Assembly: GCA_963696385.1 (NCBI GenBank)
Contig: CAVOKF010000006.1
Location: forward strand, 352,001 to 416,000
DNA from: an uncultured delta proteobacterium
Lineage (GTDB): Bacteria > Myxococcota_A > Polyangia > Polyangiales > Polyangiaceae
Direction: 5' to 3'
Length of the DNA: 64,000 nt
Below, one piece after another: positions 1 through 64,000 of the stretch (positions within the stretch are counted from its first letter, which is position 1; every line of letters begins with the position of its first letter). A model generated the notes under the pieces. It saw only the letters and a program-made list of their open reading frames with translations, was not told the DNA's origin and did not search any database. Position numbers and translations under genes: made by a program.

Positions 1-50
1 ACTCGCGACGGCGGCAGCCATCGCGGCCACTTCGGGCGCACCACGCCCCA

Positions 51-1085
51 TCAAATCCACCCCGCGACTGTGAACAAGACCAAAAGAGTCGGGCGGCCCA
101 GGCTTGCCGCCACCCTGTCGATGAACCGGACCCTAATCCCCGGTTCGGTCACGAGGGCATGCGCGTCGAGCGACAACTGGACGTTCGATGTGACCGATGC
201 GGCGACTCCGACGGCGCCGTCGAGCGCCAGAGCCAACGCACTCCCGCCGCGGCCTTGAAAGGACTGGGCGCCGGTCCCATTCACCGACACATCATAAGCT
301 CCCGCTCCGATGGCGACGAGCGGCTGGAGCCACCGGGCATGGCCGAGCACCGCCGTGCCATCCACGACAACGACACCTTGTTGGATGGTTGCCGTCCCGC
401 CCGCGCTGTGGACGGTGGGAGTCGACCCGAGCCCTGCCCCGATCAGGCGCACCTGGAACGTTCGATTGGCGGCGAGGCGCAGCCCCAAGGTCGGCACGAC
501 GGCGGCCCCAACGCCCGCGAAGCCGCCTAGGACGCCGAGTCCGCCTTCGATGGCCCATCGAGCGAAGGTGGGTCGTTCGACGGGCTCGCGGTGCGGGGGG
601 CTGGGCGCTGGGGTCGGCTCTGTCTGGGCTGCCGGCCGAAGAGATGCGATTGCGAAATCGAGGAGATTTGCGCGCATGACGTCGACCGCGCGGCGCGCCA
701 CCACTTCCGGCCGCGCATCGGACGAGCTCTGCACGTCCAAGTGCCGCACGTCGCGCCGGTCCGATCGCGTGTCCAACAGATAGATGTCGACGCTGCTTGC
801 GTCGTCGTCGACAAAAAAGCCTGCGGCGATCGGTTCACCCGCCGCACTCCCCGCTTGCCGAAGCGCGGACTCGCGGTCGGCTTCAGGCACCGGGGGCAGC
901 GGCTGGACGCGAAAGCCGTCGGCGATCAACTCGCCCCGAACCCGGTTCACGATCTCGTTCTTCGCGGCGCTGCCTTTGCCGGGCTCGCCGAGCATCACGA
1001 GGACGGAGGCGGCTTGGCCGAGCCGCGACGATGCGACGACGACGAGTGCGATGAGCGCGGCGTGCCCGAAGCGGCGAGCGCTCAC
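51..1085 (-). CDS. Secreted/outer-membrane hypothetical protein (N-terminal periplasmic domain, Pro linker, beta-barrel-like C-terminus); third gene of ECF cassette 1
   Basis: Signal-peptide-like N-terminus; Pro-rich linker; amphipathic Gly-rich beta-strands ending ..VAGWI; GTGA overlap with the upstream FecR gene; paralog of 23210..24271 (PEVVARRAVDVMRANL vs PEVVALRAVEALRASL). Confidence 0.7.
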   Translation of the reverse strand: MSARRFGHAALIALVVVASSRLGQAASVLVMLGEPGKGSAAKNEIVNRVRGELIADGFRVQPLPPVPEADRESALRQAGSAAGEPIAAGFFVDDDASSVDIYLLDTRSDRRDVRHLDVQSSSDARPEVVARRAVDVMRANLLDFAIASLRPAAQTEPTPAPSPPHREPVERPTFARWAIEGGLGVLGGFAGVGAAVVPTLGLRLAANRTFQVRLIGAGLGSTPTVHSAGGTATIQQGVVVVDGTAVLGHARWLQPLVAIGAGAYDVSVNGTGAQSFQGRGGSALALALDGAVGVAASVTSNVQLSLDAHALVTEPGIRVRFIDRVAASLGRPTLLVLFTVAGWI

Positions 1086-2359
1086 GGCACTCGGGTGAGT
1101 GCCCGCGCCTTCGCGCTGTAGGGGCCATCCGGAAAATGGCTCAAGTAGTCCGTCGCCGCAGCACGTGCCTGTGGCGCTCCGGCGACCTGTTCGATGAGCA
1201 TCATCTTCCGTCCCATCGCTTCGGAACCGTACGTGCCGCCCGGATTCTCGCGCACGTAGCGATCGTACCAGTCGATGCCGGCGGTCGGGTTCTTGAGCGT
1301 CTCTTCGAGCCGCCCGAGAAGAAAGGCTGCGTCGCGCGCCGCGGAAGAAGCTGGAAAGCGAGCCCGCTCTGCGAGCAGCGCCTGGCGGGCGATGTCATCG
1401 TGGCGGCTGTAGCGCGCGGCATCCGCGAGCGTGGCGATCTCGGAACTATTGGCCGTTGCGATGCAGTCGTCGATCCCACGGCGCTCGGCTTGTCGGACGA
1501 TGGCTTCGAACTCGCCGTTGGCCAACATCGCCGCCCAGTCCGGACTTGCCGCGCCCGTGTTCGTCGGAGGCCGAAGCGTCGCCCCGGCGCGCGCCAGGGC
1601 CGCGCCGCCCGTCACGGCTGGGGAGCTCGCGGACGGGGGGATCGGGGAAGGGGTCGGCATTTCCGCCGGCGGGTCCTGCCGGAGGCCGTCACGATCGCGG
1701 ATGAGCGTTTCTCGCTCGCGCACCCGCACGTCCAGTTGCTGGCCGGCGCGCAACGCGAGCTCCCCATCGGAAAGCGGGCCGCTGACCTCGACGGACCCGC
1801 GATCCATCCGCACCTCGAGCTCCTCCTGGGCTGCGTTCCAGCCGACGCGGAAGGCCGTTCCCGTCACCGCAATGGCGAACGGGCCCGCCTCGAACGACCA
1901 GCGCGCCCCCGGACGATGCGCGATGTCGACGTACACGTTGCCACCGGTCAAGGTCACCCGGGCTCCCAGCGCGTCCACCTGCCGCAAGGAAGCATGCGTT
2001 CCGGGCGACAGAGATACGTCGCTGCCGTCCGAAAAATGCAATGTCGCTGCGGCTCCGGGGTCGACCTCGATGAATCCGCCGCGCGCGATGTGCCCCCCTT
2101 CGACGGTGCAAGACAACGGGCGCGCCGGGCGATGGCGGAATTCGCGGACGCCTACGCCGGCGACGAGCGCGACCACGCCGACCGCGGCCGCGAGGGGCCA
2201 GGCGAACGGCAAGGGCCGCCTGCGCCTCAGCCGGTCCAGGATCAGGTCGGCTCCTTCGATGCGCTGGCGCGCGGACATCCGACCGCGCCGATCCTGGACG
2301 AGACCCGCGAAGGCCGCGACCGGATCGGCCGGCGCATCCGGCTGTTGCCGACGAATCAT
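1082..2359 (-). CDS. FecR-domain anti-sigma/sensor with C-terminal TPR
   Basis: TM segment, FecR-like motifs (FSDGS..L..G, AGPF..VTGTAFRV, GSVEVSGP), TPR-like end (YLSHFPDGPY); ATG at 2359 overlaps the sigma stop codon (ATGA). Confidence 0.85.
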   Translation of the reverse strand: MIRRQQPDAPADPVAAFAGLVQDRRGRMSARQRIEGADLILDRLRRRRPLPFAWPLAAAVGVVALVAGVGVREFRHRPARPLSCTVEGGHIARGGFIEVDPGAAATLHFSDGSDVSLSPGTHASLRQVDALGARVTLTGGNVYVDIAHRPGARWSFEAGPFAIAVTGTAFRVGWNAAQEELEVRMDRGSVEVSGPLSDGELALRAGQQLDVRVRERETLIRDRDGLRQDPPAEMPTPSPIPPSASSPAVTGGAALARAGATLRPPTNTGAASPDWAAMLANGEFEAIVRQAERRGIDDCIATANSSEIATLADAARYSRHDDIARQALLAERARFPASSAARDAAFLLGRLEETLKNPTAGIDWYDRYVRENPGGTYGSEAMGRKMMLIEQVAGAPQARAAATDYLSHFPDGPYSAKARALTRVP

Positions 2360-3009
2360 CGAGCCCCCCTCGACCGCACGATGTATTCGGCGAAATCGGG
2401 GTCTTGCTTGGCGAACCCTTCCACTTGTTCGGAGGCTCTGCGGATCCGTCGTTTGACGGTCGCCAGGGAGGCCCCCGTGGCCTGCGCTACGGCATCGAGG
2501 CTGAGCCCTTCGATCTGGCGCAACACGAACGCCGTCCTGTCGTCCGCACTGAGCGTGTCGAGCATCGAGTAGAAGCGGCGCAGAAGATCGCGTCCCTCGC
2601 CATCCGAAGCTTCGGAGACGCATTCGGGGACATCGCCCGAATCGGAGAGCGAGAAGAGGCGGCGGACGCGCTTGGTGCGCAAGTGTCCTCGCAACATCCG
2701 GATCGCCGTCGAATAAATGAAACTCCGCAGCGCACCCGGGTCACGCAGTCGCCCGATGGCGGCGAATATTCTCCAGAACACTTCCTGAGTGAGGTCCTCG
2801 CTCTCCACCGAGGATCCGAGTGCGCGGTCCAGCACGCCGTAGACGAAGGGCGCGTAGCGGTTCCACATGGCCCTCGCGGCCCATTCTTCGCGGCCGATCA
2901 GTCCCCGCACCAGTTCGGCGTCGTCGGCTTCGGCGGGATCGCGTCTCGCGAGGAGCCGCAACGGAGGGCGGTTCGACCGGCTCTCCCAAGGCCGCAGCGA
3001 ATTGCTCAC
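2356..3009 (-). CDS. ECF RNA polymerase sigma-70 factor
   Basis: Region 2 (EDLTQEVF) and region 4 (RTAFVLRQIEGLSL..VA....SLATVKRR); GTG start at 3009 preferred, 3021 possible. Confidence 0.9.
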   Translation of the reverse strand: MSNSLRPWESRSNRPPLRLLARRDPAEADDAELVRGLIGREEWAARAMWNRYAPFVYGVLDRALGSSVESEDLTQEVFWRIFAAIGRLRDPGALRSFIYSTAIRMLRGHLRTKRVRRLFSLSDSGDVPECVSEASDGEGRDLLRRFYSMLDTLSADDRTAFVLRQIEGLSLDAVAQATGASLATVKRRIRRASEQVEGFAKQDPDFAEYIVRSRGAR

Positions 3010-3127
3010 GCGCACCCCCAACGGCGACGACGGACTCGCCCGAGCGCTTGCGCAAATCCAAACATCGACCCCTATGCAAAACCTTGCCCAACTCCCTCGG
3101 GTCTGTCAACGCGTTTCAAGCCTTGTC

Positions 3128-3183
3128 CTCGGTCTCGGCTCTCGGTCTCGGCTCTCGGTCTCGGCTCTCGGTCTCGGCTCTCG
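3128..3183. repeat. Tandem repeat (CTCGGTCTCGGCT)x4 plus partial unit
   Basis: Four exact 13-bp units read directly, in a divergent intergenic region. Confidence 0.95.
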
Positions 3184-3249
3184 ATGGACGTCGACCGCAG
3201 GGGCGCGAGTGCCCTCGCACCGACGCCGAACGTGCGCGTCTCTCCGCGC

Positions 3250-3948
3250 ATGGATCGTGCTTGTAGGTTCGCCGTGACGGTGCGTGGGTCGGTTGGTTGG
3301 GTGGTCGTGATCCTCGCCGCGTGCCCAGCCGCTTGTGGGGGCGGGCACTCCGCTCCCAAGGCTGGCTCTGCCGCGGAGGCTGGCGATAGCTCGGGGGCCG
3401 AAGATGCGGGCACCGAAGGGGGGGTGCAAGCCCCCGTCAACCACCGGCCCGCCGGCCCATCGTGCCCGATGCTGCGTGGGGCAAGCTGTCCCCAGGCGCC
3501 GCTCTGCCAACTCGCCGGCGGATGCGATGCGGATTCGGAATGCGATGCGGGGACGAATGGCCGCTGTACCGGCACGTTGCCTGCCCCCCTGTCGTGCACC
3601 TACGACCAGTGCTTCAACGATTCGGACTGTCCGCCCGCGACGCCGTGCGATTGTCGTTCCTCGTCGTCCGATACCGCCGCAAATATCTGCTTGGCCGGAA
3701 GCCACTGCGCCATCGACTCGGACTGTGGTCCGGGCGGCTTCTGCTCGCCGTCGCCTTCGGCCGACGATTGCAATCCCCTCTACTACTGCCACACAGCGGC
3801 GGACACGTGCGTGAACGATGGAGACTGCCCGGTGGCGGCTCGATGCGACTCCAGCGACGCCTCCGACTGTGGTCAACCCGAAACATGCAACTACGACGTC
3901 CAGACGCGGCATTGGGCCTGTGCGGTCCAGTGTTTGCGGGCTCTATGA
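3250..3948 (+). CDS. Cys-rich lipoprotein
   Basis: Lipobox-like LAAC/PAAC; acidic DAG linker; repeated C-x2-D-x-D/E-C modules; start chosen within the longer 2404 ORF. Confidence 0.75.
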   Translation: MDRACRFAVTVRGSVGWVVVILAACPAACGGGHSAPKAGSAAEAGDSSGAEDAGTEGGVQAPVNHRPAGPSCPMLRGASCPQAPLCQLAGGCDADSECDAGTNGRCTGTLPAPLSCTYDQCFNDSDCPPATPCDCRSSSSDTAANICLAGSHCAIDSDCGPGGFCSPSPSADDCNPLYYCHTAADTCVNDGDCPVAARCDSSDASDCGQPETCNYDVQTRHWACAVQCLRAL

Positions 3949-4094
3949 CGGCCGCTGTTGCAATTTTGCCGTCGGCCTGGACGTAATGCTCGCCGCGTCA
4001 AAAAAGGGCGTCGCGGATGGACCGTGTGTTGCGCTGGATTGGCCCGCGACGCGCGACTTCGTGATCGAACTGCCGACTTGGCGCATTTACGGAC

Positions 4095-4730
4095 GTGCTC
4101 TCGCTGATTCAGGAGACCCCACGGTCCACAAGCTGCGAGACGGACCCCGTGCGCGACGAACTCGCGGGACTCGCCGCCGCGGTGGGTCGTCGCGACGCGC
4201 GCGCCGTCCGCGCCTTTCTCGTCACGATCGCCGGAACCGTTCGCGGTGCCGTCCGGACGGTGCTCGGTCCACGGCACAGCGACATCGACGACGTGACGCA
4301 GGAAGCGACTCTCGGTTTGCTCGATGCCCTCGCCCGTTTCCGCGGCGAGTGCACCGTCGCGCAGTTCGCCGGTCGTGTCGCGGTCTTTACGGCAAGGGCG
4401 GCGCGGCGGCGTCAGCAGACCCAGGAGCGGTGGGTCGTCGCCGACGATGCCGTGGGCGAGGCCACGGCCTCCGACCCGGACTCGTCGCCCCTCGTTCAAG
4501 TGGAGGCATCGCGCCGGCGCGAAGAGGTGCGGAGGCTTCTCGACCACCTTTCTCCGGCCCTTGGCGAAGCCATGGTGCTCTATTTCGTATTGGGACACAC
4601 GGCCGAAGAGATTGCGGCCATGACGCACGTTCCCATCAATACCGTCTGGAGTCGGCTGCGACTCGGCAAGGCTCGCCTTCGCCGCAAGCTTGCGGGCGAC
4701 GCCTCGGCCCGCGAGATGCAGGACGGCTGA
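4095..4730 (+). CDS. ECF sigma factor (no adjacent anti-sigma)
   Basis: DIDDVTQEA region 2; LGHTAEEIA....INTVWSRLR region 4. Confidence 0.88.
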   Translation: MLSLIQETPRSTSCETDPVRDELAGLAAAVGRRDARAVRAFLVTIAGTVRGAVRTVLGPRHSDIDDVTQEATLGLLDALARFRGECTVAQFAGRVAVFTARAARRRQQTQERWVVADDAVGEATASDPDSSPLVQVEASRRREEVRRLLDHLSPALGEAMVLYFVLGHTAEEIAAMTHVPINTVWSRLRLGKARLRRKLAGDASAREMQDG

Positions 4731-4766
4731 AGGGCCTCAGGGCGAAGGGTCGCGGGTCGGCTGAAT

Positions 4767-5729
4767 CTAGGTCCGCGATCGCTCGACGACGCGGTTGCGG
4801 CCGCCGCGTTTGGCTTCATAGAGCGCCGCATCGGAGGCCGCGATCAGCTGGGCGGGCGTTTCGGCATCGAGATCGGGAAAGCCGGCCACGCCGAAGCTTG
4901 CCGTGACGACCACGTCGTGAGGGTCGTGCGCCGTGCGCATCGCGGCCACGGCCTGCCGCAGTCGCTCGGCGAGCCGGACCGCGTCGGGGACGGCGATCCC
5001 ACGGCAGATGATGGCAAACTCCTCTCCGCCATACCGCGCGAAAATGTCCTCCTTGCGCAGCATGTCGAGAGCCACTCGCGCCAAGTTGACGAGAACGGCG
5101 TCGCCGGCGGGATGACCAAACGTGTCGTTGACTCTCTTGAAATGGTCGATGTCCAACAGGATGGCCGACAGCGGGGCGCCGTGGCGCCGTGCGTACGCGA
5201 GCTCCTTGTCGAGCCGCTCCATGAGGTAATTCTTGTTGTAGGCCTTCGTCAGCCCGTCGCGCAGCGAAGCGTCGAACATCCGCCGCTGGAACGATTCGTC
5301 GAGATCATCGCTGTAGGTGAACTTCAGGATGGTGATCGATCCGAGCGTGATCTTGTCGCCGTCGACCAGGAGCCGTAGCGACGCGACCCGGTTGCCGTTA
5401 ACGAACGTCCCGTTGGCGCTGCCGAGATCTTCGATGTGCGCCTCGCCTCCGGCGTAGACAATCCGGGCATGCCGACGCGAAAGGCCGTCGTCGTCGAACC
5501 GGACGGTTGCATCGCGCCCTCGGCCGATGACCACCTCGCGCTGTCGGACCGCGAACATCTCACCCACGCTGCCGCCGCCGATCACGACCAAAAACGGACG
5601 ATCGCGTCGCATCGAGGCCAACGCCGGATCGGGCGCCGCTCGGACCTGGGTTCGCTCGGAGTCGTAGCCCTCGCTGACCTTCAGATCGGGCAACTTCACC
5701 TGGCGCTTGTCGGAAGGCTTATCCGGCAT
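4767..5729 (-). CDS. FHA-GGDEF diguanylate cyclase
   Basis: FHA motifs (IGR, SRRHA, DLGSANGTFVNG); DIDHFKRVNDTFGH; RKED I-site; GGEEF. Confidence 0.95.
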   Translation of the reverse strand: MPDKPSDKRQVKLPDLKVSEGYDSERTQVRAAPDPALASMRRDRPFLVVIGGGSVGEMFAVRQREVVIGRGRDATVRFDDDGLSRRHARIVYAGGEAHIEDLGSANGTFVNGNRVASLRLLVDGDKITLGSITILKFTYSDDLDESFQRRMFDASLRDGLTKAYNKNYLMERLDKELAYARRHGAPLSAILLDIDHFKRVNDTFGHPAGDAVLVNLARVALDMLRKEDIFARYGGEEFAIICRGIAVPDAVRLAERLRQAVAAMRTAHDPHDVVVTASFGVAGFPDLDAETPAQLIAASDAALYEAKRGGRNRVVERSRT

Positions 5730-6218
5730 GAGTCCGTCCCCCCTCGCTCGTAGCGATCCGGTTGCCCCGGCGCCGCGATCGGCTGCGGCTCGAAACGGTC
5801 GAAATCGGCATCCACCGCATCCCCAGAGTGTGCGTCACCCGAGACCCGCGTGGAAGAGGGCACGCGCCGACGGGCCGGCCGGCAGAGCGGCGAAAGCCGC
5901 TGCGTGGATCCCCGTCGCTCCGTGCCGAAGAAATTGCCATCGGGCGCCCCCGATAACGATAGCTCGCGTTTGCGCGCGGCGGAGGGGGTGAAACGAGCCT
6001 TTTTTGGGCGGCGATCCGTGGCTGACAATGAAGGGCAGGCAGACGAAAGCTCGCACCATGCGGAAACGTCGCTATGATGGTCAGGCCAATTGCCGGCAGC
6101 CGCGCAAGCGAGGCTGCCCCGATCGGCCGTCGACGCGCTCATGCGCGCGAGCAGCGAGTCGAGAGGGATCGTTCGGAGTGCATCTGCGGAATTCGGTTTG
6201 ACGCGACGAGGGTGTTTG

Positions 6219-7001
6219 ATGCGGCGAGTCGGTTGGTCGGCCATCGTGGTGTTCTCGAGCCTCGGCCTCGCCGGGTGTCTTCAGATCTTGGGCGACTTTT
6301 CGATTGAGTCTGGACTGGACGACGACGCATCGATGAATGACGCGACCGTCGACACCGGCACCTCTTCCGAGTCCGGCGTCGATGCCGGCGGGACCCACGA
6401 CGCGACGGTCGAAGCCGGCGCCGGGGGCGGGGATGGTGCCGCGGACGCGGAGACGGGGGCGGACGCCGAGGTGGACGGGGACGCGCAAACGGTTGCGGAG
6501 GGCCAAGCGGATGCCGTCGGAGAGGCCGACGCGGAGGCCGAAGCCGACGCAGGCCTGGACGCCGAGGCCGACGTGGCCGTCTGCGACTCCGCCACCCATC
6601 TTGCCAACGCGTGCGGCGGATGCTCGACGTTGGCGCATGACGCGGGCAGCGCGTGCACCCTCACGGACGGAGGATGCCCCGGCACCTACGTTTGCGTGGC
6701 CGGCGACGCCGATGCCGTCCTGTGCAACGCGCCCAAGACGAACGCGTGCGGCGGGTGCACGACGTTGGCGGAGGAGGCGGGATCTCGGTGCGAGACCGCA
6801 TGCGATTCGGGGACCTGGGTTTGCCAAGACAAGACCGCCCTGATCTGCAGCGCGCACCCCGATCCCTGCGGTGGCTGCGCGGTACCGAGCGGGGGGTCCA
6901 CCGCGTGCGTTACGGATTTGGCGTGCTTGATTCCCCAGGGGTCGTGCAATTCGACTGGCACATGTTCGTACACCCAATTAGCGAATTGCGATGGGGGGTG
7001 A
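6219..7001 (+). CDS. Cys-rich acidic lipoprotein
   Basis: LAGC lipobox; long D/E/A/G linker; two NACGGC(S/T)TLA repeats plus a PCGGC variant. Confidence 0.75.
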   Translation: MRRVGWSAIVVFSSLGLAGCLQILGDFSIESGLDDDASMNDATVDTGTSSESGVDAGGTHDATVEAGAGGGDGAADAETGADAEVDGDAQTVAEGQADAVGEADAEAEADAGLDAEADVAVCDSATHLANACGGCSTLAHDAGSACTLTDGGCPGTYVCVAGDADAVLCNAPKTNACGGCTTLAEEAGSRCETACDSGTWVCQDKTALICSAHPDPCGGCAVPSGGSTACVTDLACLIPQGSCNSTGTCSYTQLANCDGG

Positions 7002-7016
7002 ACGCCGAACGCAGGC

Positions 7017-7037
7017 GTACCCAGCGCGGCTGGGTAC
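7017..7037. other. Inverted repeat GTACCCAGC-GCG-GCTGGGTAC upstream of the hydrogenase operon
   Basis: Perfect 9-bp stem read directly; function unknown (terminator or operator). Confidence 0.5.
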
Positions 7038-7075
7038 CGCTTCGCGGGGCGCTGTAGTAAGGGTCTTTCAAGCGC

Positions 7076-8212
7076 ATGTCCACGCTCCGAAAGGACCTCG
7101 GATCGAAGTGGATCCTGGCGCGCGCCGAGCTCGCTTCGCTCATCGCGGCGCTTTGGTCGGACGGCTACGAGGTCATCGGTCCGGTCGTGCAGGCCGGTGC
7201 CATCGTGCACGGTCCGGTGCGAACGGTCGACGACTTGCCCGTCGGTGTCACCGACGTCCAGTCGCCGGGAAGCTACCGCTTGACGCCGCGCGCCGACGCG
7301 GCCGTCTTCGGCTTTGCCGTCGGGCCGCACTCCCCCAAGGGCGGCTTCTTTCCTTCCGGGGTCTCGCTCGTGAAGCTTCGCCGGCGTGCCGATGACGTCG
7401 AGGTGATCGCGGGCGGCCCCGCGCCTCGCAAGCTTGCGCTCATCGGCACGCGCGCCTGCGAGATCGCGGCGGTCGGTGTGCAAGATCGTGTGCTTTTGCA
7501 AGGGCCGTATGCCGATGCGGACTACGACGCCAGGCGCCGCAATGCCTTCGTCGTGGCGCTGCAGTGCTCGACGGCGGGCGGCACGTGCTTCTGCGTGTCG
7601 ATGGGGACCGGTCCCAAGGCGACGCGGGGGTTCGACCTGGCGCTCACCGAAATTCTCGAACCATCGCATCGCTTCGTCGTCGAGATCGGATCGGAGGCGG
7701 GCGCGACGTTGGCGGACCGCCTTGCCCTCGATCCCGCATCGGAGGCCGACGTCGATCACGCCGACCGGGTGGTCGCGCGCACGGCCGCGCAGATGGGCCG
7801 AACGCTCGACACCCGCGGCATCAAGGAGCTCCTTTACGAGAACCGGGAGCATCCCCGGTGGGACGACGTCGCGTCGCGCTGCCTCGGCTGCGCCAACTGC
7901 ACGCTCGTGTGCCCCACGTGCTTCTGCACGACCATCGAGGACAAGACCGACGTGACGGGCGAGGAGGCCGAACGCATCCGGCACCTCGATTCGTGCTTCA
8001 GCGTTGCGTTTTCGCACGTGCACGGCGGCTCCGTGCGCGCGTCGCTTCGTGCCCGCTACAGACAGTGGCTCACCCACAAGCTGGCGAGTTGGATCGACCA
8101 GTTCGGGACCTCCGGCTGCGTGGGATGTGGCCGCTGCATCACCTGGTGTCCGGTGGGCATCGACATCACCGAGGAAGTCGCGGCCATTCGGGGTCCGGCT
8201 CCGCAGGGGTAG
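7076..8212 (+). CDS. hyhB: Group 3b [NiFe]-hydrogenase beta subunit (4Fe-4S dicluster)
   Basis: [16 protein letters not shown] and [16 protein letters not shown] motifs; [10 protein letters not shown]. Confidence 0.9.
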
Positions 8213-8214
8213 GC

Positions 8215-8667
8215 GTGGAGTCGCTCGAACGAGTCCTGCGAGAGCATCCGTTCATGCGCGATCTGAGCGATGAGCACGTGCACATCCTGGTCGGCTGCGC
8301 ACAGAACGTTCGATTTGCGCCGGGCGAATTCATGGTGCACGAAGGAGACGAAGAATCGACCTTCTATCTGGTCCGCGAGGGTTCCATTTCGCTCGAGAGC
8401 CACATCCCGGGTCGTCGTCCCGCAACGGTCGAAACGCTCGGTCCGGGCGATGTCCTCGGCGTGTCGTGGATGTTCGCGCGAGCGCGCGCGCACGTCGACG
8501 CGCGCGCTCGAGAGAGTGTCCTCGCCTTCGCGCTCGACGGGTCGTGCCTTCGCGCGAGGATCGCCACCGACGATGCGCTCGGCCATGCGCTCGCGCGCCG
8601 ATTGCTCGAGCTCACCTATCGCCGGCTCGAACGCCTGCGATTGCAGAACCTCGACGTGTACCGGTGA
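8215..8667 (+). CDS. Stand-alone cyclic nucleotide-binding domain protein
   Basis: F.PGE....[20 protein letters not shown] cNMP-fold motifs; no HTH; GTG start 2 nt after the hyhB stop. Confidence 0.85.
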
Positions 8668-8671
8668 GCGC

Positions 8672-9502
8672 GTGGCCGCTGCCGCCCCGATGATTCCCAC
8701 GATGATGGTCGTGTCGCGCGTCATCCGCGAGCTGCCCGACACCGTCAGTCTCCAACTCGACGCCTCGCCAGAGGGCGGGTTCTCGTTCGCGCCGGGTCAA
8801 TTCAACATGCTTTACGCCTTCGGCGTCGGCGAAGTCCCCATCTCGATCAGCGGCGATCCCGCGGATGCGACGAGGCTTCTGCACACGATCCGGGCGGTCG
8901 GCGCGGTGACGGGCCCACTGTGCGGCCTCCGCAAGGGAGCGAGCGTCGGCGTGCGGGGCCCGTTCGGCAGTGTCTGGCCGCTCGAGCAAGCGCGCGGCAA
9001 AGACGTCCTCTTCGTCGCGGGCGGTCTCGGACTCGCCCCTCTTCGACCTGCAATCACCCATGTGTTGACCCACCGCGCGGATTTCGGGCGCATCACGGTC
9101 CTTTATGGCGCTCGCACGCCGAGCGATATTCTGTTTCGTCGGGACCTCGAGTCCTGGCGTGGCCGGCTCGATTGCGACGTCGGGGTGACCGTCGACCACG
9201 CCGGCACCGAGTGGTACGGGCACGTCGGGGTGGTCCCGGCGCTCGTGGCCGGGGCGAAGTTCGACCCGGACCATGCCGTCGCGATGGTCTGCGGTCCCGA
9301 GGTCATGATGCGTTTTGCCGCGCGCGATCTGCAAAACGGCGGCTTGCCCAGCAAAGCCATCTGGATGTCGCTCGAGCGAAGCATGAAATGCGGGGTCGGG
9401 CTCTGCGGACATTGCCAGTTCGCTTCGGAGTTCGTGTGCAAGGATGGTCCGGTGATGCGTCTCGATCGGATCGCGCATTACCTCACCGTGCGGGAGGTTT
9501 GA
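8672..9502 (+). CDS. hyhG: Hydrogenase gamma subunit (FAD/NAD(P)-binding, 2Fe-2S)
   Basis: [48 protein letters not shown]....VCKDGPV; start 8672 or 8690. Confidence 0.9.
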
Positions 9503-10276
9503 TGGCGCGCAAACTCAAGCTTGCCGTTTGGAAATTTGCCTCGTGCGACGGCTGTCAACTCAGTCTGCTCGACTGCGAAGACGAACTGCTTGCGGTGGCC
9601 GAGCGCCTCGACATCGCCCTATTTCGCGAGGCGACGAGCGCCGTCCGCAAAGGACCCTACGACCTGTCGCTCGTCGAGGGATTCGATCACTACGCCCGAC
9701 GATGCGCAACGAATCCAGCATGTCCGTCGGATCTCGAAGAAGGTCGTCACCATCGGAGCGTGCGCCACGGCCGGAGGGATCCAGGCGCTTCGAAATTTCG
9801 GCAAGTACCCCGAGATGCTGCGGGTCGTGTACGCCAGGCCCGAATTCATCGACGCGCTCGCGACCTCGACGGCGATCGCGGATCACGTCGCGGTCGACTT
9901 CGAGCTACGCGGCTGTCCCGTCAACAAGCAGCAGTTGCTCGATGTCCTCAAGGCTTTCATGCACGGCCGCACGCCGAGCCTGTCGGCCGATCCGGTCTGC
10001 ATCGAGTGCAAGCGACGCGGCAACGTCTGCGTGATGGTGGCTCACGGTACGCCTTGTCTCGGCCCCGTTACCCATGCGGGTTGCGGTGCACTCTGCCCGA
10101 CCTACGAGCGGGGGTGCTACGGCTGCTACGGCCCGAGCGACGCTCCGGAGACGGCACAGCTCGCGCGACGCTTTCTCGCCCAGGGTGTTCCGGCCCGCGA
10201 CGTTCGGCGCCTGTTTCTCACGTTCAATCCGGTCGCCGGCGCCTTTCGCACCGAAGGGATGGCGCATGAAGACTAG
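9502..10276 (+). pseudogene. hyhS: Hydrogenase small (delta) subunit with a +1 frameshift near 9682
   Basis: KFASCDGCQ in one frame; [13 protein letters not shown] and CLGPVT..GC..CP in the next; removing one T in GGA-T-TCG restores VEGSITT; may be a sequencing error. Confidence 0.85.
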
Positions 10277-11555
10277 GACCATCCGAGTCGACTACATGGC
10301 CCGGGTGGAGGGCGAGGCGGCGCTCACGGTGCGCCTCAAAGGCGACGAAGTCGTGGGCGTCGAACTTCGCATCTTCGAGCCCCCACGCCTGTTCGAAGCG
10401 CTTTTACGGGGTCGATCGTGCTTCGAGGCGCCGGACATCACGGCGCGCATCTGCGGGATCTGCCCGGTGGCGTACCAGATGACGGCGTGTGCGGCGGTCG
10501 AGAGCGCCCTCGGCGTCGAGGTCCCTGCCGACATCCGCGCATTGAGGCGGCTGCTGTATTGCGGCGAGTGGATCGAGAGCCACCTGCTTCACATGATCAT
10601 GCTGCACGCGCCCGACTTTCTCGGCGTGCCCGACGCGATCGCGATGGCCAAGCTCCACCCCGAGCGCGTGCGTGCGGGGTTGCGGATGAAGAAAGCGGGC
10701 AACGCGATCGTAACGACGCTCGGCGGTCGCGAAGTCCACCCGGTGAATGTGCGGATTGGCGGCTTCTACAGGGCGCCGCCTACGAGCGACCTCGAGGCGC
10801 TTTTGCCCGAGCTCGGCTGGGCGCGCGATGCGGCGGCCGAGACCCTCGATTGGATGGGCGGGTTCGAATTCCCCGAGGTGGATCACCCCTACGACTTCGT
10901 GGCGCTCCGTCACCCCGAAGAGTACCCGTTGTGCGAAGGGCGTATCGTGTCGAAAAGCGGCGTCGATCTCGACGTGCACGACTACGATGCACGGTTTATC
11001 GAATCGCAGGTGGCGTACTCTCACGCGCTCCAAACGACTCTCGACGGCCAATCGATCTTCTGCGGCCCGCTCGCGCGGTTTCACCACAACTTCGAACGTC
11101 TTCCGGACGTGGCTCGCGTCGCCGCCGAACGGGTCGGCTTGCGACCGGCTTGCACCAACCCCTACAAAAGCATCCTCGTCCGCGGTGTGGAGGTGCTCTT
11201 CGCTCTGGACGAGGCGATCCGAATCATCGAAAATTTCGTGCCTCCGCGTGTGCCGTGCGCCCAGGCGCCGGGCCGTGCGGGGACGGGCTTCGGGTGCACG
11301 GAAGCGCCGCGCGGCATCCTGTACCACCGGTACACGATCGACGATAGGGCGACGATCGCCGACGCCAAGATCGTCCCGCCGACCTCGCAAAACCAGCGCT
11401 CGATCGAGGACGATCTGGCGCGCATCGGCAAGGCTCTGGCATCGCTTCCATTGGCCGAGGCGCGCGCGCGCGCCGAACGCGTCGTTCGCAACTACGATCC
11501 GTGCATTTCGTGCGCGACGCACTTTCTCGACTTGCGCTTCGAGACCGTCGCATGA
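10266..11555 (+). CDS. hyhL: Group 3b [NiFe]-hydrogenase large (alpha) subunit
   Basis: ARVEGE, L1 [16 protein letters not shown]2 DPCISCATH plus short C-terminal extension. Confidence 0.95.
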
Positions 11556-12025
11556 CGCTCATCGTGGGAATCGGCAATGCCTACGCGGGCGACGACTCGG
11601 TGGGGCTCGTCGTCGCCAAGCGGCTGTGCGCGGCGGGGTTCGATGCGGTGGCCGCTCCGGATGTTTCCGCCATCGTGACCTTGCTCGCGGCGTCCGATCG
11701 CGTGGTCGTGGTCGATGCCGTGGTCGGCAGAGGCCGTGCCGGAAGGGTCGTCGAGTTATCCGAGCACGATCTCATCGGCGAAAGCGATCCGCGCTCGGCG
11801 GACGGCACTCGCTCCACCGCCCGGCGAGTCTCGTCGCACGGCATGGGGATTGGCCAGGCCCTCGCGCTGGCGCGGGCTCTCGGCGGCAACACGTGTGCAC
11901 GAGACGTGCGCGTCGTCGGAATCACCATCGATCCGCCGCGGGCCGCCAGTGCTGCCTTGAGCGCTCCCGTCGCCCTGGCGGTCGAGCGGGCGGTTGCCGT
12001 AGCGCAAAGGCTCGCGAGGGACTGA
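11552..12025 (+). CDS. Hydrogenase maturation endopeptidase (HyaD/HycI family)
   Basis: VGIGN...GDD..G, VVVDAV, SSHG motifs; ATGA overlap with the large subunit. Confidence 0.88.
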
Positions 12026-12029
12026 ACGC

Positions 12030-12374
12030 ATGCACGAAGCGCAGCTTGCCCGTGGCATTCTTCGCGAGGTCCTCGCGCGCGCCGCCACACTGGGCGCCGA
12101 GCGTGTCCTCGCCGTGCGAGGCTGGATCGCCGAGACCGAGGCGCTGTCTCGAGACAGCCTCGTCTTGTCGTTTACGGCCATGGCGCAGGGCACGCCGGCA
12201 GAAGGCGCCCGGCTCGATCTCTCGGTCGAGCACGTGGCGGCGCGCTGCCGTGGCTGCCATGCAGAATACCTGCCCTGTCACGGCATGCTCGTGTGTCCGT
12301 GCTGCGGCGGCAGCGAGGCCGAGGTGCTCGGGCGCACCGGGATCGCCATCGAAACGATGGACGTGGAGCCTTGA
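12030..12374 (+). CDS. hypA: Nickel metallochaperone HypA
   Basis: MHE N-terminus; two CxxC motifs (CRGC, CPCC). Confidence 0.92.
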   Translation: MHEAQLARGILREVLARAATLGAERVLAVRGWIAETEALSRDSLVLSFTAMAQGTPAEGARLDLSVEHVAARCRGCHAEYLPCHGMLVCPCCGGSEAEVLGRTGIAIETMDVEP

Positions 12375-14651
12375 TCCGGGTCGCGCTCACGGCGCGCGGC
12401 ATCTTGCAGGGCGTCGGTTTTCGCCCCTTCGTCGACCGGCTCGCGCGAAGCATGGGGCTTGGCGGCCACGTGCAGAACACGGCCGACGCGGTTCAGATTG
12501 AAGTCGAGGGTCCCCCAGACCGGATCGCGGCCTTCGTGCTTGCCGTGCGGATCGACTTGCCGACCGGCGCCCTGCTCGTCGATATGGCCACAGAGCGCAA
12601 GCCGACTCAGGGCACGCCCACGTTCTCGATCCGCGCGAGCGCGACGTCGCCGGGGGCACGCACGGCTTCGCCGGCCATCCCACCCGACATCGCGCCGTGC
12701 GGGCCTTGCCTCGAAGAGATCGCAACGCCGGGTGGACGCCGGCACGCGTATCCGTTCACCAGTTGCGCGTCGTGCGGCCCGCGCTTCACCATCGTGGTCG
12801 GCACCCCCTACGATCGCGATCGCACGAGCATGCACCCTTACCCGCTCTGTGCGGCGTGCGCTTCGGAGTACGACGACGCGGCGGACCGCCGGTATCACGC
12901 GCAGTCGATCGCGTGCCCCCGGTGCGGCCCCGCGCTGGTCGCCCGCGACGGCCGCGGATCCGTGGTCGCCCGCGGCCGGGCGGCGCTCGACGCCGCCGCC
13001 GAGGCGTTTCGCGCGGGAGCGATCTGCGCCGTCAAGGGGGTCGGCGGCTATCAGCTGATGGTCGACGCTTGCGCCGAGTCGGCGGTCGCCGAATTGCGCC
13101 GCCGGAAGCAGCGGGATGCGAAGCCGTTCGCGGTCCTCTTTGCCGATCTGGCCGCGGTCGAGCGGCGCTGCACGCTCGTCGCGGCCGAGCGCGAGGCGCT
13201 CTGCTCGCCGGCAGCGCCCATCGTGCTCGTCCTGACGCGGCCGGACGCGGATCTCGGCCCCTTCGGTGGCCTTCGGGTCCGTCCTGACGGGAGCGATGCT
13301 GCCGGCGTCGCCGCTGCATCATCTGCTCGCGCACGAATTCGGCGGTCCGCTCGTGTGCACGAGCGGCAACGTGTCGCGCCAGCCGCTCTGCACCGAGGAC
13401 GTCGACGCCATCGAGCGGCTCGGCCCGATCGCGCATCGCATCGTGTCGCACGATCGACGTATCGTGCGGCCCGCGGACGATTCCGTCGTCCGCGTCACGG
13501 CCTTCGGCACCACGGTGATCCGCCGGGCGCGCGGATTCGTGCCGCATCCGTTCGGCCGGACGCATGGCGGACCTCCGATCGTCGCGCTCGGGGGTCATCT
13601 CAAGTCGACCGTAGCGGTCGCGGCCGGAGACTCCATCGTGGCCAGCCAGCACTTGGGCGATCTCGACGACGAGCGCACGCGGCAACTGCTCGCCGTGACG
13701 GTGGACGACCTCACCCAATTTCTGGCCGTCCGGCCGGAAATCGTGGCTTGCGATCTCCACCCCGACTACGCGTCGACGCATCTCGCCGAGGATCTCGCGC
13801 GACGCTGGGGAGCGCGGCTCGAGCGGGTGCAACATCACGCCGCGCACGTCGGGGCCGTCATGGCCGAGCACCGCTTGCGCGGCCCGGTGCTCGGGCTCGC
13901 GTGGGATGGCGCGGGCTACGGCGACGACGGCACGCTCTGGGGCGGCGAGGCGCTTTCGTTCGACGGTGCGCACTGCAGGCGAATCGCCCATCTGCGAACG
14001 TTCGCTCTTGCCGGCGGAGAGCGCGCGACGCTCGAGCCGCGCAGAGCCGCGCTCGGGCTGCTCGAAGCCGTCGGCGAGGCCCACCGCGCTCCCGCGTTCG
14101 AGGAGCGGGAACGGGACCTGCTTTTGCGGATGGTCGCGCGAGGCGTGCAGGCGCCGCGGACGAGCAGCGTGGGTCGCCTCTTCGACGCCATCGCTGCGGT
14201 TGCGGGCGCCCGCGTGCGATGCGATTTCGAGGGCCAGGCCGCCGCGGAATTCGAACATGCGGCGCGCGGCGATCTCGTCGCTACGCCCTACCCGATGGAG
14301 ATCCGCGGCGATACACCCCCTTACGTGATCGATTGGGAGCCGCTTTTGCGCGCCGTCCTTCGCGATCGCGATCGCGGCCTGGCAGTGGCCGAGATCAGCC
14401 GATCCTTCCATGCCGCGCTGGCGGGTGCGGCGCTCGCGGTGGCCGAGCGCGCGGGCATGGGCAAGGTCGCGCTCGGGGGCGGATGCTTCCAAAACGCGCG
14501 GCTGCTCGCGGCCGTCAAGGTGCGGCTCGAGTCGCGCGGCTTCGACGTGTACGCGGCCACCCGCATTCCGCCCAATGACGGTGGTCTTTCGGTCGGACAG
14601 GTTCACGTGGTAGGGGCAAGGCTGCACGATGTGTCTGGCGATACCCGGTGA
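12371..14651 (+). pseudogene. hypF: Carbamoyltransferase HypF with a +1 frameshift near 13256
   Basis: QGVGFRPFV, Zn fingers and KGVGGY in the first frame; MLP..PLH, TSGN, CDLHPDY, QHHAAH, DG.GYG.DG..WGGE and PPNDGG in the second; removing one G (CTC-G-GCC) gives DLAPSVA. Confidence 0.88.
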
Positions 14652-14856
14652 AGTTCTCACGGTCGACCACGGCGATTTGCGCACCGGGCGCGTCTCGTTC
14701 GGCGGCGTGGTCAAAGTCATCTGTCTCGAGTACGTGCCCGAGGCGGGGCCCGGAGATTACGTGCTCGCGCACGCCGGTTTCGCCATCGCGCGCGTCAGCG
14801 AGGAGCATGCGCAGAGCGTGCACCGCTACCTCGCCGAGATCGAGACGACCGCGTGA
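14629..14856 (+). CDS. hypC: HypC chaperone
   Basis: [19 protein letters not shown]. Confidence 0.95.
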
Positions 14857-15941
14857 AATACGTCGACGAGTACCGCACCCGGCAGGGCGGCATCGCGTAC
14901 CGCGACGCCATCGCGCGGATCGTGACCCGACCGTGGACGATCATGGAAGTGTGCGGCGGGCAGACCCACACGATCGCGCGGTTCGGCATCGAGGACCTTT
15001 TGCCCGACACCGTGTCGCTCTTGCACGGCCCGGGCTGCCCCGTGTGCGTGACGCCGGTCGAGGCCATCGATCGAGCGGTGAGCATCGCCCGGCAGCCGGG
15101 CGTCGTCTTTTGTTCGTACGGCGACATGCTTCGGGTCCCCGGCTCCGAGCAGGACCTGCTTGCCGTCAAGGCCGCCGGGGGCGACGTGCGGGTCGTGTAC
15201 TCCCCGCTCGACGCGATCGAACTCGCCCGGAAGATTCCCGATCGACACGTGGTGTTTTTCGCGGTCGGCTTCGAGACCACCGCGCCCGGTCACGCGATGG
15301 CCGTACTCGAAGCGCACCGATGGGGGCTCACGAACTTCTCGGTCATCGTGTCCCACGTCCTGGTCCCGGCGGCACTCGAGCGGATCCTGAGCGCGCCACA
15401 ACGTCGCGTTCAGGGCTTTCTCGCCGCCGGTCACGTCTGCGCCATCATGGGTATCCGGCAGTACGAGCCCATCAGCCGGCGTCATCGGGTGCCCATCGTC
15501 GTGACGGGCTTCGAGCCCATCGACATTCTGCAGGGGGTTCACATGGCGATCACCCAGCTCGAGGCCGGGCGTGCGGAGGTCGAGAACCAGTACGGCCGCG
15601 CGGTTCGCGGCGAGGGCAATGTTCGCGCGCGCGCCGCGATCGACGAAGTCTTCGAGGTGGGCGCCCGGGCTTGGCGCGGCATCGGCACGATCCCCCATAG
15701 TGGCTTTCGCCTGCGAGCCAAGTACGCCGCATTCGACGCCGAGCAACGATTCGACGTGGCCCAGGTGCAAGGACGTGAATCGCCCGAGTGCATCGCCGGA
15801 CTCGTGCTGCAGGGGCTCAAAAAGCCGAGTGAGTGTCCGGCATTCGCGTCGCGCTGTACGCCCGACGCGCCGCTCGGTGCCACGATGGTCTCGGGCGAGG
15901 GCGCCTGCGCGGTCCATTTCCGTTATCGAAAGCAAGCATGA
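14853..15941 (+). CDS. hypD: HypD
   Basis: [35 protein letters not shown]. Confidence 0.96.
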
Positions 15942-16987
15942 ATGACGACGCGTTTCGCCTCGCTTGTCCTCTGCCGAACCCTTCGGGTGCGATCCAACTC
16001 GCCCACGGAGGAGGCGGACGCGCCATGCATCGCTTGCTCGACGACCTGCTTCTCAGCGTGGTGCACAGCCCGCCTTTAGCCGAGCGCCACGACAGCGCCG
16101 TCATCGACGTGGGTGAGCAGCGGATCGCGTTCACGACCGACGGGTACGTCGTCCACCCTCTGTTCTTTCCGGGCGGCGACATCGGAAGCTTGGCCGTGTT
16201 CGGCACGGTCAACGATCTGGCCATGGCCGGGGCGCGTCCTTTGGCGCTGTCTTTGGGGCTCATTCTCGAAGAAGGATTGCCCATCGAGACCGTCGGGCGC
16301 ATCGCGGCTTCGGTTCAGCGGGCGTGCGAAGCCGTCGGCGTGCGCGTCGTGACGGGAGACACCAAGGTCGTCGATCGGGGCAAAGGCGACGGCGTGTACG
16401 TGACGACCTCCGGGATCGGAGTCGTGCCGGCCGGCATTCGTGTTTCGCCCGGGCGCATCGCTTCAGGCGATGCCGTGATCGTCAATGGCGATCTGGGCCG
16501 CCATGGCGTCGCGATTCTCGCCACGCGCGAGCACCTCGCGTTCGAAACGACCATCCTCAGCGACTGCTCGCCGCTCGTCGAGCCGGTCCAGGCCTTGCTG
16601 GACGCCGGGGTGGACGTGCACTGCTTGCGTGACCTCACGCGCGGTGGCCTCTCGTCGGCTCTGAACGAACTGGCGCGCGCAGCCAACGTGACGATTACCC
16701 TGGACGAGCTCTGCGTGCCCGTGTCGAGCGAGGTGTCCGCGGCCTGCGAGATTCTCGGACTGGATCCGCTTTATGTGGCGTGCGAGGGGCGAATGGCGGT
16801 CTTCGTGCCGGAAGAACAGTCTGCGCGCGCGGTCGAGATCCTGCGCGCGTCCGGGGCATGTCCGAACGCCGCGCGCGTCGGGTCGGTCGAAGATCGCGGG
16901 GGTTCTCATGTCGTGATGCGCACCTGTCTCGGGGGTCGCCGCGTCGTCGATATGTTGAGCGGGGAGCAGTTGCCGCGAATCTGCTGA
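15938..16987 (+). CDS. hypE: HypE
   Basis: [39 protein letters not shown]-terminal GEQLPRIC. Confidence 0.96.
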
Positions 16988-16996
16988 GGCCGAGGG

Positions 16997-17058
<62 letters not shown>

Positions 17059-17117
17059 TCGACCTCGGGCGCCGCGAGGTCTACCTCGCCCAGCAGGGCG
17101 AGAGTACGCTCCGCGAC

Positions 17118-17444
17118 GTGCGTGCGGTCGGCTTGGGCTTCGTCTTCGCGGTCCTCGGCGCCTGTTCCTCGGCGTCGGACTGTCCGACCTACGCGCCCGG
17201 CAACGGACAGGCCTGCACCGGCGACGGCACGTGCGGCTACGCGATTCTGTCGTGTGTCTGCGACCACGGGATCTGGCAGTGCGAACTGCCCTTTAGCCCC
17301 GAAGTCTCGGACGGCGACTCCGACGGACAGGACGACAACGACAGCGGCACCAACGCGGAAGACGCGAATGGGCAGGGCGTGAACGCGGAAGACGGCGGTG
17401 TCGAAAACGACGGCGGCCATGACGCGATCTACGGAACCGAATGA
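17118..17444 (+). CDS. Small Cys-containing lipoprotein
   Basis: LGAC lipobox; 6-Cys module (CP...C....C.Y....C.C..G.W.C); acidic tail. Confidence 0.65.
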   Translation: MRAVGLGFVFAVLGACSSASDCPTYAPGNGQACTGDGTCGYAILSCVCDHGIWQCELPFSPEVSDGDSDGQDDNDSGTNAEDANGQGVNAEDGGVENDGGHDAIYGTE

Positions 17445-17520
17445 CGACCGACGATCGGCGGCATGCAGAACTTGCGGGTCCGTGCACCGATCGCGCGGGA
17501 GATTCGACGCGGCAAGCTCT

Positions 17521-18330
17521 TCAACAGTGCAGATGCGCGCAGTCGGCAACCGGCGCGCAGAGCCCACAGCTTGGGTCGCAGCACACCGAACCGACGTTGC
17601 AGGTGCTCATCATTCCGCAGGCTTGACTGGATGGGTACGTGGGCCCGTCGTCGCACGCGACCTGACTGCACTCCACGCCCGGGGGAGCGCAGGTTCCACA
17701 GCTCGGATTGCAGCAGACCTCGCCGATCGCGCACGTGTTCGCGCCGCAGAACGCGTTGGTCGGGTACGAGGCCAATCCGCAATCTTGCCGAGTGCACGCT
17801 TCGCCCGGCGCGGCGCAGATTCCGCACGCGGCACTGCAGCAGACGTCGCCGGCCGCGCAGGTCGTGATCCCGCACGGAACGGGCGGCGGGGGTGGAGCCG
17901 GAGGGGGCGTGGATGGGGCCGCAACGGAGGCCGAGGGGGCAGCCCGATCGGCGGGGGCGGCGGAGGAAGCCACGAGATCGGCGGGCGGGGCCGAGGACGC
18001 AACGGCTGCGGCCGCGGCGCCGTCGAACGCGAACGGCTCGTCGGTCGATGCTCGGGCGACGACGGGTGCGAGGTCCTGCGGCAAGGCTGCGACGCGGACC
18101 GACCCGACCGGTAGAGCCGTTCCCTCGGCCCACGAACGCGTCTCTCCTTCCGTTGTGGCCGCAGCTGGGATCACGATGAATTCCCTCACCACGCGTGGGG
18201 ACGTCTCTGTCTCGGCCTTGGGTTTCGGGGAGGCCAGAAGCCGCGTCGCCCCGAACACCGCGAGCGGGGCGAGCACACCGAAGGCGAAAACGACGAACGG
18301 CGACACGCGCGCGCGGTTCCCCGAGTCCAT
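17521..18330 (-). CDS. Membrane-anchored protein with three Cys-rich repeats
   Basis: N-terminal TM; Pro/Ala linker; 3x CG..(.)TC..G.VCC...CG.CA. Confidence 0.7.
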   Translation of the reverse strand: MDSGNRARVSPFVVFAFGVLAPLAVFGATRLLASPKPKAETETSPRVVREFIVIPAAATTEGETRSWAEGTALPVGSVRVAALPQDLAPVVARASTDEPFAFDGAAAAAVASSAPPADLVASSAAPADRAAPSASVAAPSTPPPAPPPPPVPCGITTCAAGDVCCSAACGICAAPGEACTRQDCGLASYPTNAFCGANTCAIGEVCCNPSCGTCAPPGVECSQVACDDGPTYPSSQACGMMSTCNVGSVCCDPSCGLCAPVADCAHLHC

Positions 18331-18520
18331 GCCCCATTTCCGTGCAATCGTCAATCCAACGTTTGGGGATCCCCGATCGGGGGGCCTTTGACTCGTGGCG
18401 TGCTCATCCGTGAGATCGGACCCGACCCCGGAGGAAGTCGTCGTCAGGCCGATCGCGCTCGATGAATCGCTGCATTCTCACCGGGATCGTTCGACGCCGG
18501 GTGCCCGGACCTTGGGCGAG

Positions 18521-19648
18521 TCATTCGCGGGGCGGCTCCGCGAACGCGAGCGCGCCGGCCGGCCAGAGGAAGCGGAGCCAGTTGAGCAGCGCAATGCCCG
18601 TGTAGGTCACGGGGACGTAACGGAAGCCCCGCCGAATGAAAAACATCGCAATGGCCGCGGCGGTGGCCCCGGTCATGAGGCCTTTGCCCATCGGGGAGGT
18701 GTACGCCGACGGCACGATGTGTCGATAAACGATCGCGGCGTCGTGAAAGTAGCGGCGTGCGTGTTTGGCGAAGGCGCGCTTCGAACGAAGATACATTTCG
18801 AGATCCGGATTGCCCCAGGCCGGATGAGCCTCGATCTCCGAGCCGACGGCCCATACCTCGACGGGAAGCTGGCGGTCGCAACCGACGCGGCGAAAGCGCT
18901 CGATAATGGCGACGAACGATTCGCAATTGGCCTGCATGGCCTTTTCGACTTTGCTGCCGTGGCAGAGGACGAGGACGTCCGCATCGGCGAGCAGAGGGTC
19001 GAGCCGTTCGTAGTCGTCGTAGTCGTAGTCGCGACCGTACTTGAGAGGGGTGACCTGACCGCCGGCCGCCTCAATCATCCGAGCGAGCGGGCGCCCGAAC
19101 GCGCCGCTCGCGCCCGTCATGGCGAAGCGGCGGCCGCGAATCTGGCAGCCCTTGGCGAAGAGAATGTCGAACAACTTGGTCGTAGACCCCATGTAATTGT
19201 CTGGGAATACGTGATGCATCGCGTGGTACATGGGCCCCACCAGCCAGCCCGCGTTCGACGAGCGCAGCCGCGGCAGGTCCATGTGGTTCGAGTCGAGACC
19301 TCCTCGCCAGGTCGCGACTGCCGCCAAAATCGTTTCGAATGCCATGACGGCGCATACGACGCGGACCGGCAAGCACCAAAAGCCAACGGACGTGGCGAGT
19401 ACCAACGTGAAATATTCGGGGCCACGGTGGTAGATGAGATTTTGTATTCGGTATTCGCGATGAATGCGTAGATCAGGGCCGAGAAATCGGTGATGGGCTT
19501 GGTGGAGAGCTCCGATGCGAGCGAACGTCGGCGATCGCGCGCGTGCCATGGCGTGCAGGGCCCAGTGGACGACGTCGGCGACGAAGGTCGCGCCGCCGTA
19601 GAGCGCAACGCACATGAGCGCTTGTCCGCCGACATCGAGCCCGCGCAT
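18521..19648 (-). CDS. Fatty-acid-hydroxylase/sterol-desaturase plus short-chain dehydrogenase fusion (MgdE-like)
   Basis: His boxes HWALH, HQAHH, NH, HAMHH followed by TGASGAFG Rossmann motif and YLRSK. Confidence 0.75.
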   Translation of the reverse strand: MRGLDVGGQALMCVALYGGATFVADVVHWALHAMARARSPTFARIGALHQAHHRFLGPDLRIHREYRIQNLIYHRGPEYFTLVLATSVGFWCLPVRVVCAVMAFETILAAVATWRGGLDSNHMDLPRLRSSNAGWLVGPMYHAMHHVFPDNYMGSTTKLFDILFAKGCQIRGRRFAMTGASGAFGRPLARMIEAAGGQVTPLKYGRDYDYDDYERLDPLLADADVLVLCHGSKVEKAMQANCESFVAIIERFRRVGCDRQLPVEVWAVGSEIEAHPAWGNPDLEMYLRSKRAFAKHARRYFHDAAIVYRHIVPSAYTSPMGKGLMTGATAAAIAMFFIRRGFRYVPVTYTGIALLNWLRFLWPAGALAFAEPPRE

Positions 19649-19912
19649 GGAGGTACGTGTGCCTACCGTAACGTACTTCCCTCCGCCACGCGCCGGCAGA
19701 CGAACGGGGTCGCGGCGGGAAATTCACCCCCTAGCGCTTCGGTGGCGGCCGGGGAAACAAGCTCTCCCGAGAGGCCCCCCCCAGACGCATCCGAGCGACC
19801 CGAGGTGGCCCGACCCGCGCACGCCGAGCGAGGCGGCCCGTAGCGGCGCGTAGGGCCAGGCCGACCCGGGCGTACCCGGCGCAGTTCGGTACCGTTCAGC
19901 GGGACGCTGCAC

Positions 19913-21133
19913 TCAGGGCGTCCTCGCGCATCGGAAGCCGACGTTGCTGCCGCGGAGCGACGGGAGGTCTTCGAAGCGTTGCCATGGCTCCAAGTCCGAT
20001 GCGGGTTGGTGGAAGTCGCCGCCGCGGCGCACCCGGTCGGCGAGGGATGCCGACAGATTGGCGCAATCCACGCATGGGTTCACGTAATTGGCATACGAGT
20101 CGAGGTTCCAATCCGAGACGTCGCCCGCCAGATCCAGCTGGCCCCACAGGCCCGCGCCAAGCGCCGGCACCCCCACCGGTGCGATGTTCACGACGCTGAC
20201 GCACGTCCCCGTACGGCTTGGGTAGTAACACCCGTAGATGGCGTACTGGTTGTCGGTCCCGGGAGTCGCCGTGCCCCACGGGTACTCGCGTTGCTGGCTT
20301 CCCGCAGCCGCCGCGTACTCCCACTCGGCCTCGCTCGGGAGAAAGCCCCCGTCGAAAATGCAGAAGGCGTACGCTTCGTACCAGTTCATGCAGTTGATCG
20401 GCTTATTTTCGTTGCTTGCCGCCGCGTCGGTCCACGTCGGGTTCATCGTGCAGGTCAAGTTGGCGGTCGTAGGCGCAAGATTGGCGTCGTCGGAGGCCAC
20501 CCAGCCCGGTTCGTACGTCCCCGGGCTCGCCGCGTTGGCAAGGCCTTGGCCCGCGTTGAGATGGGTGTGCTTGCCCGACCCCGCCGGCGGTGCGTAGCCG
20601 CCGTTCCACGCGTTCACGAAGGAGCGAAAGCGTCCCACGGTGACGTTGTATTTATCCAATCGAAGCGCGCTCACGGTTGCAGGGTCCGCCAAGCCCGTCG
20701 CACCTCCATCCGCATTGACCGTATACGTGCGGTCGAACGTTCCGCCCGGCACCTCGAGGCTCGAGCAGCAGCACTCGGATCCGCTGGGCCCGCAGTTGCT
20801 CGTGCTCGTCGAACCCCCGGAGCAGCTCGGCGCTTGGACGCAGTTGTCCCCACCTAGGCCGCCCCCGTCGCCTACGCCGTTCCCGTCGCCGAGCGAGTCT
20901 GCTCCGGCGGAGTCGGCCCGCTGCAGATTGGGGATCGTGCCGAGAAGCGGAACGGTCAAGTCGGTGCAGGCGACGAGGCAAACCCCGAGAACCGCTCCAA
21001 GAAACGGTCGCAGCAGAAGGGCGGATGCGGCGACGGGAATTTCGCGTCTCGCGCCTTGGGCGGCCGCCGAATCGACGGCCCGGGCGTCCGACGAGTCCAC
21101 CGAAGCGCCCCAATTCATCGACTCGTGACTCAT
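19913..21133 (-). CDS. Formylglycine-generating-enzyme (SUMF1) fold lipoprotein
   Basis: LDKYNVTVGRF, FC..DGG.LPSEAEWEYAA, YPWG, DLAG.V..W, RGG, VGFRCAR; CLVAC lipobox; start uncertain. Confidence 0.85.
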   Translation of the reverse strand: MSHESMNWGASVDSSDARAVDSAAAQGARREIPVAASALLLRPFLGAVLGVCLVACTDLTVPLLGTIPNLQRADSAGADSLGDGNGVGDGGGLGGDNCVQAPSCSGGSTSTSNCGPSGSECCCSSLEVPGGTFDRTYTVNADGGATGLADPATVSALRLDKYNVTVGRFRSFVNAWNGGYAPPAGSGKHTHLNAGQGLANAASPGTYEPGWVASDDANLAPTTANLTCTMNPTWTDAAASNENKPINCMNWYEAYAFCIFDGGFLPSEAEWEYAAAAGSQQREYPWGTATPGTDNQYAIYGCYYPSRTGTCVSVVNIAPVGVPALGAGLWGQLDLAGDVSDWNLDSYANYVNPCVDCANLSASLADRVRRGGDFHQPASDLEPWQRFEDLPSLRGSNVGFRCARTP

Positions 21134-21282
21134 TGTACCGGTGCGAGGCGGTTTTTCGACGTGCGCATCGGAGCCTGCTGGTCCATCCTGCTGCCATCGC
21201 TCGGGTGTGTTTTTGCGAGGACGATGAGCCGTTCGCGGCATCCTCGGATACCGGTCCCGCGCAGAATGTGACTGGATTTGCT

Positions 21283-21936
21283 TTGAGCGTTGCCATTCAT
21301 CGCAGGTCGAGCGACCCGGCGCGAACGGCTGCCGTGCGCTTGCTTGCCTCCACGATGACCGATGCCGATCTGGCCGAGGCGCTCAAGCGACGGGAGCCGG
21401 GCGCGTCGGAGCTGCTCTACGAGCGCTACGGGCCCTATGTGGAGCGGCTGGTGGTGCGCGCGATGGGTCTGGATCCCGAAGTTCCCGACCTCATCAACGA
21501 AGTATTCGCCCGCGCGCTCGAAGGCGTAAGGGGCTTGCGTCAATCGTCTGCGCTCAAAGGATGGATCGGCAGCGTCGCGCTCTTCACGGCTCGGAGATTT
21601 TTGCGAAGCCGGCGAACGCGCCGCCGCTGGGTCAGCGCATTTTCGCTCGATGAGGTTCCGGAGACGGCGGCCACCGTCGCGTCGCCCGAGGTGAGCCAGA
21701 CGCTGGTGCGCACGTACGCGGTGCTCGACGCTCTGCCCGCCGACGAGCGAATCGCGTTCGCGTTGCGCTTCGTCGACGGCATGGAGCTGCACGAAGTCGC
21801 GCAGGTCACCCGGGTCTCGCTGGCGACCGTGAAACGTAGGCTCGTCCGCGCCCAGCAGATCTTTTGGGATCGGGCGCGTCAGGATCCGATTCTGCGAGAG
21901 CATGCGCCATTGTCCGGGGAGGGGGAGCCAACGTGA
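21283..21936 (+). CDS. ECF sigma factor (cassette 2)
   Basis: DLINEVF; RIAFALRFVDGMELHEVA....SLATVKRRL; start TTG 21283 or ATG 21355. Confidence 0.9.
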   Translation: MSVAIHRRSSDPARTAAVRLLASTMTDADLAEALKRREPGASELLYERYGPYVERLVVRAMGLDPEVPDLINEVFARALEGVRGLRQSSALKGWIGSVALFTARRFLRSRRTRRRWVSAFSLDEVPETAATVASPEVSQTLVRTYAVLDALPADERIAFALRFVDGMELHEVAQVTRVSLATVKRRLVRAQQIFWDRARQDPILREHAPLSGEGEPT

Positions 21937-23210
21937 GCCCGAACGAGCGTCTCTGGGAGGCCATTCGCGGCGAGCAGGATCGGGCCCGCGTGCGCGCTCG
22001 CTACTTGGCCGTTGCCAAGGCGCGCCGGGCGATGGCCAAACCCGCGACGCGCGTCCGTCGCGATCGCCGGCTTTGGTGGGCTGCCGTCGCCGTGTTGCCG
22101 GCGATAGCCGCGGCGGCGCTGTGGGTGGTGCGATGGCGGTCGTCCGCCCCGGATCTGACCTTCGTCGAGGCGGACGGTCAGATCGGCCGCGTGGGCGTGC
22201 CCATCGCGGCGCCGCCGACAGCTCCGTGGCCGTTGAAGTTTTCGGATGGTTCGCTCGTTTCGCTGTCCGCAGGAGCGCACGCGCGCGTCAGCGCCGTGAA
22301 CGCCAACGGTGCCCGCATCGTGGTCGATCGGGGCGGGGCGAGCGCGTCGGTCGTCCACCGGGGCCGCAGCCGGTGGGTCCTCGACGTCGGCCCGTTCGAG
22401 GTTCTCGTATCGGGCACGCGGTTCGACGTGAACTGGGATTCGAACGAAGAGGTGTTTCGGCTGGATCTGCAAGAGGGCTCGGTGCTCGTGTCGGGCCCGT
22501 GCATGCACGAGCCCAAGTCCGTCGCGCGAGGCGACCATCTGCGGGTGTCGTGCCGATCGAAGCGCGAAAGTGCGGGCGAAGCGCCCGCGCGCCCGGACGG
22601 ATCCGCTGAAAATGGATCGCCCCATCCGGATCCGGGAGCGACGAGAGCCGTGGGGGGCGGCGCGGACGCCGGCACCGCGGACACGACCGCGGTCCATGCG
22701 ATCGTGCGGGCCGCCGCGCGCGCCACGACGGCCACTGCGAGCGTGTTGGAAACGGACGCGTGGCGGGCCCTGGTGGACACCGGGCGCTATCGGCAGGCCC
22801 TTGATCTCGTCGAGCGGCGCGGTTTCGAGGAGCAGTGTCGTCTCGCCCCCGGCCCCGATTTGCTCGAACTCGGAGACGTCGCGCGGTTTGCCGGCGACGC
22901 CAACCGCGCTCGCCAGGCCTATGTCGCGGCGCGCGACAAGCTGCCCGCCGGGGGCCGGAGCGCGTACGGTCTAGGGTTGATCGCTTTCGATCAGGAAAGA
23001 GACTTTACCGGGGCCGCGCAATGGTTCGAGACCTATCTCGTCGAGCAGCCGGAGGGGGATCTTCGGCGCGAGGCCGCGGGCCGCGCGATGGAGGCGTGGC
23101 AGCTCGCCGGCGAGGGGGCCAAGGCGCGTGCCGCCGCCCAACGGTATCTTCGGCTGTACCCGAACGGGTTGCAGGCGCCGCTCGCTCGGCAGCTCGCGAC
23201 GGGTTTCTGA
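21933..23210 (+). CDS. FecR-domain anti-sigma/sensor with TPR
   Basis: TM, FSDGS, GPFEVLVSGTRFDV, GSVLVSGP, YLRLYPNG; GTGA overlap; paralog of 1082..2359. Confidence 0.85.
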   Translation: MSPNERLWEAIRGEQDRARVRARYLAVAKARRAMAKPATRVRRDRRLWWAAVAVLPAIAAAALWVVRWRSSAPDLTFVEADGQIGRVGVPIAAPPTAPWPLKFSDGSLVSLSAGAHARVSAVNANGARIVVDRGGASASVVHRGRSRWVLDVGPFEVLVSGTRFDVNWDSNEEVFRLDLQEGSVLVSGPCMHEPKSVARGDHLRVSCRSKRESAGEAPARPDGSAENGSPHPDPGATRAVGGGADAGTADTTAVHAIVRAAARATTATASVLETDAWRALVDTGRYRQALDLVERRGFEEQCRLAPGPDLLELGDVARFAGDANRARQAYVAARDKLPAGGRSAYGLGLIAFDQERDFTGAAQWFETYLVEQPEGDLRREAAGRAMEAWQLAGEGAKARAAAQRYLRLYPNGLQAPLARQLATGF

Positions 23211-24271
23211 TGCCCTCATGGGCGCGATGCCCTTTCCACATCGCTCGCATCGCCGCCCTGGGCGGCATTCTGCTCCGCCATGTGCCCGCTGCAGGCGCCG
23301 AGCCTTCGCCGCCCTCGCGTGCGACGATTCTCTTGATCGACGCCGGCGATGATGCGGCGGCGACGCGTGTGGCGGCCGAACTGCGAGCCTCGGGCCTGGC
23401 GGTAACGACCGTCCAAGACGATCCTGCGACACGCACCGATTTCGACATTCAGCTCCTATCGCGATCGGCGAATGCCGTTGCCGCGATCGACATCGACCCC
23501 GACGTCGGAGAGGTGCGGATATGGACCGTCACTCGATCGACCGGACAAATCGTTTTGCGCTCGCTCGTGCGCCTCGACGACGATCCCGAGGTCGTGGCGT
23601 TGCGCGCAGTCGAAGCGCTGCGTGCCTCGCTCAACGACCCGACATGGTCTGCGCCGCCTCCGATCGCGCCGGCCCCCGCCGTGCCCATGGCTGCACGCGC
23701 CGGGGTGCCCCCCGCCTTACCCGAAAGCCCTCGTGCGAGCGCGCCGGCGACCGCACGCCCGGCGTTCGGTGCCTCCCTGGGGCCCGCTTTGGCTTCGGGC
23801 GGCGGCCACTTCGGTGGCTCGTGGCAGGTGTTCGGCTCGCTCGACTGGTTTTGGGCGCCGCGTTGGGGCGTCGAGCTGATGGGAATGGCGCCGGTCACGA
23901 GCGCGCACCGGACGGAAAGTGCGGGAACGGCCACGCTGGTCTTCGCGCTCGTCGCCGCCGGTCTTCGCGCGCGGGCTCTGGCGGCGCGGTGGTGTGTTCT
24001 CGACTTCAGCGCCGGCATCGGCACGGCAGCCCTTTACACCCAAGGCTCGCCGAATCCAGGCTTTTACGGGACCGGGGGCACCACGTGGGTGGCCACGCCC
24101 TACGCGCGGATGGGATACGGCGTGGCGGTCCACCCGCACGTATGGCTTCGAGCGGACGTGACCGGACTTTACGCGACTCCGCGCCCGACCTTCGCGACGG
24201 CCCAGGATTTGGCCTCGTGGGGAGAGCCGCTCTTGCTCGCGTCGGTTGGCGTCGAAGTGGCCTTTCGCTGA
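23210..24271 (+). CDS. Secreted/outer-membrane beta-barrel-like hypothetical protein (cassette 2)
   Basis: Signal peptide, RVAAELRASG, Pro linker, amphipathic strands ending VGVEVAFR; TGATG overlap. Confidence 0.7.
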   Translation: MPSWARCPFHIARIAALGGILLRHVPAAGAEPSPPSRATILLIDAGDDAAATRVAAELRASGLAVTTVQDDPATRTDFDIQLLSRSANAVAAIDIDPDVGEVRIWTVTRSTGQIVLRSLVRLDDDPEVVALRAVEALRASLNDPTWSAPPPIAPAPAVPMAARAGVPPALPESPRASAPATARPAFGASLGPALASGGGHFGGSWQVFGSLDWFWAPRWGVELMGMAPVTSAHRTESAGTATLVFALVAAGLRARALAARWCVLDFSAGIGTAALYTQGSPNPGFYGTGGTTWVATPYARMGYGVAVHPHVWLRADVTGLYATPRPTFATAQDLASWGEPLLLASVGVEVAFR

Positions 24272-24281
24272 TCATGGCCCG

Positions 24282-24521
24282 TCAGCTCGATCCCAACAAT
24301 CCGTCGTTGGGCCCCCCGTCGGGGACGGCGCTGTCCCATGTTTCGCTGCCGCTGTCGGCCTCTTCGGGTAAGGTCGCCTCGGAATCGCTCCGCGCATCGG
24401 CGTTGTTCCTGCCGCCGTCCGCAGGAGTGTCGGGGTTGTAGCGATTGATGACGTAGCTCGTACAGCCGAGTCCGAGTGACATCCACGTGGCCATCCCGGC
24501 GAGCTTGGCTCGGGCGCGCAT
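24282..24521 (-). CDS. Small putative lipoprotein, possibly truncated
   Basis: LGLGC lipobox-like motif then an acidic DGG linker with no folded domain. Confidence 0.35.
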   Translation of the reverse strand: MRARAKLAGMATWMSLGLGCTSYVINRYNPDTPADGGRNNADARSDSEATLPEEADSGSETWDSAVPDGGPNDGLLGSS

Positions 24522-24600
24522 CCCGGCTGCGGATACTGGTCGCGACCCGCTGCCAGCGCCATTGGAATTCGATTTGCCATGCAACATCGGTTACTTGGGC

Positions 24601-24705
24601 GCGACCCTCGACCTCCACCGATCGACCTCGACCAATCGACCTCGACCGATCGACCTCGACCCTCGACCCTCGACCTCGACCCTCGACCTCGACCTTACCT
24701 CGACC
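24601..24705. repeat. Degenerate TCGACC tandem array
   Basis: About 15 TCGACC/CTCGACC/GATCGACC units read directly. Confidence 0.9.
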
Positions 24706-24937
24706 GGGTCTGACGAAGTCTCGTCGTCGTTCGACGGGGGTTCGTCGCGTTGGACGCAGGCCCTTTCGGTCGGCATCAATCCGCCAAAAGCGATGGGCGC
24801 GCGATGAAGGCCCAAAGTTGACGGTGCGGGCCCAACCGCAGTCTGCGCCGCGGCGGCCCGCCATTTGCTGTGGTGATGTCCGGTCGGGCGCGAACTCGGG
24901 GCATGGGCTCCCCTTCGGCCCGCGGGAGAGAAGCGAA

Positions 24938-26401
24938 TTGCGCCGAGCATTGGGTGGTCTCCATCGACAGCGCGTTGTTTCGCCGGTTTGCCGGTGGCTT
25001 GTGCTGGGCCTCGCCGCCTCGGTCGGCGGTTGTTTCTCGGATCCGACCACGCCTCCGACCACGCCTGCGGCACAGACGACGACCGGCGACGACGCCGCCG
25101 TCTCGAGCCAACCGACGGTGACCATCGTGCGCGGGCAGGGGTCTCCGATATCGCCGTTCGCCTTCGGTCAGAACTACTGGGATTGGGTGGATTATAGCAA
25201 TTCCGGTGTCACCGGATTGACCGGGACCGAACCCCTCGTGACCGCGCTGCAGCTCAACGTCATCCGGGCCGGCGGAAACAACAACGATACGAATTCTCCC
25301 TCGCCGTTCGACACGAACCAAATCGACAAGTTCGTTGCGTACTGCCGCACCGTAGGCGCAGAGCCGATCCTGCAGGTCCCGCTCGTGGCCGACGGCGACG
25401 GCGGAGCGGCGACCGCGCAAAACGCGGCCGATATGGTCACGTATGCCAATGGGACGATGGGCTACGGCATCAAGTACTGGGAAATCGGCAACGAACCGGA
25501 CCTCTACCCCACGGACCTCGACGCGGGCTTTCCCGTCCAGAACGCGGCGGACTACTGCACGCAATTTTCCGCCTACGCCACGGCGATGAGGGCGGCGAAC
25601 GCCGCTGCGTCCGACGGTGGCGTGGCCCTTGCGCTTCTCGGACCCGAACTCTCGTACAAATACGTCGCCGGCAACGATTGGCTCACCCCCTTCTTGGACG
25701 GCTGCAAGGACGACGTGGACATCGTCACCGTCCATCGATATCCGTTCAGCGGGCCGGAGACTTCCGTGCAAGGCGCCCTGACGGACGTCCGGTCGTTCCA
25801 ATCGACCGTGAATGCGGTGGCCGCGATCGTCAAGGGACACGCCCGGCCGGGCACACCGTTCGGGATCACCGAGGCGAACATCTCGTATGCGTACGCTCTC
25901 AGCTCCTTCACGGCGTCTTCTCTCATCGCGGCGCCGGGTACGTTTTACGCGGCGCTCTGGACGGCCGACGTCCTGGGAGCCGCACTCGAAAACAACCTCT
26001 GGACACTCGCTTTTTGGAACATCGGCGAGACGAGCGAGACCGCGTCGGTTTTGGGCTTCATCACGGCCGACCAGCCCGATCCCGCTTACTATGCGCAGTG
26101 GTTGGTGTCGTCGAACTTTCGGGGCCAAATCCTCGCGCCGACCGGCGTCCCGGCAGGATTTTCGGTCTATGCGAGTTACGACGCGACGGCCGGGTCGACC
26201 TCCGTCCTCGTTCTCAACAAGACGACGGCATCGAGTGGCCTCACGCTGGCGGTCGACACCCTTGCGCCCCAAGCGCTCGTCTTCCCCGCGCTCTCGATGT
26301 CCGTCGTGCACATTCCCGACTCCGCGGACGGCGGGACGCACGTCCTTCGCTACACGGCCGACCTGGCGGATGCCGGAACGGCTCCCCAGACGATTCAGTG
26401 A
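24938..26401 (+). CDS. Clan GH-A glycoside hydrolase lipoprotein (GH44/GH51/GH79-like)
   Basis: VGGC lipobox; IRAGG; KYWEIGNEPD acid/base; VHRYP; GITEAN nucleophile; TTG start with GGGAG upstream. Confidence 0.8.
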   Translation: MRRALGGLHRQRVVSPVCRWLVLGLAASVGGCFSDPTTPPTTPAAQTTTGDDAAVSSQPTVTIVRGQGSPISPFAFGQNYWDWVDYSNSGVTGLTGTEPLVTALQLNVIRAGGNNNDTNSPSPFDTNQIDKFVAYCRTVGAEPILQVPLVADGDGGAATAQNAADMVTYANGTMGYGIKYWEIGNEPDLYPTDLDAGFPVQNAADYCTQFSAYATAMRAANAAASDGGVALALLGPELSYKYVAGNDWLTPFLDGCKDDVDIVTVHRYPFSGPETSVQGALTDVRSFQSTVNAVAAIVKGHARPGTPFGITEANISYAYALSSFTASSLIAAPGTFYAALWTADVLGAALENNLWTLAFWNIGETSETASVLGFITADQPDPAYYAQWLVSSNFRGQILAPTGVPAGFSVYASYDATAGSTSVLVLNKTTASSGLTLAVDTLAPQALVFPALSMSVVHIPDSADGGTHVLRYTADLADAGTAPQTIQ

Positions 26402-26537
26402 CGCGGCCCGCGCGTCAGCGCTCACTCCGAGCGTCGAAATCGCGCATAGCGGGCGCCGGACCGCGATGCGCACAGGCAGCGTCGATCGACGCGACCGAAC
26501 CCGCACCGATGGCGCCGGACGCGTCGTCGAGCACGCC

Positions 26538-27926
26538 TCAGAACGGCAGCCCACGTCGTCCGAGCCACGATCGTGCGGGGCTGACGTGGCGGGAATGCAC
26601 GGGACGTTCCCGATGCATGTGCGACATGGGCCTTCGGGCGCCGGTGCCAAGTGGGATGTGTGCGTCGACGGCGTCCGCAGGCGACATCACCGCGATCGGC
26701 CAGAAGTGACCCGCCAGCGGGCCCTCGGCGTTGCCGGAGAACGAAATGAGCGATCCGTCGGCCTCGCCCGTGTCGAGCGATCCGGGATCCTGAAGAAGCG
26801 TCACCGTCACCTGCACCGCTGAGCCGTCGTGCACTTGAATCAGCGGGCCTCCATCGCTACCTACCCCGCCGCCGATCGCGAAACTCAGAACCGGAGCCGC
26901 CGAATCGCTCCAGTCCTGCGCCGTCAGGGTCCAGTCGCCCATCGGCGCGGACGCGAACGCATCCACCTCGAAGGTCACGCTCTCGCCGACGGCGACGATG
27001 AAGAAGGCCTGCCTGGGCGCGGCGTTGAAATAGACATCGCCGGCGGCCGGCAGCGGGTTGCAGGGGTCCAGTCCGGAGGTCGCTTGGGAGTTCGACCAGA
27101 TGCGTTGAACCGTAAACACGGCGTCGCTCGTTTCATCCTGGTCCAAACCCAAAAAATCGACGCACATGTCGGCGGCTTCGCCCCCGCCGGTCACGTCGAT
27201 CCAGCCCCAATTGTTCGGATCGGTGTCGTCGATCGCAAAGGCGGTCGGGGGAACGGGGTCCGTCGAGGCCTCCACGATCTCGTGGCTCGCCGTCATCGTC
27301 GTGTTCTGAAGAGCCGTAAGCGTCGCAATATTTGGAAATGGCGAGGCGATCGGTTCGCACTCGATGGCGGCGACGTAGGGCACCTGTTGCGAGCCGAACA
27401 TCATCGAATTGTGATAGCCGCCGAAGCCGCCCTCGACGCAACTGTCGGCGCCGTCGAGGGAAATGGTCGTCGTACTGGGAAAATAAAGTACGTACAGCGT
27501 GTCGGATGTCGAATTCGAATCAGGCATGGGCAATACGCCGTTGGTGATCGCGCTCTTGAGCCATTCCTGAAGTGTCGAGGCGCCGTTCTGGTCCGAATCG
27601 GTGTACTGGGTCGCCGCCGGCGTCGGCACTTGCACCGTGATGCCCTGCGGTCCGTCGCCGACGCACGTCGCGCCACCGCTTGCGCAATAGCCCGACCGGA
27701 CCGCGTCCCACCAGGCCGAGGACGCCACCGTTTGACCGAACGCCTCGAGCTCGGCCGCCATCGGATCCCCCTCGAACGTGACGGTTACGACCAGGGGCGC
27801 CGTCAGCAGAGGTCCACCGCTATACACTTCGAGTGGCAACGAAGCGTGCCCGCCGCTCTGGCCGACGGGCGATCCGCAGGCGGCTACGGCCAAGACCCAT
27901 CCTGACGCGAAACGCGACGTGTGCAT
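26538..27926 (-). CDS. Lipoprotein with phosphate-induced (Phi-1/EXORDIUM)-like motifs
   Basis: VAAC lipobox; LYVLYFP, C...GGYH, SHEIVEASTDP, GEAADMC, VQRIWSN. Confidence 0.65.
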   Translation of the reverse strand: MHTSRFASGWVLAVAACGSPVGQSGGHASLPLEVYSGGPLLTAPLVVTVTFEGDPMAAELEAFGQTVASSAWWDAVRSGYCASGGATCVGDGPQGITVQVPTPAATQYTDSDQNGASTLQEWLKSAITNGVLPMPDSNSTSDTLYVLYFPSTTTISLDGADSCVEGGFGGYHNSMMFGSQQVPYVAAIECEPIASPFPNIATLTALQNTTMTASHEIVEASTDPVPPTAFAIDDTDPNNWGWIDVTGGGEAADMCVDFLGLDQDETSDAVFTVQRIWSNSQATSGLDPCNPLPAAGDVYFNAAPRQAFFIVAVGESVTFEVDAFASAPMGDWTLTAQDWSDSAAPVLSFAIGGGVGSDGGPLIQVHDGSAVQVTVTLLQDPGSLDTGEADGSLISFSGNAEGPLAGHFWPIAVMSPADAVDAHIPLGTGARRPMSHMHRERPVHSRHVSPARSWLGRRGLPF

Positions 27927-28164
27927 TCCCCTCGAAGGGTACTTGGGCATCCCGCGAGCGGCTACCGCTGCCCCGGGTGCCGATCCGCCTTCCGACGAGC
28001 GGACGCTGTCGGCCGACGAGTCGCGGGCCCGGGGCTTCACGGTGCGCGGCTGGGAACAGGGCCGTTGCCCGTCGCAAGGTACGTCCGGCGCGAGGTACGC
28101 GCACGGCACCCTACCCTGGCGCGGTTCCGAAGAGGACCGCTAGAGCGCCAACCCGTTCGGTGCT

Positions 28165-29142
28165 CTAGGCCTGCCCGACTTCGGCCACCCTCGGTTGCCG
28201 AGAACGCGATCCGTCTTCGGCAGCGAATTTCGTGTCGGCCGCCGGGCGGCCTTGATTGCCGCCATGGGCCGCCGCGACCTGCACGAGACCCTCGTGGCCG
28301 CGTCGGCGAAAGTACTCCGTCTCGATGAAGGACTGGAACTCGCGAAAGCTGACGGACTGACTCGAAATCGAATTGAGATCGCACGTTTCGTTGAGCAGCG
28401 TCATCGCGCGAAGCATCGTGCTCGCGGCCGTAAACAGCGCGGGCGTCGAGTAAAGAACGATCTTGAAGCCCAGTTCGTGCAGCTCGCGCGACGTGAGGAT
28501 AGGCGTCTTGCCTCCGAAGATCAGATTGATGACCTTGTGACCCGGGACCTCGACGCCGACTCGCTTCAAGGCGTCGAGCGACGGCAGGCCGTCGATCAGA
28601 ACGACGTCCGCGCCCGCAGCGTGAAACTGCTTGGCCCGAAGGATCCCCTCGTCGATCGACATCGCGTCGGTTCGTGCGACCACGCACATCGGAGTCTGTC
28701 GCGCCTTGAGGGCGCAATCGAGTTTTCGCATGTACTGGTCGAGCGGAATGATTTGTTTGCCCCCGGCGTGCCCGCAGCGCTTGGGAAACACCTGGTCTTC
28801 CAAGATCATGGCCGCCGATCCCGCGCGCTCGAGCTCGTTGACCGTGCGCACGACGTTGTCTTCGTTGCCGTATCCGTTGTCGGCATCGACGACCAACGGA
28901 ATGTGCAGGGCGCCGGCGACGCTTCTCGTCACGGCTGCGGTCTCGACAAGGCTGGTCAGGCCGATGTCCGGAGCCCCGAGCAAGCTCGCGGCGATCCCGT
29001 AGCCGCTCATGAAAACGGCTTTGAATCCCGCCTTTTCGAGAATCATGGCGCTCAGAACGTCGTAACAGCCGGGGATCTCGATTCCTCCGGGACTTGCGAG
29101 CAAGGTCCGTAAATGTTCGGCCATTCCATTGGTTGATTGCAT
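28165..29142 (-). CDS. Isocitrate lyase/PEP mutase family enzyme (methylisocitrate lyase/oxaloacetate hydrolase-like)
   Basis: GCYD..SA, SGY, DADNGYG, EDQ..PKRCGH, ARTD; GGAGG RBS. Confidence 0.9.
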   Translation of the reverse strand: MQSTNGMAEHLRTLLASPGGIEIPGCYDVLSAMILEKAGFKAVFMSGYGIAASLLGAPDIGLTSLVETAAVTRSVAGALHIPLVVDADNGYGNEDNVVRTVNELERAGSAAMILEDQVFPKRCGHAGGKQIIPLDQYMRKLDCALKARQTPMCVVARTDAMSIDEGILRAKQFHAAGADVVLIDGLPSLDALKRVGVEVPGHKVINLIFGGKTPILTSRELHELGFKIVLYSTPALFTAASTMLRAMTLLNETCDLNSISSQSVSFREFQSFIETEYFRRRGHEGLVQVAAAHGGNQGRPAADTKFAAEDGSRSRQPRVAEVGQA

Positions 29143-29191
29143 GAAAAAATACCTCCAATTGTGTCGAGGCCCCCTCGTCGCCAGGCGACGG

Positions 29192-30718
29192 TCATTGAGC
29201 TTCGCAATATCCGAGATTGCACGCCGGCCGCGCCGGATCGGTGCAATCGCTCGCGCCCGTGCACGGCAAACACGCCGAAGAAGGAGCCCCGCTGACGGTC
29301 GCCTCGAAGTAGCAGCCGCACTCGAATGGCGGAGTGTAGACCGACAGCGGTCCGAGCTCGGCGCTCCGCTGAACCTGCATCGCGCACGACGGCACGAGGC
29401 TCGACGCGATGAACGCGGTGATGAGCTCTTGGGCGAGGTTCGGCACGGACACGACCGAAACGAACGCGGCGGCACCGGGCGAGATCGGAAGGCCGTTCGA
29501 TACCGCGGTGAAAAAATGCACCGGCCCCCAGATCGGATAGTGACCGTCGCGCACGTTCTGCTTGTCCTTTTGGAACGGCGTGGAATCGGGCAAGTACGCG
29601 CAGTCCTGTCCGTCGGCCATGAAGGCCAGGGCATTGAGGTTCGCGCGGTCGCTGTCGTAGTAGTCGGTCGAGATGATCCCGATGGCCTGGTTGGCGATCG
29701 TCGGATCCGAAATGATGCGAAGGTCGGAATCGACGTTTGCGGCGCTGCCCCGATCGATGCCCCAAAATTGACCCGCAGGAACCCCGATGGCTTTGCCGAT
29801 CATTTGTTGGGTGCCGGTTCCCTGGTTGCGAACGAAGTAGAGGGCGGGGTTGGTCCACGGCACGGTCGCGCCGGCGCCACCCATCCCGAAGACGGCCCGT
29901 GCGGCTTCGGCGCTGATGGCGTGCTGCTGCGACGCGCCCGGAACGACGAACGCCATCGCCTGAATCGGTCCGAGATACTCTTGGACGCCGTCGGGCGGCG
30001 TTCCGTAGCCGCTGCACGTGGATGCGAAGATGTCCGATTCACCCACGTCGACCGGGGCCCCGCTCGGCCCGAGCGTGCACGGCACCGCGGTACCGTCCGA
30101 TTGATAATAGGTCGCGTATTTGCCCGTGGTGTTCGGGGCCGGATCGGTAATCACGTGAGTGGACGGGTCGGACCCGAGCACCGAAGCGACCCCTGTGCAC
30201 GAGTTGGTGACTTGATATATGGGAGTGTATTGCGCGTTGAGGATGAGCGGTGCGAGCTTGGCCAAGAGCGGCGGGAAGTTGCTGGATCCCGTGAGGACCA
30301 CCACCGACGCACGCCCGTTGTTGGGGTCGATGCAACTGGGCAAGGCGGGGCCTGCGTCGCCGCCATCGCCGTTGTCGACCGCGGCCGCCGCACCGGCCTC
30401 GGCCGGCGGAGGAGCGACGAGCGCGGCGTCGGTGTCGGCCGCGTTACCGCACAACCCGGCCGCGCAGTTGTCGAATGACAGGCACTGCGCCGTGCTGCAC
30501 TGATTGAGAAAATCGGTCGGTTGCTGCGGCGTTCCGTAGAAGCAGTCGGCCGGTGACAGCCCGGACGGCACGCAGACGCCGGCTTGGCAATAGGGATGGG
30601 TTCCGAAACGCGCACAGTCCGAATCGACCTCGCACTGCGTCGCGCTCCTGTCGATGAGCGCGGTACAGGCCGCAGAGGCCGCAAAGATCGCGATCGTGAT
30701 CGTCACCTTCAAGTCCAT
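29192..30718 (-). CDS. Cys-rich lipoprotein with PBP/PstS-like substrate-binding domain
   Basis: SAAC lipobox; VLTGSS, RNQGTGTQ, AIG, DGHYPIWGP; Cys modules at both ends; start 30718 or 30748. Confidence 0.7.
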   Translation of the reverse strand: MDLKVTITIAIFAASAACTALIDRSATQCEVDSDCARFGTHPYCQAGVCVPSGLSPADCFYGTPQQPTDFLNQCSTAQCLSFDNCAAGLCGNAADTDAALVAPPPAEAGAAAAVDNGDGGDAGPALPSCIDPNNGRASVVVLTGSSNFPPLLAKLAPLILNAQYTPIYQVTNSCTGVASVLGSDPSTHVITDPAPNTTGKYATYYQSDGTAVPCTLGPSGAPVDVGESDIFASTCSGYGTPPDGVQEYLGPIQAMAFVVPGASQQHAISAEAARAVFGMGGAGATVPWTNPALYFVRNQGTGTQQMIGKAIGVPAGQFWGIDRGSAANVDSDLRIISDPTIANQAIGIISTDYYDSDRANLNALAFMADGQDCAYLPDSTPFQKDKQNVRDGHYPIWGPVHFFTAVSNGLPISPGAAAFVSVVSVPNLAQELITAFIASSLVPSCAMQVQRSAELGPLSVYTPPFECGCYFEATVSGAPSSACLPCTGASDCTDPARPACNLGYCEAQ

Positions 30719-30765
30719 CCCACGGCCCGGGCGCATGCGACGCATCATCTCGATGCCGGCTCCAA

Positions 30766-30782
30766 CGCACGATACGGGCCAT
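30766..30782 (-). promoter_or_regulatory. Putative sigma54 -24/-12 promoter
   Basis: Minus strand ATGGCCCG-TATC-GTGCG upstream of the PBP-like lipoprotein. Confidence 0.4.
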
Positions 30783-31151
30783 CCTGCCGATTGCCTTGCA
30801 GCGAGCGTCTTGCCTGCGAAAAAAGGGCAGCGTCGTCGTCGGAATCCCTTCGGCGTGGTGCGGTCACCGGGCATCATTGAGGACGAACAGCAGCGACGAG
30901 GTAGGGGGGACCCTCGGCGAGAAGCGGCTCGCCCGTGTGCCGCTGTCGGCGGCTCTGCTCGGTTGGGCCGGCACAGTGGCGACGTCCGAGCGCTGCGACG
31001 ATGCCCGCCACCCAGGCGGAAAGCGCACTGGCCGTCGGCGGCGTGGAGTCCGGCCCGCCGACCCGCGCGGGGGGGTTGCGACACTTGACGACGCTGCGGC
31101 GAAGGGGCAGGGTCGCGTCGTCTCTACGGACGGTGAACTCGGACCTGCGAC

Positions 31152-32639
31152 GTGACGACGTCCAACGAAAGAACGGCCAGGGATGTCAGCGCCCGCGTGC
31201 TCGCGCGCGTCGAGTCGCGCGTTGGCACGACCTTGGGCCAAAAGTGGCACCTGGACGCGCTGCTCGGTGTGGGGGCCACGGCGGCCGTCTATTCCGCAAC
31301 GCACGGCAATGGCAGCCGCGCGGCCATCAAGATCCTGCACGCCGAATGGTCGGGTCCGCCCTCGACTCGGGGTCGCTTTCTAAGGGAGGGCCAGGTCGCC
31401 AACCGCGTCGGTCACGATGGCGCCGTCCGCGTGGTGGACGACGACGTCACCGAAGACGGCGCGCTCGTTCTCGTGACCGAGCTTCTCGACGGCGAGACCC
31501 TCGAAGATCGCCGCGTACGCTTGGGCGGGCGCTTGCCGGTCGACGAAGTGCTGTTCTTCGCGGATCAGGTCCTCGATGTGCTCGCGGCGGCGCATGCCGA
31601 AGGCATCACGCATCGCGATCTCAAACCGAGCAACTTATTTCTCACGCGCAGCGGAGCCGTCAAGGTGTTCGACTTCGGCATCGCGCGGTTTCGCGAGCTC
31701 ATGTCGGCCAGTCAGGCGATGAACGTCGGGGGCCTGTCCGTTACGCCGCGGTTCATGCCGCCGGAGCAAGTGCGTGGACTCACCGACGAAATCGACGCGC
31801 GCAGCGATTTGTGGGCGTGCGGAGCGACGATGTTCGAGCTGCTCTTGGGCCGCTCCGTCCACGAGGGGGAAACCGCCTATCAGATGATGATGAGCGCTGC
31901 GACGACCTCCGCACCCCGGTTTGCGTCGGTGGCGCCGGAATCGCGCCCAAGCCTCGCCGCGCTGATTGACCGCGCGCTCGAGTTCGACAAGAGCAAGCGT
32001 TGGGTGGACGCCGCGGCCATGCAGGAGGCGGTGCGGGATGCCTACCACGACGCGTACGGGCGCCCTTTGTCGACCGCGCGACGGCCGACCGTGCCCGATG
32101 TCGTCCCCGATCGGACGTTGCAATCCATGCCGCTTGCGGTGGCCCGTCTGACGACGGACCGGCCTGTGGTCGGCGAACTTCGCCCGGAACGCGACCCGTT
32201 CGTTGCCCCAACGCACAAGAAGGCCAGAGCGCTCGCGGGAACCGCCGCCGCTGTGGCCATCTTGATCGTGGCCGCGGTGCCCTGGGCGGCCAGGAGGGTT
32301 CTGCACGTTCGAGCGCTTTCCATCGGTTCGACGAACGCGGCATCCGAGGTGCGCGCGGCCGACCGAAGTCTCAGCCTGCAACTGCGGAGCCTGGCCGTCG
32401 AACCGACCGTCGCCAGCCCGAGCGCTCCGATCGAAGCCAGGGTCCCGCCCAACCCAAGTGCTCGAATCGAGGGGCCTTCCTCGTCTGCCGCGGCGTCCGG
32501 CCCCGCGAGTCCCGCGGACAGTTCGGACCCGGATCCGACCGAAACGATGTCGGCGACGCGCCGGTCGGTGGCCTCGGGCATCGGAACGTTCCCGTCGGCT
32601 TCCGCCGGCACCGCCGCGCCACACGTCGCGCGCCACTGA
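31152..32639 (+). CDS. Hanks-type Ser/Thr protein kinase with TM segment
   Basis: LGVGATAAVY, AIK, HRDLKPSN, DFG, MPPEQ, DLWACG; TM near residue 365. Confidence 0.95.
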   Translation: MTTSNERTARDVSARVLARVESRVGTTLGQKWHLDALLGVGATAAVYSATHGNGSRAAIKILHAEWSGPPSTRGRFLREGQVANRVGHDGAVRVVDDDVTEDGALVLVTELLDGETLEDRRVRLGGRLPVDEVLFFADQVLDVLAAAHAEGITHRDLKPSNLFLTRSGAVKVFDFGIARFRELMSASQAMNVGGLSVTPRFMPPEQVRGLTDEIDARSDLWACGATMFELLLGRSVHEGETAYQMMMSAATTSAPRFASVAPESRPSLAALIDRALEFDKSKRWVDAAAMQEAVRDAYHDAYGRPLSTARRPTVPDVVPDRTLQSMPLAVARLTTDRPVVGELRPERDPFVAPTHKKARALAGTAAAVAILIVAAVPWAARRVLHVRALSIGSTNAASEVRAADRSLSLQLRSLAVEPTVASPSAPIEARVPPNPSARIEGPSSSAAASGPASPADSSDPDPTETMSATRRSVASGIGTFPSASAGTAAPHVARH

Positions 32640-33047
32640 GCTGGCGCCGGCGGCGTCGCGCAACACATCGTCTGCCACGGATCGAGCCTCCGGTGGACAA
32701 GGGCCTCGGCCGGCGCGGGGTAGGTGGGGGCCAGCCATCGCCGTTCGGTGCGTCGTCACGGCCGTCGTCGTCCACTCGGTGAGCGCTCAGACGCGATCGA
32801 CCGATTTTCGGAGGCGCCCACTCGATGGCCGGAAATGATTCCGACACCGTGGGCGAACGAGGCCAAGGCGAAATCCGGCGCGTGCGGGTGAAGTCTCCGA
32901 AGATCGTTCGACGATTCCGGAAATCGGTCGGACAGCCCGCTGGGTTCGCGCGTCCGACGGCCAAAATAGGCTCGACGCGACGGGGCCGCCTCTTGCAATG
33001 GGCGGATGCAAACGTCGGTACGTGTCCTTTTTGCGGAGTCCTAGGCC

Positions 33048-35432
33048 ATGAGATTCATCGGTCGAAAGTCGGTTCTCCATCGTGTGCTCCTGCTCGGGGC
33101 GGTCGGCGCCGCGGTCGCGGCTCCGCAATTGGGCTGTTCGTCGCCGGCGGCGTCCGAGCCGGGCGACCCCGCGTCGGGCTCGACCCAGCCCGGCGCTTCG
33201 GCGACGGGTTTCGTCGGGATGCAACTGACGCTACCGGGCGGCGAGCCCATCGACTCCATCCACTGGACGATCGCCGGCCCCAATGGATCGTCGAACGTCG
33301 TCCAAACCGGCACGGTCAGTGTCGCCAACAGCACCAAGCCGAGCTTTCTGGTCGGCAACATCCCCGCCGGCACCAGTTACACCGTCACGCTGTCGGGTAC
33401 ATCGACCGACGGCACAGTGACGTGCGTCGGTTCCGTGGCCTTCAGTGTGACGGCCCAGATGACGACGACGGTAACGGTCTCGCTTCAGTGCACGACGACG
33501 GCCCCGGAAGCCGGATCGGTCATCGTCACCGGCAGCACGTACGATTGCGCGACGGCAAACTCGGTCAGCGCCAGCCCGGCCGAGACCACGGTCGGTCACT
33601 CGGTCGCCGTCGCCGCGTCCGCGACAGGCCCGAACCCGAGCGGTCTCACGTACTCGTGGTCGGCGCCGAGCGGATCGTTCGACACCCCGACCGCTCAGAC
33701 GGCCAACTTCACATGCGCCGTGGCCGGTCCCGTGACGCTGACCGTTACCGTGAGTGACGGCCCGATACCCGACGGCGGCGCCTGCAGCGCGGCGCTCGCG
33801 ACGGCGACGCTCGCCGTCACCTGCGACGGCCATCTCGACGCAGCGGCGCAGCTCCCCACGGCCACCCACATCAAGCACCTGGTCGTGATATTCGGCGAGA
33901 ACATCGCCTTCGATCACTATTACGGAACCTATCCTGTGGCGCAGAACAACCCGGGCGAAACGCCATTCACGGCGGCTCCGGGCACGCCGACGGTCAACTC
34001 GCTGGCGACACCCCTCGACCCGACCCATGCGTTCGCTCCGGTGACCGGAGTCAATCTGCTCACGGACAACCCGAACTTCACCAACGCGTCGAACGGCGCG
34101 GGTGCGGCGAATCCCTTTCGGTTGGCCGCCTCCGAGTCCGCCACCGCCGACCAGGGTCACAACTACAAGCCGGAACAGCAGGCGTCCGACCATGGGGCCA
34201 TGGACCTGTTTCCGGACTTCACGGGGACCAATGGACCGCCGCCGGATGCCGGAGCGGTCTCGGCGACCACGGGCCTGGTCATGGCGTACTTCGACGGCAA
34301 CACGGTCAACGCATTCTGGAATTATGCCCAGCGCTACGCCCTGAACGACAACGCGTGGACCACCACGTTTGGTCCGTCCACCCCCGGAGCCATCAACCTG
34401 ATCTCCGGGCAGACCAACGGCATATCGGCGGTGAATCATACACCGCTGTCGACGAGCCACGCCGTCGCCGACGGCAACGGCGGACTCACGCTCATCGGCG
34501 ATGCGGACCCGCTGGGCGACATTTGCACCACGGCGGCGGATCAGGTGAGTTTCTCCGGCCCGAACATCGGCACGCTGCTCAATGCCCAGGGCGTCACGTG
34601 GGGCTGGTTCGAAGGCGGTTTCGATCTCGCGATCACCAACGCGAACGGCTCGACCGGATGCAACCGCAGCACACCGGTGACGGTCCCAGCGCCGGTGACG
34701 TACATTTCGACCGACTACATTCAGCACCACCAGCCGTTTCAGTACTACGCCTCGACGGCCAATCCGACGCATGCGCGGCCGAGTGCGACCGCGGCGATCG
34801 GCAGCAGCGTCGAGACGGACGGCGTGACACCCGAGCCGGCCAATCATCAGTACGACAGCAACGACTTCTTCACTGCGCTGAGCGCCGGCAACCTTCCGGC
34901 GGTGGTCTACCTCAAGGCCCCGGCGTTCGAGGACGGGCATCCCGGCTACTCGGACCCCGTCGACGAGCAGAACTTCGTCGTCAGCGTGGTCAACGCGCTC
35001 CAAGCGGCCCAGGAGTGGAGCTCCACCGCCGTGGTCGTTTCCTACGACGACTCGGACGGGTGGTACGATCACCAGGCGCCGTCGATCGTGAACCCGTCTT
35101 CGACCGCTTCCGACGAGCTCAACGGGTCCGGAATCTGCAATAGCGGTGCACAGCAGAATGGACCGGCTCCGGCCACTCCGCTGCTCGGCGCAACTCCAGC
35201 CGACGGAGGGTCCCCGCTGCCGGCACAGGGCCGCTGCGGCTATGGGACGCGCATCCCGCTCCTGGTCATCTCGCCCTTCGCGAAGCACAACTTCATCGAT
35301 CACACGCTGATCGACCAGACGTCGATCCTCAGGTTCGTCGAGGACAACTGGCTTGGCGGCCAGCGCGTCCAGCCCGGCGGCTCCTTCGACACGATCGCGA
35401 ACTCGCTCGAGAACATGCTGAGCGGCATCTGA
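33048..35432 (+). CDS. Phosphoesterase (phospholipase C/acid phosphatase AcpA family) with N-terminal Ig/PKD-like lipoprotein region
   Basis: QLGC lipobox; HLVVIFGEN..FDHY.GTYP, GPSTPG, HHQPFQYY, DGHPGYS, YDDSDGWYDH, YGTRIPLLVISPF. Confidence 0.9.
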   Translation: MRFIGRKSVLHRVLLLGAVGAAVAAPQLGCSSPAASEPGDPASGSTQPGASATGFVGMQLTLPGGEPIDSIHWTIAGPNGSSNVVQTGTVSVANSTKPSFLVGNIPAGTSYTVTLSGTSTDGTVTCVGSVAFSVTAQMTTTVTVSLQCTTTAPEAGSVIVTGSTYDCATANSVSASPAETTVGHSVAVAASATGPNPSGLTYSWSAPSGSFDTPTAQTANFTCAVAGPVTLTVTVSDGPIPDGGACSAALATATLAVTCDGHLDAAAQLPTATHIKHLVVIFGENIAFDHYYGTYPVAQNNPGETPFTAAPGTPTVNSLATPLDPTHAFAPVTGVNLLTDNPNFTNASNGAGAANPFRLAASESATADQGHNYKPEQQASDHGAMDLFPDFTGTNGPPPDAGAVSATTGLVMAYFDGNTVNAFWNYAQRYALNDNAWTTTFGPSTPGAINLISGQTNGISAVNHTPLSTSHAVADGNGGLTLIGDADPLGDICTTAADQVSFSGPNIGTLLNAQGVTWGWFEGGFDLAITNANGSTGCNRSTPVTVPAPVTYISTDYIQHHQPFQYYASTANPTHARPSATAAIGSSVETDGVTPEPANHQYDSNDFFTALSAGNLPAVVYLKAPAFEDGHPGYSDPVDEQNFVVSVVNALQAAQEWSSTAVVVSYDDSDGWYDHQAPSIVNPSSTASDELNGSGICNSGAQQNGPAPATPLLGATPADGGSPLPAQGRCGYGTRIPLLVISPFAKHNFIDHTLIDQTSILRFVEDNWLGGQRVQPGGSFDTIANSLENMLSGI

Positions 35433-35569
35433 TCGACCCCTTCGAAACGGTCGAATGCCGATCGAGTGCGGGCGCGCCGCAGTTCGCGCACAGCGGGCCC
35501 GCCCACTCGAGTTTCTGGCGAACGTTCTGGCGAGAAGAAAAAGGGAGCCCTTTTCGCGCGGGTGCGCCC

Positions 35570-35580
35570 GGGGGGGGGGG
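35570..35580. repeat. Poly-G tract (G11) upstream of amtB
   Basis: Read directly. Confidence 0.85.
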
Positions 35581-35713
35581 CCAGCGCTGGCTTCGGCCGG
35601 GGGCGTGGCCGCTTGGCAGTAAAGGCCGCGCAAATACGCCGGGGTCGGTGCGCGGATCCCTCGAATCTCGAATCGGCCGGTAGTACTCCTTGGCGTCCGA
35701 GGAGTCTCTGCCC

Positions 35714-37387
35714 ATGGGCGACGCGTACGGCACGATTTCTGCGTTCGAACGGCTCGCATGGGCCGCGCCAGCCCGGGGGCGCCGGGCCGGCGTCATCCCG
35801 GCGGCGACGAATGGGTGTAGCCCATGTGTCCCGCGATTTTGGGCGATCGTGTTCGGCCTCTTCGTCCTGGTGGGCGCGCCGACCGCCGCCTTGGCGCAGG
35901 GCGCTCCGATCGGCTCGGTGGCCGCGCCGACGGTCGCCGCCGCGCCCGCTCCCGCGCCCGCCCCCGCGATCGATCTCGAGACGCGCGTCGCCGACCTGGA
36001 AGCCTACATCAACAACACCGCTCCCAAGAAACTGTCGGCCCCTGGACCGGGCCACAACGCATGGATGATGGCCTCGAGTGCCCTCGTTCTTTTCATGACC
36101 CTTCCGGGGCTAGCGCTCTTTTACGGTGGCCTCGTCCGCCGGAAGAACGTGTTGTCCGTGATGGCTCAATGCCTTGGTTGCGCAGGCTTCGTGACCATCC
36201 TCTGGTGGCTCTTTGGGTACAGTCTCGTCTTCTCGAGCGGCTCGCCGCTGCTCGGCAGCCTGCGGTTTGCACTGCTCCAGGGAGTCGGCGCGACTCCGAA
36301 CGCGGACTACGGGGCATGGGTGTCGCACAGCGTTTTTGCGATGTACCAGCTCATGTTTGCGATCATCACTCCGGCCCTGATCGTCGGCGCCATCGCCGAG
36401 CGCATGAAATACAGCGCACTCATGCTGTTTCTCTTCGGCTGGATGCTCCTCGTCTATTTTCCGCTCGCGCACATGGTTTGGGGCGTGGACGGTTGGATGA
36501 ACGGCGTCTGGAACGCGCATGCATCGATTAAGGCGATCGACTTCGCGGGCGGAACCGTGGTGCACATGTCCTCGGGCTGGTCCGCGCTCGTTCTCTGCCT
36601 CGTGCTCGGCAAGCGGTCGGGCTTTGGCCAGCGCGCCTTCTATCCGCACAGCCTCGTTCTCACGATGATCGGCACCGGGATGCTCTGGGTGGGGTGGTAC
36701 GGATTCAACGCGGGAAGCGCGGTAGCGGCCGACGGCATCGCGGCCCAGGCATTCATGGCGACGACGCTGGCCACAGCCGTGGCGTCGGTCGTGTGGCCCG
36801 GCATCGAATGGTTGACGCGCGGAAAGCCGACGGTTCTCGGTTTCTGCTCCGGCGCGGTGGCAGGGCTCGTCGTCGTCACCCCCGCCTCCGGTTTCGTGAC
36901 CGCGAACGGCGCGGTCGTCATCGGGCTTCTCGCAGGCACGATTCCGTATCTCGCGTGCACCAAACTGAAGAGTATTTTCAATTACGACGACGCGCTCGAC
37001 ACGTTTGGCGTACACGGGGTCGGCGGAACGCTGGGTGCCCTCGTCACCGGATTTTTGGCCACCCCCGAGGCCAATCCAAATCTCAGCACGAACCTCGCTG
37101 GCTTCGTCGGCAATAGCCTCTGGATCGAGCAGATCAAGGCGATGGGCGTGACCATTGTCCTGGCGAGCGTCGTCACGTTCGTCTTGGCGACCCTCATCCG
37201 AGTCTCGGTGGGGCTCCGACCCGACGCCGAGGCCGAAGAGGACGGCCTCGATCAGATCGAGCATGGCGAGTCGGGGTATCACCTCGATGAGGGCGGAGCC
37301 GTCGCAGGACGGGCAGGGGAACACGCGTCGTTCGGTTCGGTCGCGTCGACAATCGCCGGTGCGGCCGGGTCTCCCAGCGAACAATGA
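35714..37387 (+). CDS. amtB: Ammonium transporter
   Basis: LFYGGLVR.KN, FAIITPAL, ER, DFAGG.VVH, WYGFNAGS, DDALD.FGVHG; start uncertain and probably further downstream. Confidence 0.95.
   Translation: MGDAYGTISAFERLAWAAPARGRRAGVIPAATNGCSPCVPRFWAIVFGLFVLVGAPTAALAQGAPIGSVAAPTVAAAPAPAPAPAIDLETRVADLEAYINNTAPKKLSAPGPGHNAWMMASSALVLFMTLPGLALFYGGLVRRKNVLSVMAQCLGCAGFVTILWWLFGYSLVFSSGSPLLGSLRFALLQGVGATPNADYGAWVSHSVFAMYQLMFAIITPALIVGAIAERMKYSALMLFLFGWMLLVYFPLAHMVWGVDGWMNGVWNAHASIKAIDFAGGTVVHMSSGWSALVLCLVLGKRSGFGQRAFYPHSLVLTMIGTGMLWVGWYGFNAGSAVAADGIAAQAFMATTLATAVASVVWPGIEWLTRGKPTVLGFCSGAVAGLVVVTPASGFVTANGAVVIGLLAGTIPYLACTKLKSIFNYDDALDTFGVHGVGGTLGALVTGFLATPEANPNLSTNLAGFVGNSLWIEQIKAMGVTIVLASVVTFVLATLIRVSVGLRPDAEAEEDGLDQIEHGESGYHLDEGGAVAGRAGEHASFGSVASTIAGAAGSPSEQ
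35728..35742 (+). promoter_or_regulatory. Putative sigma54 promoter for amtB
   Basis: CGGCACG-ATTT-CTGC matches TGGCACG-N4-TTGC. Confidence 0.55.
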
Positions 37388-37486
37388 GCTGATCGCGGAG
37401 TGCGGCCCCGCCCTCGAGGTCGCGCTCGAGGGTCCGCTCAGAGCCAAGGGGTCAGCCGGCGGTGAGGGGCCGGATGAGCTGAACCG

Positions 37487-37520
37487 ACGCAGTCCGTGCG
37501 CATTCGTGCAACCGCCACGC
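37487..37520. promoter_or_regulatory. Tandem GCA-N5-TGC enhancer-like site
   Basis: ACGCA-GTCCG-TGCGC-ATTC-GTGCA-ACCGC-CACGC; same layout at 39622 and 42600. Confidence 0.6.
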
Positions 37521-37639
37521 GGCGCGCGGTGTCCTGCTTCGGCTCGGAAGGCCGCGTAGCGGCGGAGAACGGGCCGCTCTCGCGCGGGGACGCGCGGGGA
37601 GCAGGGGGGAGGCGACGACCGTGAGAACGCGGCAAGGGA

Positions 37640-37656
37640 TTGGAACGGTCGTTGCT
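37640..37656 (+). promoter_or_regulatory. Putative sigma54 promoter for the BON gene
   Basis: TTGGAACG-GTCG-TTGCT. Confidence 0.7.
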
Positions 37657-37696
37657 CAGACGGGGATTCACGACCACGTTTCGAAGGAGGATGCCC

Positions 37697-38371
37697 ATGG
37701 GCCCGAACAAGAAGACCGACGCGCAGATTCAGGGTGAAGTGATCGAAGAGCTCGGTTGGGATACGCGCGTAAAAGCGACCGACGTCGGCGTCGAGGTCAA
37801 CGCCGGGGTCGTCACGCTCACAGGGACGGTCGAGAGTTGGGCGGCGCGACTCGCCGCACAGGAAGCGGCTCATCGGGTCTGTAGCGTGCTCGACGTCGCG
37901 AACGACATCCGGGTCAAGGTCTTCGGCTCTTATGAGCGCAACGATACGGATATTGCGCAAGCCGTGCGCCACGCCCTGGAGTGGGACATTCTCGTGCCGC
38001 ACGAGCGAATCCAGACGACCGTGTCGAACGGCGTCGTGACGCTCGAAGGGAAAGTCGATTTCTGGAGCCAATACGATGACGCAGCGCGCTCCGTCCGAAA
38101 TCTTGCGGGCGTGCGCGAGGTGCGAAATCAAATCATGGTGGAGCCTTCCGCGCCGCGGGTGGCGCCTCAAACGGTGCGAATCGCGATTGAACAGGCGCTC
38201 GAGCGGCACGCCGCGCATGCCGCCAAGCACGTGCAGGTCGCCGTCGCCGACGGCAAGGTCGTTCTCACCGGAGACGTTCCATCGTGGGCCGAGCGCCATG
38301 CCGTCGAGGGCGCGGTCCGCGGGACGCCGGGAGTGCGCAGAGTCGACAACCAATTGCGCATTCAGCTGTAG
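37697..38371 (+). CDS. Triple BON-domain protein (OsmY-like)
   Basis: Three V.V..G.V.L.G.V.......A.......GV..V.N.. repeats; AAGGAGG RBS. Confidence 0.93.
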   Translation: MGPNKKTDAQIQGEVIEELGWDTRVKATDVGVEVNAGVVTLTGTVESWAARLAAQEAAHRVCSVLDVANDIRVKVFGSYERNDTDIAQAVRHALEWDILVPHERIQTTVSNGVVTLEGKVDFWSQYDDAARSVRNLAGVREVRNQIMVEPSAPRVAPQTVRIAIEQALERHAAHAAKHVQVAVADGKVVLTGDVPSWAERHAVEGAVRGTPGVRRVDNQLRIQL

Positions 38372-38537
38372 TGGCCCGAGTCCAGGGATCGAACGGCTTG
38401 CGCGATGCTCGCGCGATGGACCGCGCGGCCAGTCATGGCCCCTCCGCTTCTCGAAGGCTTGCTAGGATGGCTCGGTCTCGTTGGCTCGCCTATCCTCGAG
38501 ATCCATGAAGGGAGCACTCGAAACTAAGTACGACCTC

Positions 38538-38554
38538 CTGGTACGGTACGTGCT
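38538..38554 (+). promoter_or_regulatory. Putative sigma54 promoter
   Basis: CTGGTACG-GTAC-GTGCT. Confidence 0.5.
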
Positions 38555-38567
38555 GAGAGGTCCGCAC

Positions 38568-38924
38568 ATGGTGACGTCGAAGATTCGCGCATGGGCGCTT
38601 GTAGCGATCGGGGCCGGGCTCGTACCGATGGGCTCGGCTTGTTACGTCGAGCCGGCTCCGCCTCCCGCGGTTGCGGTGGCGCCTCCCGTGGTTGCGGAGG
38701 GCTACGACCCTCAATACTACGACGGTTACGTCGTCTACTACGACGCCGTGGGCAGGCCCTTTTACTACGTGGGCGGCGCCGTCGTGTGGGTACCCCCCAC
38801 GTCTCCGTTCTACATCGGCCTCACGGACCACTGGCGCGGCCACCGGGCGGAGTACGCTCGCTGGCACGAGCGCTATGGCGCTCGGTACCGAGGGTACCGA
38901 GACAATGGGCGCCGCCGGCGCTAA
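38568..38924 (+). CDS. Small Tyr/Pro-rich lipoprotein
   Basis: GSAC lipobox; PPP linker; YYDGYVVYYD..G.PFYY....VW; basic tail. Confidence 0.7.
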   Translation: MVTSKIRAWALVAIGAGLVPMGSACYVEPAPPPAVAVAPPVVAEGYDPQYYDGYVVYYDAVGRPFYYVGGAVVWVPPTSPFYIGLTDHWRGHRAEYARWHERYGARYRGYRDNGRRRR

Positions 38925-39051
38925 GGCGCCGCCGGCATCGGGCGCGAATCGACGGCTGCCGTCGACCCGACGCGTTCCGGTTCTTTGGGCTCATGCCCTG
39001 TGGCTAGTTGTCTCCCTTCACGGTTGTCGCGAACGACCCGCAGGTGCCCTC

Positions 39052-39531
39052 ATGACGCTGCAATTGACGTCGCCGAGCTTCGAGCACGAGACGGAGATTC
39101 CCACCGCGCACACGTGCGAAGGATCGGACGTATCTCCGTCGCTGGCCTGGGCCGGCGTCCCCCAGGGGACTCGGAGCCTCGCGCTCATCGTGGACGACCC
39201 CGACGCGCCGGATCCGCAAGCCCCGAAAACGACGTGGGTCCATTGGGTCGTCTACGACATTCCGCCGAGCGCCAAGGGCCTGCCGGAAGGTGCGACGGCC
39301 AAGCAGCTTCCGGCAGGGGCTCGCGAAGGAAGAAACGACTGGAAAACCGTGGGGTACCGCGGTCCATGTCCCCCGATCGGTCGTCATCGGTATTTTCACA
39401 AGCTTTATGCGTTGGACGTGGTCATGGCCGACTTGGGACAGCCCGACAAGGCTGCGCTCGAGAGCGCGATGCGCGGCCATGTTCTGGCTCAAGCCACGTT
39501 GATCGGCACGTACGCGAAGAAGCGCCGCTGA
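39052..39531 (+). CDS. YbhB/YbcL family PEBP (Raf kinase inhibitor-like) protein
   Basis: LTSPSF, DPDAP, WVHWVVY, Y.GPCPP.G.HRY. Confidence 0.95.
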   Translation: MTLQLTSPSFEHETEIPTAHTCEGSDVSPSLAWAGVPQGTRSLALIVDDPDAPDPQAPKTTWVHWVVYDIPPSAKGLPEGATAKQLPAGAREGRNDWKTVGYRGPCPPIGRHRYFHKLYALDVVMADLGQPDKAALESAMRGHVLAQATLIGTYAKKRR

Positions 39532-39621
39532 ACGGATTCGCTTCTCAGGAAGTTCGAATCTCGGGGACTTCGCTTCGCCGATCGCCGTGGCGGCCGCGTC
39601 CCGCAGGAGTCTCGCCCCAAG

Positions 39622-39655
39622 CGGCGCGGACTGCGCGGCCGTGCAAGCCTTGCGT
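39622..39655. promoter_or_regulatory. Tandem GCA-N5-TGC enhancer-like site
   Basis: CGGCG-CGGAC-TGCGC-GGCC-GTGCA-AGCCT-TGCGT. Confidence 0.55.
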
Positions 39656-39731
39656 ACCGGGCTGCACTCGAGTGGCTTCGCCACGTGGCTCGCGGCACGC
39701 CCGCACCCCGCGACCCGCGGCAGCGGAGATC

Positions 39732-39748
39732 CTGGCGCGAGCTTCGCA
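39732..39748 (+). promoter_or_regulatory. Putative sigma54 promoter
   Basis: CTGGCGCG-AGCT-TCGCA. Confidence 0.5.
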
Positions 39749-39762
39749 TCCATGGTTCGGCC

Positions 39763-40878
39763 ATGATCGGCACGCGCACGAGTTTGGCTTCGGCGGTCGC
39801 CGCCGTCGCGGCACTTTTGACGGTCCGCTGTGGCGGTTCTGCAGCCGTCCACGCCGAGCCCGTGGCATCGCCCGCGACGCCACCTTCGGCAACTCTCGCG
39901 ACGGCACCTCCGGCATCGCCGGGGGCGGCACCTGCTGCTGGGTCCGTCGAGCCGAAGGCGGCTTCTCACGAAGTCGGGGACGAGGCGCACCGCCTCGTCA
40001 TTGCGGCGGCCGCGTGCTGGGCCGGCGGAACATGGTCCGATGCACTGGGCGAAGAAGACGCCATGAAGCAGAAGGGCATCGAGGCTCGGTGCAGCGATCT
40101 CGAGAGGCGCGTTTGGGCCGGAGCGCAGGACAAGACGCATTACGAGCAACTTCGCGCCCTCGAGACCAACGCCGTGGCCGACGTCGTCGCGAGGGTCGAC
40201 GAGACCGCGAGAGCGGACCACGTCGATCGCCCAACGCGAGATGCGCTGGTCCGTCTGACGTCGGTCCTGGCCGACGAGCAGCGCGAGCTGATGCTGGCCC
40301 GTCGTGCCGGCGACCGCGTCAAGCGCGACCTCGATCACGAACCGGAGAAGCTCAACGCCAACGAAGTCGAAGCCGTGGTGCCGTTGCGCGCCCATGCCGA
40401 TCTCGAGAAGCTCCTGAAGCTCGACGTCGGCCCCTTTTCGCACGAGGCCCATGCGCTCGGGCTGCTCTGCGCCCTCGACCGACTCGAAATCGCACGCGGC
40501 CTGCCCAAACACTTGAAGCTTTACGCCGTCGCGGAACCCTTCCGGATCCTCTTCGGGGTATCCGTGCCGAATGTGCCCGCGGATGCAACCAGAAAGCTCG
40601 TTCCAGGCACCTGGCTCCGCTTCTTGAGCGACACGGCTGCGGCGGCGGGCTATCCGGTGAGCAACGAGGCCACGACGCCGCGAGAGAAAGATGCGCTCGC
40701 GTGGGCGGGCATGCTCCGAGGTTTCAGCGAAAAGCTGAAGGCCGACACGGACGCTCTGCCGGCCGACACCGAGCTCGCGCATGTCTTGACCGTGGCGCAC
40801 CGACGCTTGGAAGCCGAGTACGACGCGCAGGTCGCCGCCCAGCGGAGCTTGCACACCTCTCCGGTCATGGGGCACTGA
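39763..40878 (+). CDS. Hypothetical alpha-helical lipoprotein
   Basis: Hydrophobic signal ending TVRC-GG; Pro/Ala linker; helical body. Confidence 0.7.
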   Translation: MIGTRTSLASAVAAVAALLTVRCGGSAAVHAEPVASPATPPSATLATAPPASPGAAPAAGSVEPKAASHEVGDEAHRLVIAAAACWAGGTWSDALGEEDAMKQKGIEARCSDLERRVWAGAQDKTHYEQLRALETNAVADVVARVDETARADHVDRPTRDALVRLTSVLADEQRELMLARRAGDRVKRDLDHEPEKLNANEVEAVVPLRAHADLEKLLKLDVGPFSHEAHALGLLCALDRLEIARGLPKHLKLYAVAEPFRILFGVSVPNVPADATRKLVPGTWLRFLSDTAAAAGYPVSNEATTPREKDALAWAGMLRGFSEKLKADTDALPADTELAHVLTVAHRRLEAEYDAQVAAQRSLHTSPVMGH

Positions 40879-40914
40879 CGAAGCCCTTTTTCAGGTTCGT
40901 CTTTCCAGGGCAGC

Positions 40915-40973
40915 GAGATCGGCACGGGCTCTCGGGATCGCCAGGGTGAGATCGGGACGGGCTCTCGGGATCG
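40915..40973. repeat. Direct repeat of 26 bp (GAGATCGG(C/G)ACGGGCTCTCGGGATCG) x2
   Basis: Copies at 40915-40940 and 40948-40973, one mismatch, between convergent genes. Confidence 0.85.
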
Positions 40974-40974
40974 G

Positions 40975-42072
40975 CTACGGATCGGCTGCCGCGCCGAGTT
41001 CGATCCCGATAGCGCGTGCGCAGCGAACGAGTTCGCCCGCCGGGTCGACCGTGTACGCGGCTCGGGGCACCTCGGTGAACGGCACGGAGTCGATCTTGCC
41101 CGATCGGAGCGTGACCATCCGCCCGAAGCGACGCTCGGCACAAAGGTCGGCGGCGTGGGCGCCGAAGCGGCTCGCAAGCAGTCGGTCGGAGGCCGTCGGT
41201 GTCCCGCCCCGCTGCAAGTGGCCGAGTACCGTGACGCGTACCTCGTGGCCGATGTCGCAAGACACGAGTTGCTCCGAGAGCCGTTGCCCGGCGCCGCCCA
41301 ATCGCGCCGGGCGACCCCCGTGCGCCGGCTCGATCTCGCTGGTTTGCCCCCCCCCGGGGCGTGCCCCTTCGCCGATGACGACGATCGAGAAGCGAAGGCC
41401 GAGCGATTCTCGCTCCCGAATCTTCGCCACGACGCGCGCCGGGTCGTAGGCAATCTCCGGGATGAGGACCGCGTCGGCACCGCCCGCGATCCCCGCACGC
41501 AGGGCGAGCCATCCGGCGCTTCGCCCCATCACCTCGACGATCATGACGCGCTGGTGCGCCTCGGCGGTCGAGTGAAGCGCATCGACGGCTCGCGTAGCCG
41601 TTTCGACCGCCGTATCGATGCCGCACGTCTGCTCGGTCGCACCGAGGTCGCCGTCAATCGTTTTCGGAATGCCGATGCAGGGTACGCCGAGATCGCCGAG
41701 GCTCCTGGCGATCGCCATCGTGCCGTCGCCGCCCGCGAGCACCAAGCCGTCGATTCCGTGGGTGGCGAGCGCGCGTATCGACGCCTCCGCTGCGGCCGCA
41801 GGGTTTCCGCCCTCCTTCGCGAACGGATTGCTCCGCGTCGAGCAGCCCAAGATGCTGCCTCCGCGTGGAAGGCTTCCGCGCACGTCCTCGATGCGCAGAG
41901 AAACGATGTCTCCGCGGCCGAGCAGACCCTCGAAGCCGAAGCGGCTGCCGGACACGCGGATCGAACGGTGGGTCGCAGCATGGTAGAAAGCGCGAATCGC
42001 CGCGTTGAGGCCGGGAGCATCGCCTCCGCCCGTCAGAAGGCAGATGTGCAGGTTGCCGCTCGGTGGAGTCAT
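40975..42072 (-). CDS. pfkA: 6-phosphofructokinase (PfkA family, group III-like)
   Basis: TGGGDAPGLNA, GGSILG, GGDGT, PKTID.D, EVMGR, LGHLQRGG.P...DR. Confidence 0.95.
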   Translation of the reverse strand: MTPPSGNLHICLLTGGGDAPGLNAAIRAFYHAATHRSIRVSGSRFGFEGLLGRGDIVSLRIEDVRGSLPRGGSILGCSTRSNPFAKEGGNPAAAAEASIRALATHGIDGLVLAGGDGTMAIARSLGDLGVPCIGIPKTIDGDLGATEQTCGIDTAVETATRAVDALHSTAEAHQRVMIVEVMGRSAGWLALRAGIAGGADAVLIPEIAYDPARVVAKIRERESLGLRFSIVVIGEGARPGGGQTSEIEPAHGGRPARLGGAGQRLSEQLVSCDIGHEVRVTVLGHLQRGGTPTASDRLLASRFGAHAADLCAERRFGRMVTLRSGKIDSVPFTEVPRAAYTVDPAGELVRCARAIGIELGAAADP

Positions 42073-42084
42073 TGGGAGCGGCCT

Positions 42085-42522
42085 TCAACGCTCGAAGCGT
42101 CCGGTCTTTTCGGTGAGCCGGATTCGGAACAGCGTGGTTCGGGCGCCGTGCTGCGCGATACCGTGGACTCGCGGATGCTTCAACGCCGTGGCGCTCGCGT
42201 GCAGCGGACCGAGGCGCGACAAGAGCAGCTCGGCGGCGCGATCCTCGAGCGCCCCGCTCAACTCTTCGTACTGGCCCCAAGCCACCACGCTCGACCAATG
42301 CGAGAGGTCCGAGATGTCGTCGACTTGAAAGCATACGTTCGGGTTCGTCCGCATCGTCCGAATCTTCAACCCGTCCGCCGAATGCGCGTAGGCACACTCG
42401 CCATCGTACGCGTAGGTGATCGGAACGACGTAAGTCCGGTCCTCGGCATGACAGCCGATCCTTGCGACGGTCGCGCGCAGGAGAAGCTGCTCGATTTCGT
42501 CTCGCGTCAATTCTCCGAGCAT
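42085..42522 (-). CDS. Pyridoxamine 5'-phosphate oxidase-like flavin-binding protein (NimA/NimC-like)
   Basis: ARIGC, YVVPITY, G.K...MRTNPNVCFQVD, W.SVV.WG.YEEL, KTGRFE; GGAGG RBS. Confidence 0.9.
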   Translation of the reverse strand: MLGELTRDEIEQLLLRATVARIGCHAEDRTYVVPITYAYDGECAYAHSADGLKIRTMRTNPNVCFQVDDISDLSHWSSVVAWGQYEELSGALEDRAAELLLSRLGPLHASATALKHPRVHGIAQHGARTTLFRIRLTEKTGRFER

Positions 42523-42549
42523 GTCGGGATCCTCCAGCGAAGATTGGAA

Positions 42550-42565
42550 AGCAGGGGTCATACCG
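42550..42565 (-). promoter_or_regulatory. Putative sigma54 promoter for the flavoprotein-pfkA operon
   Basis: Minus strand CGGTATG-ACCC-CTGCT, just upstream of the RBS. Confidence 0.45.
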
Positions 42566-42599
42566 CTCGAACGACTCGGGGGTAGGGGCATTCGGCGCG

Positions 42600-42633
42600 A
42601 TGCAAGACCTGCGCGATACCGCATCCTTTGCAC
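42600..42633. promoter_or_regulatory. Tandem GCA-N5-TGC enhancer-like site between divergent promoters
   Basis: ATGCA-AGACC-TGCGC-GATA-CCGCA-TCCTT-TGCAC. Confidence 0.65.
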
Positions 42634-42686
42634 CGGTTCGGCTCGACGGCGATCGAACATCGCGCGAAATCGGGCCGCGTACCCGT

Positions 42687-42703
42687 TTGGCAAGCTTGGT
42701 GCT
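42687..42703 (+). promoter_or_regulatory. Putative sigma54 promoter for ppsA
   Basis: TTGGCAAG-CTTG-GTGCT. Confidence 0.6.
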
Positions 42704-42717
42704 TCACGACTTGCGCC

Positions 42718-45141
42718 ATGTGGATCAAACAGCTGACCGAGGTAGGGCTTTCGGACGTGTCGAGCGTCGGCGGCAAGAACGCCTCGCTCGGCGAAATGCT
42801 GCGTTCTCTGGTGCCGCTCGGGGTGAAGGTGCCGGACGGCTTCGCCATCACGGCCGACGGTTATCGCCATTTCGTCGACGCGAACGGTCTCGCCGCGCCC
42901 ATTCAGGAAGTGCTCCGCGGCATCCGCAAGGGCGACGTGGACGACCTGGTGCGCCGCAGCGATCGAATCCGCGAGCTCATGACCCGCGCGCCGATGCCCG
43001 CCGATCTGGAGAGTGAGATCTCGCAAGCCTACGACGGGTTGGCGCGAGCAGCCCGGAGCGCCGCGCCGGACGTGGCCGTGCGAAGTTCGGGGACGGCCGA
43101 GGATCTGCCGAATGCGAGCTTCGCGGGGCAGCAGGAAACGTTCTTGAACGTGCGGGGGGCGACGGCGGTGATCGATGCCACCCGCAAAGCCTTTGCTTCC
43201 CTCTTCACTCCGCGCGCCATCCACTACCGCGCGGACATGGGGTTCGAGCACATGCGCGTGGCGCTGTCGGTCGGCGTGCAGCGGATGGTGCGATCGGACC
43301 TGGCGAGTGCCGGAGTCATTTTCACGCTCGACACCGAAACGGGACATCGCGGGGTCGTGCTCGTCACGTCGAGCTACGGTCTCGGCGAGAGCGTCGTTCA
43401 AGGGCGGGTCGTGCCCGATCAGTTCGTCGTGCACAAGGATCGGCTGCGCGCGGGCTTCCGACCCCTCGTAAGGCGCAAGCTCGGCGCGAAAGAGAGCCGC
43501 CTCGTCTACGACGAGACGGGTCATCGGGGCGTGCTGACCGAACGCGTGCCGGAAGACTTGCGGAGCCGCTTCTCTCTCGAGGACGACGACGTGATCACCC
43601 TAGCCCAGTGGGCGCTGCGCATCGAAGAGCATTACTCGAGCATTTCCGGTGAAGACGCTCCGATGGACATCGAGTGGGCCAAGGACGGTCGTACGGGCGA
43701 TCTGTTCATCGTGCAGGCTCGAAGGGAGACCGTCCATAGCCGGCGATCGGCGCCTACGATACGGATGTGCAAGCTGTCGAGCCCGGGTCGAGCCCTCGCC
43801 ACGGGTCTGGCGATCGGCGACGCGATCGCGGTCGGGCGCGCGCGGGTGATTCGCGATCCCAGCCGGCAGGCGGACGTCCAAAAAGGCGACGTCATCGTCA
43901 CGGAGATGACCGATCCCGATTGGGAACCGATCATGAAAATCGCGTCCGCCATCGTCACCGATCGCGGCGGGCGGACTTCCCATGCGGCGATTGTCGCCCG
44001 CGAGCTCGGGATTCCGGCGATCGTCGGGACAGCCGATGCGACGTCGACCGTCACTCACGGCAGTCCGGTGACCGTCTCGTGCGCCGAGGGCGAGACGGGC
44101 CACGTGTACGACGGCGAGCTCGCGTTCACCGTCGAAGAAGTGGACCCGCGGACGCTGCCCAAGCCCCAGACCCAGATCATGCTCAATGTGGGCGATCCGG
44201 ACAGCGCGCTCAAACTCGCCATGCTTCCGTGCGACGGCGTCGGCCTTGCGCGCATGGAGTTCATCTTCGCGAGTTGGGTGGGCGTGCATCCTCTGGCGCT
44301 GACGCGCTACTCGACCCTCACCCCGGAGGTGCGCCGCGAGGTCGATGCGAGGACGGGCGGCGCTGCCGACAAGACCCAGTACTTCATCGATCGCTTGTCG
44401 CAGGGAATCGGCATGCTGGCTGCGGCTTTTTGGCCGCGGCCGGTCATTTTGCGTTTCAGTGACTTCAAGACGAATGAATACGCGCGTCTCGTGGGCGGCG
44501 CCTCGTTCGAGCCGCACGAGGAAAACCCCATGCTCGGCTGGCGCGGTGCCAGTCGCTACTACCATCCAAACTACAAAGAGGGATTCTTGCTCGAGGTGGC
44601 GGCGGTGCGGCGCGTCCGAGAGACCTTCGGTCTGACCAACCTGAAGGTGATGGTTCCGTTCTGTCGCACGCCGGCGGAAGGCGAGCGCGTGCTCCTGACG
44701 ATGAAAGAGGGGGGACTCGTGCAAGGGCAGGCAGGACTCGAGGTCTACGTCATGGCCGAGATCCCCTCGAACATCCTGATGGCGGAGGCGTTCGCGAAGC
44801 TCTTCGACGGCTTCTCCATCGGGTCGAACAATCTCACGCAGCTCACGCTCGGCGTGGACCGGGACTCGATGACCGTCGCTCCGCTGTTCGACGAGCGGAT
44901 TGCCGCGGTCACGTGGTCGTGTGCGCACCTTATCGAGGTGGCTCATGCTCACGGGCGCAAGGTGGGCATCTGCGGCCAGGCCCCGAGCGACTACCCGGAT
45001 TTCGCGGCGCTCCTCGTGGAGGCAGGGATCGACTCGCTGAGTCTCAACGCCGACGCGTTCGCGCGCACGCGAACTCGGATCTTCGAAGTCGAGCAGTCGA
45101 AAAAGGGTCGTGGGGCGACCCTCGGGGGTCAGAGCACGTAG
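42718..45141 (+). CDS. ppsA: Phosphoenolpyruvate synthase
   Basis: [69 protein letters not shown]. Confidence 0.96.
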
Positions 45142-46448
45142 CGAAGGACGAGATTTTCGAGCATCTCCTGCCGGCCCGAACGGCGTGCCGGCTCGATTTT
45201 CTGGGACAGGACGCGATCGGACAGATCGGCGAGCGACAGGCGCCCGTTCAGGATGTCGCTCCCGAACGGGGTCTCCCAGCCGGCGTATCGCTCGTCCAGA
45301 AATGCCTGCAGCTTGCCGTCGTCGAGCATCCGGTCGGCGATGAGCAGTGCCTTGGCGAGCACGTCGATGCCGCCGACGTGCGCGTGAAAGATGTCCTGCA
45401 AGTCGATGCTCGGGCGCCGAAGCTTCGCGTCGAAGTTGAAGCCGCCCGTCGTGAAGCCACCCGCTTGCAAAATGCGTCGCAATACGAGCGCGAGCTCGGC
45501 GGGATCGTTCGGAAACTGGTCGGTGTCCCAGCCGAGCAGCGTGTCGCCGCGGTTGATGTCGACGCTGCCGAACACGCCGTTGGCGATGGCGTACGCGATC
45601 TCGTGTTCGAACGAGTGTCCGGCAAGCGTCGCGTGGTTCGCCTCGATGTTCAGTTTGAAGTCGCCGCCATCCAAATCGTAGCGCTGCAAAAACGCGAAGA
45701 CCGTCGCCGCGTCGAAGTCGTACTGATGCTTGGTCGGCTCCATCGGCTTCGGTTCGATGAGCAGCGGCCCTTTGAACCCGATCTTGTGTTTGTGCTCGGC
45801 CACGAGCGCCAAGAAGCGCCCGAGTTGATCGAGCTCGCGCTTCATGTCGGTGTTGAGCAGGGTCTCGTAGCCCTCCCGGCCGCCCCAGAGGACGTAATTC
45901 TCTCCGCCGAGCTGCTGGGTGACTTCGAGCGCCTTTTTTACTTGAGCGCCCGCGTAGGCGAAGACGTTGGGGTCGGGATTGGTCGCCGCCCCGGCCAAAT
46001 AGCGGGGGTGGCTGAAGAGGTTCGCCGTTCCCCAGAGAAGCTTGACGCCCGTGCGCTGCATATGCCCGGCCATCACCTCCACGATGCCGTCGAGCGTGGC
46101 ATTCGTCTCCGAAAGGCTCGACGCCTCCGGGGCGACGTCGCGGTCGTGGAAGCAGAAGTAGCGGACGCCGAGCTTTTCGAACAGTTCGAACGCCGCGGCC
46201 GCCTTGTCCTTCGCGAGCGCCACGGCGTCGTCGCCGCGCTGCCAGGCGCGATTGAACGTGCCGGCGCCGAACACGTCGGACCCGTCGCCACAGAGCGTGT
46301 GCCAGTAGCAGACGGCCAGCCGTAACTGATCTTCCATGCGCTTGCCGCGCACGATGCGATCCTTGTCGTAGAAGCGATACGCAAGACCCTCCGCCTCGGG
46401 TCCCCGGTATCGAACGGGTTCGAGGCCTGGAAACGCTGGCTTGGGCAT
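45129..46448 (-). CDS. xylA: Xylose isomerase (class II)
   Basis: [46 protein letters not shown]. Confidence 0.98.
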
Positions 46449-46478
46449 GACCGCCTCACATCCTTTTCGGCGCAGATA

Positions 46479-46500
46479 TTAAGGAAACTCAGTTTACCAA
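46479..46500. promoter_or_regulatory. Putative ROK/XylR operator box 1
   Basis: TTAA-GGAA-ACTCAGT-TTAC-CAA between divergent xylA and xylR. Confidence 0.6.
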
Positions 46501-46556
46501 ACACCCGACTCGAAGCAAGCGATCGGGGGCGTCGGTCCCGGGTTGCCCTCGGACCT

Positions 46557-47780
46557 ATGATAGAGTCGCTTTTGTCCGTGCTGGTCAAGGTCGATAGTCA
46601 CGCCATGCGCGAGATGAATCGCGCGCTCGTCCTCGAGATGATCCGGCGGGAGACGACTGTGTCGAGGAGCGACCTGGCGCGCCGCTCGGCCCTGACCAAG
46701 CCAACGGTTTCTTCCATCGTGGACGTACTCATCGGCGAAGGTCTCGTGTGCGAAGTCGGGTTCGGGTCGTCGCACTCCCGGAAGGGCCGACGCTCGCGGC
46801 TTCTCCAATTGAACGATGCGGCAGCGGCATTCTTGGGCGTTCACTTCGGCGTGCGCCACACCTCCATTGCGGTGGCCGACGCGCGCGGCCAGATCCGGCA
46901 CACGGCGACCGTCGAAAGCTTTCGCGGCCGTTTCGAGCAGGCCATTTTAGCGCTGCCGGCCCTGGTGAAGAGCGTGTTCCGCGAGGCGCGGCTGTCGCGC
47001 TCGCGACTCGCGGCCGTCGGCGTCGCCATCCCGGGTCTCGTCGATCAGACGAGCGGCACCTGCGTCTTGGCGCCCAACCTTCGCTGGTTCGACGCGCCCG
47101 TCAAGGACGAGCTCGGGCGGGCCCTGCGGGCGCCGAGCGCCGTCCGCAACATCACACAAGCCGCGGCCATCGCGGAGGGCCGGCTCGGGGCTGCGCGCGG
47201 CAAACGCTCCTTCGTATGGGTGTACGTCGGCACCGGTATCGGCTCCGCCATCGTGGTCGACGGGCGCCTGGTTTACGGCAATAGCGGCTATAGCGGCGAG
47301 CTCGGACACTGCGCCGTGCTCGACAATGGGACGCAGTGCGGATGCGGCGGGTTCGGGTGCCTCGAGACGGTCGCGTCGGGGGCGGCGATCGAGGCGGCGG
47401 CGCGCAGGAGCCGCGCACGAAGCAGCCGGCCGGGCCGGGGTGGGTCGAACCGCGACGCCCAGGCCATCGCGATCGCCGCACGCAAAGGCGATCGCGAGGC
47501 GCGACGCATCCTCGCGCAGGCCGGCGAGTACCTCGGCATCGGCATCTCGTACCTGCTCAATTTGCTCAATCCCCAGATGGTGGTCTTGGGGGGCCGCGTC
47601 ATTCAAGCGGGCGAGTGCCTTCTCGACCCGGTGCGGCAGTCGGTGGCCAAGCACGCCATGCGTAGCGCCGGGGTCCCCATCGTGCCGTCGACCGTCGGCG
47701 ACGACGTGATGCTCAAGGGTGCCGTCCTACTTGCGATGGAAGGGGATCGGGTCGACGGAAACCCGGCGATCGGGCAGTGA
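46557..47780 (+). CDS. xylR: ROK-family transcriptional repressor (XylR-like)
   Basis: N-terminal wHTH (SRSDLAR...LTKPTVS), GVAIPG, GTGIG, GELGH, CGCG..GCLE. Confidence 0.88.
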   Translation: MIESLLSVLVKVDSHAMREMNRALVLEMIRRETTVSRSDLARRSALTKPTVSSIVDVLIGEGLVCEVGFGSSHSRKGRRSRLLQLNDAAAAFLGVHFGVRHTSIAVADARGQIRHTATVESFRGRFEQAILALPALVKSVFREARLSRSRLAAVGVAIPGLVDQTSGTCVLAPNLRWFDAPVKDELGRALRAPSAVRNITQAAAIAEGRLGAARGKRSFVWVYVGTGIGSAIVVDGRLVYGNSGYSGELGHCAVLDNGTQCGCGGFGCLETVASGAAIEAAARRSRARSSRPGRGGSNRDAQAIAIAARKGDREARRILAQAGEYLGIGISYLLNLLNPQMVVLGGRVIQAGECLLDPVRQSVAKHAMRSAGVPIVPSTVGDDVMLKGAVLLAMEGDRVDGNPAIGQ

Positions 47781-47804
47781 AATTGCGCGCGTAAAGGTGA
47801 CCGC

Positions 47805-49268
47805 ATGTTTCTGGGTATCGATTTGGGGACATCCAGCATCAAGGTGCTGCTCGTCGACGACGAGCAGCGAATCGTCGCCGAGGCGAGCGAGCCGCTGACC
47901 GTCGATCGCCCGCGACCGCTCTGGTCCGAGCAATCGCCGGACGCGTGGTGGACGGCTACGGCGAAGGCCGTGGCGCGCCTGCGCGATGCCGCCTCGCCCG
48001 CATTCTCCGCAGTCCGAGGGATCGGACTATCCGGCCAAATGCACGGTGCGACATTGCTCGATTCCGAGCTTCGCGTTCTGCGGCCCGCCATCCTCTGGAA
48101 CGATGGGCGGAGCGGTGCCGAGTGCGAAGAGCTCGAGGCGCGCGAACCGCGCGCGAGAGAGATCACCGGCAACGCCGCGATGCCGGGCTTCACGGCGCCG
48201 AAGCTAGTTTGGGTGGCGCACCACGAGCCCGATGTCTTTGCCCGCACGGCGCACGTGCTTCTGCCCAAGGATTGGTTGCGCTTGAAGCTCACCGGACAGC
48301 TCGTGACCGATCCGTCCGATGCCGCGGGCACGCTGTGGCTGGACGTCGCGCGCCGCCGTTGGTCGGGGCCGATGCTTGCGGCGTGCGGCCTCTCGGAGCG
48401 CGCCATGCCTCGGCTCGTGGAGGGCACAGAGCCGACGGGAACGCTCCGTGCGGAGGTCGCGAGTGCGTGGGGGCTGTCTCCGTCGACCGTGGTCGCGGGC
48501 GGCGGCGGCGACAACGCGGCGGGCGCGGTCGGTGTGGGCGTCATTCAACCCGGTGATGCGCTCCTTTCGCTGGGGACGTCGGGAGTCATCTTCCTCGTGA
48601 CCGACGGCTTTGCCGCGAGCCCTGCCCGTGGCGTGCACGCCTTCTGCCACTGCGTACCCGACCGATGGCACCAAATGTCGGTGATGTTGAGCGCGGCCAG
48701 CTGCCTCTCGTGGCTTTCGACGGCCACCGGCGCGGCGGACGTCGGCGCGTTGCTCGCCGAGGTCGAGGCGGGTCCGGCGCCGCCGGGCGACGTCCTTTTT
48801 CTGCCGTACTTGTCCGGTGAGCGCACGCCGCGCGATCCGAATGCGCGCGGCGTTTTCTTCGGTCTTACCCATGCCACCACGCGTGCGCATCTTGCGCTCG
48901 CCGTCCTCGAAGGGGTCGCTTTCGGCTTTGCCGACGGGTTGCAGGCGCTCAGGGGCGCGGGCGGCGAGCCGCGCGAGATCACGGTCATCGGCGGAGGGTC
49001 GCGCACCCCGCTCTGGACCCGGATCTTGGCCGCCGCGCTCGGCGAGACTCTGCTCGTCCGGGAGCGCGCCGAGCTCGGCCCGGCGTTCGGCGCGGCGCGT
49101 CTCGCGCGGATCGCGCTTACCGGCGAGCCGGTCGAGCGCGTCGCCGTAGCCCCCCCGGTCGTGCGCCGCGTCGAGCCGGACCCGGCGTTGTACGAACCGT
49201 ATCGCGAGCGCGTCGTTCGGTACCGCGACCTGTACGCGCGACTGCGTACGGCGTTCGCGACCGCTTGA
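47805..49268 (+). CDS. xylB: Xylulokinase
   Basis: GIDLGTS, GLSGQMHG, ILWNDGR, LLPKD, GGGDNAA, SLGTSG, PYLSGERTP. Confidence 0.97.
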   Translation: MFLGIDLGTSSIKVLLVDDEQRIVAEASEPLTVDRPRPLWSEQSPDAWWTATAKAVARLRDAASPAFSAVRGIGLSGQMHGATLLDSELRVLRPAILWNDGRSGAECEELEAREPRAREITGNAAMPGFTAPKLVWVAHHEPDVFARTAHVLLPKDWLRLKLTGQLVTDPSDAAGTLWLDVARRRWSGPMLAACGLSERAMPRLVEGTEPTGTLRAEVASAWGLSPSTVVAGGGGDNAAGAVGVGVIQPGDALLSLGTSGVIFLVTDGFAASPARGVHAFCHCVPDRWHQMSVMLSAASCLSWLSTATGAADVGALLAEVEAGPAPPGDVLFLPYLSGERTPRDPNARGVFFGLTHATTRAHLALAVLEGVAFGFADGLQALRGAGGEPREITVIGGGSRTPLWTRILAAALGETLLVRERAELGPAFGAARLARIALTGEPVERVAVAPPVVRRVEPDPALYEPYRERVVRYRDLYARLRTAFATA

Positions 49269-51181
49269 TTGCCGCGAGGACCATGCCGGCGCGCCAGGAT
49301 GCCGAAGGCCCCCGAGCCGGGGGCGTGCGCACGGCCGAAGATCTCGCGTCGCCCTCGATGGGCGGGAAGGCCGGAGCGGCCCAGCACTCGCACGTGAGGC
49401 TCGCCGAGACGCCCCAGGAGGCCGACGACGCGATCCGGGGGTCGTTCCGGCGTTACCTCTGGCCTCTGCTCTATCGCCACCGTTGGCTCATCGCGGCCGC
49501 GATCACGTTGTGCGGGATCCATGGCGGCGCCATGGCTCTGCAAAACCTGTATCCGAAATGGTTTTTTTCGGAGGTCATCGACGCGAAGGGAATCGACGCG
49601 ACCGAGCGGTGGCGGCGGGTGGCGTGGCTAGGCGCCGGTTACCTCGCCGTGTCGGTCGTGATGCGCATGGGCTTCTGGCACCTCGGCTACCGGTTCTTCA
49701 CCTGGGCTCGCGAGCGAATCGTTTTCGGCCTGCGGGCCCAGTTCTTCCGCCACGTCAATCACCTGTGCCTGCGCTTTCACGACCGGCATTCGTCCGGCGA
49801 GCTCTTCAGCTACTTGTTCGGCACACCGCTCGCGAGCCTGATGCAGTTTTTCCAGCACACCTCGGTGCTCGTCCCGGGGTCGGCCGTCACGGTCGTCTGG
49901 ACGCTCGGCGTGCTCTGGTTCTGGGACCCCGCGGTCGGCGGGCTTCTGACGTTCACGTCGATCTGCAGCGTGCTCTTGATGATCGCCTCGCGGCGGCGGA
50001 TCCAGCGCATCCAGAAGGACTATCAGAGCGTGGAAGGCGACGTGAGCGGCCGCGTCGCGGATCTGTTGCGGGGCAACAAGGCGGTCAAGCTCTACGGCAT
50101 GGAAGCGCAAGTCCTCGAAGACTTCGAGCAGCGAGCCCTCATCGTCGGCCGAAAGTCCTACGAGCGTGACGTCCGCGGGCACATCGAATGGATGAAGCAA
50201 GAGGGCTTCGGCTACCTCTGTTACGTCGCACTCATGGCCGTTTGTGCCTGGCGCGCCGATCGCGGCGGGATCGAGACCGGAATCGTCGTCAGCTGCTTCA
50301 CGTCATTTCAGGGTCTGTATGGCCCGCTCCAGCAACTGTTCCAAGCGTTCGTGCTCTGGGGCGGCGCGGCCGCGTCGCTCGATCGCATCGGGCGCGTCCT
50401 CGACACCGCCAGCACGACACCCGACCCCTTCGATCCCGAAAGGACCGTGCCTGCCCGCAGCACGATCGAGTTCGTGAACGTGACGTTCGGCTACGACGTC
50501 GACCGGCCCGTCGTTCGGGATTTGAATCTGGCGATTCCGTACGGGCAGAAGGTCGCATTCGTCGGCCGGTCCGGATCGGGCAAGACGACGCTTGCCGAGC
50601 TCGCGCTGCGCCTTTACGACCCGCATCGGGGCGAGGTGCGCATCGGCGGAACCGACGCCCGTCGTTTCGCGGGATCCAACTTGCGAAGGTCCTTCGGCAT
50701 CGTGCCGCAGGACCCTTTCATCTTCCGTGCGACCGTGCGCGACAACGTGCGAGTCGCCCGACCCGAGGCCTCCGACCTGGCGATCCGCAGGGCCTGCGAG
50801 CTCGCGAATGCGTGGGAGTTCATCGAGCGGCTCCCCGCACAGCTCGACGCTCAGGTAGGGGAGGGAGGCTCTTCGCTCTCCGGCGGCCAGCGCCAACGAC
50901 TCGCCATTGCGCGCGCCCTGCTCGCCGATCCGCCGATCTTCGTTTTCGACGAGGCGACGAGCGCTCTCGACACACTGAGCGAGAAGCTGATCCAAAACGC
51001 GCTCGAAGTGAACCTCGTCGGGCGGACCGCCATCCTCATCGCGCACCGCCTCGCTACCGTGAGGCAGTGCGACCGCATCCTGGTGCTCGATTCCGGACGA
51101 ATCGTCCAGGACGGCAGTTACGACGCGTTGATGGGCACGGGGCTCTTCGGCGATCTCGCGCGAGGTCAGGAACTCGCATGA
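49265..51181 (+). CDS. ABC exporter-type fused permease/ATPase
   Basis: TM domain plus GRSGSGKT, LSGGQRQR, DEATSALD, AHRL; start 49265 or 49283. Confidence 0.92.
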   Translation: MIAARTMPARQDAEGPRAGGVRTAEDLASPSMGGKAGAAQHSHVRLAETPQEADDAIRGSFRRYLWPLLYRHRWLIAAAITLCGIHGGAMALQNLYPKWFFSEVIDAKGIDATERWRRVAWLGAGYLAVSVVMRMGFWHLGYRFFTWARERIVFGLRAQFFRHVNHLCLRFHDRHSSGELFSYLFGTPLASLMQFFQHTSVLVPGSAVTVVWTLGVLWFWDPAVGGLLTFTSICSVLLMIASRRRIQRIQKDYQSVEGDVSGRVADLLRGNKAVKLYGMEAQVLEDFEQRALIVGRKSYERDVRGHIEWMKQEGFGYLCYVALMAVCAWRADRGGIETGIVVSCFTSFQGLYGPLQQLFQAFVLWGGAAASLDRIGRVLDTASTTPDPFDPERTVPARSTIEFVNVTFGYDVDRPVVRDLNLAIPYGQKVAFVGRSGSGKTTLAELALRLYDPHRGEVRIGGTDARRFAGSNLRRSFGIVPQDPFIFRATVRDNVRVARPEASDLAIRRACELANAWEFIERLPAQLDAQVGEGGSSLSGGQRQRLAIARALLADPPIFVFDEATSALDTLSEKLIQNALEVNLVGRTAILIAHRLATVRQCDRILVLDSGRIVQDGSYDALMGTGLFGDLARGQELA

Positions 51182-51190
51182 CCGTCCCCC

Positions 51191-51331
51191 GCGACGGCGA
51201 CCTGCGACCGCGACTTGCGACCGCGACCGCGACCTCGACCGCGACCGCGACTTCGACCGCGACTTCGACCGCGACCGCGACCTCGACCGCGGATGAGCGC
51301 GACCTGCGACTGCGGACGGGGACCGCGACCC
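51191..51331. repeat. Degenerate (G/T)CGACC/CGACTT tandem array
   Basis: About 20 CGAC-core 6-7 bp units between convergent genes. Confidence 0.9.
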
Positions 51332-51338
51332 GCGCCTC

Positions 51339-52448
<1,110 letters not shown>

Positions 52449-52550
52449 GCTGCAGCACCGCTCTCGCCTCGCGACCGGGCGACGCCGGCTGCCACGTTAG
52501 GCCGAGCGAGGGGCAGTCTCCAAGCGATTTAGCGTCACCGGAAAGTCGAT

Positions 52551-52572
52551 AAGGTAAAGTAAAGTTCATTTA
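52551..52572. promoter_or_regulatory. Putative ROK/XylR operator box 2
   Basis: AAG-GTAA-AGTAAAG-TTCA-TTTA between divergent ATPase and GH95 genes. Confidence 0.55.
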
Positions 52573-52582
52573 AGTTGAGGGG

Positions 52583-52627
52583 GGCTCTCCCCGACAGGCT
52601 CTCCCCGACCAGGCCCTCCCCGACCCT
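52583..52627. repeat. Three direct repeats GGC(T/C)CTCCCCGAC
   Basis: Copies start at 52583, 52597 and 52612, upstream of GH95. Confidence 0.8.
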
Positions 52628-52683
52628 GGCAGTCCGACCTGCCGGGGTCTCACTCTCGAGCGGGCGGCACCGCACCCCATGCC

Positions 52684-54993
52684 ATGATCTCGAAAGCCCC
52701 CTTCGCGTCATCGTCGCGTGTCGCCGCCGACTCCCCGTCGACCTCTGGGCTCCGGCTCTGGTACCGACAGGCCGCAGAGGAGTGGACGGAGGCGCTGCCG
52801 ATCGGCAACGGTCGCTTGGGGGCGATGGTGTTCGGAGGCGTCGACCTCGAGACGCTCCAGCTCAACGAGGAAACGCTCTGGTCGGGCGGACCGTACGCGC
52901 CCAACAACCCGGAGGCGAAGGCCGCTCTGCCGCTTTTGCGCCGGCTCATTTTCGAGGGCAGGTACCGCGAGGCGCACGACCTGGCCGAGGCTCGGGTGAT
53001 GGCGCGCCCGCTTCGGCAGATGCAGTACGAGACCGCCGGAGAGCTGCGGCTCGCCTCTCGTCCGTTCGGACCGGTAGAGGACTACGAGCGAGAGCTCGAT
53101 CTCGACACGGCGATCGCGCGGACGCGCTTCACCTCCGGCGGCGTCGTCTACGCGCGGGAGGCGTTCGCTTCGGCCGTCGACCAGGTGATCGTCGTGCGAT
53201 GGTCCGCCGATCGGCCCGGCCGGATCGATGTGGAGGTGTCGCTTGCCGCGCCCCAGAAGACCCATACTTCGGTTTCCGGCGACGGCGTGCTCGTCCTCGG
53301 CGGCGCGAACGAGGGCGCGGAAGGGATCGCCGGCCGTCTCGCGTTCGAGGTGAGGGCGGCCGTCGACGCCGTGGGCGGAACGCGCGTCTCGGGCCCTGGT
53401 TCGATTTCGGTTCACGGGGCCGATTCGGTCGTCGTCCGCATCGCGGCCGCGACGAGCTTCGAGAGCTTTCGCGACGTTTCCGGCGATCCGACGGCGAAGA
53501 CGTCCCGATGGATGTCGATCGCCCGGCAGAAATCCTTCGACCGCCTGCTCGCCGATCATCTGGTCGATCATCGACGCCTTTTTCGCCGCGTGGCGATCGA
53601 TTTGGGCACGACGGTAGCCGCCGGCGAGCCGATCGACCGTCGACTTCGCGATTGCAGTCGCATCGACGATCCGGCGCTCGCAGCGCTCTACTTTCAGTTC
53701 GGTCGATACCTGTTGATGGCGTGTTCGCGGCCGGGCACTCAGCCCGCAAACCTACAGGGCTTGTGGAACGACTCGCTCACCCCGCCTTGGGGAAGCAAGT
53801 ACACGATCAACATCAATACGGAAATGAACTACTGGCCGGCCGAACCGGCGAACCTCGCCGAATGCGTCGAACCGCTCTTTGCCATGGTCGAGGATCTCGC
53901 GCAAACGGGCGCCGAGACGGCGCGCGTCCACTATGGTGCGCGCGGCTGGATGGCCCATCACAACACAGATCTGTGGCGGGCTGCGGCGCCCATCGACGGC
54001 GCCACGTGGGGTTTGTGGCCGACCGGCGGAGCTTGGCTGTGTCTCACCCTATGGGAGCACTACGAGTATGGGCGCGATCCGGCGTACTTGGCTCGTCTCT
54101 ATCCGATCCTGCGGGGCGCGGCGGAGTTTTTCCTCGACGTATTGGTCGAAGATCCGCAGCACGGTTGGCTCGTGACGTGCCCGTCGCTGTCGCCCGAGAA
54201 CGTTCACCCTGGGGGGGTATCGATCTGCGCCGGCCCGACCATGGACTCTCAGATCCTGCGCGATCTGTTCTCCCGTTGTATCGAGGCGGCCCAAATCCTG
54301 GGCGTCGACGCTCCGCTCGCCGCACGATTCGGCGAGGCGAGGTCGAAGCTCGCGCCGAACCGGATCGGCAAAGCCGGACAGTTGCAGGAGTGGATCGAGG
54401 ACTGGGACATGGCGGCCCCCGAGCTGCATCACCGCCATGTGTCGCATCTCTTCGGGCTCTACCCGAGCGATCAGATCACCGTGCGCGCGACGCCCGAACT
54501 CGCCGCGGCGGCCCGGCGATCGCTCGAGATTCGCGGCGACGACGCGACCGGCTGGGGGCTCGCGTGGCGGCTGAATCTCTGGGCGCGGCTCGCGGACGGC
54601 GAACGTGCTCACGCCATCCTCCGCCGGATGCTCTGTCCGGACCGAACCTATCCCAACCTGTTCGACGCCTGCCCTCCGTTCCAGATCGACGGCAACTTCG
54701 GCGCCGTCTCCGGCATGGTCGAAATGCTTCTGCAGAGCCATGGCGGCGTCATCGATCTCCTGCCAGCGCTTCCGAACGCGTGGAGATCCGGATCGGTGCG
54801 CGGACTCTTGGCCCGTGGGGGATTCGGCGTGGACCTGGCGTGGACGGATGGCCGCCTCGAGCGGGCGACGCTGCGGGGCCGGTCGGGGTCGGTCGGTCGG
54901 GTCCGCTACGCGGGACGCGAGGTGCCGTTTGCCATCCCACCGGACGGCGAGATCCGCGTCGAGATCGACGGCGAGTCGCTGCGAACGAGTTAG
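52684..54993 (+). CDS. GH95 alpha-L-fucosidase/alpha-L-galactosidase
   Basis: LPIGNGRLGAM, QFGRYL, NLQGLWN, ININTEMNYW, SPEN, HRHVSHL, FQIDGNFG; no signal peptide. Confidence 0.95.
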   Translation: MISKAPFASSSRVAADSPSTSGLRLWYRQAAEEWTEALPIGNGRLGAMVFGGVDLETLQLNEETLWSGGPYAPNNPEAKAALPLLRRLIFEGRYREAHDLAEARVMARPLRQMQYETAGELRLASRPFGPVEDYERELDLDTAIARTRFTSGGVVYAREAFASAVDQVIVVRWSADRPGRIDVEVSLAAPQKTHTSVSGDGVLVLGGANEGAEGIAGRLAFEVRAAVDAVGGTRVSGPGSISVHGADSVVVRIAAATSFESFRDVSGDPTAKTSRWMSIARQKSFDRLLADHLVDHRRLFRRVAIDLGTTVAAGEPIDRRLRDCSRIDDPALAALYFQFGRYLLMACSRPGTQPANLQGLWNDSLTPPWGSKYTININTEMNYWPAEPANLAECVEPLFAMVEDLAQTGAETARVHYGARGWMAHHNTDLWRAAAPIDGATWGLWPTGGAWLCLTLWEHYEYGRDPAYLARLYPILRGAAEFFLDVLVEDPQHGWLVTCPSLSPENVHPGGVSICAGPTMDSQILRDLFSRCIEAAQILGVDAPLAARFGEARSKLAPNRIGKAGQLQEWIEDWDMAAPELHHRHVSHLFGLYPSDQITVRATPELAAAARRSLEIRGDDATGWGLAWRLNLWARLADGERAHAILRRMLCPDRTYPNLFDACPPFQIDGNFGAVSGMVEMLLQSHGGVIDLLPALPNAWRSGSVRGLLARGGFGVDLAWTDGRLERATLRGRSGSVGRVRYAGREVPFAIPPDGEIRVEIDGESLRTS

Positions 54994-54997
54994 AGCC

Positions 54998-55519
54998 ATG
55001 AGCGCCGCTGCCCTGGTTTTGCGTGCAACGGTTGGCGGCGCGCTGAGCCTCTTCACCGCTTGCGCCATCGCGGGCGTCGGAGCGACCGACCGGGATCTCG
55101 CGCGCGGCCGGGACGAAACGTCGCTCGGTGCTCGGTTGTTCACGAGCGAGTGCGCGCGATGTCACGGTCTGCATGGCGAGGGGATCGCCGACGGACCGGC
55201 GATTCTCGGCCCGCGCGCGCTTCCGGAGTACGCGCGAGAAGCTACGAAATCCGGGATTCCGGGGGTTTATGACCCGCAGGATCAGCAAATCGAGTCGCAG
55301 ATCCATCGCACCGGAATGCCGGTGCGAGAACCCTTGCACAACGCGCAGGACCTGTACGCCTTTTTGAGTACGCATGTGCCGAAGTCGCGGATCCTGGAGA
55401 TCCGGCCCGAGGGCCTTCTGACGGTCGTCACCTTCATCATGGCCGTGCAAGGAGCGGATTTGCCCCGCGGCGGCCTGACGTTCGATTCGGCAAGCACGGT
55501 CGCTATCCCGCGGCGGTGA
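54998..55519 (+). CDS. Monoheme c-type cytochrome lipoprotein
   Basis: FTAC lipobox-like motif; G..LF...CARCHG..GEG...GP. Confidence 0.75.
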   Translation: MSAAALVLRATVGGALSLFTACAIAGVGATDRDLARGRDETSLGARLFTSECARCHGLHGEGIADGPAILGPRALPEYAREATKSGIPGVYDPQDQQIESQIHRTGMPVREPLHNAQDLYAFLSTHVPKSRILEIRPEGLLTVVTFIMAVQGADLPRGGLTFDSASTVAIPRR

Positions 55520-55536
55520 TCGCCCCCGAGCGTGCT

Positions 55537-57699
55537 TCACCGAATGTCGACCGGATCGCCAACCAGCTCGATCTCGGCGGCGAGCGGCGCCACGCCCAGA
55601 AGCTGTACGCTGCGCGCGTCCGGTTGGCTGCCGCCCACGGTGATGCGAAAGCGACCCGGTTCGACCCGTCGCCGGCCGCGATCGTCGACCTGCGACAGGT
55701 CGCGCGCCGTCAGGTGGAACGCGACCCTGCGCGACTCGCCGGCAGCGAGTGTCACGCGGTCGAAGCCGCGCAGATCGTGGTGCGGAGAAACGCACGAGCT
55801 GCCGAGGCTTTTGACGTACAGCTGCACGACTTCGTCGCCTGGACGTTGCCCGATGTTCTCGACGGTCGCGCTGACGTCGACGCCCTCGCCCGCCGCGACG
55901 GGCTGCGGCGACACGGTGAGAGCGGAGTAGCGAAAACGGGTGTAAGACAGACCGAAGCCGAACGGGTAGAGTGGCTCTTTCGCCAGGTACCGGTAGGTTC
56001 GTCCACGCATCGCGTAGTCGTCGAACGGGGGTACGTCCGCGATGCTTCGCGGAAAAGTGACCGGCAGCCGACCTGCCGGATTGAAGTCTCCGAAAATGAC
56101 GTCGGCGAGAGCCAGGCCGCCGGCTTGCCCGGGATAAAAGGCCTGGACGATGGCGCCCACGTGCTGGTCGGCCCACACGAGATCGACCGGGCTGCCGCTC
56201 AGGACGACGACCACGGTCGGCTTGCCGACGCCGACGACGGCTTCGAGCAGTGCGTTCTGCAGGCCGGTCAACCCGAGGTCGAGCTTGTCGCCGGCGGCCT
56301 CCGAGTTGCCCGCGTCGCCCTGCTCGCCCTCGATGTCCGCGGATAAGCCGAGACACAGAACAACGGCGTCGGATCGCTCCGCCATGCTCAATGCCTCCGA
56401 CACGTTGCCGGCACGATCCAGGCCGTCGGTCGCCGTGCCGAGGCGTTTGCAGCCGTCCGTGTACCAGACCTTGGTCGCGCGCGAAACCGCCTGCCGGATG
56501 CCGTCGAGCGGCGTCACGGAGATCGACGGCACGCCCGAGTAATTGGCATGCAGGACCTGCGCGTCGTGCGCGTTGGGGCCGATGACGGCGATGCGGGCGA
56601 TGGCCTTGGGCAACGGAAGCAGGCCTCGGTCGTTTTTCAAAACGACGATCGACTGGCGTGCCGCCTCGCGGGCGAGCTCGCGGTGCCGATCGCAGTCGTT
56701 GACTTCGTAAGGAACCGACGCGAAGGGGTTGCGTGCGGGCGGATCGAACATCCCCAGGCGGATTCGCGCCGAGAACAGCCGGCGCAGGCACACGTCGACG
56801 TCCTCTTCGGTCAACAAGCCGCGCTCGACCGCTCGGGGGATGTGCCGGTAGGTGCAGCCGCAATTGAGATCGCAACCCGCCTTCACGGCAAGCGCCGCGG
56901 ACTCCTCCGGCGATCGGCTCACCCCGTGCGATTCGTGAAAATCGCGGATGGCCCAGCAATCGCTGACGACGTATCCCTCGAAGCCCCATTGCTGCCGCAG
57001 GATGCGCCCGAGCAGCGTCTCGCTTCCCGAGCATGGCTCGCCGTTGGTCCGGTTGTACGCGGTCATCACGCTCTCGGCCTTCGCCTCCGTGACGCACGCG
57101 TGGAATGCGGGCAGATAGGTCTCCCAGAGGTCCTTGTCGCTGACGACCGCATTGAAGCCATGGCGGAGTCCTTCGGGCCCGCTGTGGACGGCGAAGTGCT
57201 TGGGGGTGGCGACGAGCTTGAGATAGCGGGTGTCGGTCCCCTGCAGCGCCTTGCAAAAGACCACGCCGAAGCGCGCGGTCAAAAATGGGCATTCGCCGTA
57301 CGTCTCATGGCCACGACCCCAGCGCGGGTCGCGGAAGATGTTGATGTTCGGTGCCCAGAACGTGAGTCCTTTGTAGATCCCGCGGTCGTCGTGCAAGAGG
57401 TACTCGTGGTGCTTCGCGCGTGCTTCGTCGGCGATGGCCGAAGCGACGTCGCCGAGCAGGCGCAGGTTCCACGTCGCGGCGAGCGCGATCGCTTGCGGAA
57501 ACACGGTGGCGATGCCGGCCCGCGCGACGCCGTGAACGCATTCGTTCCACCAGTTGTAGGGTGCGATGCCGAGCCGAGGGATCGCCGGCGCCTCGTGGAG
57601 CATTTGCGCGGCTTTCTCTTCGATCGAAAGACGGCCCATGACGTCATCCACACGATCGCAGAGGGGCAGATCGGGGTTCTGGAAGGGATAGGTAGGCAT
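55537..57699 (-). CDS. GH3 beta-xylosidase/beta-glucosidase (cytoplasmic)
   Basis: WWNE..HG, PNINIFRDPRWGRG.ETYGE, KHF, VSDC, Fn3-like C-terminus. Confidence 0.95.
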   Translation of the reverse strand: MPTYPFQNPDLPLCDRVDDVMGRLSIEEKAAQMLHEAPAIPRLGIAPYNWWNECVHGVARAGIATVFPQAIALAATWNLRLLGDVASAIADEARAKHHEYLLHDDRGIYKGLTFWAPNINIFRDPRWGRGHETYGECPFLTARFGVVFCKALQGTDTRYLKLVATPKHFAVHSGPEGLRHGFNAVVSDKDLWETYLPAFHACVTEAKAESVMTAYNRTNGEPCSGSETLLGRILRQQWGFEGYVVSDCWAIRDFHESHGVSRSPEESAALAVKAGCDLNCGCTYRHIPRAVERGLLTEEDVDVCLRRLFSARIRLGMFDPPARNPFASVPYEVNDCDRHRELAREAARQSIVVLKNDRGLLPLPKAIARIAVIGPNAHDAQVLHANYSGVPSISVTPLDGIRQAVSRATKVWYTDGCKRLGTATDGLDRAGNVSEALSMAERSDAVVLCLGLSADIEGEQGDAGNSEAAGDKLDLGLTGLQNALLEAVVGVGKPTVVVVLSGSPVDLVWADQHVGAIVQAFYPGQAGGLALADVIFGDFNPAGRLPVTFPRSIADVPPFDDYAMRGRTYRYLAKEPLYPFGFGLSYTRFRYSALTVSPQPVAAGEGVDVSATVENIGQRPGDEVVQLYVKSLGSSCVSPHHDLRGFDRVTLAAGESRRVAFHLTARDLSQVDDRGRRRVEPGRFRITVGGSQPDARSVQLLGVAPLAAEIELVGDPVDIR

Positions 57700-57732
57700 G
57701 GCGAGAGTCCCGCTTTCCGAGCGATGGAGTGC

Positions 57733-57754
57733 GAACGTAATTTCGCTTTACAAT
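57733..57754. promoter_or_regulatory. Putative ROK/XylR operator box 3
   Basis: GAAC-GTAA-TTTCGCT-TTAC-AAT between divergent GH3 and SBP genes. Confidence 0.6.
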
Positions 57755-57915
57755 TGAAGACCGGGTGCCGCAACGCGCCCCGCCGTCGTGGGTCGTCGGC
57801 GTCGCGCGACCCGGCTTGGCGCGGACGTCGCGCCGTGTGATACACCGGCCCGCCGAGCAGGGCGTTGGCAGCGATCCCGGACGCTCGCGCGATCGCCCTC
57901 TCATTTTCGGCGTCC

Positions 57916-59283
57916 ATGGTCGAGAAGTTCCCCTACGGCAAGGCCCCATTCTGGCTGCTCGTGATCGCCCTTGTGTCGGCGGCGGGGCGCGCGATCGTCA
58001 TGGGCCACGGCGATGCCCGCGCGGACCTGCTCATCGTCGCCAACTCTCCGAGCCATTTCGAGGCGTACAAGAACGCCGTGCCTCGGTTCGAACGCAAGCA
58101 CGGGGTTCACGTACAAGTGCAGTTTGCGCACTGGACCGCGCTGCAGAGCCGGCTCGAGAGCGCGATGCTCGCGGGCGCCGATGTGCCCGATCTGGTCGAA
58201 CTGCTCGAAGGGTCTCTCGGGTTTTTTACGCGCGGGCCGCGCGAGGACGTGGGCCTTCTGGATCTCGCGGATCGCGTCCGTGCCGAAGGACTCGACCGAC
58301 GGCTCGTCGCATCCCGCTTGAGCTCCTGGACCACGGTCGACGGCCGCATCTACGCGCTCCCGAACGACGTGCATCCGGTCATGCTCGCCTATCGCCGTGA
58401 TCTGGTCGCCGAGCTCGGCATCGACGTGACCCGGCTCGATACGTGGGAGGCGTTCGTGGAGGCCGGTCGGCGCGTGACGCAGGATGTCAACGGCGACGGC
58501 GTCGTCGACCACTACATGATCGACCTGCCTTACGACGGCAACTGGGCGCTGACGAGCCTGCTCCTGCAGCACGGCGGACAACTCTTCGACCGTGCGGGCA
58601 ACACGGCCTTCAACAGCGAGATCACGACCGAAGTGTTCGCCTGGTACCTGCGGCAAACCCACGGCCCGCGCAAGATCGCGTACGACGCGGGCTGGGGCCA
58701 GGCCCTCGGCAAGGCCATGGTCGACGGTCTGGTCGTTTTCTACTGGGCGCCGGATTGGCGCAGCCGCTTGTTCGCCGACGAAGTGCCGAGCCTCGCAGGC
58801 AAAATGGCGTTGATGCCTCTTCCGGCCTGGGACAAAGGCGGGCGGCGGACGAGCGTGTGGGGCGGCACCGGCCTGATGATCAGCAGGCGCACGCCGCGCC
58901 CGGACCTGGCGTGGGAGCTCGCGAAGTTTCTCTATTTCGACCCCACGGAGATGGGTCAAAGGTTCGAGGCGACCAACATCATTCCGGTCTTGCGCGATGC
59001 CTGGAGCATGCCCGAACTCGATGCGCCCAATCCCTACTATTCGAACGAACCCATCGGCCGGATGTACGCCGACCTGGCGCCCGACGTGCCGCCGTCGTAC
59101 GTGTCGCCGTTGACCGCCGTCGCTGGAACGGAGCTCAACGAAGCCTTCAGTCGCTGCGTCTCGTACTACGATCGCTTTGGCGAAGAGGGCCTGACCGACG
59201 CGATCCACCGCGAATTGTCGCGCGCCGAGGCGTACGTGAGGCGCCTCGCCGAGCGCGCGAACTGGATGGCGGGCGCGCCATGA
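57916..59283 (+). CDS. Carbohydrate ABC transporter substrate-binding protein
   Basis: PDLVE, DGRIYALP, YRRDL, TWEAF, WGGTGL; N-terminal hydrophobic anchor. Confidence 0.9.
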   Translation: MVEKFPYGKAPFWLLVIALVSAAGRAIVMGHGDARADLLIVANSPSHFEAYKNAVPRFERKHGVHVQVQFAHWTALQSRLESAMLAGADVPDLVELLEGSLGFFTRGPREDVGLLDLADRVRAEGLDRRLVASRLSSWTTVDGRIYALPNDVHPVMLAYRRDLVAELGIDVTRLDTWEAFVEAGRRVTQDVNGDGVVDHYMIDLPYDGNWALTSLLLQHGGQLFDRAGNTAFNSEITTEVFAWYLRQTHGPRKIAYDAGWGQALGKAMVDGLVVFYWAPDWRSRLFADEVPSLAGKMALMPLPAWDKGGRRTSVWGGTGLMISRRTPRPDLAWELAKFLYFDPTEMGQRFEATNIIPVLRDAWSMPELDAPNPYYSNEPIGRMYADLAPDVPPSYVSPLTAVAGTELNEAFSRCVSYYDRFGEEGLTDAIHRELSRAEAYVRRLAERANWMAGAP

Positions 59284-60245
59284 CTTCGCCGCGGTCTGAT
59301 CCGTCCGCGGCACCGGCATCTCGCCCGCGCCGGGGCCGCGCGCCGGCCGGGGTGCGCGTCCGGCCCCAAGAACGCGGGTGGGCGCCGTACGCGTTTCTGG
59401 CCCCGTACCTGATTTTGACGTCGGTCTTTTTCTTCGTCCCATTCCTCGACGCCATCGGGCTCGCCTTCTTCGAGACCAACGGGCCACGCACCCGCGTCTT
59501 CGTGGGTCTCGCCAACTTCCGCTTCTTGTTGACCGATTCGACGTTCTACCGCGCGCTGTGGAATACGACCGTGTTCGCGTGCGCATCGGTATTCGTGCAG
59601 TTGCCGCTCGCGATGGGTCTCGCGATCTTGCTCAATTCGAGCGAAGGGCGGCTGCGCGGAATGCTCCGCCTCATCCTATTTTCTCCGAATCTCGTCGGCC
59701 AGATTTTCGTCGGCATTCTCTTCTCGACGCTCTTCACCCCCCGCTACGGGCTCATCAACCGCGCGTTTCATGCGCTGTTCGGCTGGGGGCTGGAGGTCTG
59801 GTGGCTCTCGAACCCGTGGCTCGTCATGCCGGCGCTCGTCTTGACGTCGCTGTGGGTCTGGGTCGGATTCAACATGGTCTACTTTCTGGCCGCGCTCCAA
59901 GGCGTGGACCGGTCGCTCGAAGAGGCGGCACGCATCGACGGCGCCAACGAGTGGCAGGTCTTTCGCTTCGTGACCTTGCCGTCGATGCGTCATGTCACCG
60001 TCTTCGTCGTCGTCACCAGCGTCATCGGCTCGTATCAGCTCTTCGAGCTTCCCCTGGCGCTGCTCCACTCGACCGAAGGGGCTGGCCCGGAGAACTCGGG
60101 ACTGACGCTCATCACCTACTTGAACAACGTGGCCTTCCACTTGGGAGACTTGGGTCTCGGCTCCGCAGTCGGTTGGATCGCGGCGCTCATCATCTTCCTG
60201 GTCAGCGTGATCCAGATCCGCGTGTCGCGCGTCCTCGAGGACTGA
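59280..60245 (+). CDS. Carbohydrate ABC permease (MalF-like)
   Basis: FLAPY, FVGLANF, EAARIDGA loop; ATGA overlap. Confidence 0.93.
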   Translation: MTSPRSDPSAAPASRPRRGRAPAGVRVRPQERGWAPYAFLAPYLILTSVFFFVPFLDAIGLAFFETNGPRTRVFVGLANFRFLLTDSTFYRALWNTTVFACASVFVQLPLAMGLAILLNSSEGRLRGMLRLILFSPNLVGQIFVGILFSTLFTPRYGLINRAFHALFGWGLEVWWLSNPWLVMPALVLTSLWVWVGFNMVYFLAALQGVDRSLEEAARIDGANEWQVFRFVTLPSMRHVTVFVVVTSVIGSYQLFELPLALLHSTEGAGPENSGLTLITYLNNVAFHLGDLGLGSAVGWIAALIIFLVSVIQIRVSRVLED

Positions 60246-60252
60246 TCCGCCC

Positions 60253-61173
60253 ATGAATCCGACCCGCCTCGTCGTCTTTTTTGCGCTGGCGGTCTTTGCC
60301 GCGCTCTGTGCACGGTCGCCCGGGCGCACGCTCCACTACCTGCGGGTTTTGCTGCTCGGTCTCGCGGCCATCGTCGTGCTGGCGCCGTTCGCATGGCTCT
60401 TGGCCGCCATCTTCAAAGACCGATCGGTCTTCGACGAAACCCTATTTCTTCCCCCGCCGACCGAGTGGTCGTCGAAAACGCTGAACCTCGACAACTTCAG
60501 AGAGCTCTTTCGCGGTAGGCCGAGTGTCGCCGGGACGGTGTACTTCTGGCAATACGTGCTGAACTCGACGGCCTACGCGACGGTCAGCACGGTCCTCAAT
60601 CTCTTCTTCTGTTCGCTGGGCGGGTTCGCCCTGGCGAAATACGACTTCCGCGGCAAAGCGGCGCTTCTGGTCTTGATGCTCGGGTCCATGACGATCCCGT
60701 CGGCGCTGCTCTTGCCGCCTCTCTACAAGATGGTCGTCGATCTCGGCATGGTGGACTCGCTCACGGGGCTCATCGTTCCGGGCATGGTGAGCGCGTACGG
60801 AATTTTCCTGTTTCGCCAGGCGTGCATGAGCGTTCCCGATGAAATGCTCGACGCGGGGCGCATCGACGGGTGCAGCGAGGTCGCCCTCTACTTCCGGCTG
60901 GTCATGCCGCTCGTACGTCCGATGGCAGCGGCGTTTTGCCTCATGACGTTTCTCGGGACGTGGAACTCGTTCTTCACGCCGAACGTATTCCTCCAGACGC
61001 AAAAAAACTTCACGTTGCCCATCGTGCTCTACATGTACGTCAACGACTATCAAAGCAACTACGGCGTGTTCTTGGCCGGCACTGCGCTCGCCATGGTGCC
61101 CCCGATGGTTCTTTTTCTCGCGCTCGAGAAGGAGTTCATCAGCGGCCTCACGTCCGGCGCGGTGAAAGGATGA
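60253..61173 (+). CDS. Carbohydrate ABC permease (MalG-like)
   Basis: DAGRIDG loop; C-terminal FISGLTSGAVKG. Confidence 0.93.
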   Translation: MNPTRLVVFFALAVFAALCARSPGRTLHYLRVLLLGLAAIVVLAPFAWLLAAIFKDRSVFDETLFLPPPTEWSSKTLNLDNFRELFRGRPSVAGTVYFWQYVLNSTAYATVSTVLNLFFCSLGGFALAKYDFRGKAALLVLMLGSMTIPSALLLPPLYKMVVDLGMVDSLTGLIVPGMVSAYGIFLFRQACMSVPDEMLDAGRIDGCSEVALYFRLVMPLVRPMAAAFCLMTFLGTWNSFFTPNVFLQTQKNFTLPIVLYMYVNDYQSNYGVFLAGTALAMVPPMVLFLALEKEFISGLTSGAVKG

Positions 61174-63599
61174 ACGGCCATGACCGGCGAGGGGTCACGA
61201 TGAGGCGTCGAGCGGGATTCTTGCGTCTCGGACGTTGGGTGGGGTTCGCCGTCTTTTGGGCGGTGGGTGCTTGCGCGCCGGCTGCCGCACCCGTGCCGCC
61301 GCTGTCGCGATCCGCCCCTGGCTCGGCCACCGCGGTCGGCCGGGCCAGGCCCTCGTACCGGGATCCGACCGCTTCCGTCGCCGATCGCGTCTCCGACTTG
61401 CTCGCGCGCATGACGATCGAGGAGAAGGTGGCGCAGCTGGAGTCGGTCAACTGGGAGCACACGCGTCTCGACGACCCAGAGACCCATCGGTTCTCTCCGG
61501 CCCTGGCGCGCAAGCTCGTCTCGAACGGCATCGGGGAAGTGACGCGGCCCGGCGATCGCCACGACGCGCGCGGTGCCGTCGATTTCGCGAACGCACTCCA
61601 GAAATACCTCGTCGGTGAGACGCGCCTCGGCATCCCCGCGCTCTTGCACGAGGAGGCGCTCCACGGTCTGGTCGCTCCGGGCGGCACGAGCTTTCCGGTT
61701 CCGATCGCGCTCGCCGCGACGTTCGACCCCGATCTGGTCGAAGACGTCTTCACGGTCGCCGCGCGGCAGGCCCGCCGCCGGGGCGTCGAGCACGTGCTCG
61801 CTCCGGTGTTGGATGTGGCACGGGACCCGCGCTGGGGCCGGATCGAAGAGACCTACGGCGAAGACCCGTACCTGGTCGCGCGCGTCGGCGTCGCCGCCGT
61901 TCGCGGCTTCCAAGGGCGCCGGCCGGCGGGAGCGCCGATAGGCGCCGACCGCGTGTTGGCCACAGCCAAGCACTTCGCGGCGCACGGCCAGCCCGAAGGC
62001 GGCCGCAACACGGCACCGGGCAACTACTCCGCGCACGTGCTCCGAGAAGTGTTCTTCGTGCCCTTCGAGGCGGCGGTGCGCGAGGCGGGCGTGGGGAGCG
62101 TCATGGCGAGCTACAACGAAGTCGACGGCGTGCCTTCGCACGACAATCCGTGGCTGTTGCGCAGTGTTCTGCGGGGCGAGTGGGGTTTCTCCGGACTCGT
62201 CGTGTCGGACTATTTCGGCATCGCCGAGCTCGATCGAAAGCATCACGTCGCAGCCGACCTGCCCGATGCCGGGCGCAAGGCGCTCGAGGCGGGCGTCGAC
62301 CTCGAGCTGCCCGAGCCCGAGGGTTACCGGACGCTCGTCGACGACGTGCGCGCGGGGCGCGTGTCCGAGGCTCGAATCGACGAAGCGGTGGCGCACGTTC
62401 TCCGCGCGAAGTTCACGGTGGGCCTCTTCGAGCATCCCACCGTCAATCCCGAGGTCGAATCCGAACGGCCGAGCGATCGGGCCCTCGCCCTCAGGTCTGC
62501 CGAAGAGGCCATCATCCTCTTGAAGAACGACGGGGGCCTTTTGCCTCTCGACGCGAACCGCATCCGGTCGATCGCCGTGATCGGTCCGAACGCGGGCGGA
62601 TGCCGCCTGGGCGGCTACAGCGGCCATCCCGAACGTGTGGTGAGCGTTCTTCAAGCCATTGCGGCGCGTCTCGACGGGCGGGCGAAAGTCTTGTCGGCGC
62701 CCGGCTGCGGCCTCACGAAAGCCGACCGGGGGTGGGTCGACGACGCCGTCGAGCTCGCCGACGACGCGGACGACGGGCGCGCCGTAGCCTTTGCGGCGAA
62801 GCTTGCGGCGTCGGCCGACGTGACGCTGCTCGTGCTCGGCCAAAACGAGCAGCTGTCGCGAGAGGGATGGGCCGACAATCACCGCGGCGATCGCATGAGC
62901 CTCGGTCTCGTAGGACGCCAAATGGATCTGTTTCGGGCGGTCGTCGCGACGCGCCGCCCGACGGTCGTGCTCTTGATTCACGGCGGTCCGCTTTCGGTTC
63001 CGGATCTCGCCCAGTCGGCGCAAGCCATTCTCGACGGCTTCTACCTGGGCGAGGAGACGGGCACGGCGGTCGCGGCGGTCCTCTTCGGCGACGTCAGTCC
63101 TGCAGGCCGCCTGCCCGTTTCGATCCCGCGGTCCGTCGGAGTTCTGCCCGCGTATTACAACTACAAGCCTTCGGCGCGGCGTCCGTACCTCTTCGAGGAC
63201 CCCGGCCCATTGTGGCCGTTCGGCTTCGGTCTGGCCTACACGTCGTTTCACTACGGCGGGCTTGCCCTCACGCCAGCCCGCATCCCCGCCGATGGCCATA
63301 CGACGGTGAGCGTCGACGTCACGAACGTGGGTGCGCGCGCGTCCGACGAGGTCGTGGAGCTCTACGTCCGCGACCTCGTGAGCTCCGTGACGCGTCCGGT
63401 GCGCGAGCTGAAAGGCTTCCGCCGCATTCACCTCGGACCCGGTGAGTCCAAGCGCGTCGAGATGGTCCTCGGACCCGAGGAGCTCTCCTTCTTTGACGCC
63501 GCGATGAACCGGATCGTCGAGCCGGGCGCGTTCGACGTGATGGTGGGTCCGAGCTCGGCGGACGTCCAAACCGTTCGGCTCGAGGTCACGGCGCATTAG
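61170..63599 (+). CDS. GH3 beta-glucosidase/xylosidase, exported lipoprotein
   Basis: RRRAGFL Tat-like motif and VGAC lipobox; EEALHG, RDPRWGRIEETYGEDP, KHF, VSDY, Fn3-like domain; start 61170 or 61200. Confidence 0.94.
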   Translation: MNGHDRRGVTMRRRAGFLRLGRWVGFAVFWAVGACAPAAAPVPPLSRSAPGSATAVGRARPSYRDPTASVADRVSDLLARMTIEEKVAQLESVNWEHTRLDDPETHRFSPALARKLVSNGIGEVTRPGDRHDARGAVDFANALQKYLVGETRLGIPALLHEEALHGLVAPGGTSFPVPIALAATFDPDLVEDVFTVAARQARRRGVEHVLAPVLDVARDPRWGRIEETYGEDPYLVARVGVAAVRGFQGRRPAGAPIGADRVLATAKHFAAHGQPEGGRNTAPGNYSAHVLREVFFVPFEAAVREAGVGSVMASYNEVDGVPSHDNPWLLRSVLRGEWGFSGLVVSDYFGIAELDRKHHVAADLPDAGRKALEAGVDLELPEPEGYRTLVDDVRAGRVSEARIDEAVAHVLRAKFTVGLFEHPTVNPEVESERPSDRALALRSAEEAIILLKNDGGLLPLDANRIRSIAVIGPNAGGCRLGGYSGHPERVVSVLQAIAARLDGRAKVLSAPGCGLTKADRGWVDDAVELADDADDGRAVAFAAKLAASADVTLLVLGQNEQLSREGWADNHRGDRMSLGLVGRQMDLFRAVVATRRPTVVLLIHGGPLSVPDLAQSAQAILDGFYLGEETGTAVAAVLFGDVSPAGRLPVSIPRSVGVLPAYYNYKPSARRPYLFEDPGPLWPFGFGLAYTSFHYGGLALTPARIPADGHTTVSVDVTNVGARASDEVVELYVRDLVSSVTRPVRELKGFRRIHLGPGESKRVEMVLGPEELSFFDAAMNRIVEPGAFDVMVGPSSADVQTVRLEVTAH

Positions 63600-63827
63600 A
63601 CGGTCGCCGGGGAGATGCTCGCCTCGTGCTCGTCGGCGGCACTGCCGAGAGGTTGCCACAAGGCGGGCGTTTTGGCCTTGGCTCACTCTCGGGCCGGGGG
63701 CCTCGTCTCGCCGACCGCGCATCGCGGCGCGCGGCGGCTAAAGCGGCCCGTTCCGGTGTCGCAAAAAAATGGTGGTGAACGAAACGCGGACGATGCGAAG
63801 ACCCGCGATTGGCAGGCAGAAAGCACT

Positions 63828-63849
63828 ATGGTAAGTCGTCTTAACTTTT
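63828..63849. promoter_or_regulatory. Putative ROK/XylR operator box 4
   Basis: ATG-GTAA-GTCGTCT-TAAC-TTTT. Confidence 0.5.
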
Positions 63850-63877
63850 ACGGGCGAGGGGCCTTCTGCAGAGTGAG

Positions 63878-64000
63878 ATGGCGCGAACGCTGCATGCCAT
63901 GAAAGGTGTCGCCTTCGGGACGGCATGCGTCTCCGTCCTCGCGTCGCGCATGGCGTCTGGGGCCCTGACGGAGGGCGACGGCGGCGTTGGTTCTGTGCCT
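63878..64000 (+). CDS. Possible 5' end of a gene running off the window
   Basis: Open frame MARTLHAMKGVAFGTAC.. just downstream of operator-like box 4. Confidence 0.3.
   Translation, partial: MARTLHAMKGVAFGTACVSVLASRMASGALTEGDGGVGSVP

Follow-up and report, generated by a model that had tools for sequence, protein, structure and literature searches.

The three putative enhancers considered here lie within the window, the whole 64,000-nucleotide stretch of DNA that was analyzed, upstream of genes for a BON-domain protein, a predicted lipoprotein, a flavin-binding protein followed by pfkA, and ppsA (Table 1). Pfam and NCBIfam analysis of these five products agreed with the identities given in a preliminary description of the window. 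The 34-mers at 37487, 39622 and 42600 were re-read from the sequence and are exactly as quoted there, and all three contain the central TGCGC-N4-(G/C)(T/C)GCA. Four GG-N10-GC boxes were also recovered, starting on the plus strand at 37640, 39732 and 42687 and on the minus strand at 42566 (previously given as 42565), at gaps of 119, 76, 53 and 33 bp, respectively, from their sites. The site at 42600 is common to two divergent promoters. Boxes were scored against the generally known sigma54 consensus. An extra weak 15-mer lies at 39601, beside the second tandem site. Sequences that fit the pattern at 15 of 20 positions occur frequently, also within coding DNA (for example at 37936, inside the BON gene).

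Table 1. Paired sites, sigma54-type boxes and genes in the window
Feature	Positions	Strand	Description
Tandem match 4	17463..17496		Between two converging genes; function doubtful
Putative tandem enhancer 1	37487..37520		ACGCA-GTCCG-TGCGC-ATTC-GTGCA-ACCGC-CACGC; pair of 15-bp palindromes at period 19, with a strong first and a weak second 15-mer
sigma54 -24/-12 box, BON gene	37640..37656	+	12/13 consensus positions
Triple BON-domain protein	37697..38371	+	PF04972; OsmY-like, under NCBIfam equivalog cut-off
Small lipoprotein-like protein	38505..38924	+	No Pfam/NCBIfam family; start uncertain
YbhB/YbcL (RKIP-like) protein	39052..39531	+	TIGR00481
Putative tandem enhancer 2	39622..39655		CGGCG-CGGAC-TGCGC-GGCC-GTGCA-AGCCT-TGCGT; second 15-mer strong, first weak
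sigma54 -24/-12 box, lipoprotein gene	39732..39748	+	11/13 consensus positions
Predicted lipoprotein	39763..40878	+	No Pfam/NCBIfam match, no known family
ATP-dependent 6-phosphofructokinase (PfkA family)	40975..42072	-	PF00365 and NF002872, over cut-off
Pyridoxamine-5'-phosphate-oxidase-like flavin-binding protein	42085..42522	-	PF12900
sigma54 -24/-12 box, flavin-binding gene and pfkA	42550..42566	-	Weak, 8/13
Putative tandem enhancer 3	42600..42633		ATGCA-AGACC-TGCGC-GATA-CCGCA-TCCTT-TGCAC; both cores perfect
sigma54 -24/-12 box, ppsA	42687..42703	+	11/13 consensus positions
Phosphoenolpyruvate synthase PpsA	42718..45141	+	NF005057 and TIGR01418, over cut-off

The five genes are covered by RNA-library contigs from three studies, which carry neither condition nor level. 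The BON gene and the small gene behind it are covered together, and the small gene likely belongs to the BON transcript; the YbhB/YbcL gene has no site of its own and possibly is read through from BON. Homologues of the lipoprotein occur in 18 of 30 genus genomes, and a paralogue (C7:619671, 40% identical) also has a tandem site. pfkA, 13 bp behind the flavin-binding gene, is accessory; it is missing between its two flanking genes in one genome (G003), and one RNA-library contig skips it.

The preliminary description had proposed that these sites mark a regulon, and the motif was indeed enriched over background, at a single spacing. In the non-coding DNA of the genome, period 19 was the only enriched spacing of paired GCA-N5-TGC palindromes, with 14 matches (one a simple repeat) compared with a mean of 1.3 (maximum, 6) at 29 other periods within 15-44, allowing at most one mismatch in 16 positions. 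When the matrix was derived instead from sites in other lineages, themselves chosen with this genome's own matrix, 23 matches were obtained at period 19 versus a mean of 2.0; this matrix and the genome's own correlate at 0.94. Periods 29 and 30 were at background in G000 and across the genus. A sigma54 box lay near 22 of 33 genome sites but near only 540 of 3802 controls (14%), and rpoN is present. Among 1.86 million non-coding positions, the sites at 42600, 39622 and 37487 rank 3, 31 and 51. The three sites in the window are part of a set of about 30 intergenic paired sites that lie beside sigma54 promoters throughout the genome, with about 4 of 28 genome-wide matches expected to be false. 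The tandem match at 17463, which the preliminary description overlooked, is flanked by no gene transcribed away from it; such single sites (17463, kdp, nifB) may be chance matches.

Sites are also retained upstream of orthologues and homologues, as anticipated: for ppsA in 9/13, the lipoprotein in 9/19, the flavin-binding gene in 7/17 and BON in 2/4, the sites counted for BON and the lipoprotein being of period 19. The control inside genes (lipoprotein, flavin-binding and BON) yielded 0/40. For the flavin-binding gene, the site was present in all seven orthologues at 69% identity or more and in none of the 10 more distant homologues (score 15), and five orthologues preserve its weak sigma54 box at a distance of 31-33 bp from the site. 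Boxes of 11/13 lie upstream of three of the four BON orthologues, and the variant at 39732 is retained in orthologues of the lipoprotein gene.

The activator had been predicted to be encoded outside the window, and a candidate of the NmpR family was found at C6:437717-439105, 21.7 kb past the window end. It adjoins a gene for a globin kinase, the two lying 20-23 kb beyond the window with a site at each. The protein is a REC-AAA-HTH activator (HTH_8) with a GSFTGA loop and the phospho-Asp. As a stand-in for the M. xanthus NmpR locus we used L190, recognized by its gene order and site gaps and by primer-encoded peptides; the best match of its NmpR was the C6 activator (56%, 502 bits), with the same recognition helix and in the same tree group. 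Of the 23 copies of the activator gene in the genus, 18 are immediately preceded by a period-19 site. The median number of sites was 14.5 in genus genomes that have the activator (n=22) and 2.5 in those that lack it (n=8), although these are related genomes and not independent; medians for a reversed-pattern control were 8 and 8.5. Some genomes have few sites despite the activator (G004, 3; G016, 4; sister clade G035, 4, and G050, 3), and G032, outside the activator clade, has 13 at period 19. Elsewhere in the phylum, 25 of 28 globin loci with the same activator helix but outside the clade have period 28-31 sites but lack period-19 ones, and neither spacing is present at 21 loci whose activator families have another helix. 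Taken together, these sequence comparisons suggest that the activator very probably binds these sites.

M. xanthus NmpR binds as two dimers to GCGCA-N5-TGCGC pairs and activates sigma54 promoters under hypoxia (PMC11841059, PMC6211767), so the site named in the preliminary description is a published one. The system described here resembles NmpRSTU in its paired sites before sigma54 promoters, in its REC-AAA-HTH activator of the same group and recognition helix, in the globin sensor at the locus and in its targets: CBS, USP and P-type ATPase-cbb3 oxidase genes and signaling (nmp) genes are shared (C7:633420, C6:435885, 437653, 439145). hemN-hemerythrin and pilR were not among the annotated neighbors of the sites. 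About 30 sites are found here, versus seven promoters in M. xanthus. There, imperfect GCA-N5-TGC cores were unbound and all bound promoters had perfect cores (PMC11841059); in the window the core is perfect in four of six 15-mers, including both at 42600, with one imperfect core each at 37487 and 39622. Unlike M. xanthus, in which the nmp genes are activated, the sites at the activator and sensor genes lie 30 and 20 bp from the start, where a sigma54 promoter would not fit. The 15-mers are 4 bp apart here but 14-15 bp apart at five of seven bound M. xanthus promoters, the exceptions being pilR (5) and nmpU (24). One activator clade prefers a spacing of 19 bp instead of 29-30 bp, a reduction by a single DNA turn. 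It represents a changed preference, not a new rule, because the nmpU promoter has period 19 in 4 of 17 Myxococcus/Anaeromyxobacter-type loci and a period-20 pair at pilR is bound in M. xanthus (PMC11841059). The regulon itself is already known; its novelty lies in the altered spacing and in the fusion that formed the sensor.

The sensor consists of an NmpU-type globin followed by PAS and an NmpS-type kinase core, uniting portions of two kinases that Myxococcus encodes separately. Its globin best matches AfGcHK of Anaeromyxobacter sp. Fw109-5 (PDB 5OHE; E 2e-35) and retains the proximal heme His and distal Tyr. Compared with the L190 proteins, the core shows 43% identity to NmpS and 30% to NmpU; it has an NmpS-type H-box and falls in the NmpS clade (100/99). 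An NmpU-type grouping was rejected (p-AU 1.8e-7), in unrooted kinase trees and with both tested groups named after a first tree had been viewed. In AfGcHK and NmpU, by contrast, the globin is joined directly to an NmpU-type kinase; in 26/26 relay sensors, the phospho-His follows the end of the globin by 26 residues. The globin/kinase junction is plainly visible at one locus (L100). nmpT (REC-REC) and nmpS (REC-kinase) were not found at the activator locus. In our own gene calls for the 96% complete genome, an NmpT query returned just a 125-aa single REC at 34%, and a kinase-core query matched only the sensor itself.

In the M. xanthus relay, oxygen activates NmpU, NmpU switches off NmpS, and NmpS phosphorylates NmpR (PMC11841059, PMC6211767). 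We propose, with a probability of about 0.7, that the NmpR-family activator 22 kb beyond the window reads the roughly 30 paired sites and drives a low-oxygen survival program when phosphorylated by the globin-PAS-kinase, which would be active while no oxygen is bound to its heme. That the target genes are induced at low oxygen seems probable. An in-frame deletion across nmpU-nmpT-nmpS would have replaced the inhibitory receiver domain of NmpS with the globin, and this four-protein, oxygen-inverting relay likely collapsed by deletion several times. If the inverting relay was so collapsed, the sensor should be oxygen-inhibited, unlike AfGcHK; if the cbb3 oxidase, USP, HSP20 and hibernation genes are kept low-oxygen-induced, oxygen must inhibit the kinase directly. 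We rather favor such inhibition. Dimers 19 bp apart would occupy the same helix face as at 29-30 or 39-40 bp and could seed the AAA+ ring, and the site abutting the activator gene's ribosome-binding site may provide negative feedback. We give even odds to the full scenario, in which repeated deletions of the nmpU-nmpT-nmpS middle produced one oxygen-inhibited globin kinase (the reverse of AfGcHK) and, in one Polyangiales clade, this kinase drives a DosR-scale sigma54 dormancy regulon that acquired enhancers one turn shorter at dozens of promoters, alongside an AAA-to-HTH linker three residues shorter in the activator.

The same regulon and activator could instead operate with a fused sensor that is oxygen-active like AfGcHK, or a minor input. 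In that case the sensor would work as a phosphatase, or the actual low-oxygen signal would be supplied by a different kinase, for example the hybrid PAS kinase C1:227936, and no inversion would therefore be needed. AfGcHK itself is oxygen-activated (PMC8697598), and in 4 of 14 loci (sensor-less genomes or second copies) the activator has a homologue of C1:227936 nearby. Ten of 22 activator-bearing genus genomes (67-96% complete) keep sites with no match to the globin or kinase core, so the activator can receive different inputs; the number of sites is not related to the presence of the globin (median, 12.5 versus 7; p=0.23). Against this, the core and H-box are of the kind found in NmpS, which phosphorylates NmpR; the sensor adjoins the activator in at least 12 genus genomes and most phylum loci; and an oxygen-activated kinase would induce the cbb3 oxidase in air. 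We consider this alternative unlikely. It is much less plausible still that the sites are read mainly by the paralogue C5:1366786 or another of about 45 sigma54 activators. That paralogue is 62% identical to the C6 activator, scores 484 bits against the L190 stand-in and belongs to the same NmpR-like group with a near-identical helix, but neither site nor kinase lies beside it, the sites cluster around the C6 activator gene, and the four genomes that carry the paralogue but not the C6 activator have 1-6 sites, no more than the control except in G027 (5 versus 3) and G010 (2 versus 1). Chance matching in 66% G+C DNA, to which the frequent 15/20 matches, the expected false matches and the only moderate strength of two window sites might point, is very improbable and, for the set as a whole, is refuted by the single-spacing peak, sigma54 enrichment, orthologue conservation and dependence on the activator.

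DosR is a LuxR-type regulator of housekeeping-sigma promoters, and DosS/DosT are kinases that are off when their heme binds oxygen. The predicted logic of the globin kinase is theirs and that of FixL, in which oxygen-bound heme keeps the kinase off (PMC8697598), although their heme sits in PAS or GAF domains rather than in a globin and their regulators are not sigma54 dependent. The hypoxia-regulon resemblance noted in the preliminary description extends to the wider target set, which is a low-oxygen set like those of DosR in mycobacteria and lxa in Burkholderia cenocepacia (PMC3721108; bioRxiv 10.1101/2023.09.11.557286). It includes two alpha-crystallin/HSP20 proteins, USPs, CBS, HPF/S30AE, BON (phospholipid-binding) proteins, phosphate acetyl/butyryltransferase, PEP synthase, phosphofructokinase, a cation ATPase and a flavin-binding protein. 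Regulator, motif and sigma factor are nonetheless unrelated, with REC-AAA-HTH_8 and sigma54-type promoters here; the phosphofructokinase is PfkA-family rather than PfkB, and no site accompanies the group-3b-like hydrogenase of the window, whereas Hyh is under the control of DosR.

With this regulon, the 2025 finding from M. xanthus reaches a further class of myxobacteria, and the dormancy gene sets of obligate aerobes (DosR, lxa) gain a sigma54-driven counterpart. The shift from 29-30 to 19 bp is a natural test of joint change in enhancer spacing and activator geometry. The wiring of the sensor matters more than the regulon itself: if the proposal is true, globin kinase pairs with the same heme domain and predicted opposite outputs have arisen several times independently, and such pairs would allow testing of how the sign of a sensor is set and how a phosphorelay collapses to a two-component system with its logic intact.

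The tandem sites noted in the window, each made of two 15-bp GCA-N5-TGC palindromes, are genuine and belong to a kind of regulon already described, that of the sigma54 activator NmpR of Myxococcus xanthus. The source genome (G000; 6.94 Mb, 8 contigs, 66% G+C, 96% complete) and its window (C6:352001-416000) have their nearest named homologues in Polyangiaceae genomes from metagenome assembly. The preliminary description quoted three 34-mers (37487, 39622 and 42600) with which the sequence agrees, and four GG-N10-GC boxes, all present, one of them a base away from the position assigned to it. Genes were called by our own dicodon script (5,886 genes), and "non-coding" is thus approximate and takes in gene ends. 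The motif is enriched over background: the pattern YGCA-N5-TGCR twice, with at most 1 mismatch, gave 14 non-coding matches in G000 at a period (the offset between palindromes) of 19 bp, compared with a mean of 1.3 and a maximum of 6 at 29 other periods (15 to 44). A matrix seeded by the three window sites and iterated gave 28 matches versus about 4, a comparison that involves circularity at period 19. Another matrix, derived from 32 site pairs in other lineages (periods 28 to 39), which had themselves been selected using G000's own matrix, gave 23 at period 19 versus a mean of 2.0. Site 42600 ranks third among 1.86 million non-coding positions, and sites 37487 and 39622, each with one weak 15-mer, rank 51 and 31. 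The end of an amt gene lies upstream of the first site and is oriented toward it.

Tandem sites scoring at least 15 in non-coding DNA number 36, and 33 of these are upstream of a gene. A match to the sigma54 consensus at 9 or more of 13 positions was found 15 to 150 bp from 22 of the 33, compared with 540 among 3,802 non-coding positions drawn at random; at 10/13, the figures were 19/33 and 3.9%. rpoN is present in G000. A scan of 37300 to 45300 revealed no sigma70 promoters against 0.7 expected, an uninformative result. Helical phasing between enhancer and box was unsupported: over 27 distances, the R of 0.21 at a 10.5-bp period was equaled by 32% of control draws. The 5-bp core spacer does not fit the classic NtrC site, which is a wider palindrome. 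Period-19 sites scoring at least 15 precede 9 of 13 ppsA orthologues, 9 of 19 homologues of the lipoprotein, 2 of 4 BON orthologues and 7 of 17 homologues of the flavin-binding protein, the last 7 each having at least 69% identity; six of the ppsA and flavin-binding cases have a divergent site in common and so are non-independent. In three ppsA cases the site lies no more than 75 bp from the start, and a sigma54 box is absent. Control stretches inside the lipoprotein, flavin-binding and BON genes contained a site in 0 of 40. A fourth match in the window (listed in the table) may promote antisense transcription or be due to chance.

NmpR of M. xanthus binds GCGCA-N5-TGCGC at 7 promoters (PMC11841059), which is the site named in the preliminary description. 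The activator also was expected to be encoded elsewhere, and the NmpR-type candidate lies past the window end (C6:416000). It is a REC-AAA-HTH protein directly following the sole protoglobin of G000; a CBS gene comes next and a USP gene diverges, and tandem sites precede all four. In order to obtain a stand-in for M. xanthus NmpR, a primer-derived pattern was used, which revealed an NmpR-type activator in 17 of 28 metagenome loci. One of these, L190, matches the primer-encoded peptides and holds CBS, activator, nmpS, nmpT and nmpU genes; its sites have periods of 29 and 39, equal to the gaps of 14 and 24 in M. xanthus (PMC11841059). The best G000 match of the L190 activator is the C6 activator (56%, 502 bits), with an identical recognition helix, followed by a paralogue on C5 (484 bits). 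Across 30 genus genomes, the median number of period-19 sites was 14.5 where the C6 activator has an orthologue (n = 22) and 2.5 where it has none (n = 8), compared with 8 and 8.5 for a reversed-pattern control, a comparison in which kinship overstates any significance test. Leaving out the two unpublished genomes among the eight (G010 and G027) keeps the median at 2.5; four of the eight have the paralogue alone.

The activator gene itself is preceded, in 18 of 23 genus copies, by a period-19 site that stops a few bases short of the ribosome-binding site, and 4 more copies keep one 15-mer there. There is no space for a sigma54 promoter, and we therefore infer that the activator represses itself via this site. 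Alternatively, the site may act as a downstream enhancer.

The spacing of the palindromes differs between lineages. In M. xanthus, the gaps are 14 to 15 bp at 5 of the 7 promoters, 5 at pilR and 24 at nmpU (PMC11841059). A globin search matched 108 of 301 phylum genomes, and 60 loci, picked for spread over families and span of assembled sequence, were fetched. Loci with an NmpR-type helix outside the clade of the C6 activator carried a pair at period 28 to 31 in 25 of 28 cases and none at 19. The clade to which the C6 activator belongs (SH-aLRT 98 in a quick tree, 20 of its 84 rows) has period 19 to 20, and in the genus period 29 is at background level. Periods 19-20, 29-30 and 39-40 are steps of one DNA turn. 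Neither pair type occurred in 21 loci of families with an other-helix activator (found in 15 of the 21). Several counterexamples tell against a clean spacing rule: locus L097 has no site and L153 has both 20 and 30; genomes G035 and G050, both clade members, lack a genome-wide excess at period 19, and G032, outside it, has 13 sites at 19 and 14 at 29; the stand-in loci have period 19 at nmpU in 4 of 17 (three near-identical), beside 13 with 28 to 31; and the bound pair at M. xanthus pilR has period 20 (PMC11841059). The AAA-to-HTH linker of the activator has a median of 24 in 20 clade members versus 27 in 36 others, of which three were mis-parsed; the difference amounts to a single evolutionary event and is no more than a hint.

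The sensor encoded beside the activator has the architecture protoglobin-PAS-HisKA-HATPase and retains the heme residues of AfGcHK, a studied globin-coupled kinase. In M. xanthus, NmpU with bound oxygen phosphorylates the NmpS receiver, holding NmpS off, and in the absence of oxygen NmpS phosphorylates NmpR (PMC6211767, where the S2 Fig legend mentions divergent domain architectures). Compared with L190, the sensor kinase core shows 43% identity to NmpS and 30% to NmpU. A careful tree was built from 30 of the 105 kinase cores, the groups to be tested having been chosen once an earlier tree had been seen. The sensor core falls inside the NmpS clade (100/99), where its sister is the REC-PAS-kinase NmpS of other Polyangiaceae (98/96). 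AU tests rejected a grouping of the core with the NmpU kinases (p-AU 1.8e-7) and also a single origin for 7 globin-NmpS fusions (p-AU 8e-7). The globins of fused sensors are interspersed among the NmpU globins of the respective lineages, and the L100 sensor aligns first with an NmpU globin and then with the PAS and kinase parts of a neighbouring NmpS. In G000, neither nmpT nor another NmpS-type core turned up. A genome scan using the sensor returned only 3 true relatives. Elsewhere nmpU, nmpT and nmpS lie in that order on one strand, and a single in-frame deletion across them would produce the globin-kinase fusion; this direction is favored because the reverse would need repeated insertion of an identical block.

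In AfGcHK the Fe(II)-O2 form is the active one, and the Fe(II) form lacks activity (PMC8697598). The relay would serve to invert the signal of an oxygen-activated sensor. The relay is lost and the cbb3 oxidase still is a target, and oxygen binding therefore should inhibit the fused kinase. Against this step, 10 of 22 activator-bearing genus genomes gave no globin or kinase-core match yet keep sites, so that either another input exists or the sensor was not assembled; there, the activator sits among cbb3, P-type ATPase, USP, CBS, HPF or pfk genes (L243 to L254). Site counts had no significant association with globin presence. Linker register was discarded as an indicator of reversed polarity. 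The distance between the end of the globin and the phospho-His is 26 residues in 26 of 26 relay sensors and 21, 27, 32, 35, 51 or 53 in six kinds of short fusions, none of which shares the heptad register, yet the chance expectation is 40%, and the comparison does not bear on the PAS-containing G000 sensor.

Family scans covered 101 and 36 of 324 neighbouring genes, picked for adjoining sites. Behind a site and sigma54 box are, on C7, CBS-USP-P-type ATPase-cbb3 oxidase genes with a diverging flavin oxidoreductase, and elsewhere two HSP20 genes, phosphate acetyl/butyryltransferase (PTA), additional CBS and USP genes, an HPF/S30AE hibernation factor, a PCMT-erythromycin-esterase fusion, an ECF sigma factor, a REC-GGDEF protein, a second sigma54 activator and a paralogue of the window lipoprotein, together with the window genes for BON, lipoprotein, flavin-binding protein-pfkA and ppsA. 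Two of these sites (HSP20/PTA and one USP) score 14 to 15. No function was found for the 39763 lipoprotein in Pfam and NCBIfam scans. pfkA is an accessory gene, since one RNA-library contig (run X3, window 40871-42035) skips it and in genome G003 the lipoprotein and flavin-binding genes adjoin without it. The window hydrogenase operon was rejected as a target, having only single weak 15-mers upstream and no tandem site. Three matches were kept off the confident list: one at kdpABC (kdpA sigma54 box, 9/13), a simple repeat on C3, and one before nifB that abuts a strong sigma54 box (distance 0), would overlap the promoter and might reflect repression or chance.

The stretch is present in seven RNA-library runs from four studies. 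Five window genes are covered by contigs of four runs (three studies), many at 99% identity or more, and the HSP20, REC, CBS and lipoprotein genes of locus L007, which played no part in the choice of runs, by contigs of four runs (two studies); such contigs carry no level, strand or condition, and the libraries can include DNA. Among the pieces listed, none lies over an enhancer, pieces stop near predicted starts, and bin 37004-37670 has zero cover in four runs. Contig ends were set aside as promoter evidence: the runs were selected with the same stretch, and there are 151 further pieces beyond those listed.

Coordinates of the sites, regulators and neighbouring features
Feature	Position	Remarks
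Tandem match	window 17463-17496	score 21.5; between two converging genes; weak sigma54 match (8/13), + strand, 46 bp downstream
Hydrogenase operon	window 7076-16987	[NiFe], sulfhydrogenase-like (group 3b type), with protease, hypA, F, C, D, E; hypF frame change near 13250-13400, true break or assembly error
GGGGTC run	window 17000-17056	about nine hexamers, directly behind hypE
Secreted-looking ORF	window 17580-18330, - strand	rich in Cys and in Ala/Pro; CC-x-x-x-CG motifs recur; not called by the gene caller
Protoglobin sensor	C6:435939-437555
C6 activator	C6:437717
Type VI secretion-like cluster	C6:447380-466913 (L004)	resemblance by eye
Activator paralogue	C5:1366786-1368180	orphan (62%), kept across genus; neither kinase nor site alongside
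cbb3 oxidase target site	C7:633420
kdpABC site	C6:317050 (L005:7050)	top-scoring tandem site, upstream; beside KdpE-like regulator gene
nifB match	C4:1054132 (L020:4132)
Simple-repeat match	C3:721717
Hybrid PAS kinase	C1:227936	homologues close to the activator in loci L244, L248, L249, L250
Second NmpS-like kinase cores	G024:C27:62352-66808; G013:C9:51508-55609; G015:C1112; G008:C3:452378	57-62%; four genus genomes, absent from G000; two near a weaker globin match
Separate globin-PAS-kinase and sigma54 activator pair	L136-L147, L149	other phylum families; different recognition helix; no GCA-N5-TGC pairs at loci

In M. xanthus, NmpR acts on the nmp genes, pilR and hemN-hemerythrin as well as on genes for a CBS protein, a USP and a P-type ATPase with cbb3 oxidase, and hypoxia raises one reporter (PMC11841059). 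A literature search that covered few subscription papers revealed no account of an NmpR regulon outside M. xanthus, of 19-bp spacing or of a fused sensor. The predicted set overlaps the lxa locus of Burkholderia cenocepacia in USPs, alpha-crystallin, phospholipid-binding proteins, phosphate acetyl/butyryltransferase and a cation ATPase (PMC3721108), and the DosR regulon of Mycobacterium smegmatis in HspX, Fsq, PEP synthase and PfkB (bioRxiv 2023.09.11.557286). The regulon of this organism goes beyond the published kind in its larger, dormancy-type target set, its shifted enhancer spacing and its probably collapsed relay.
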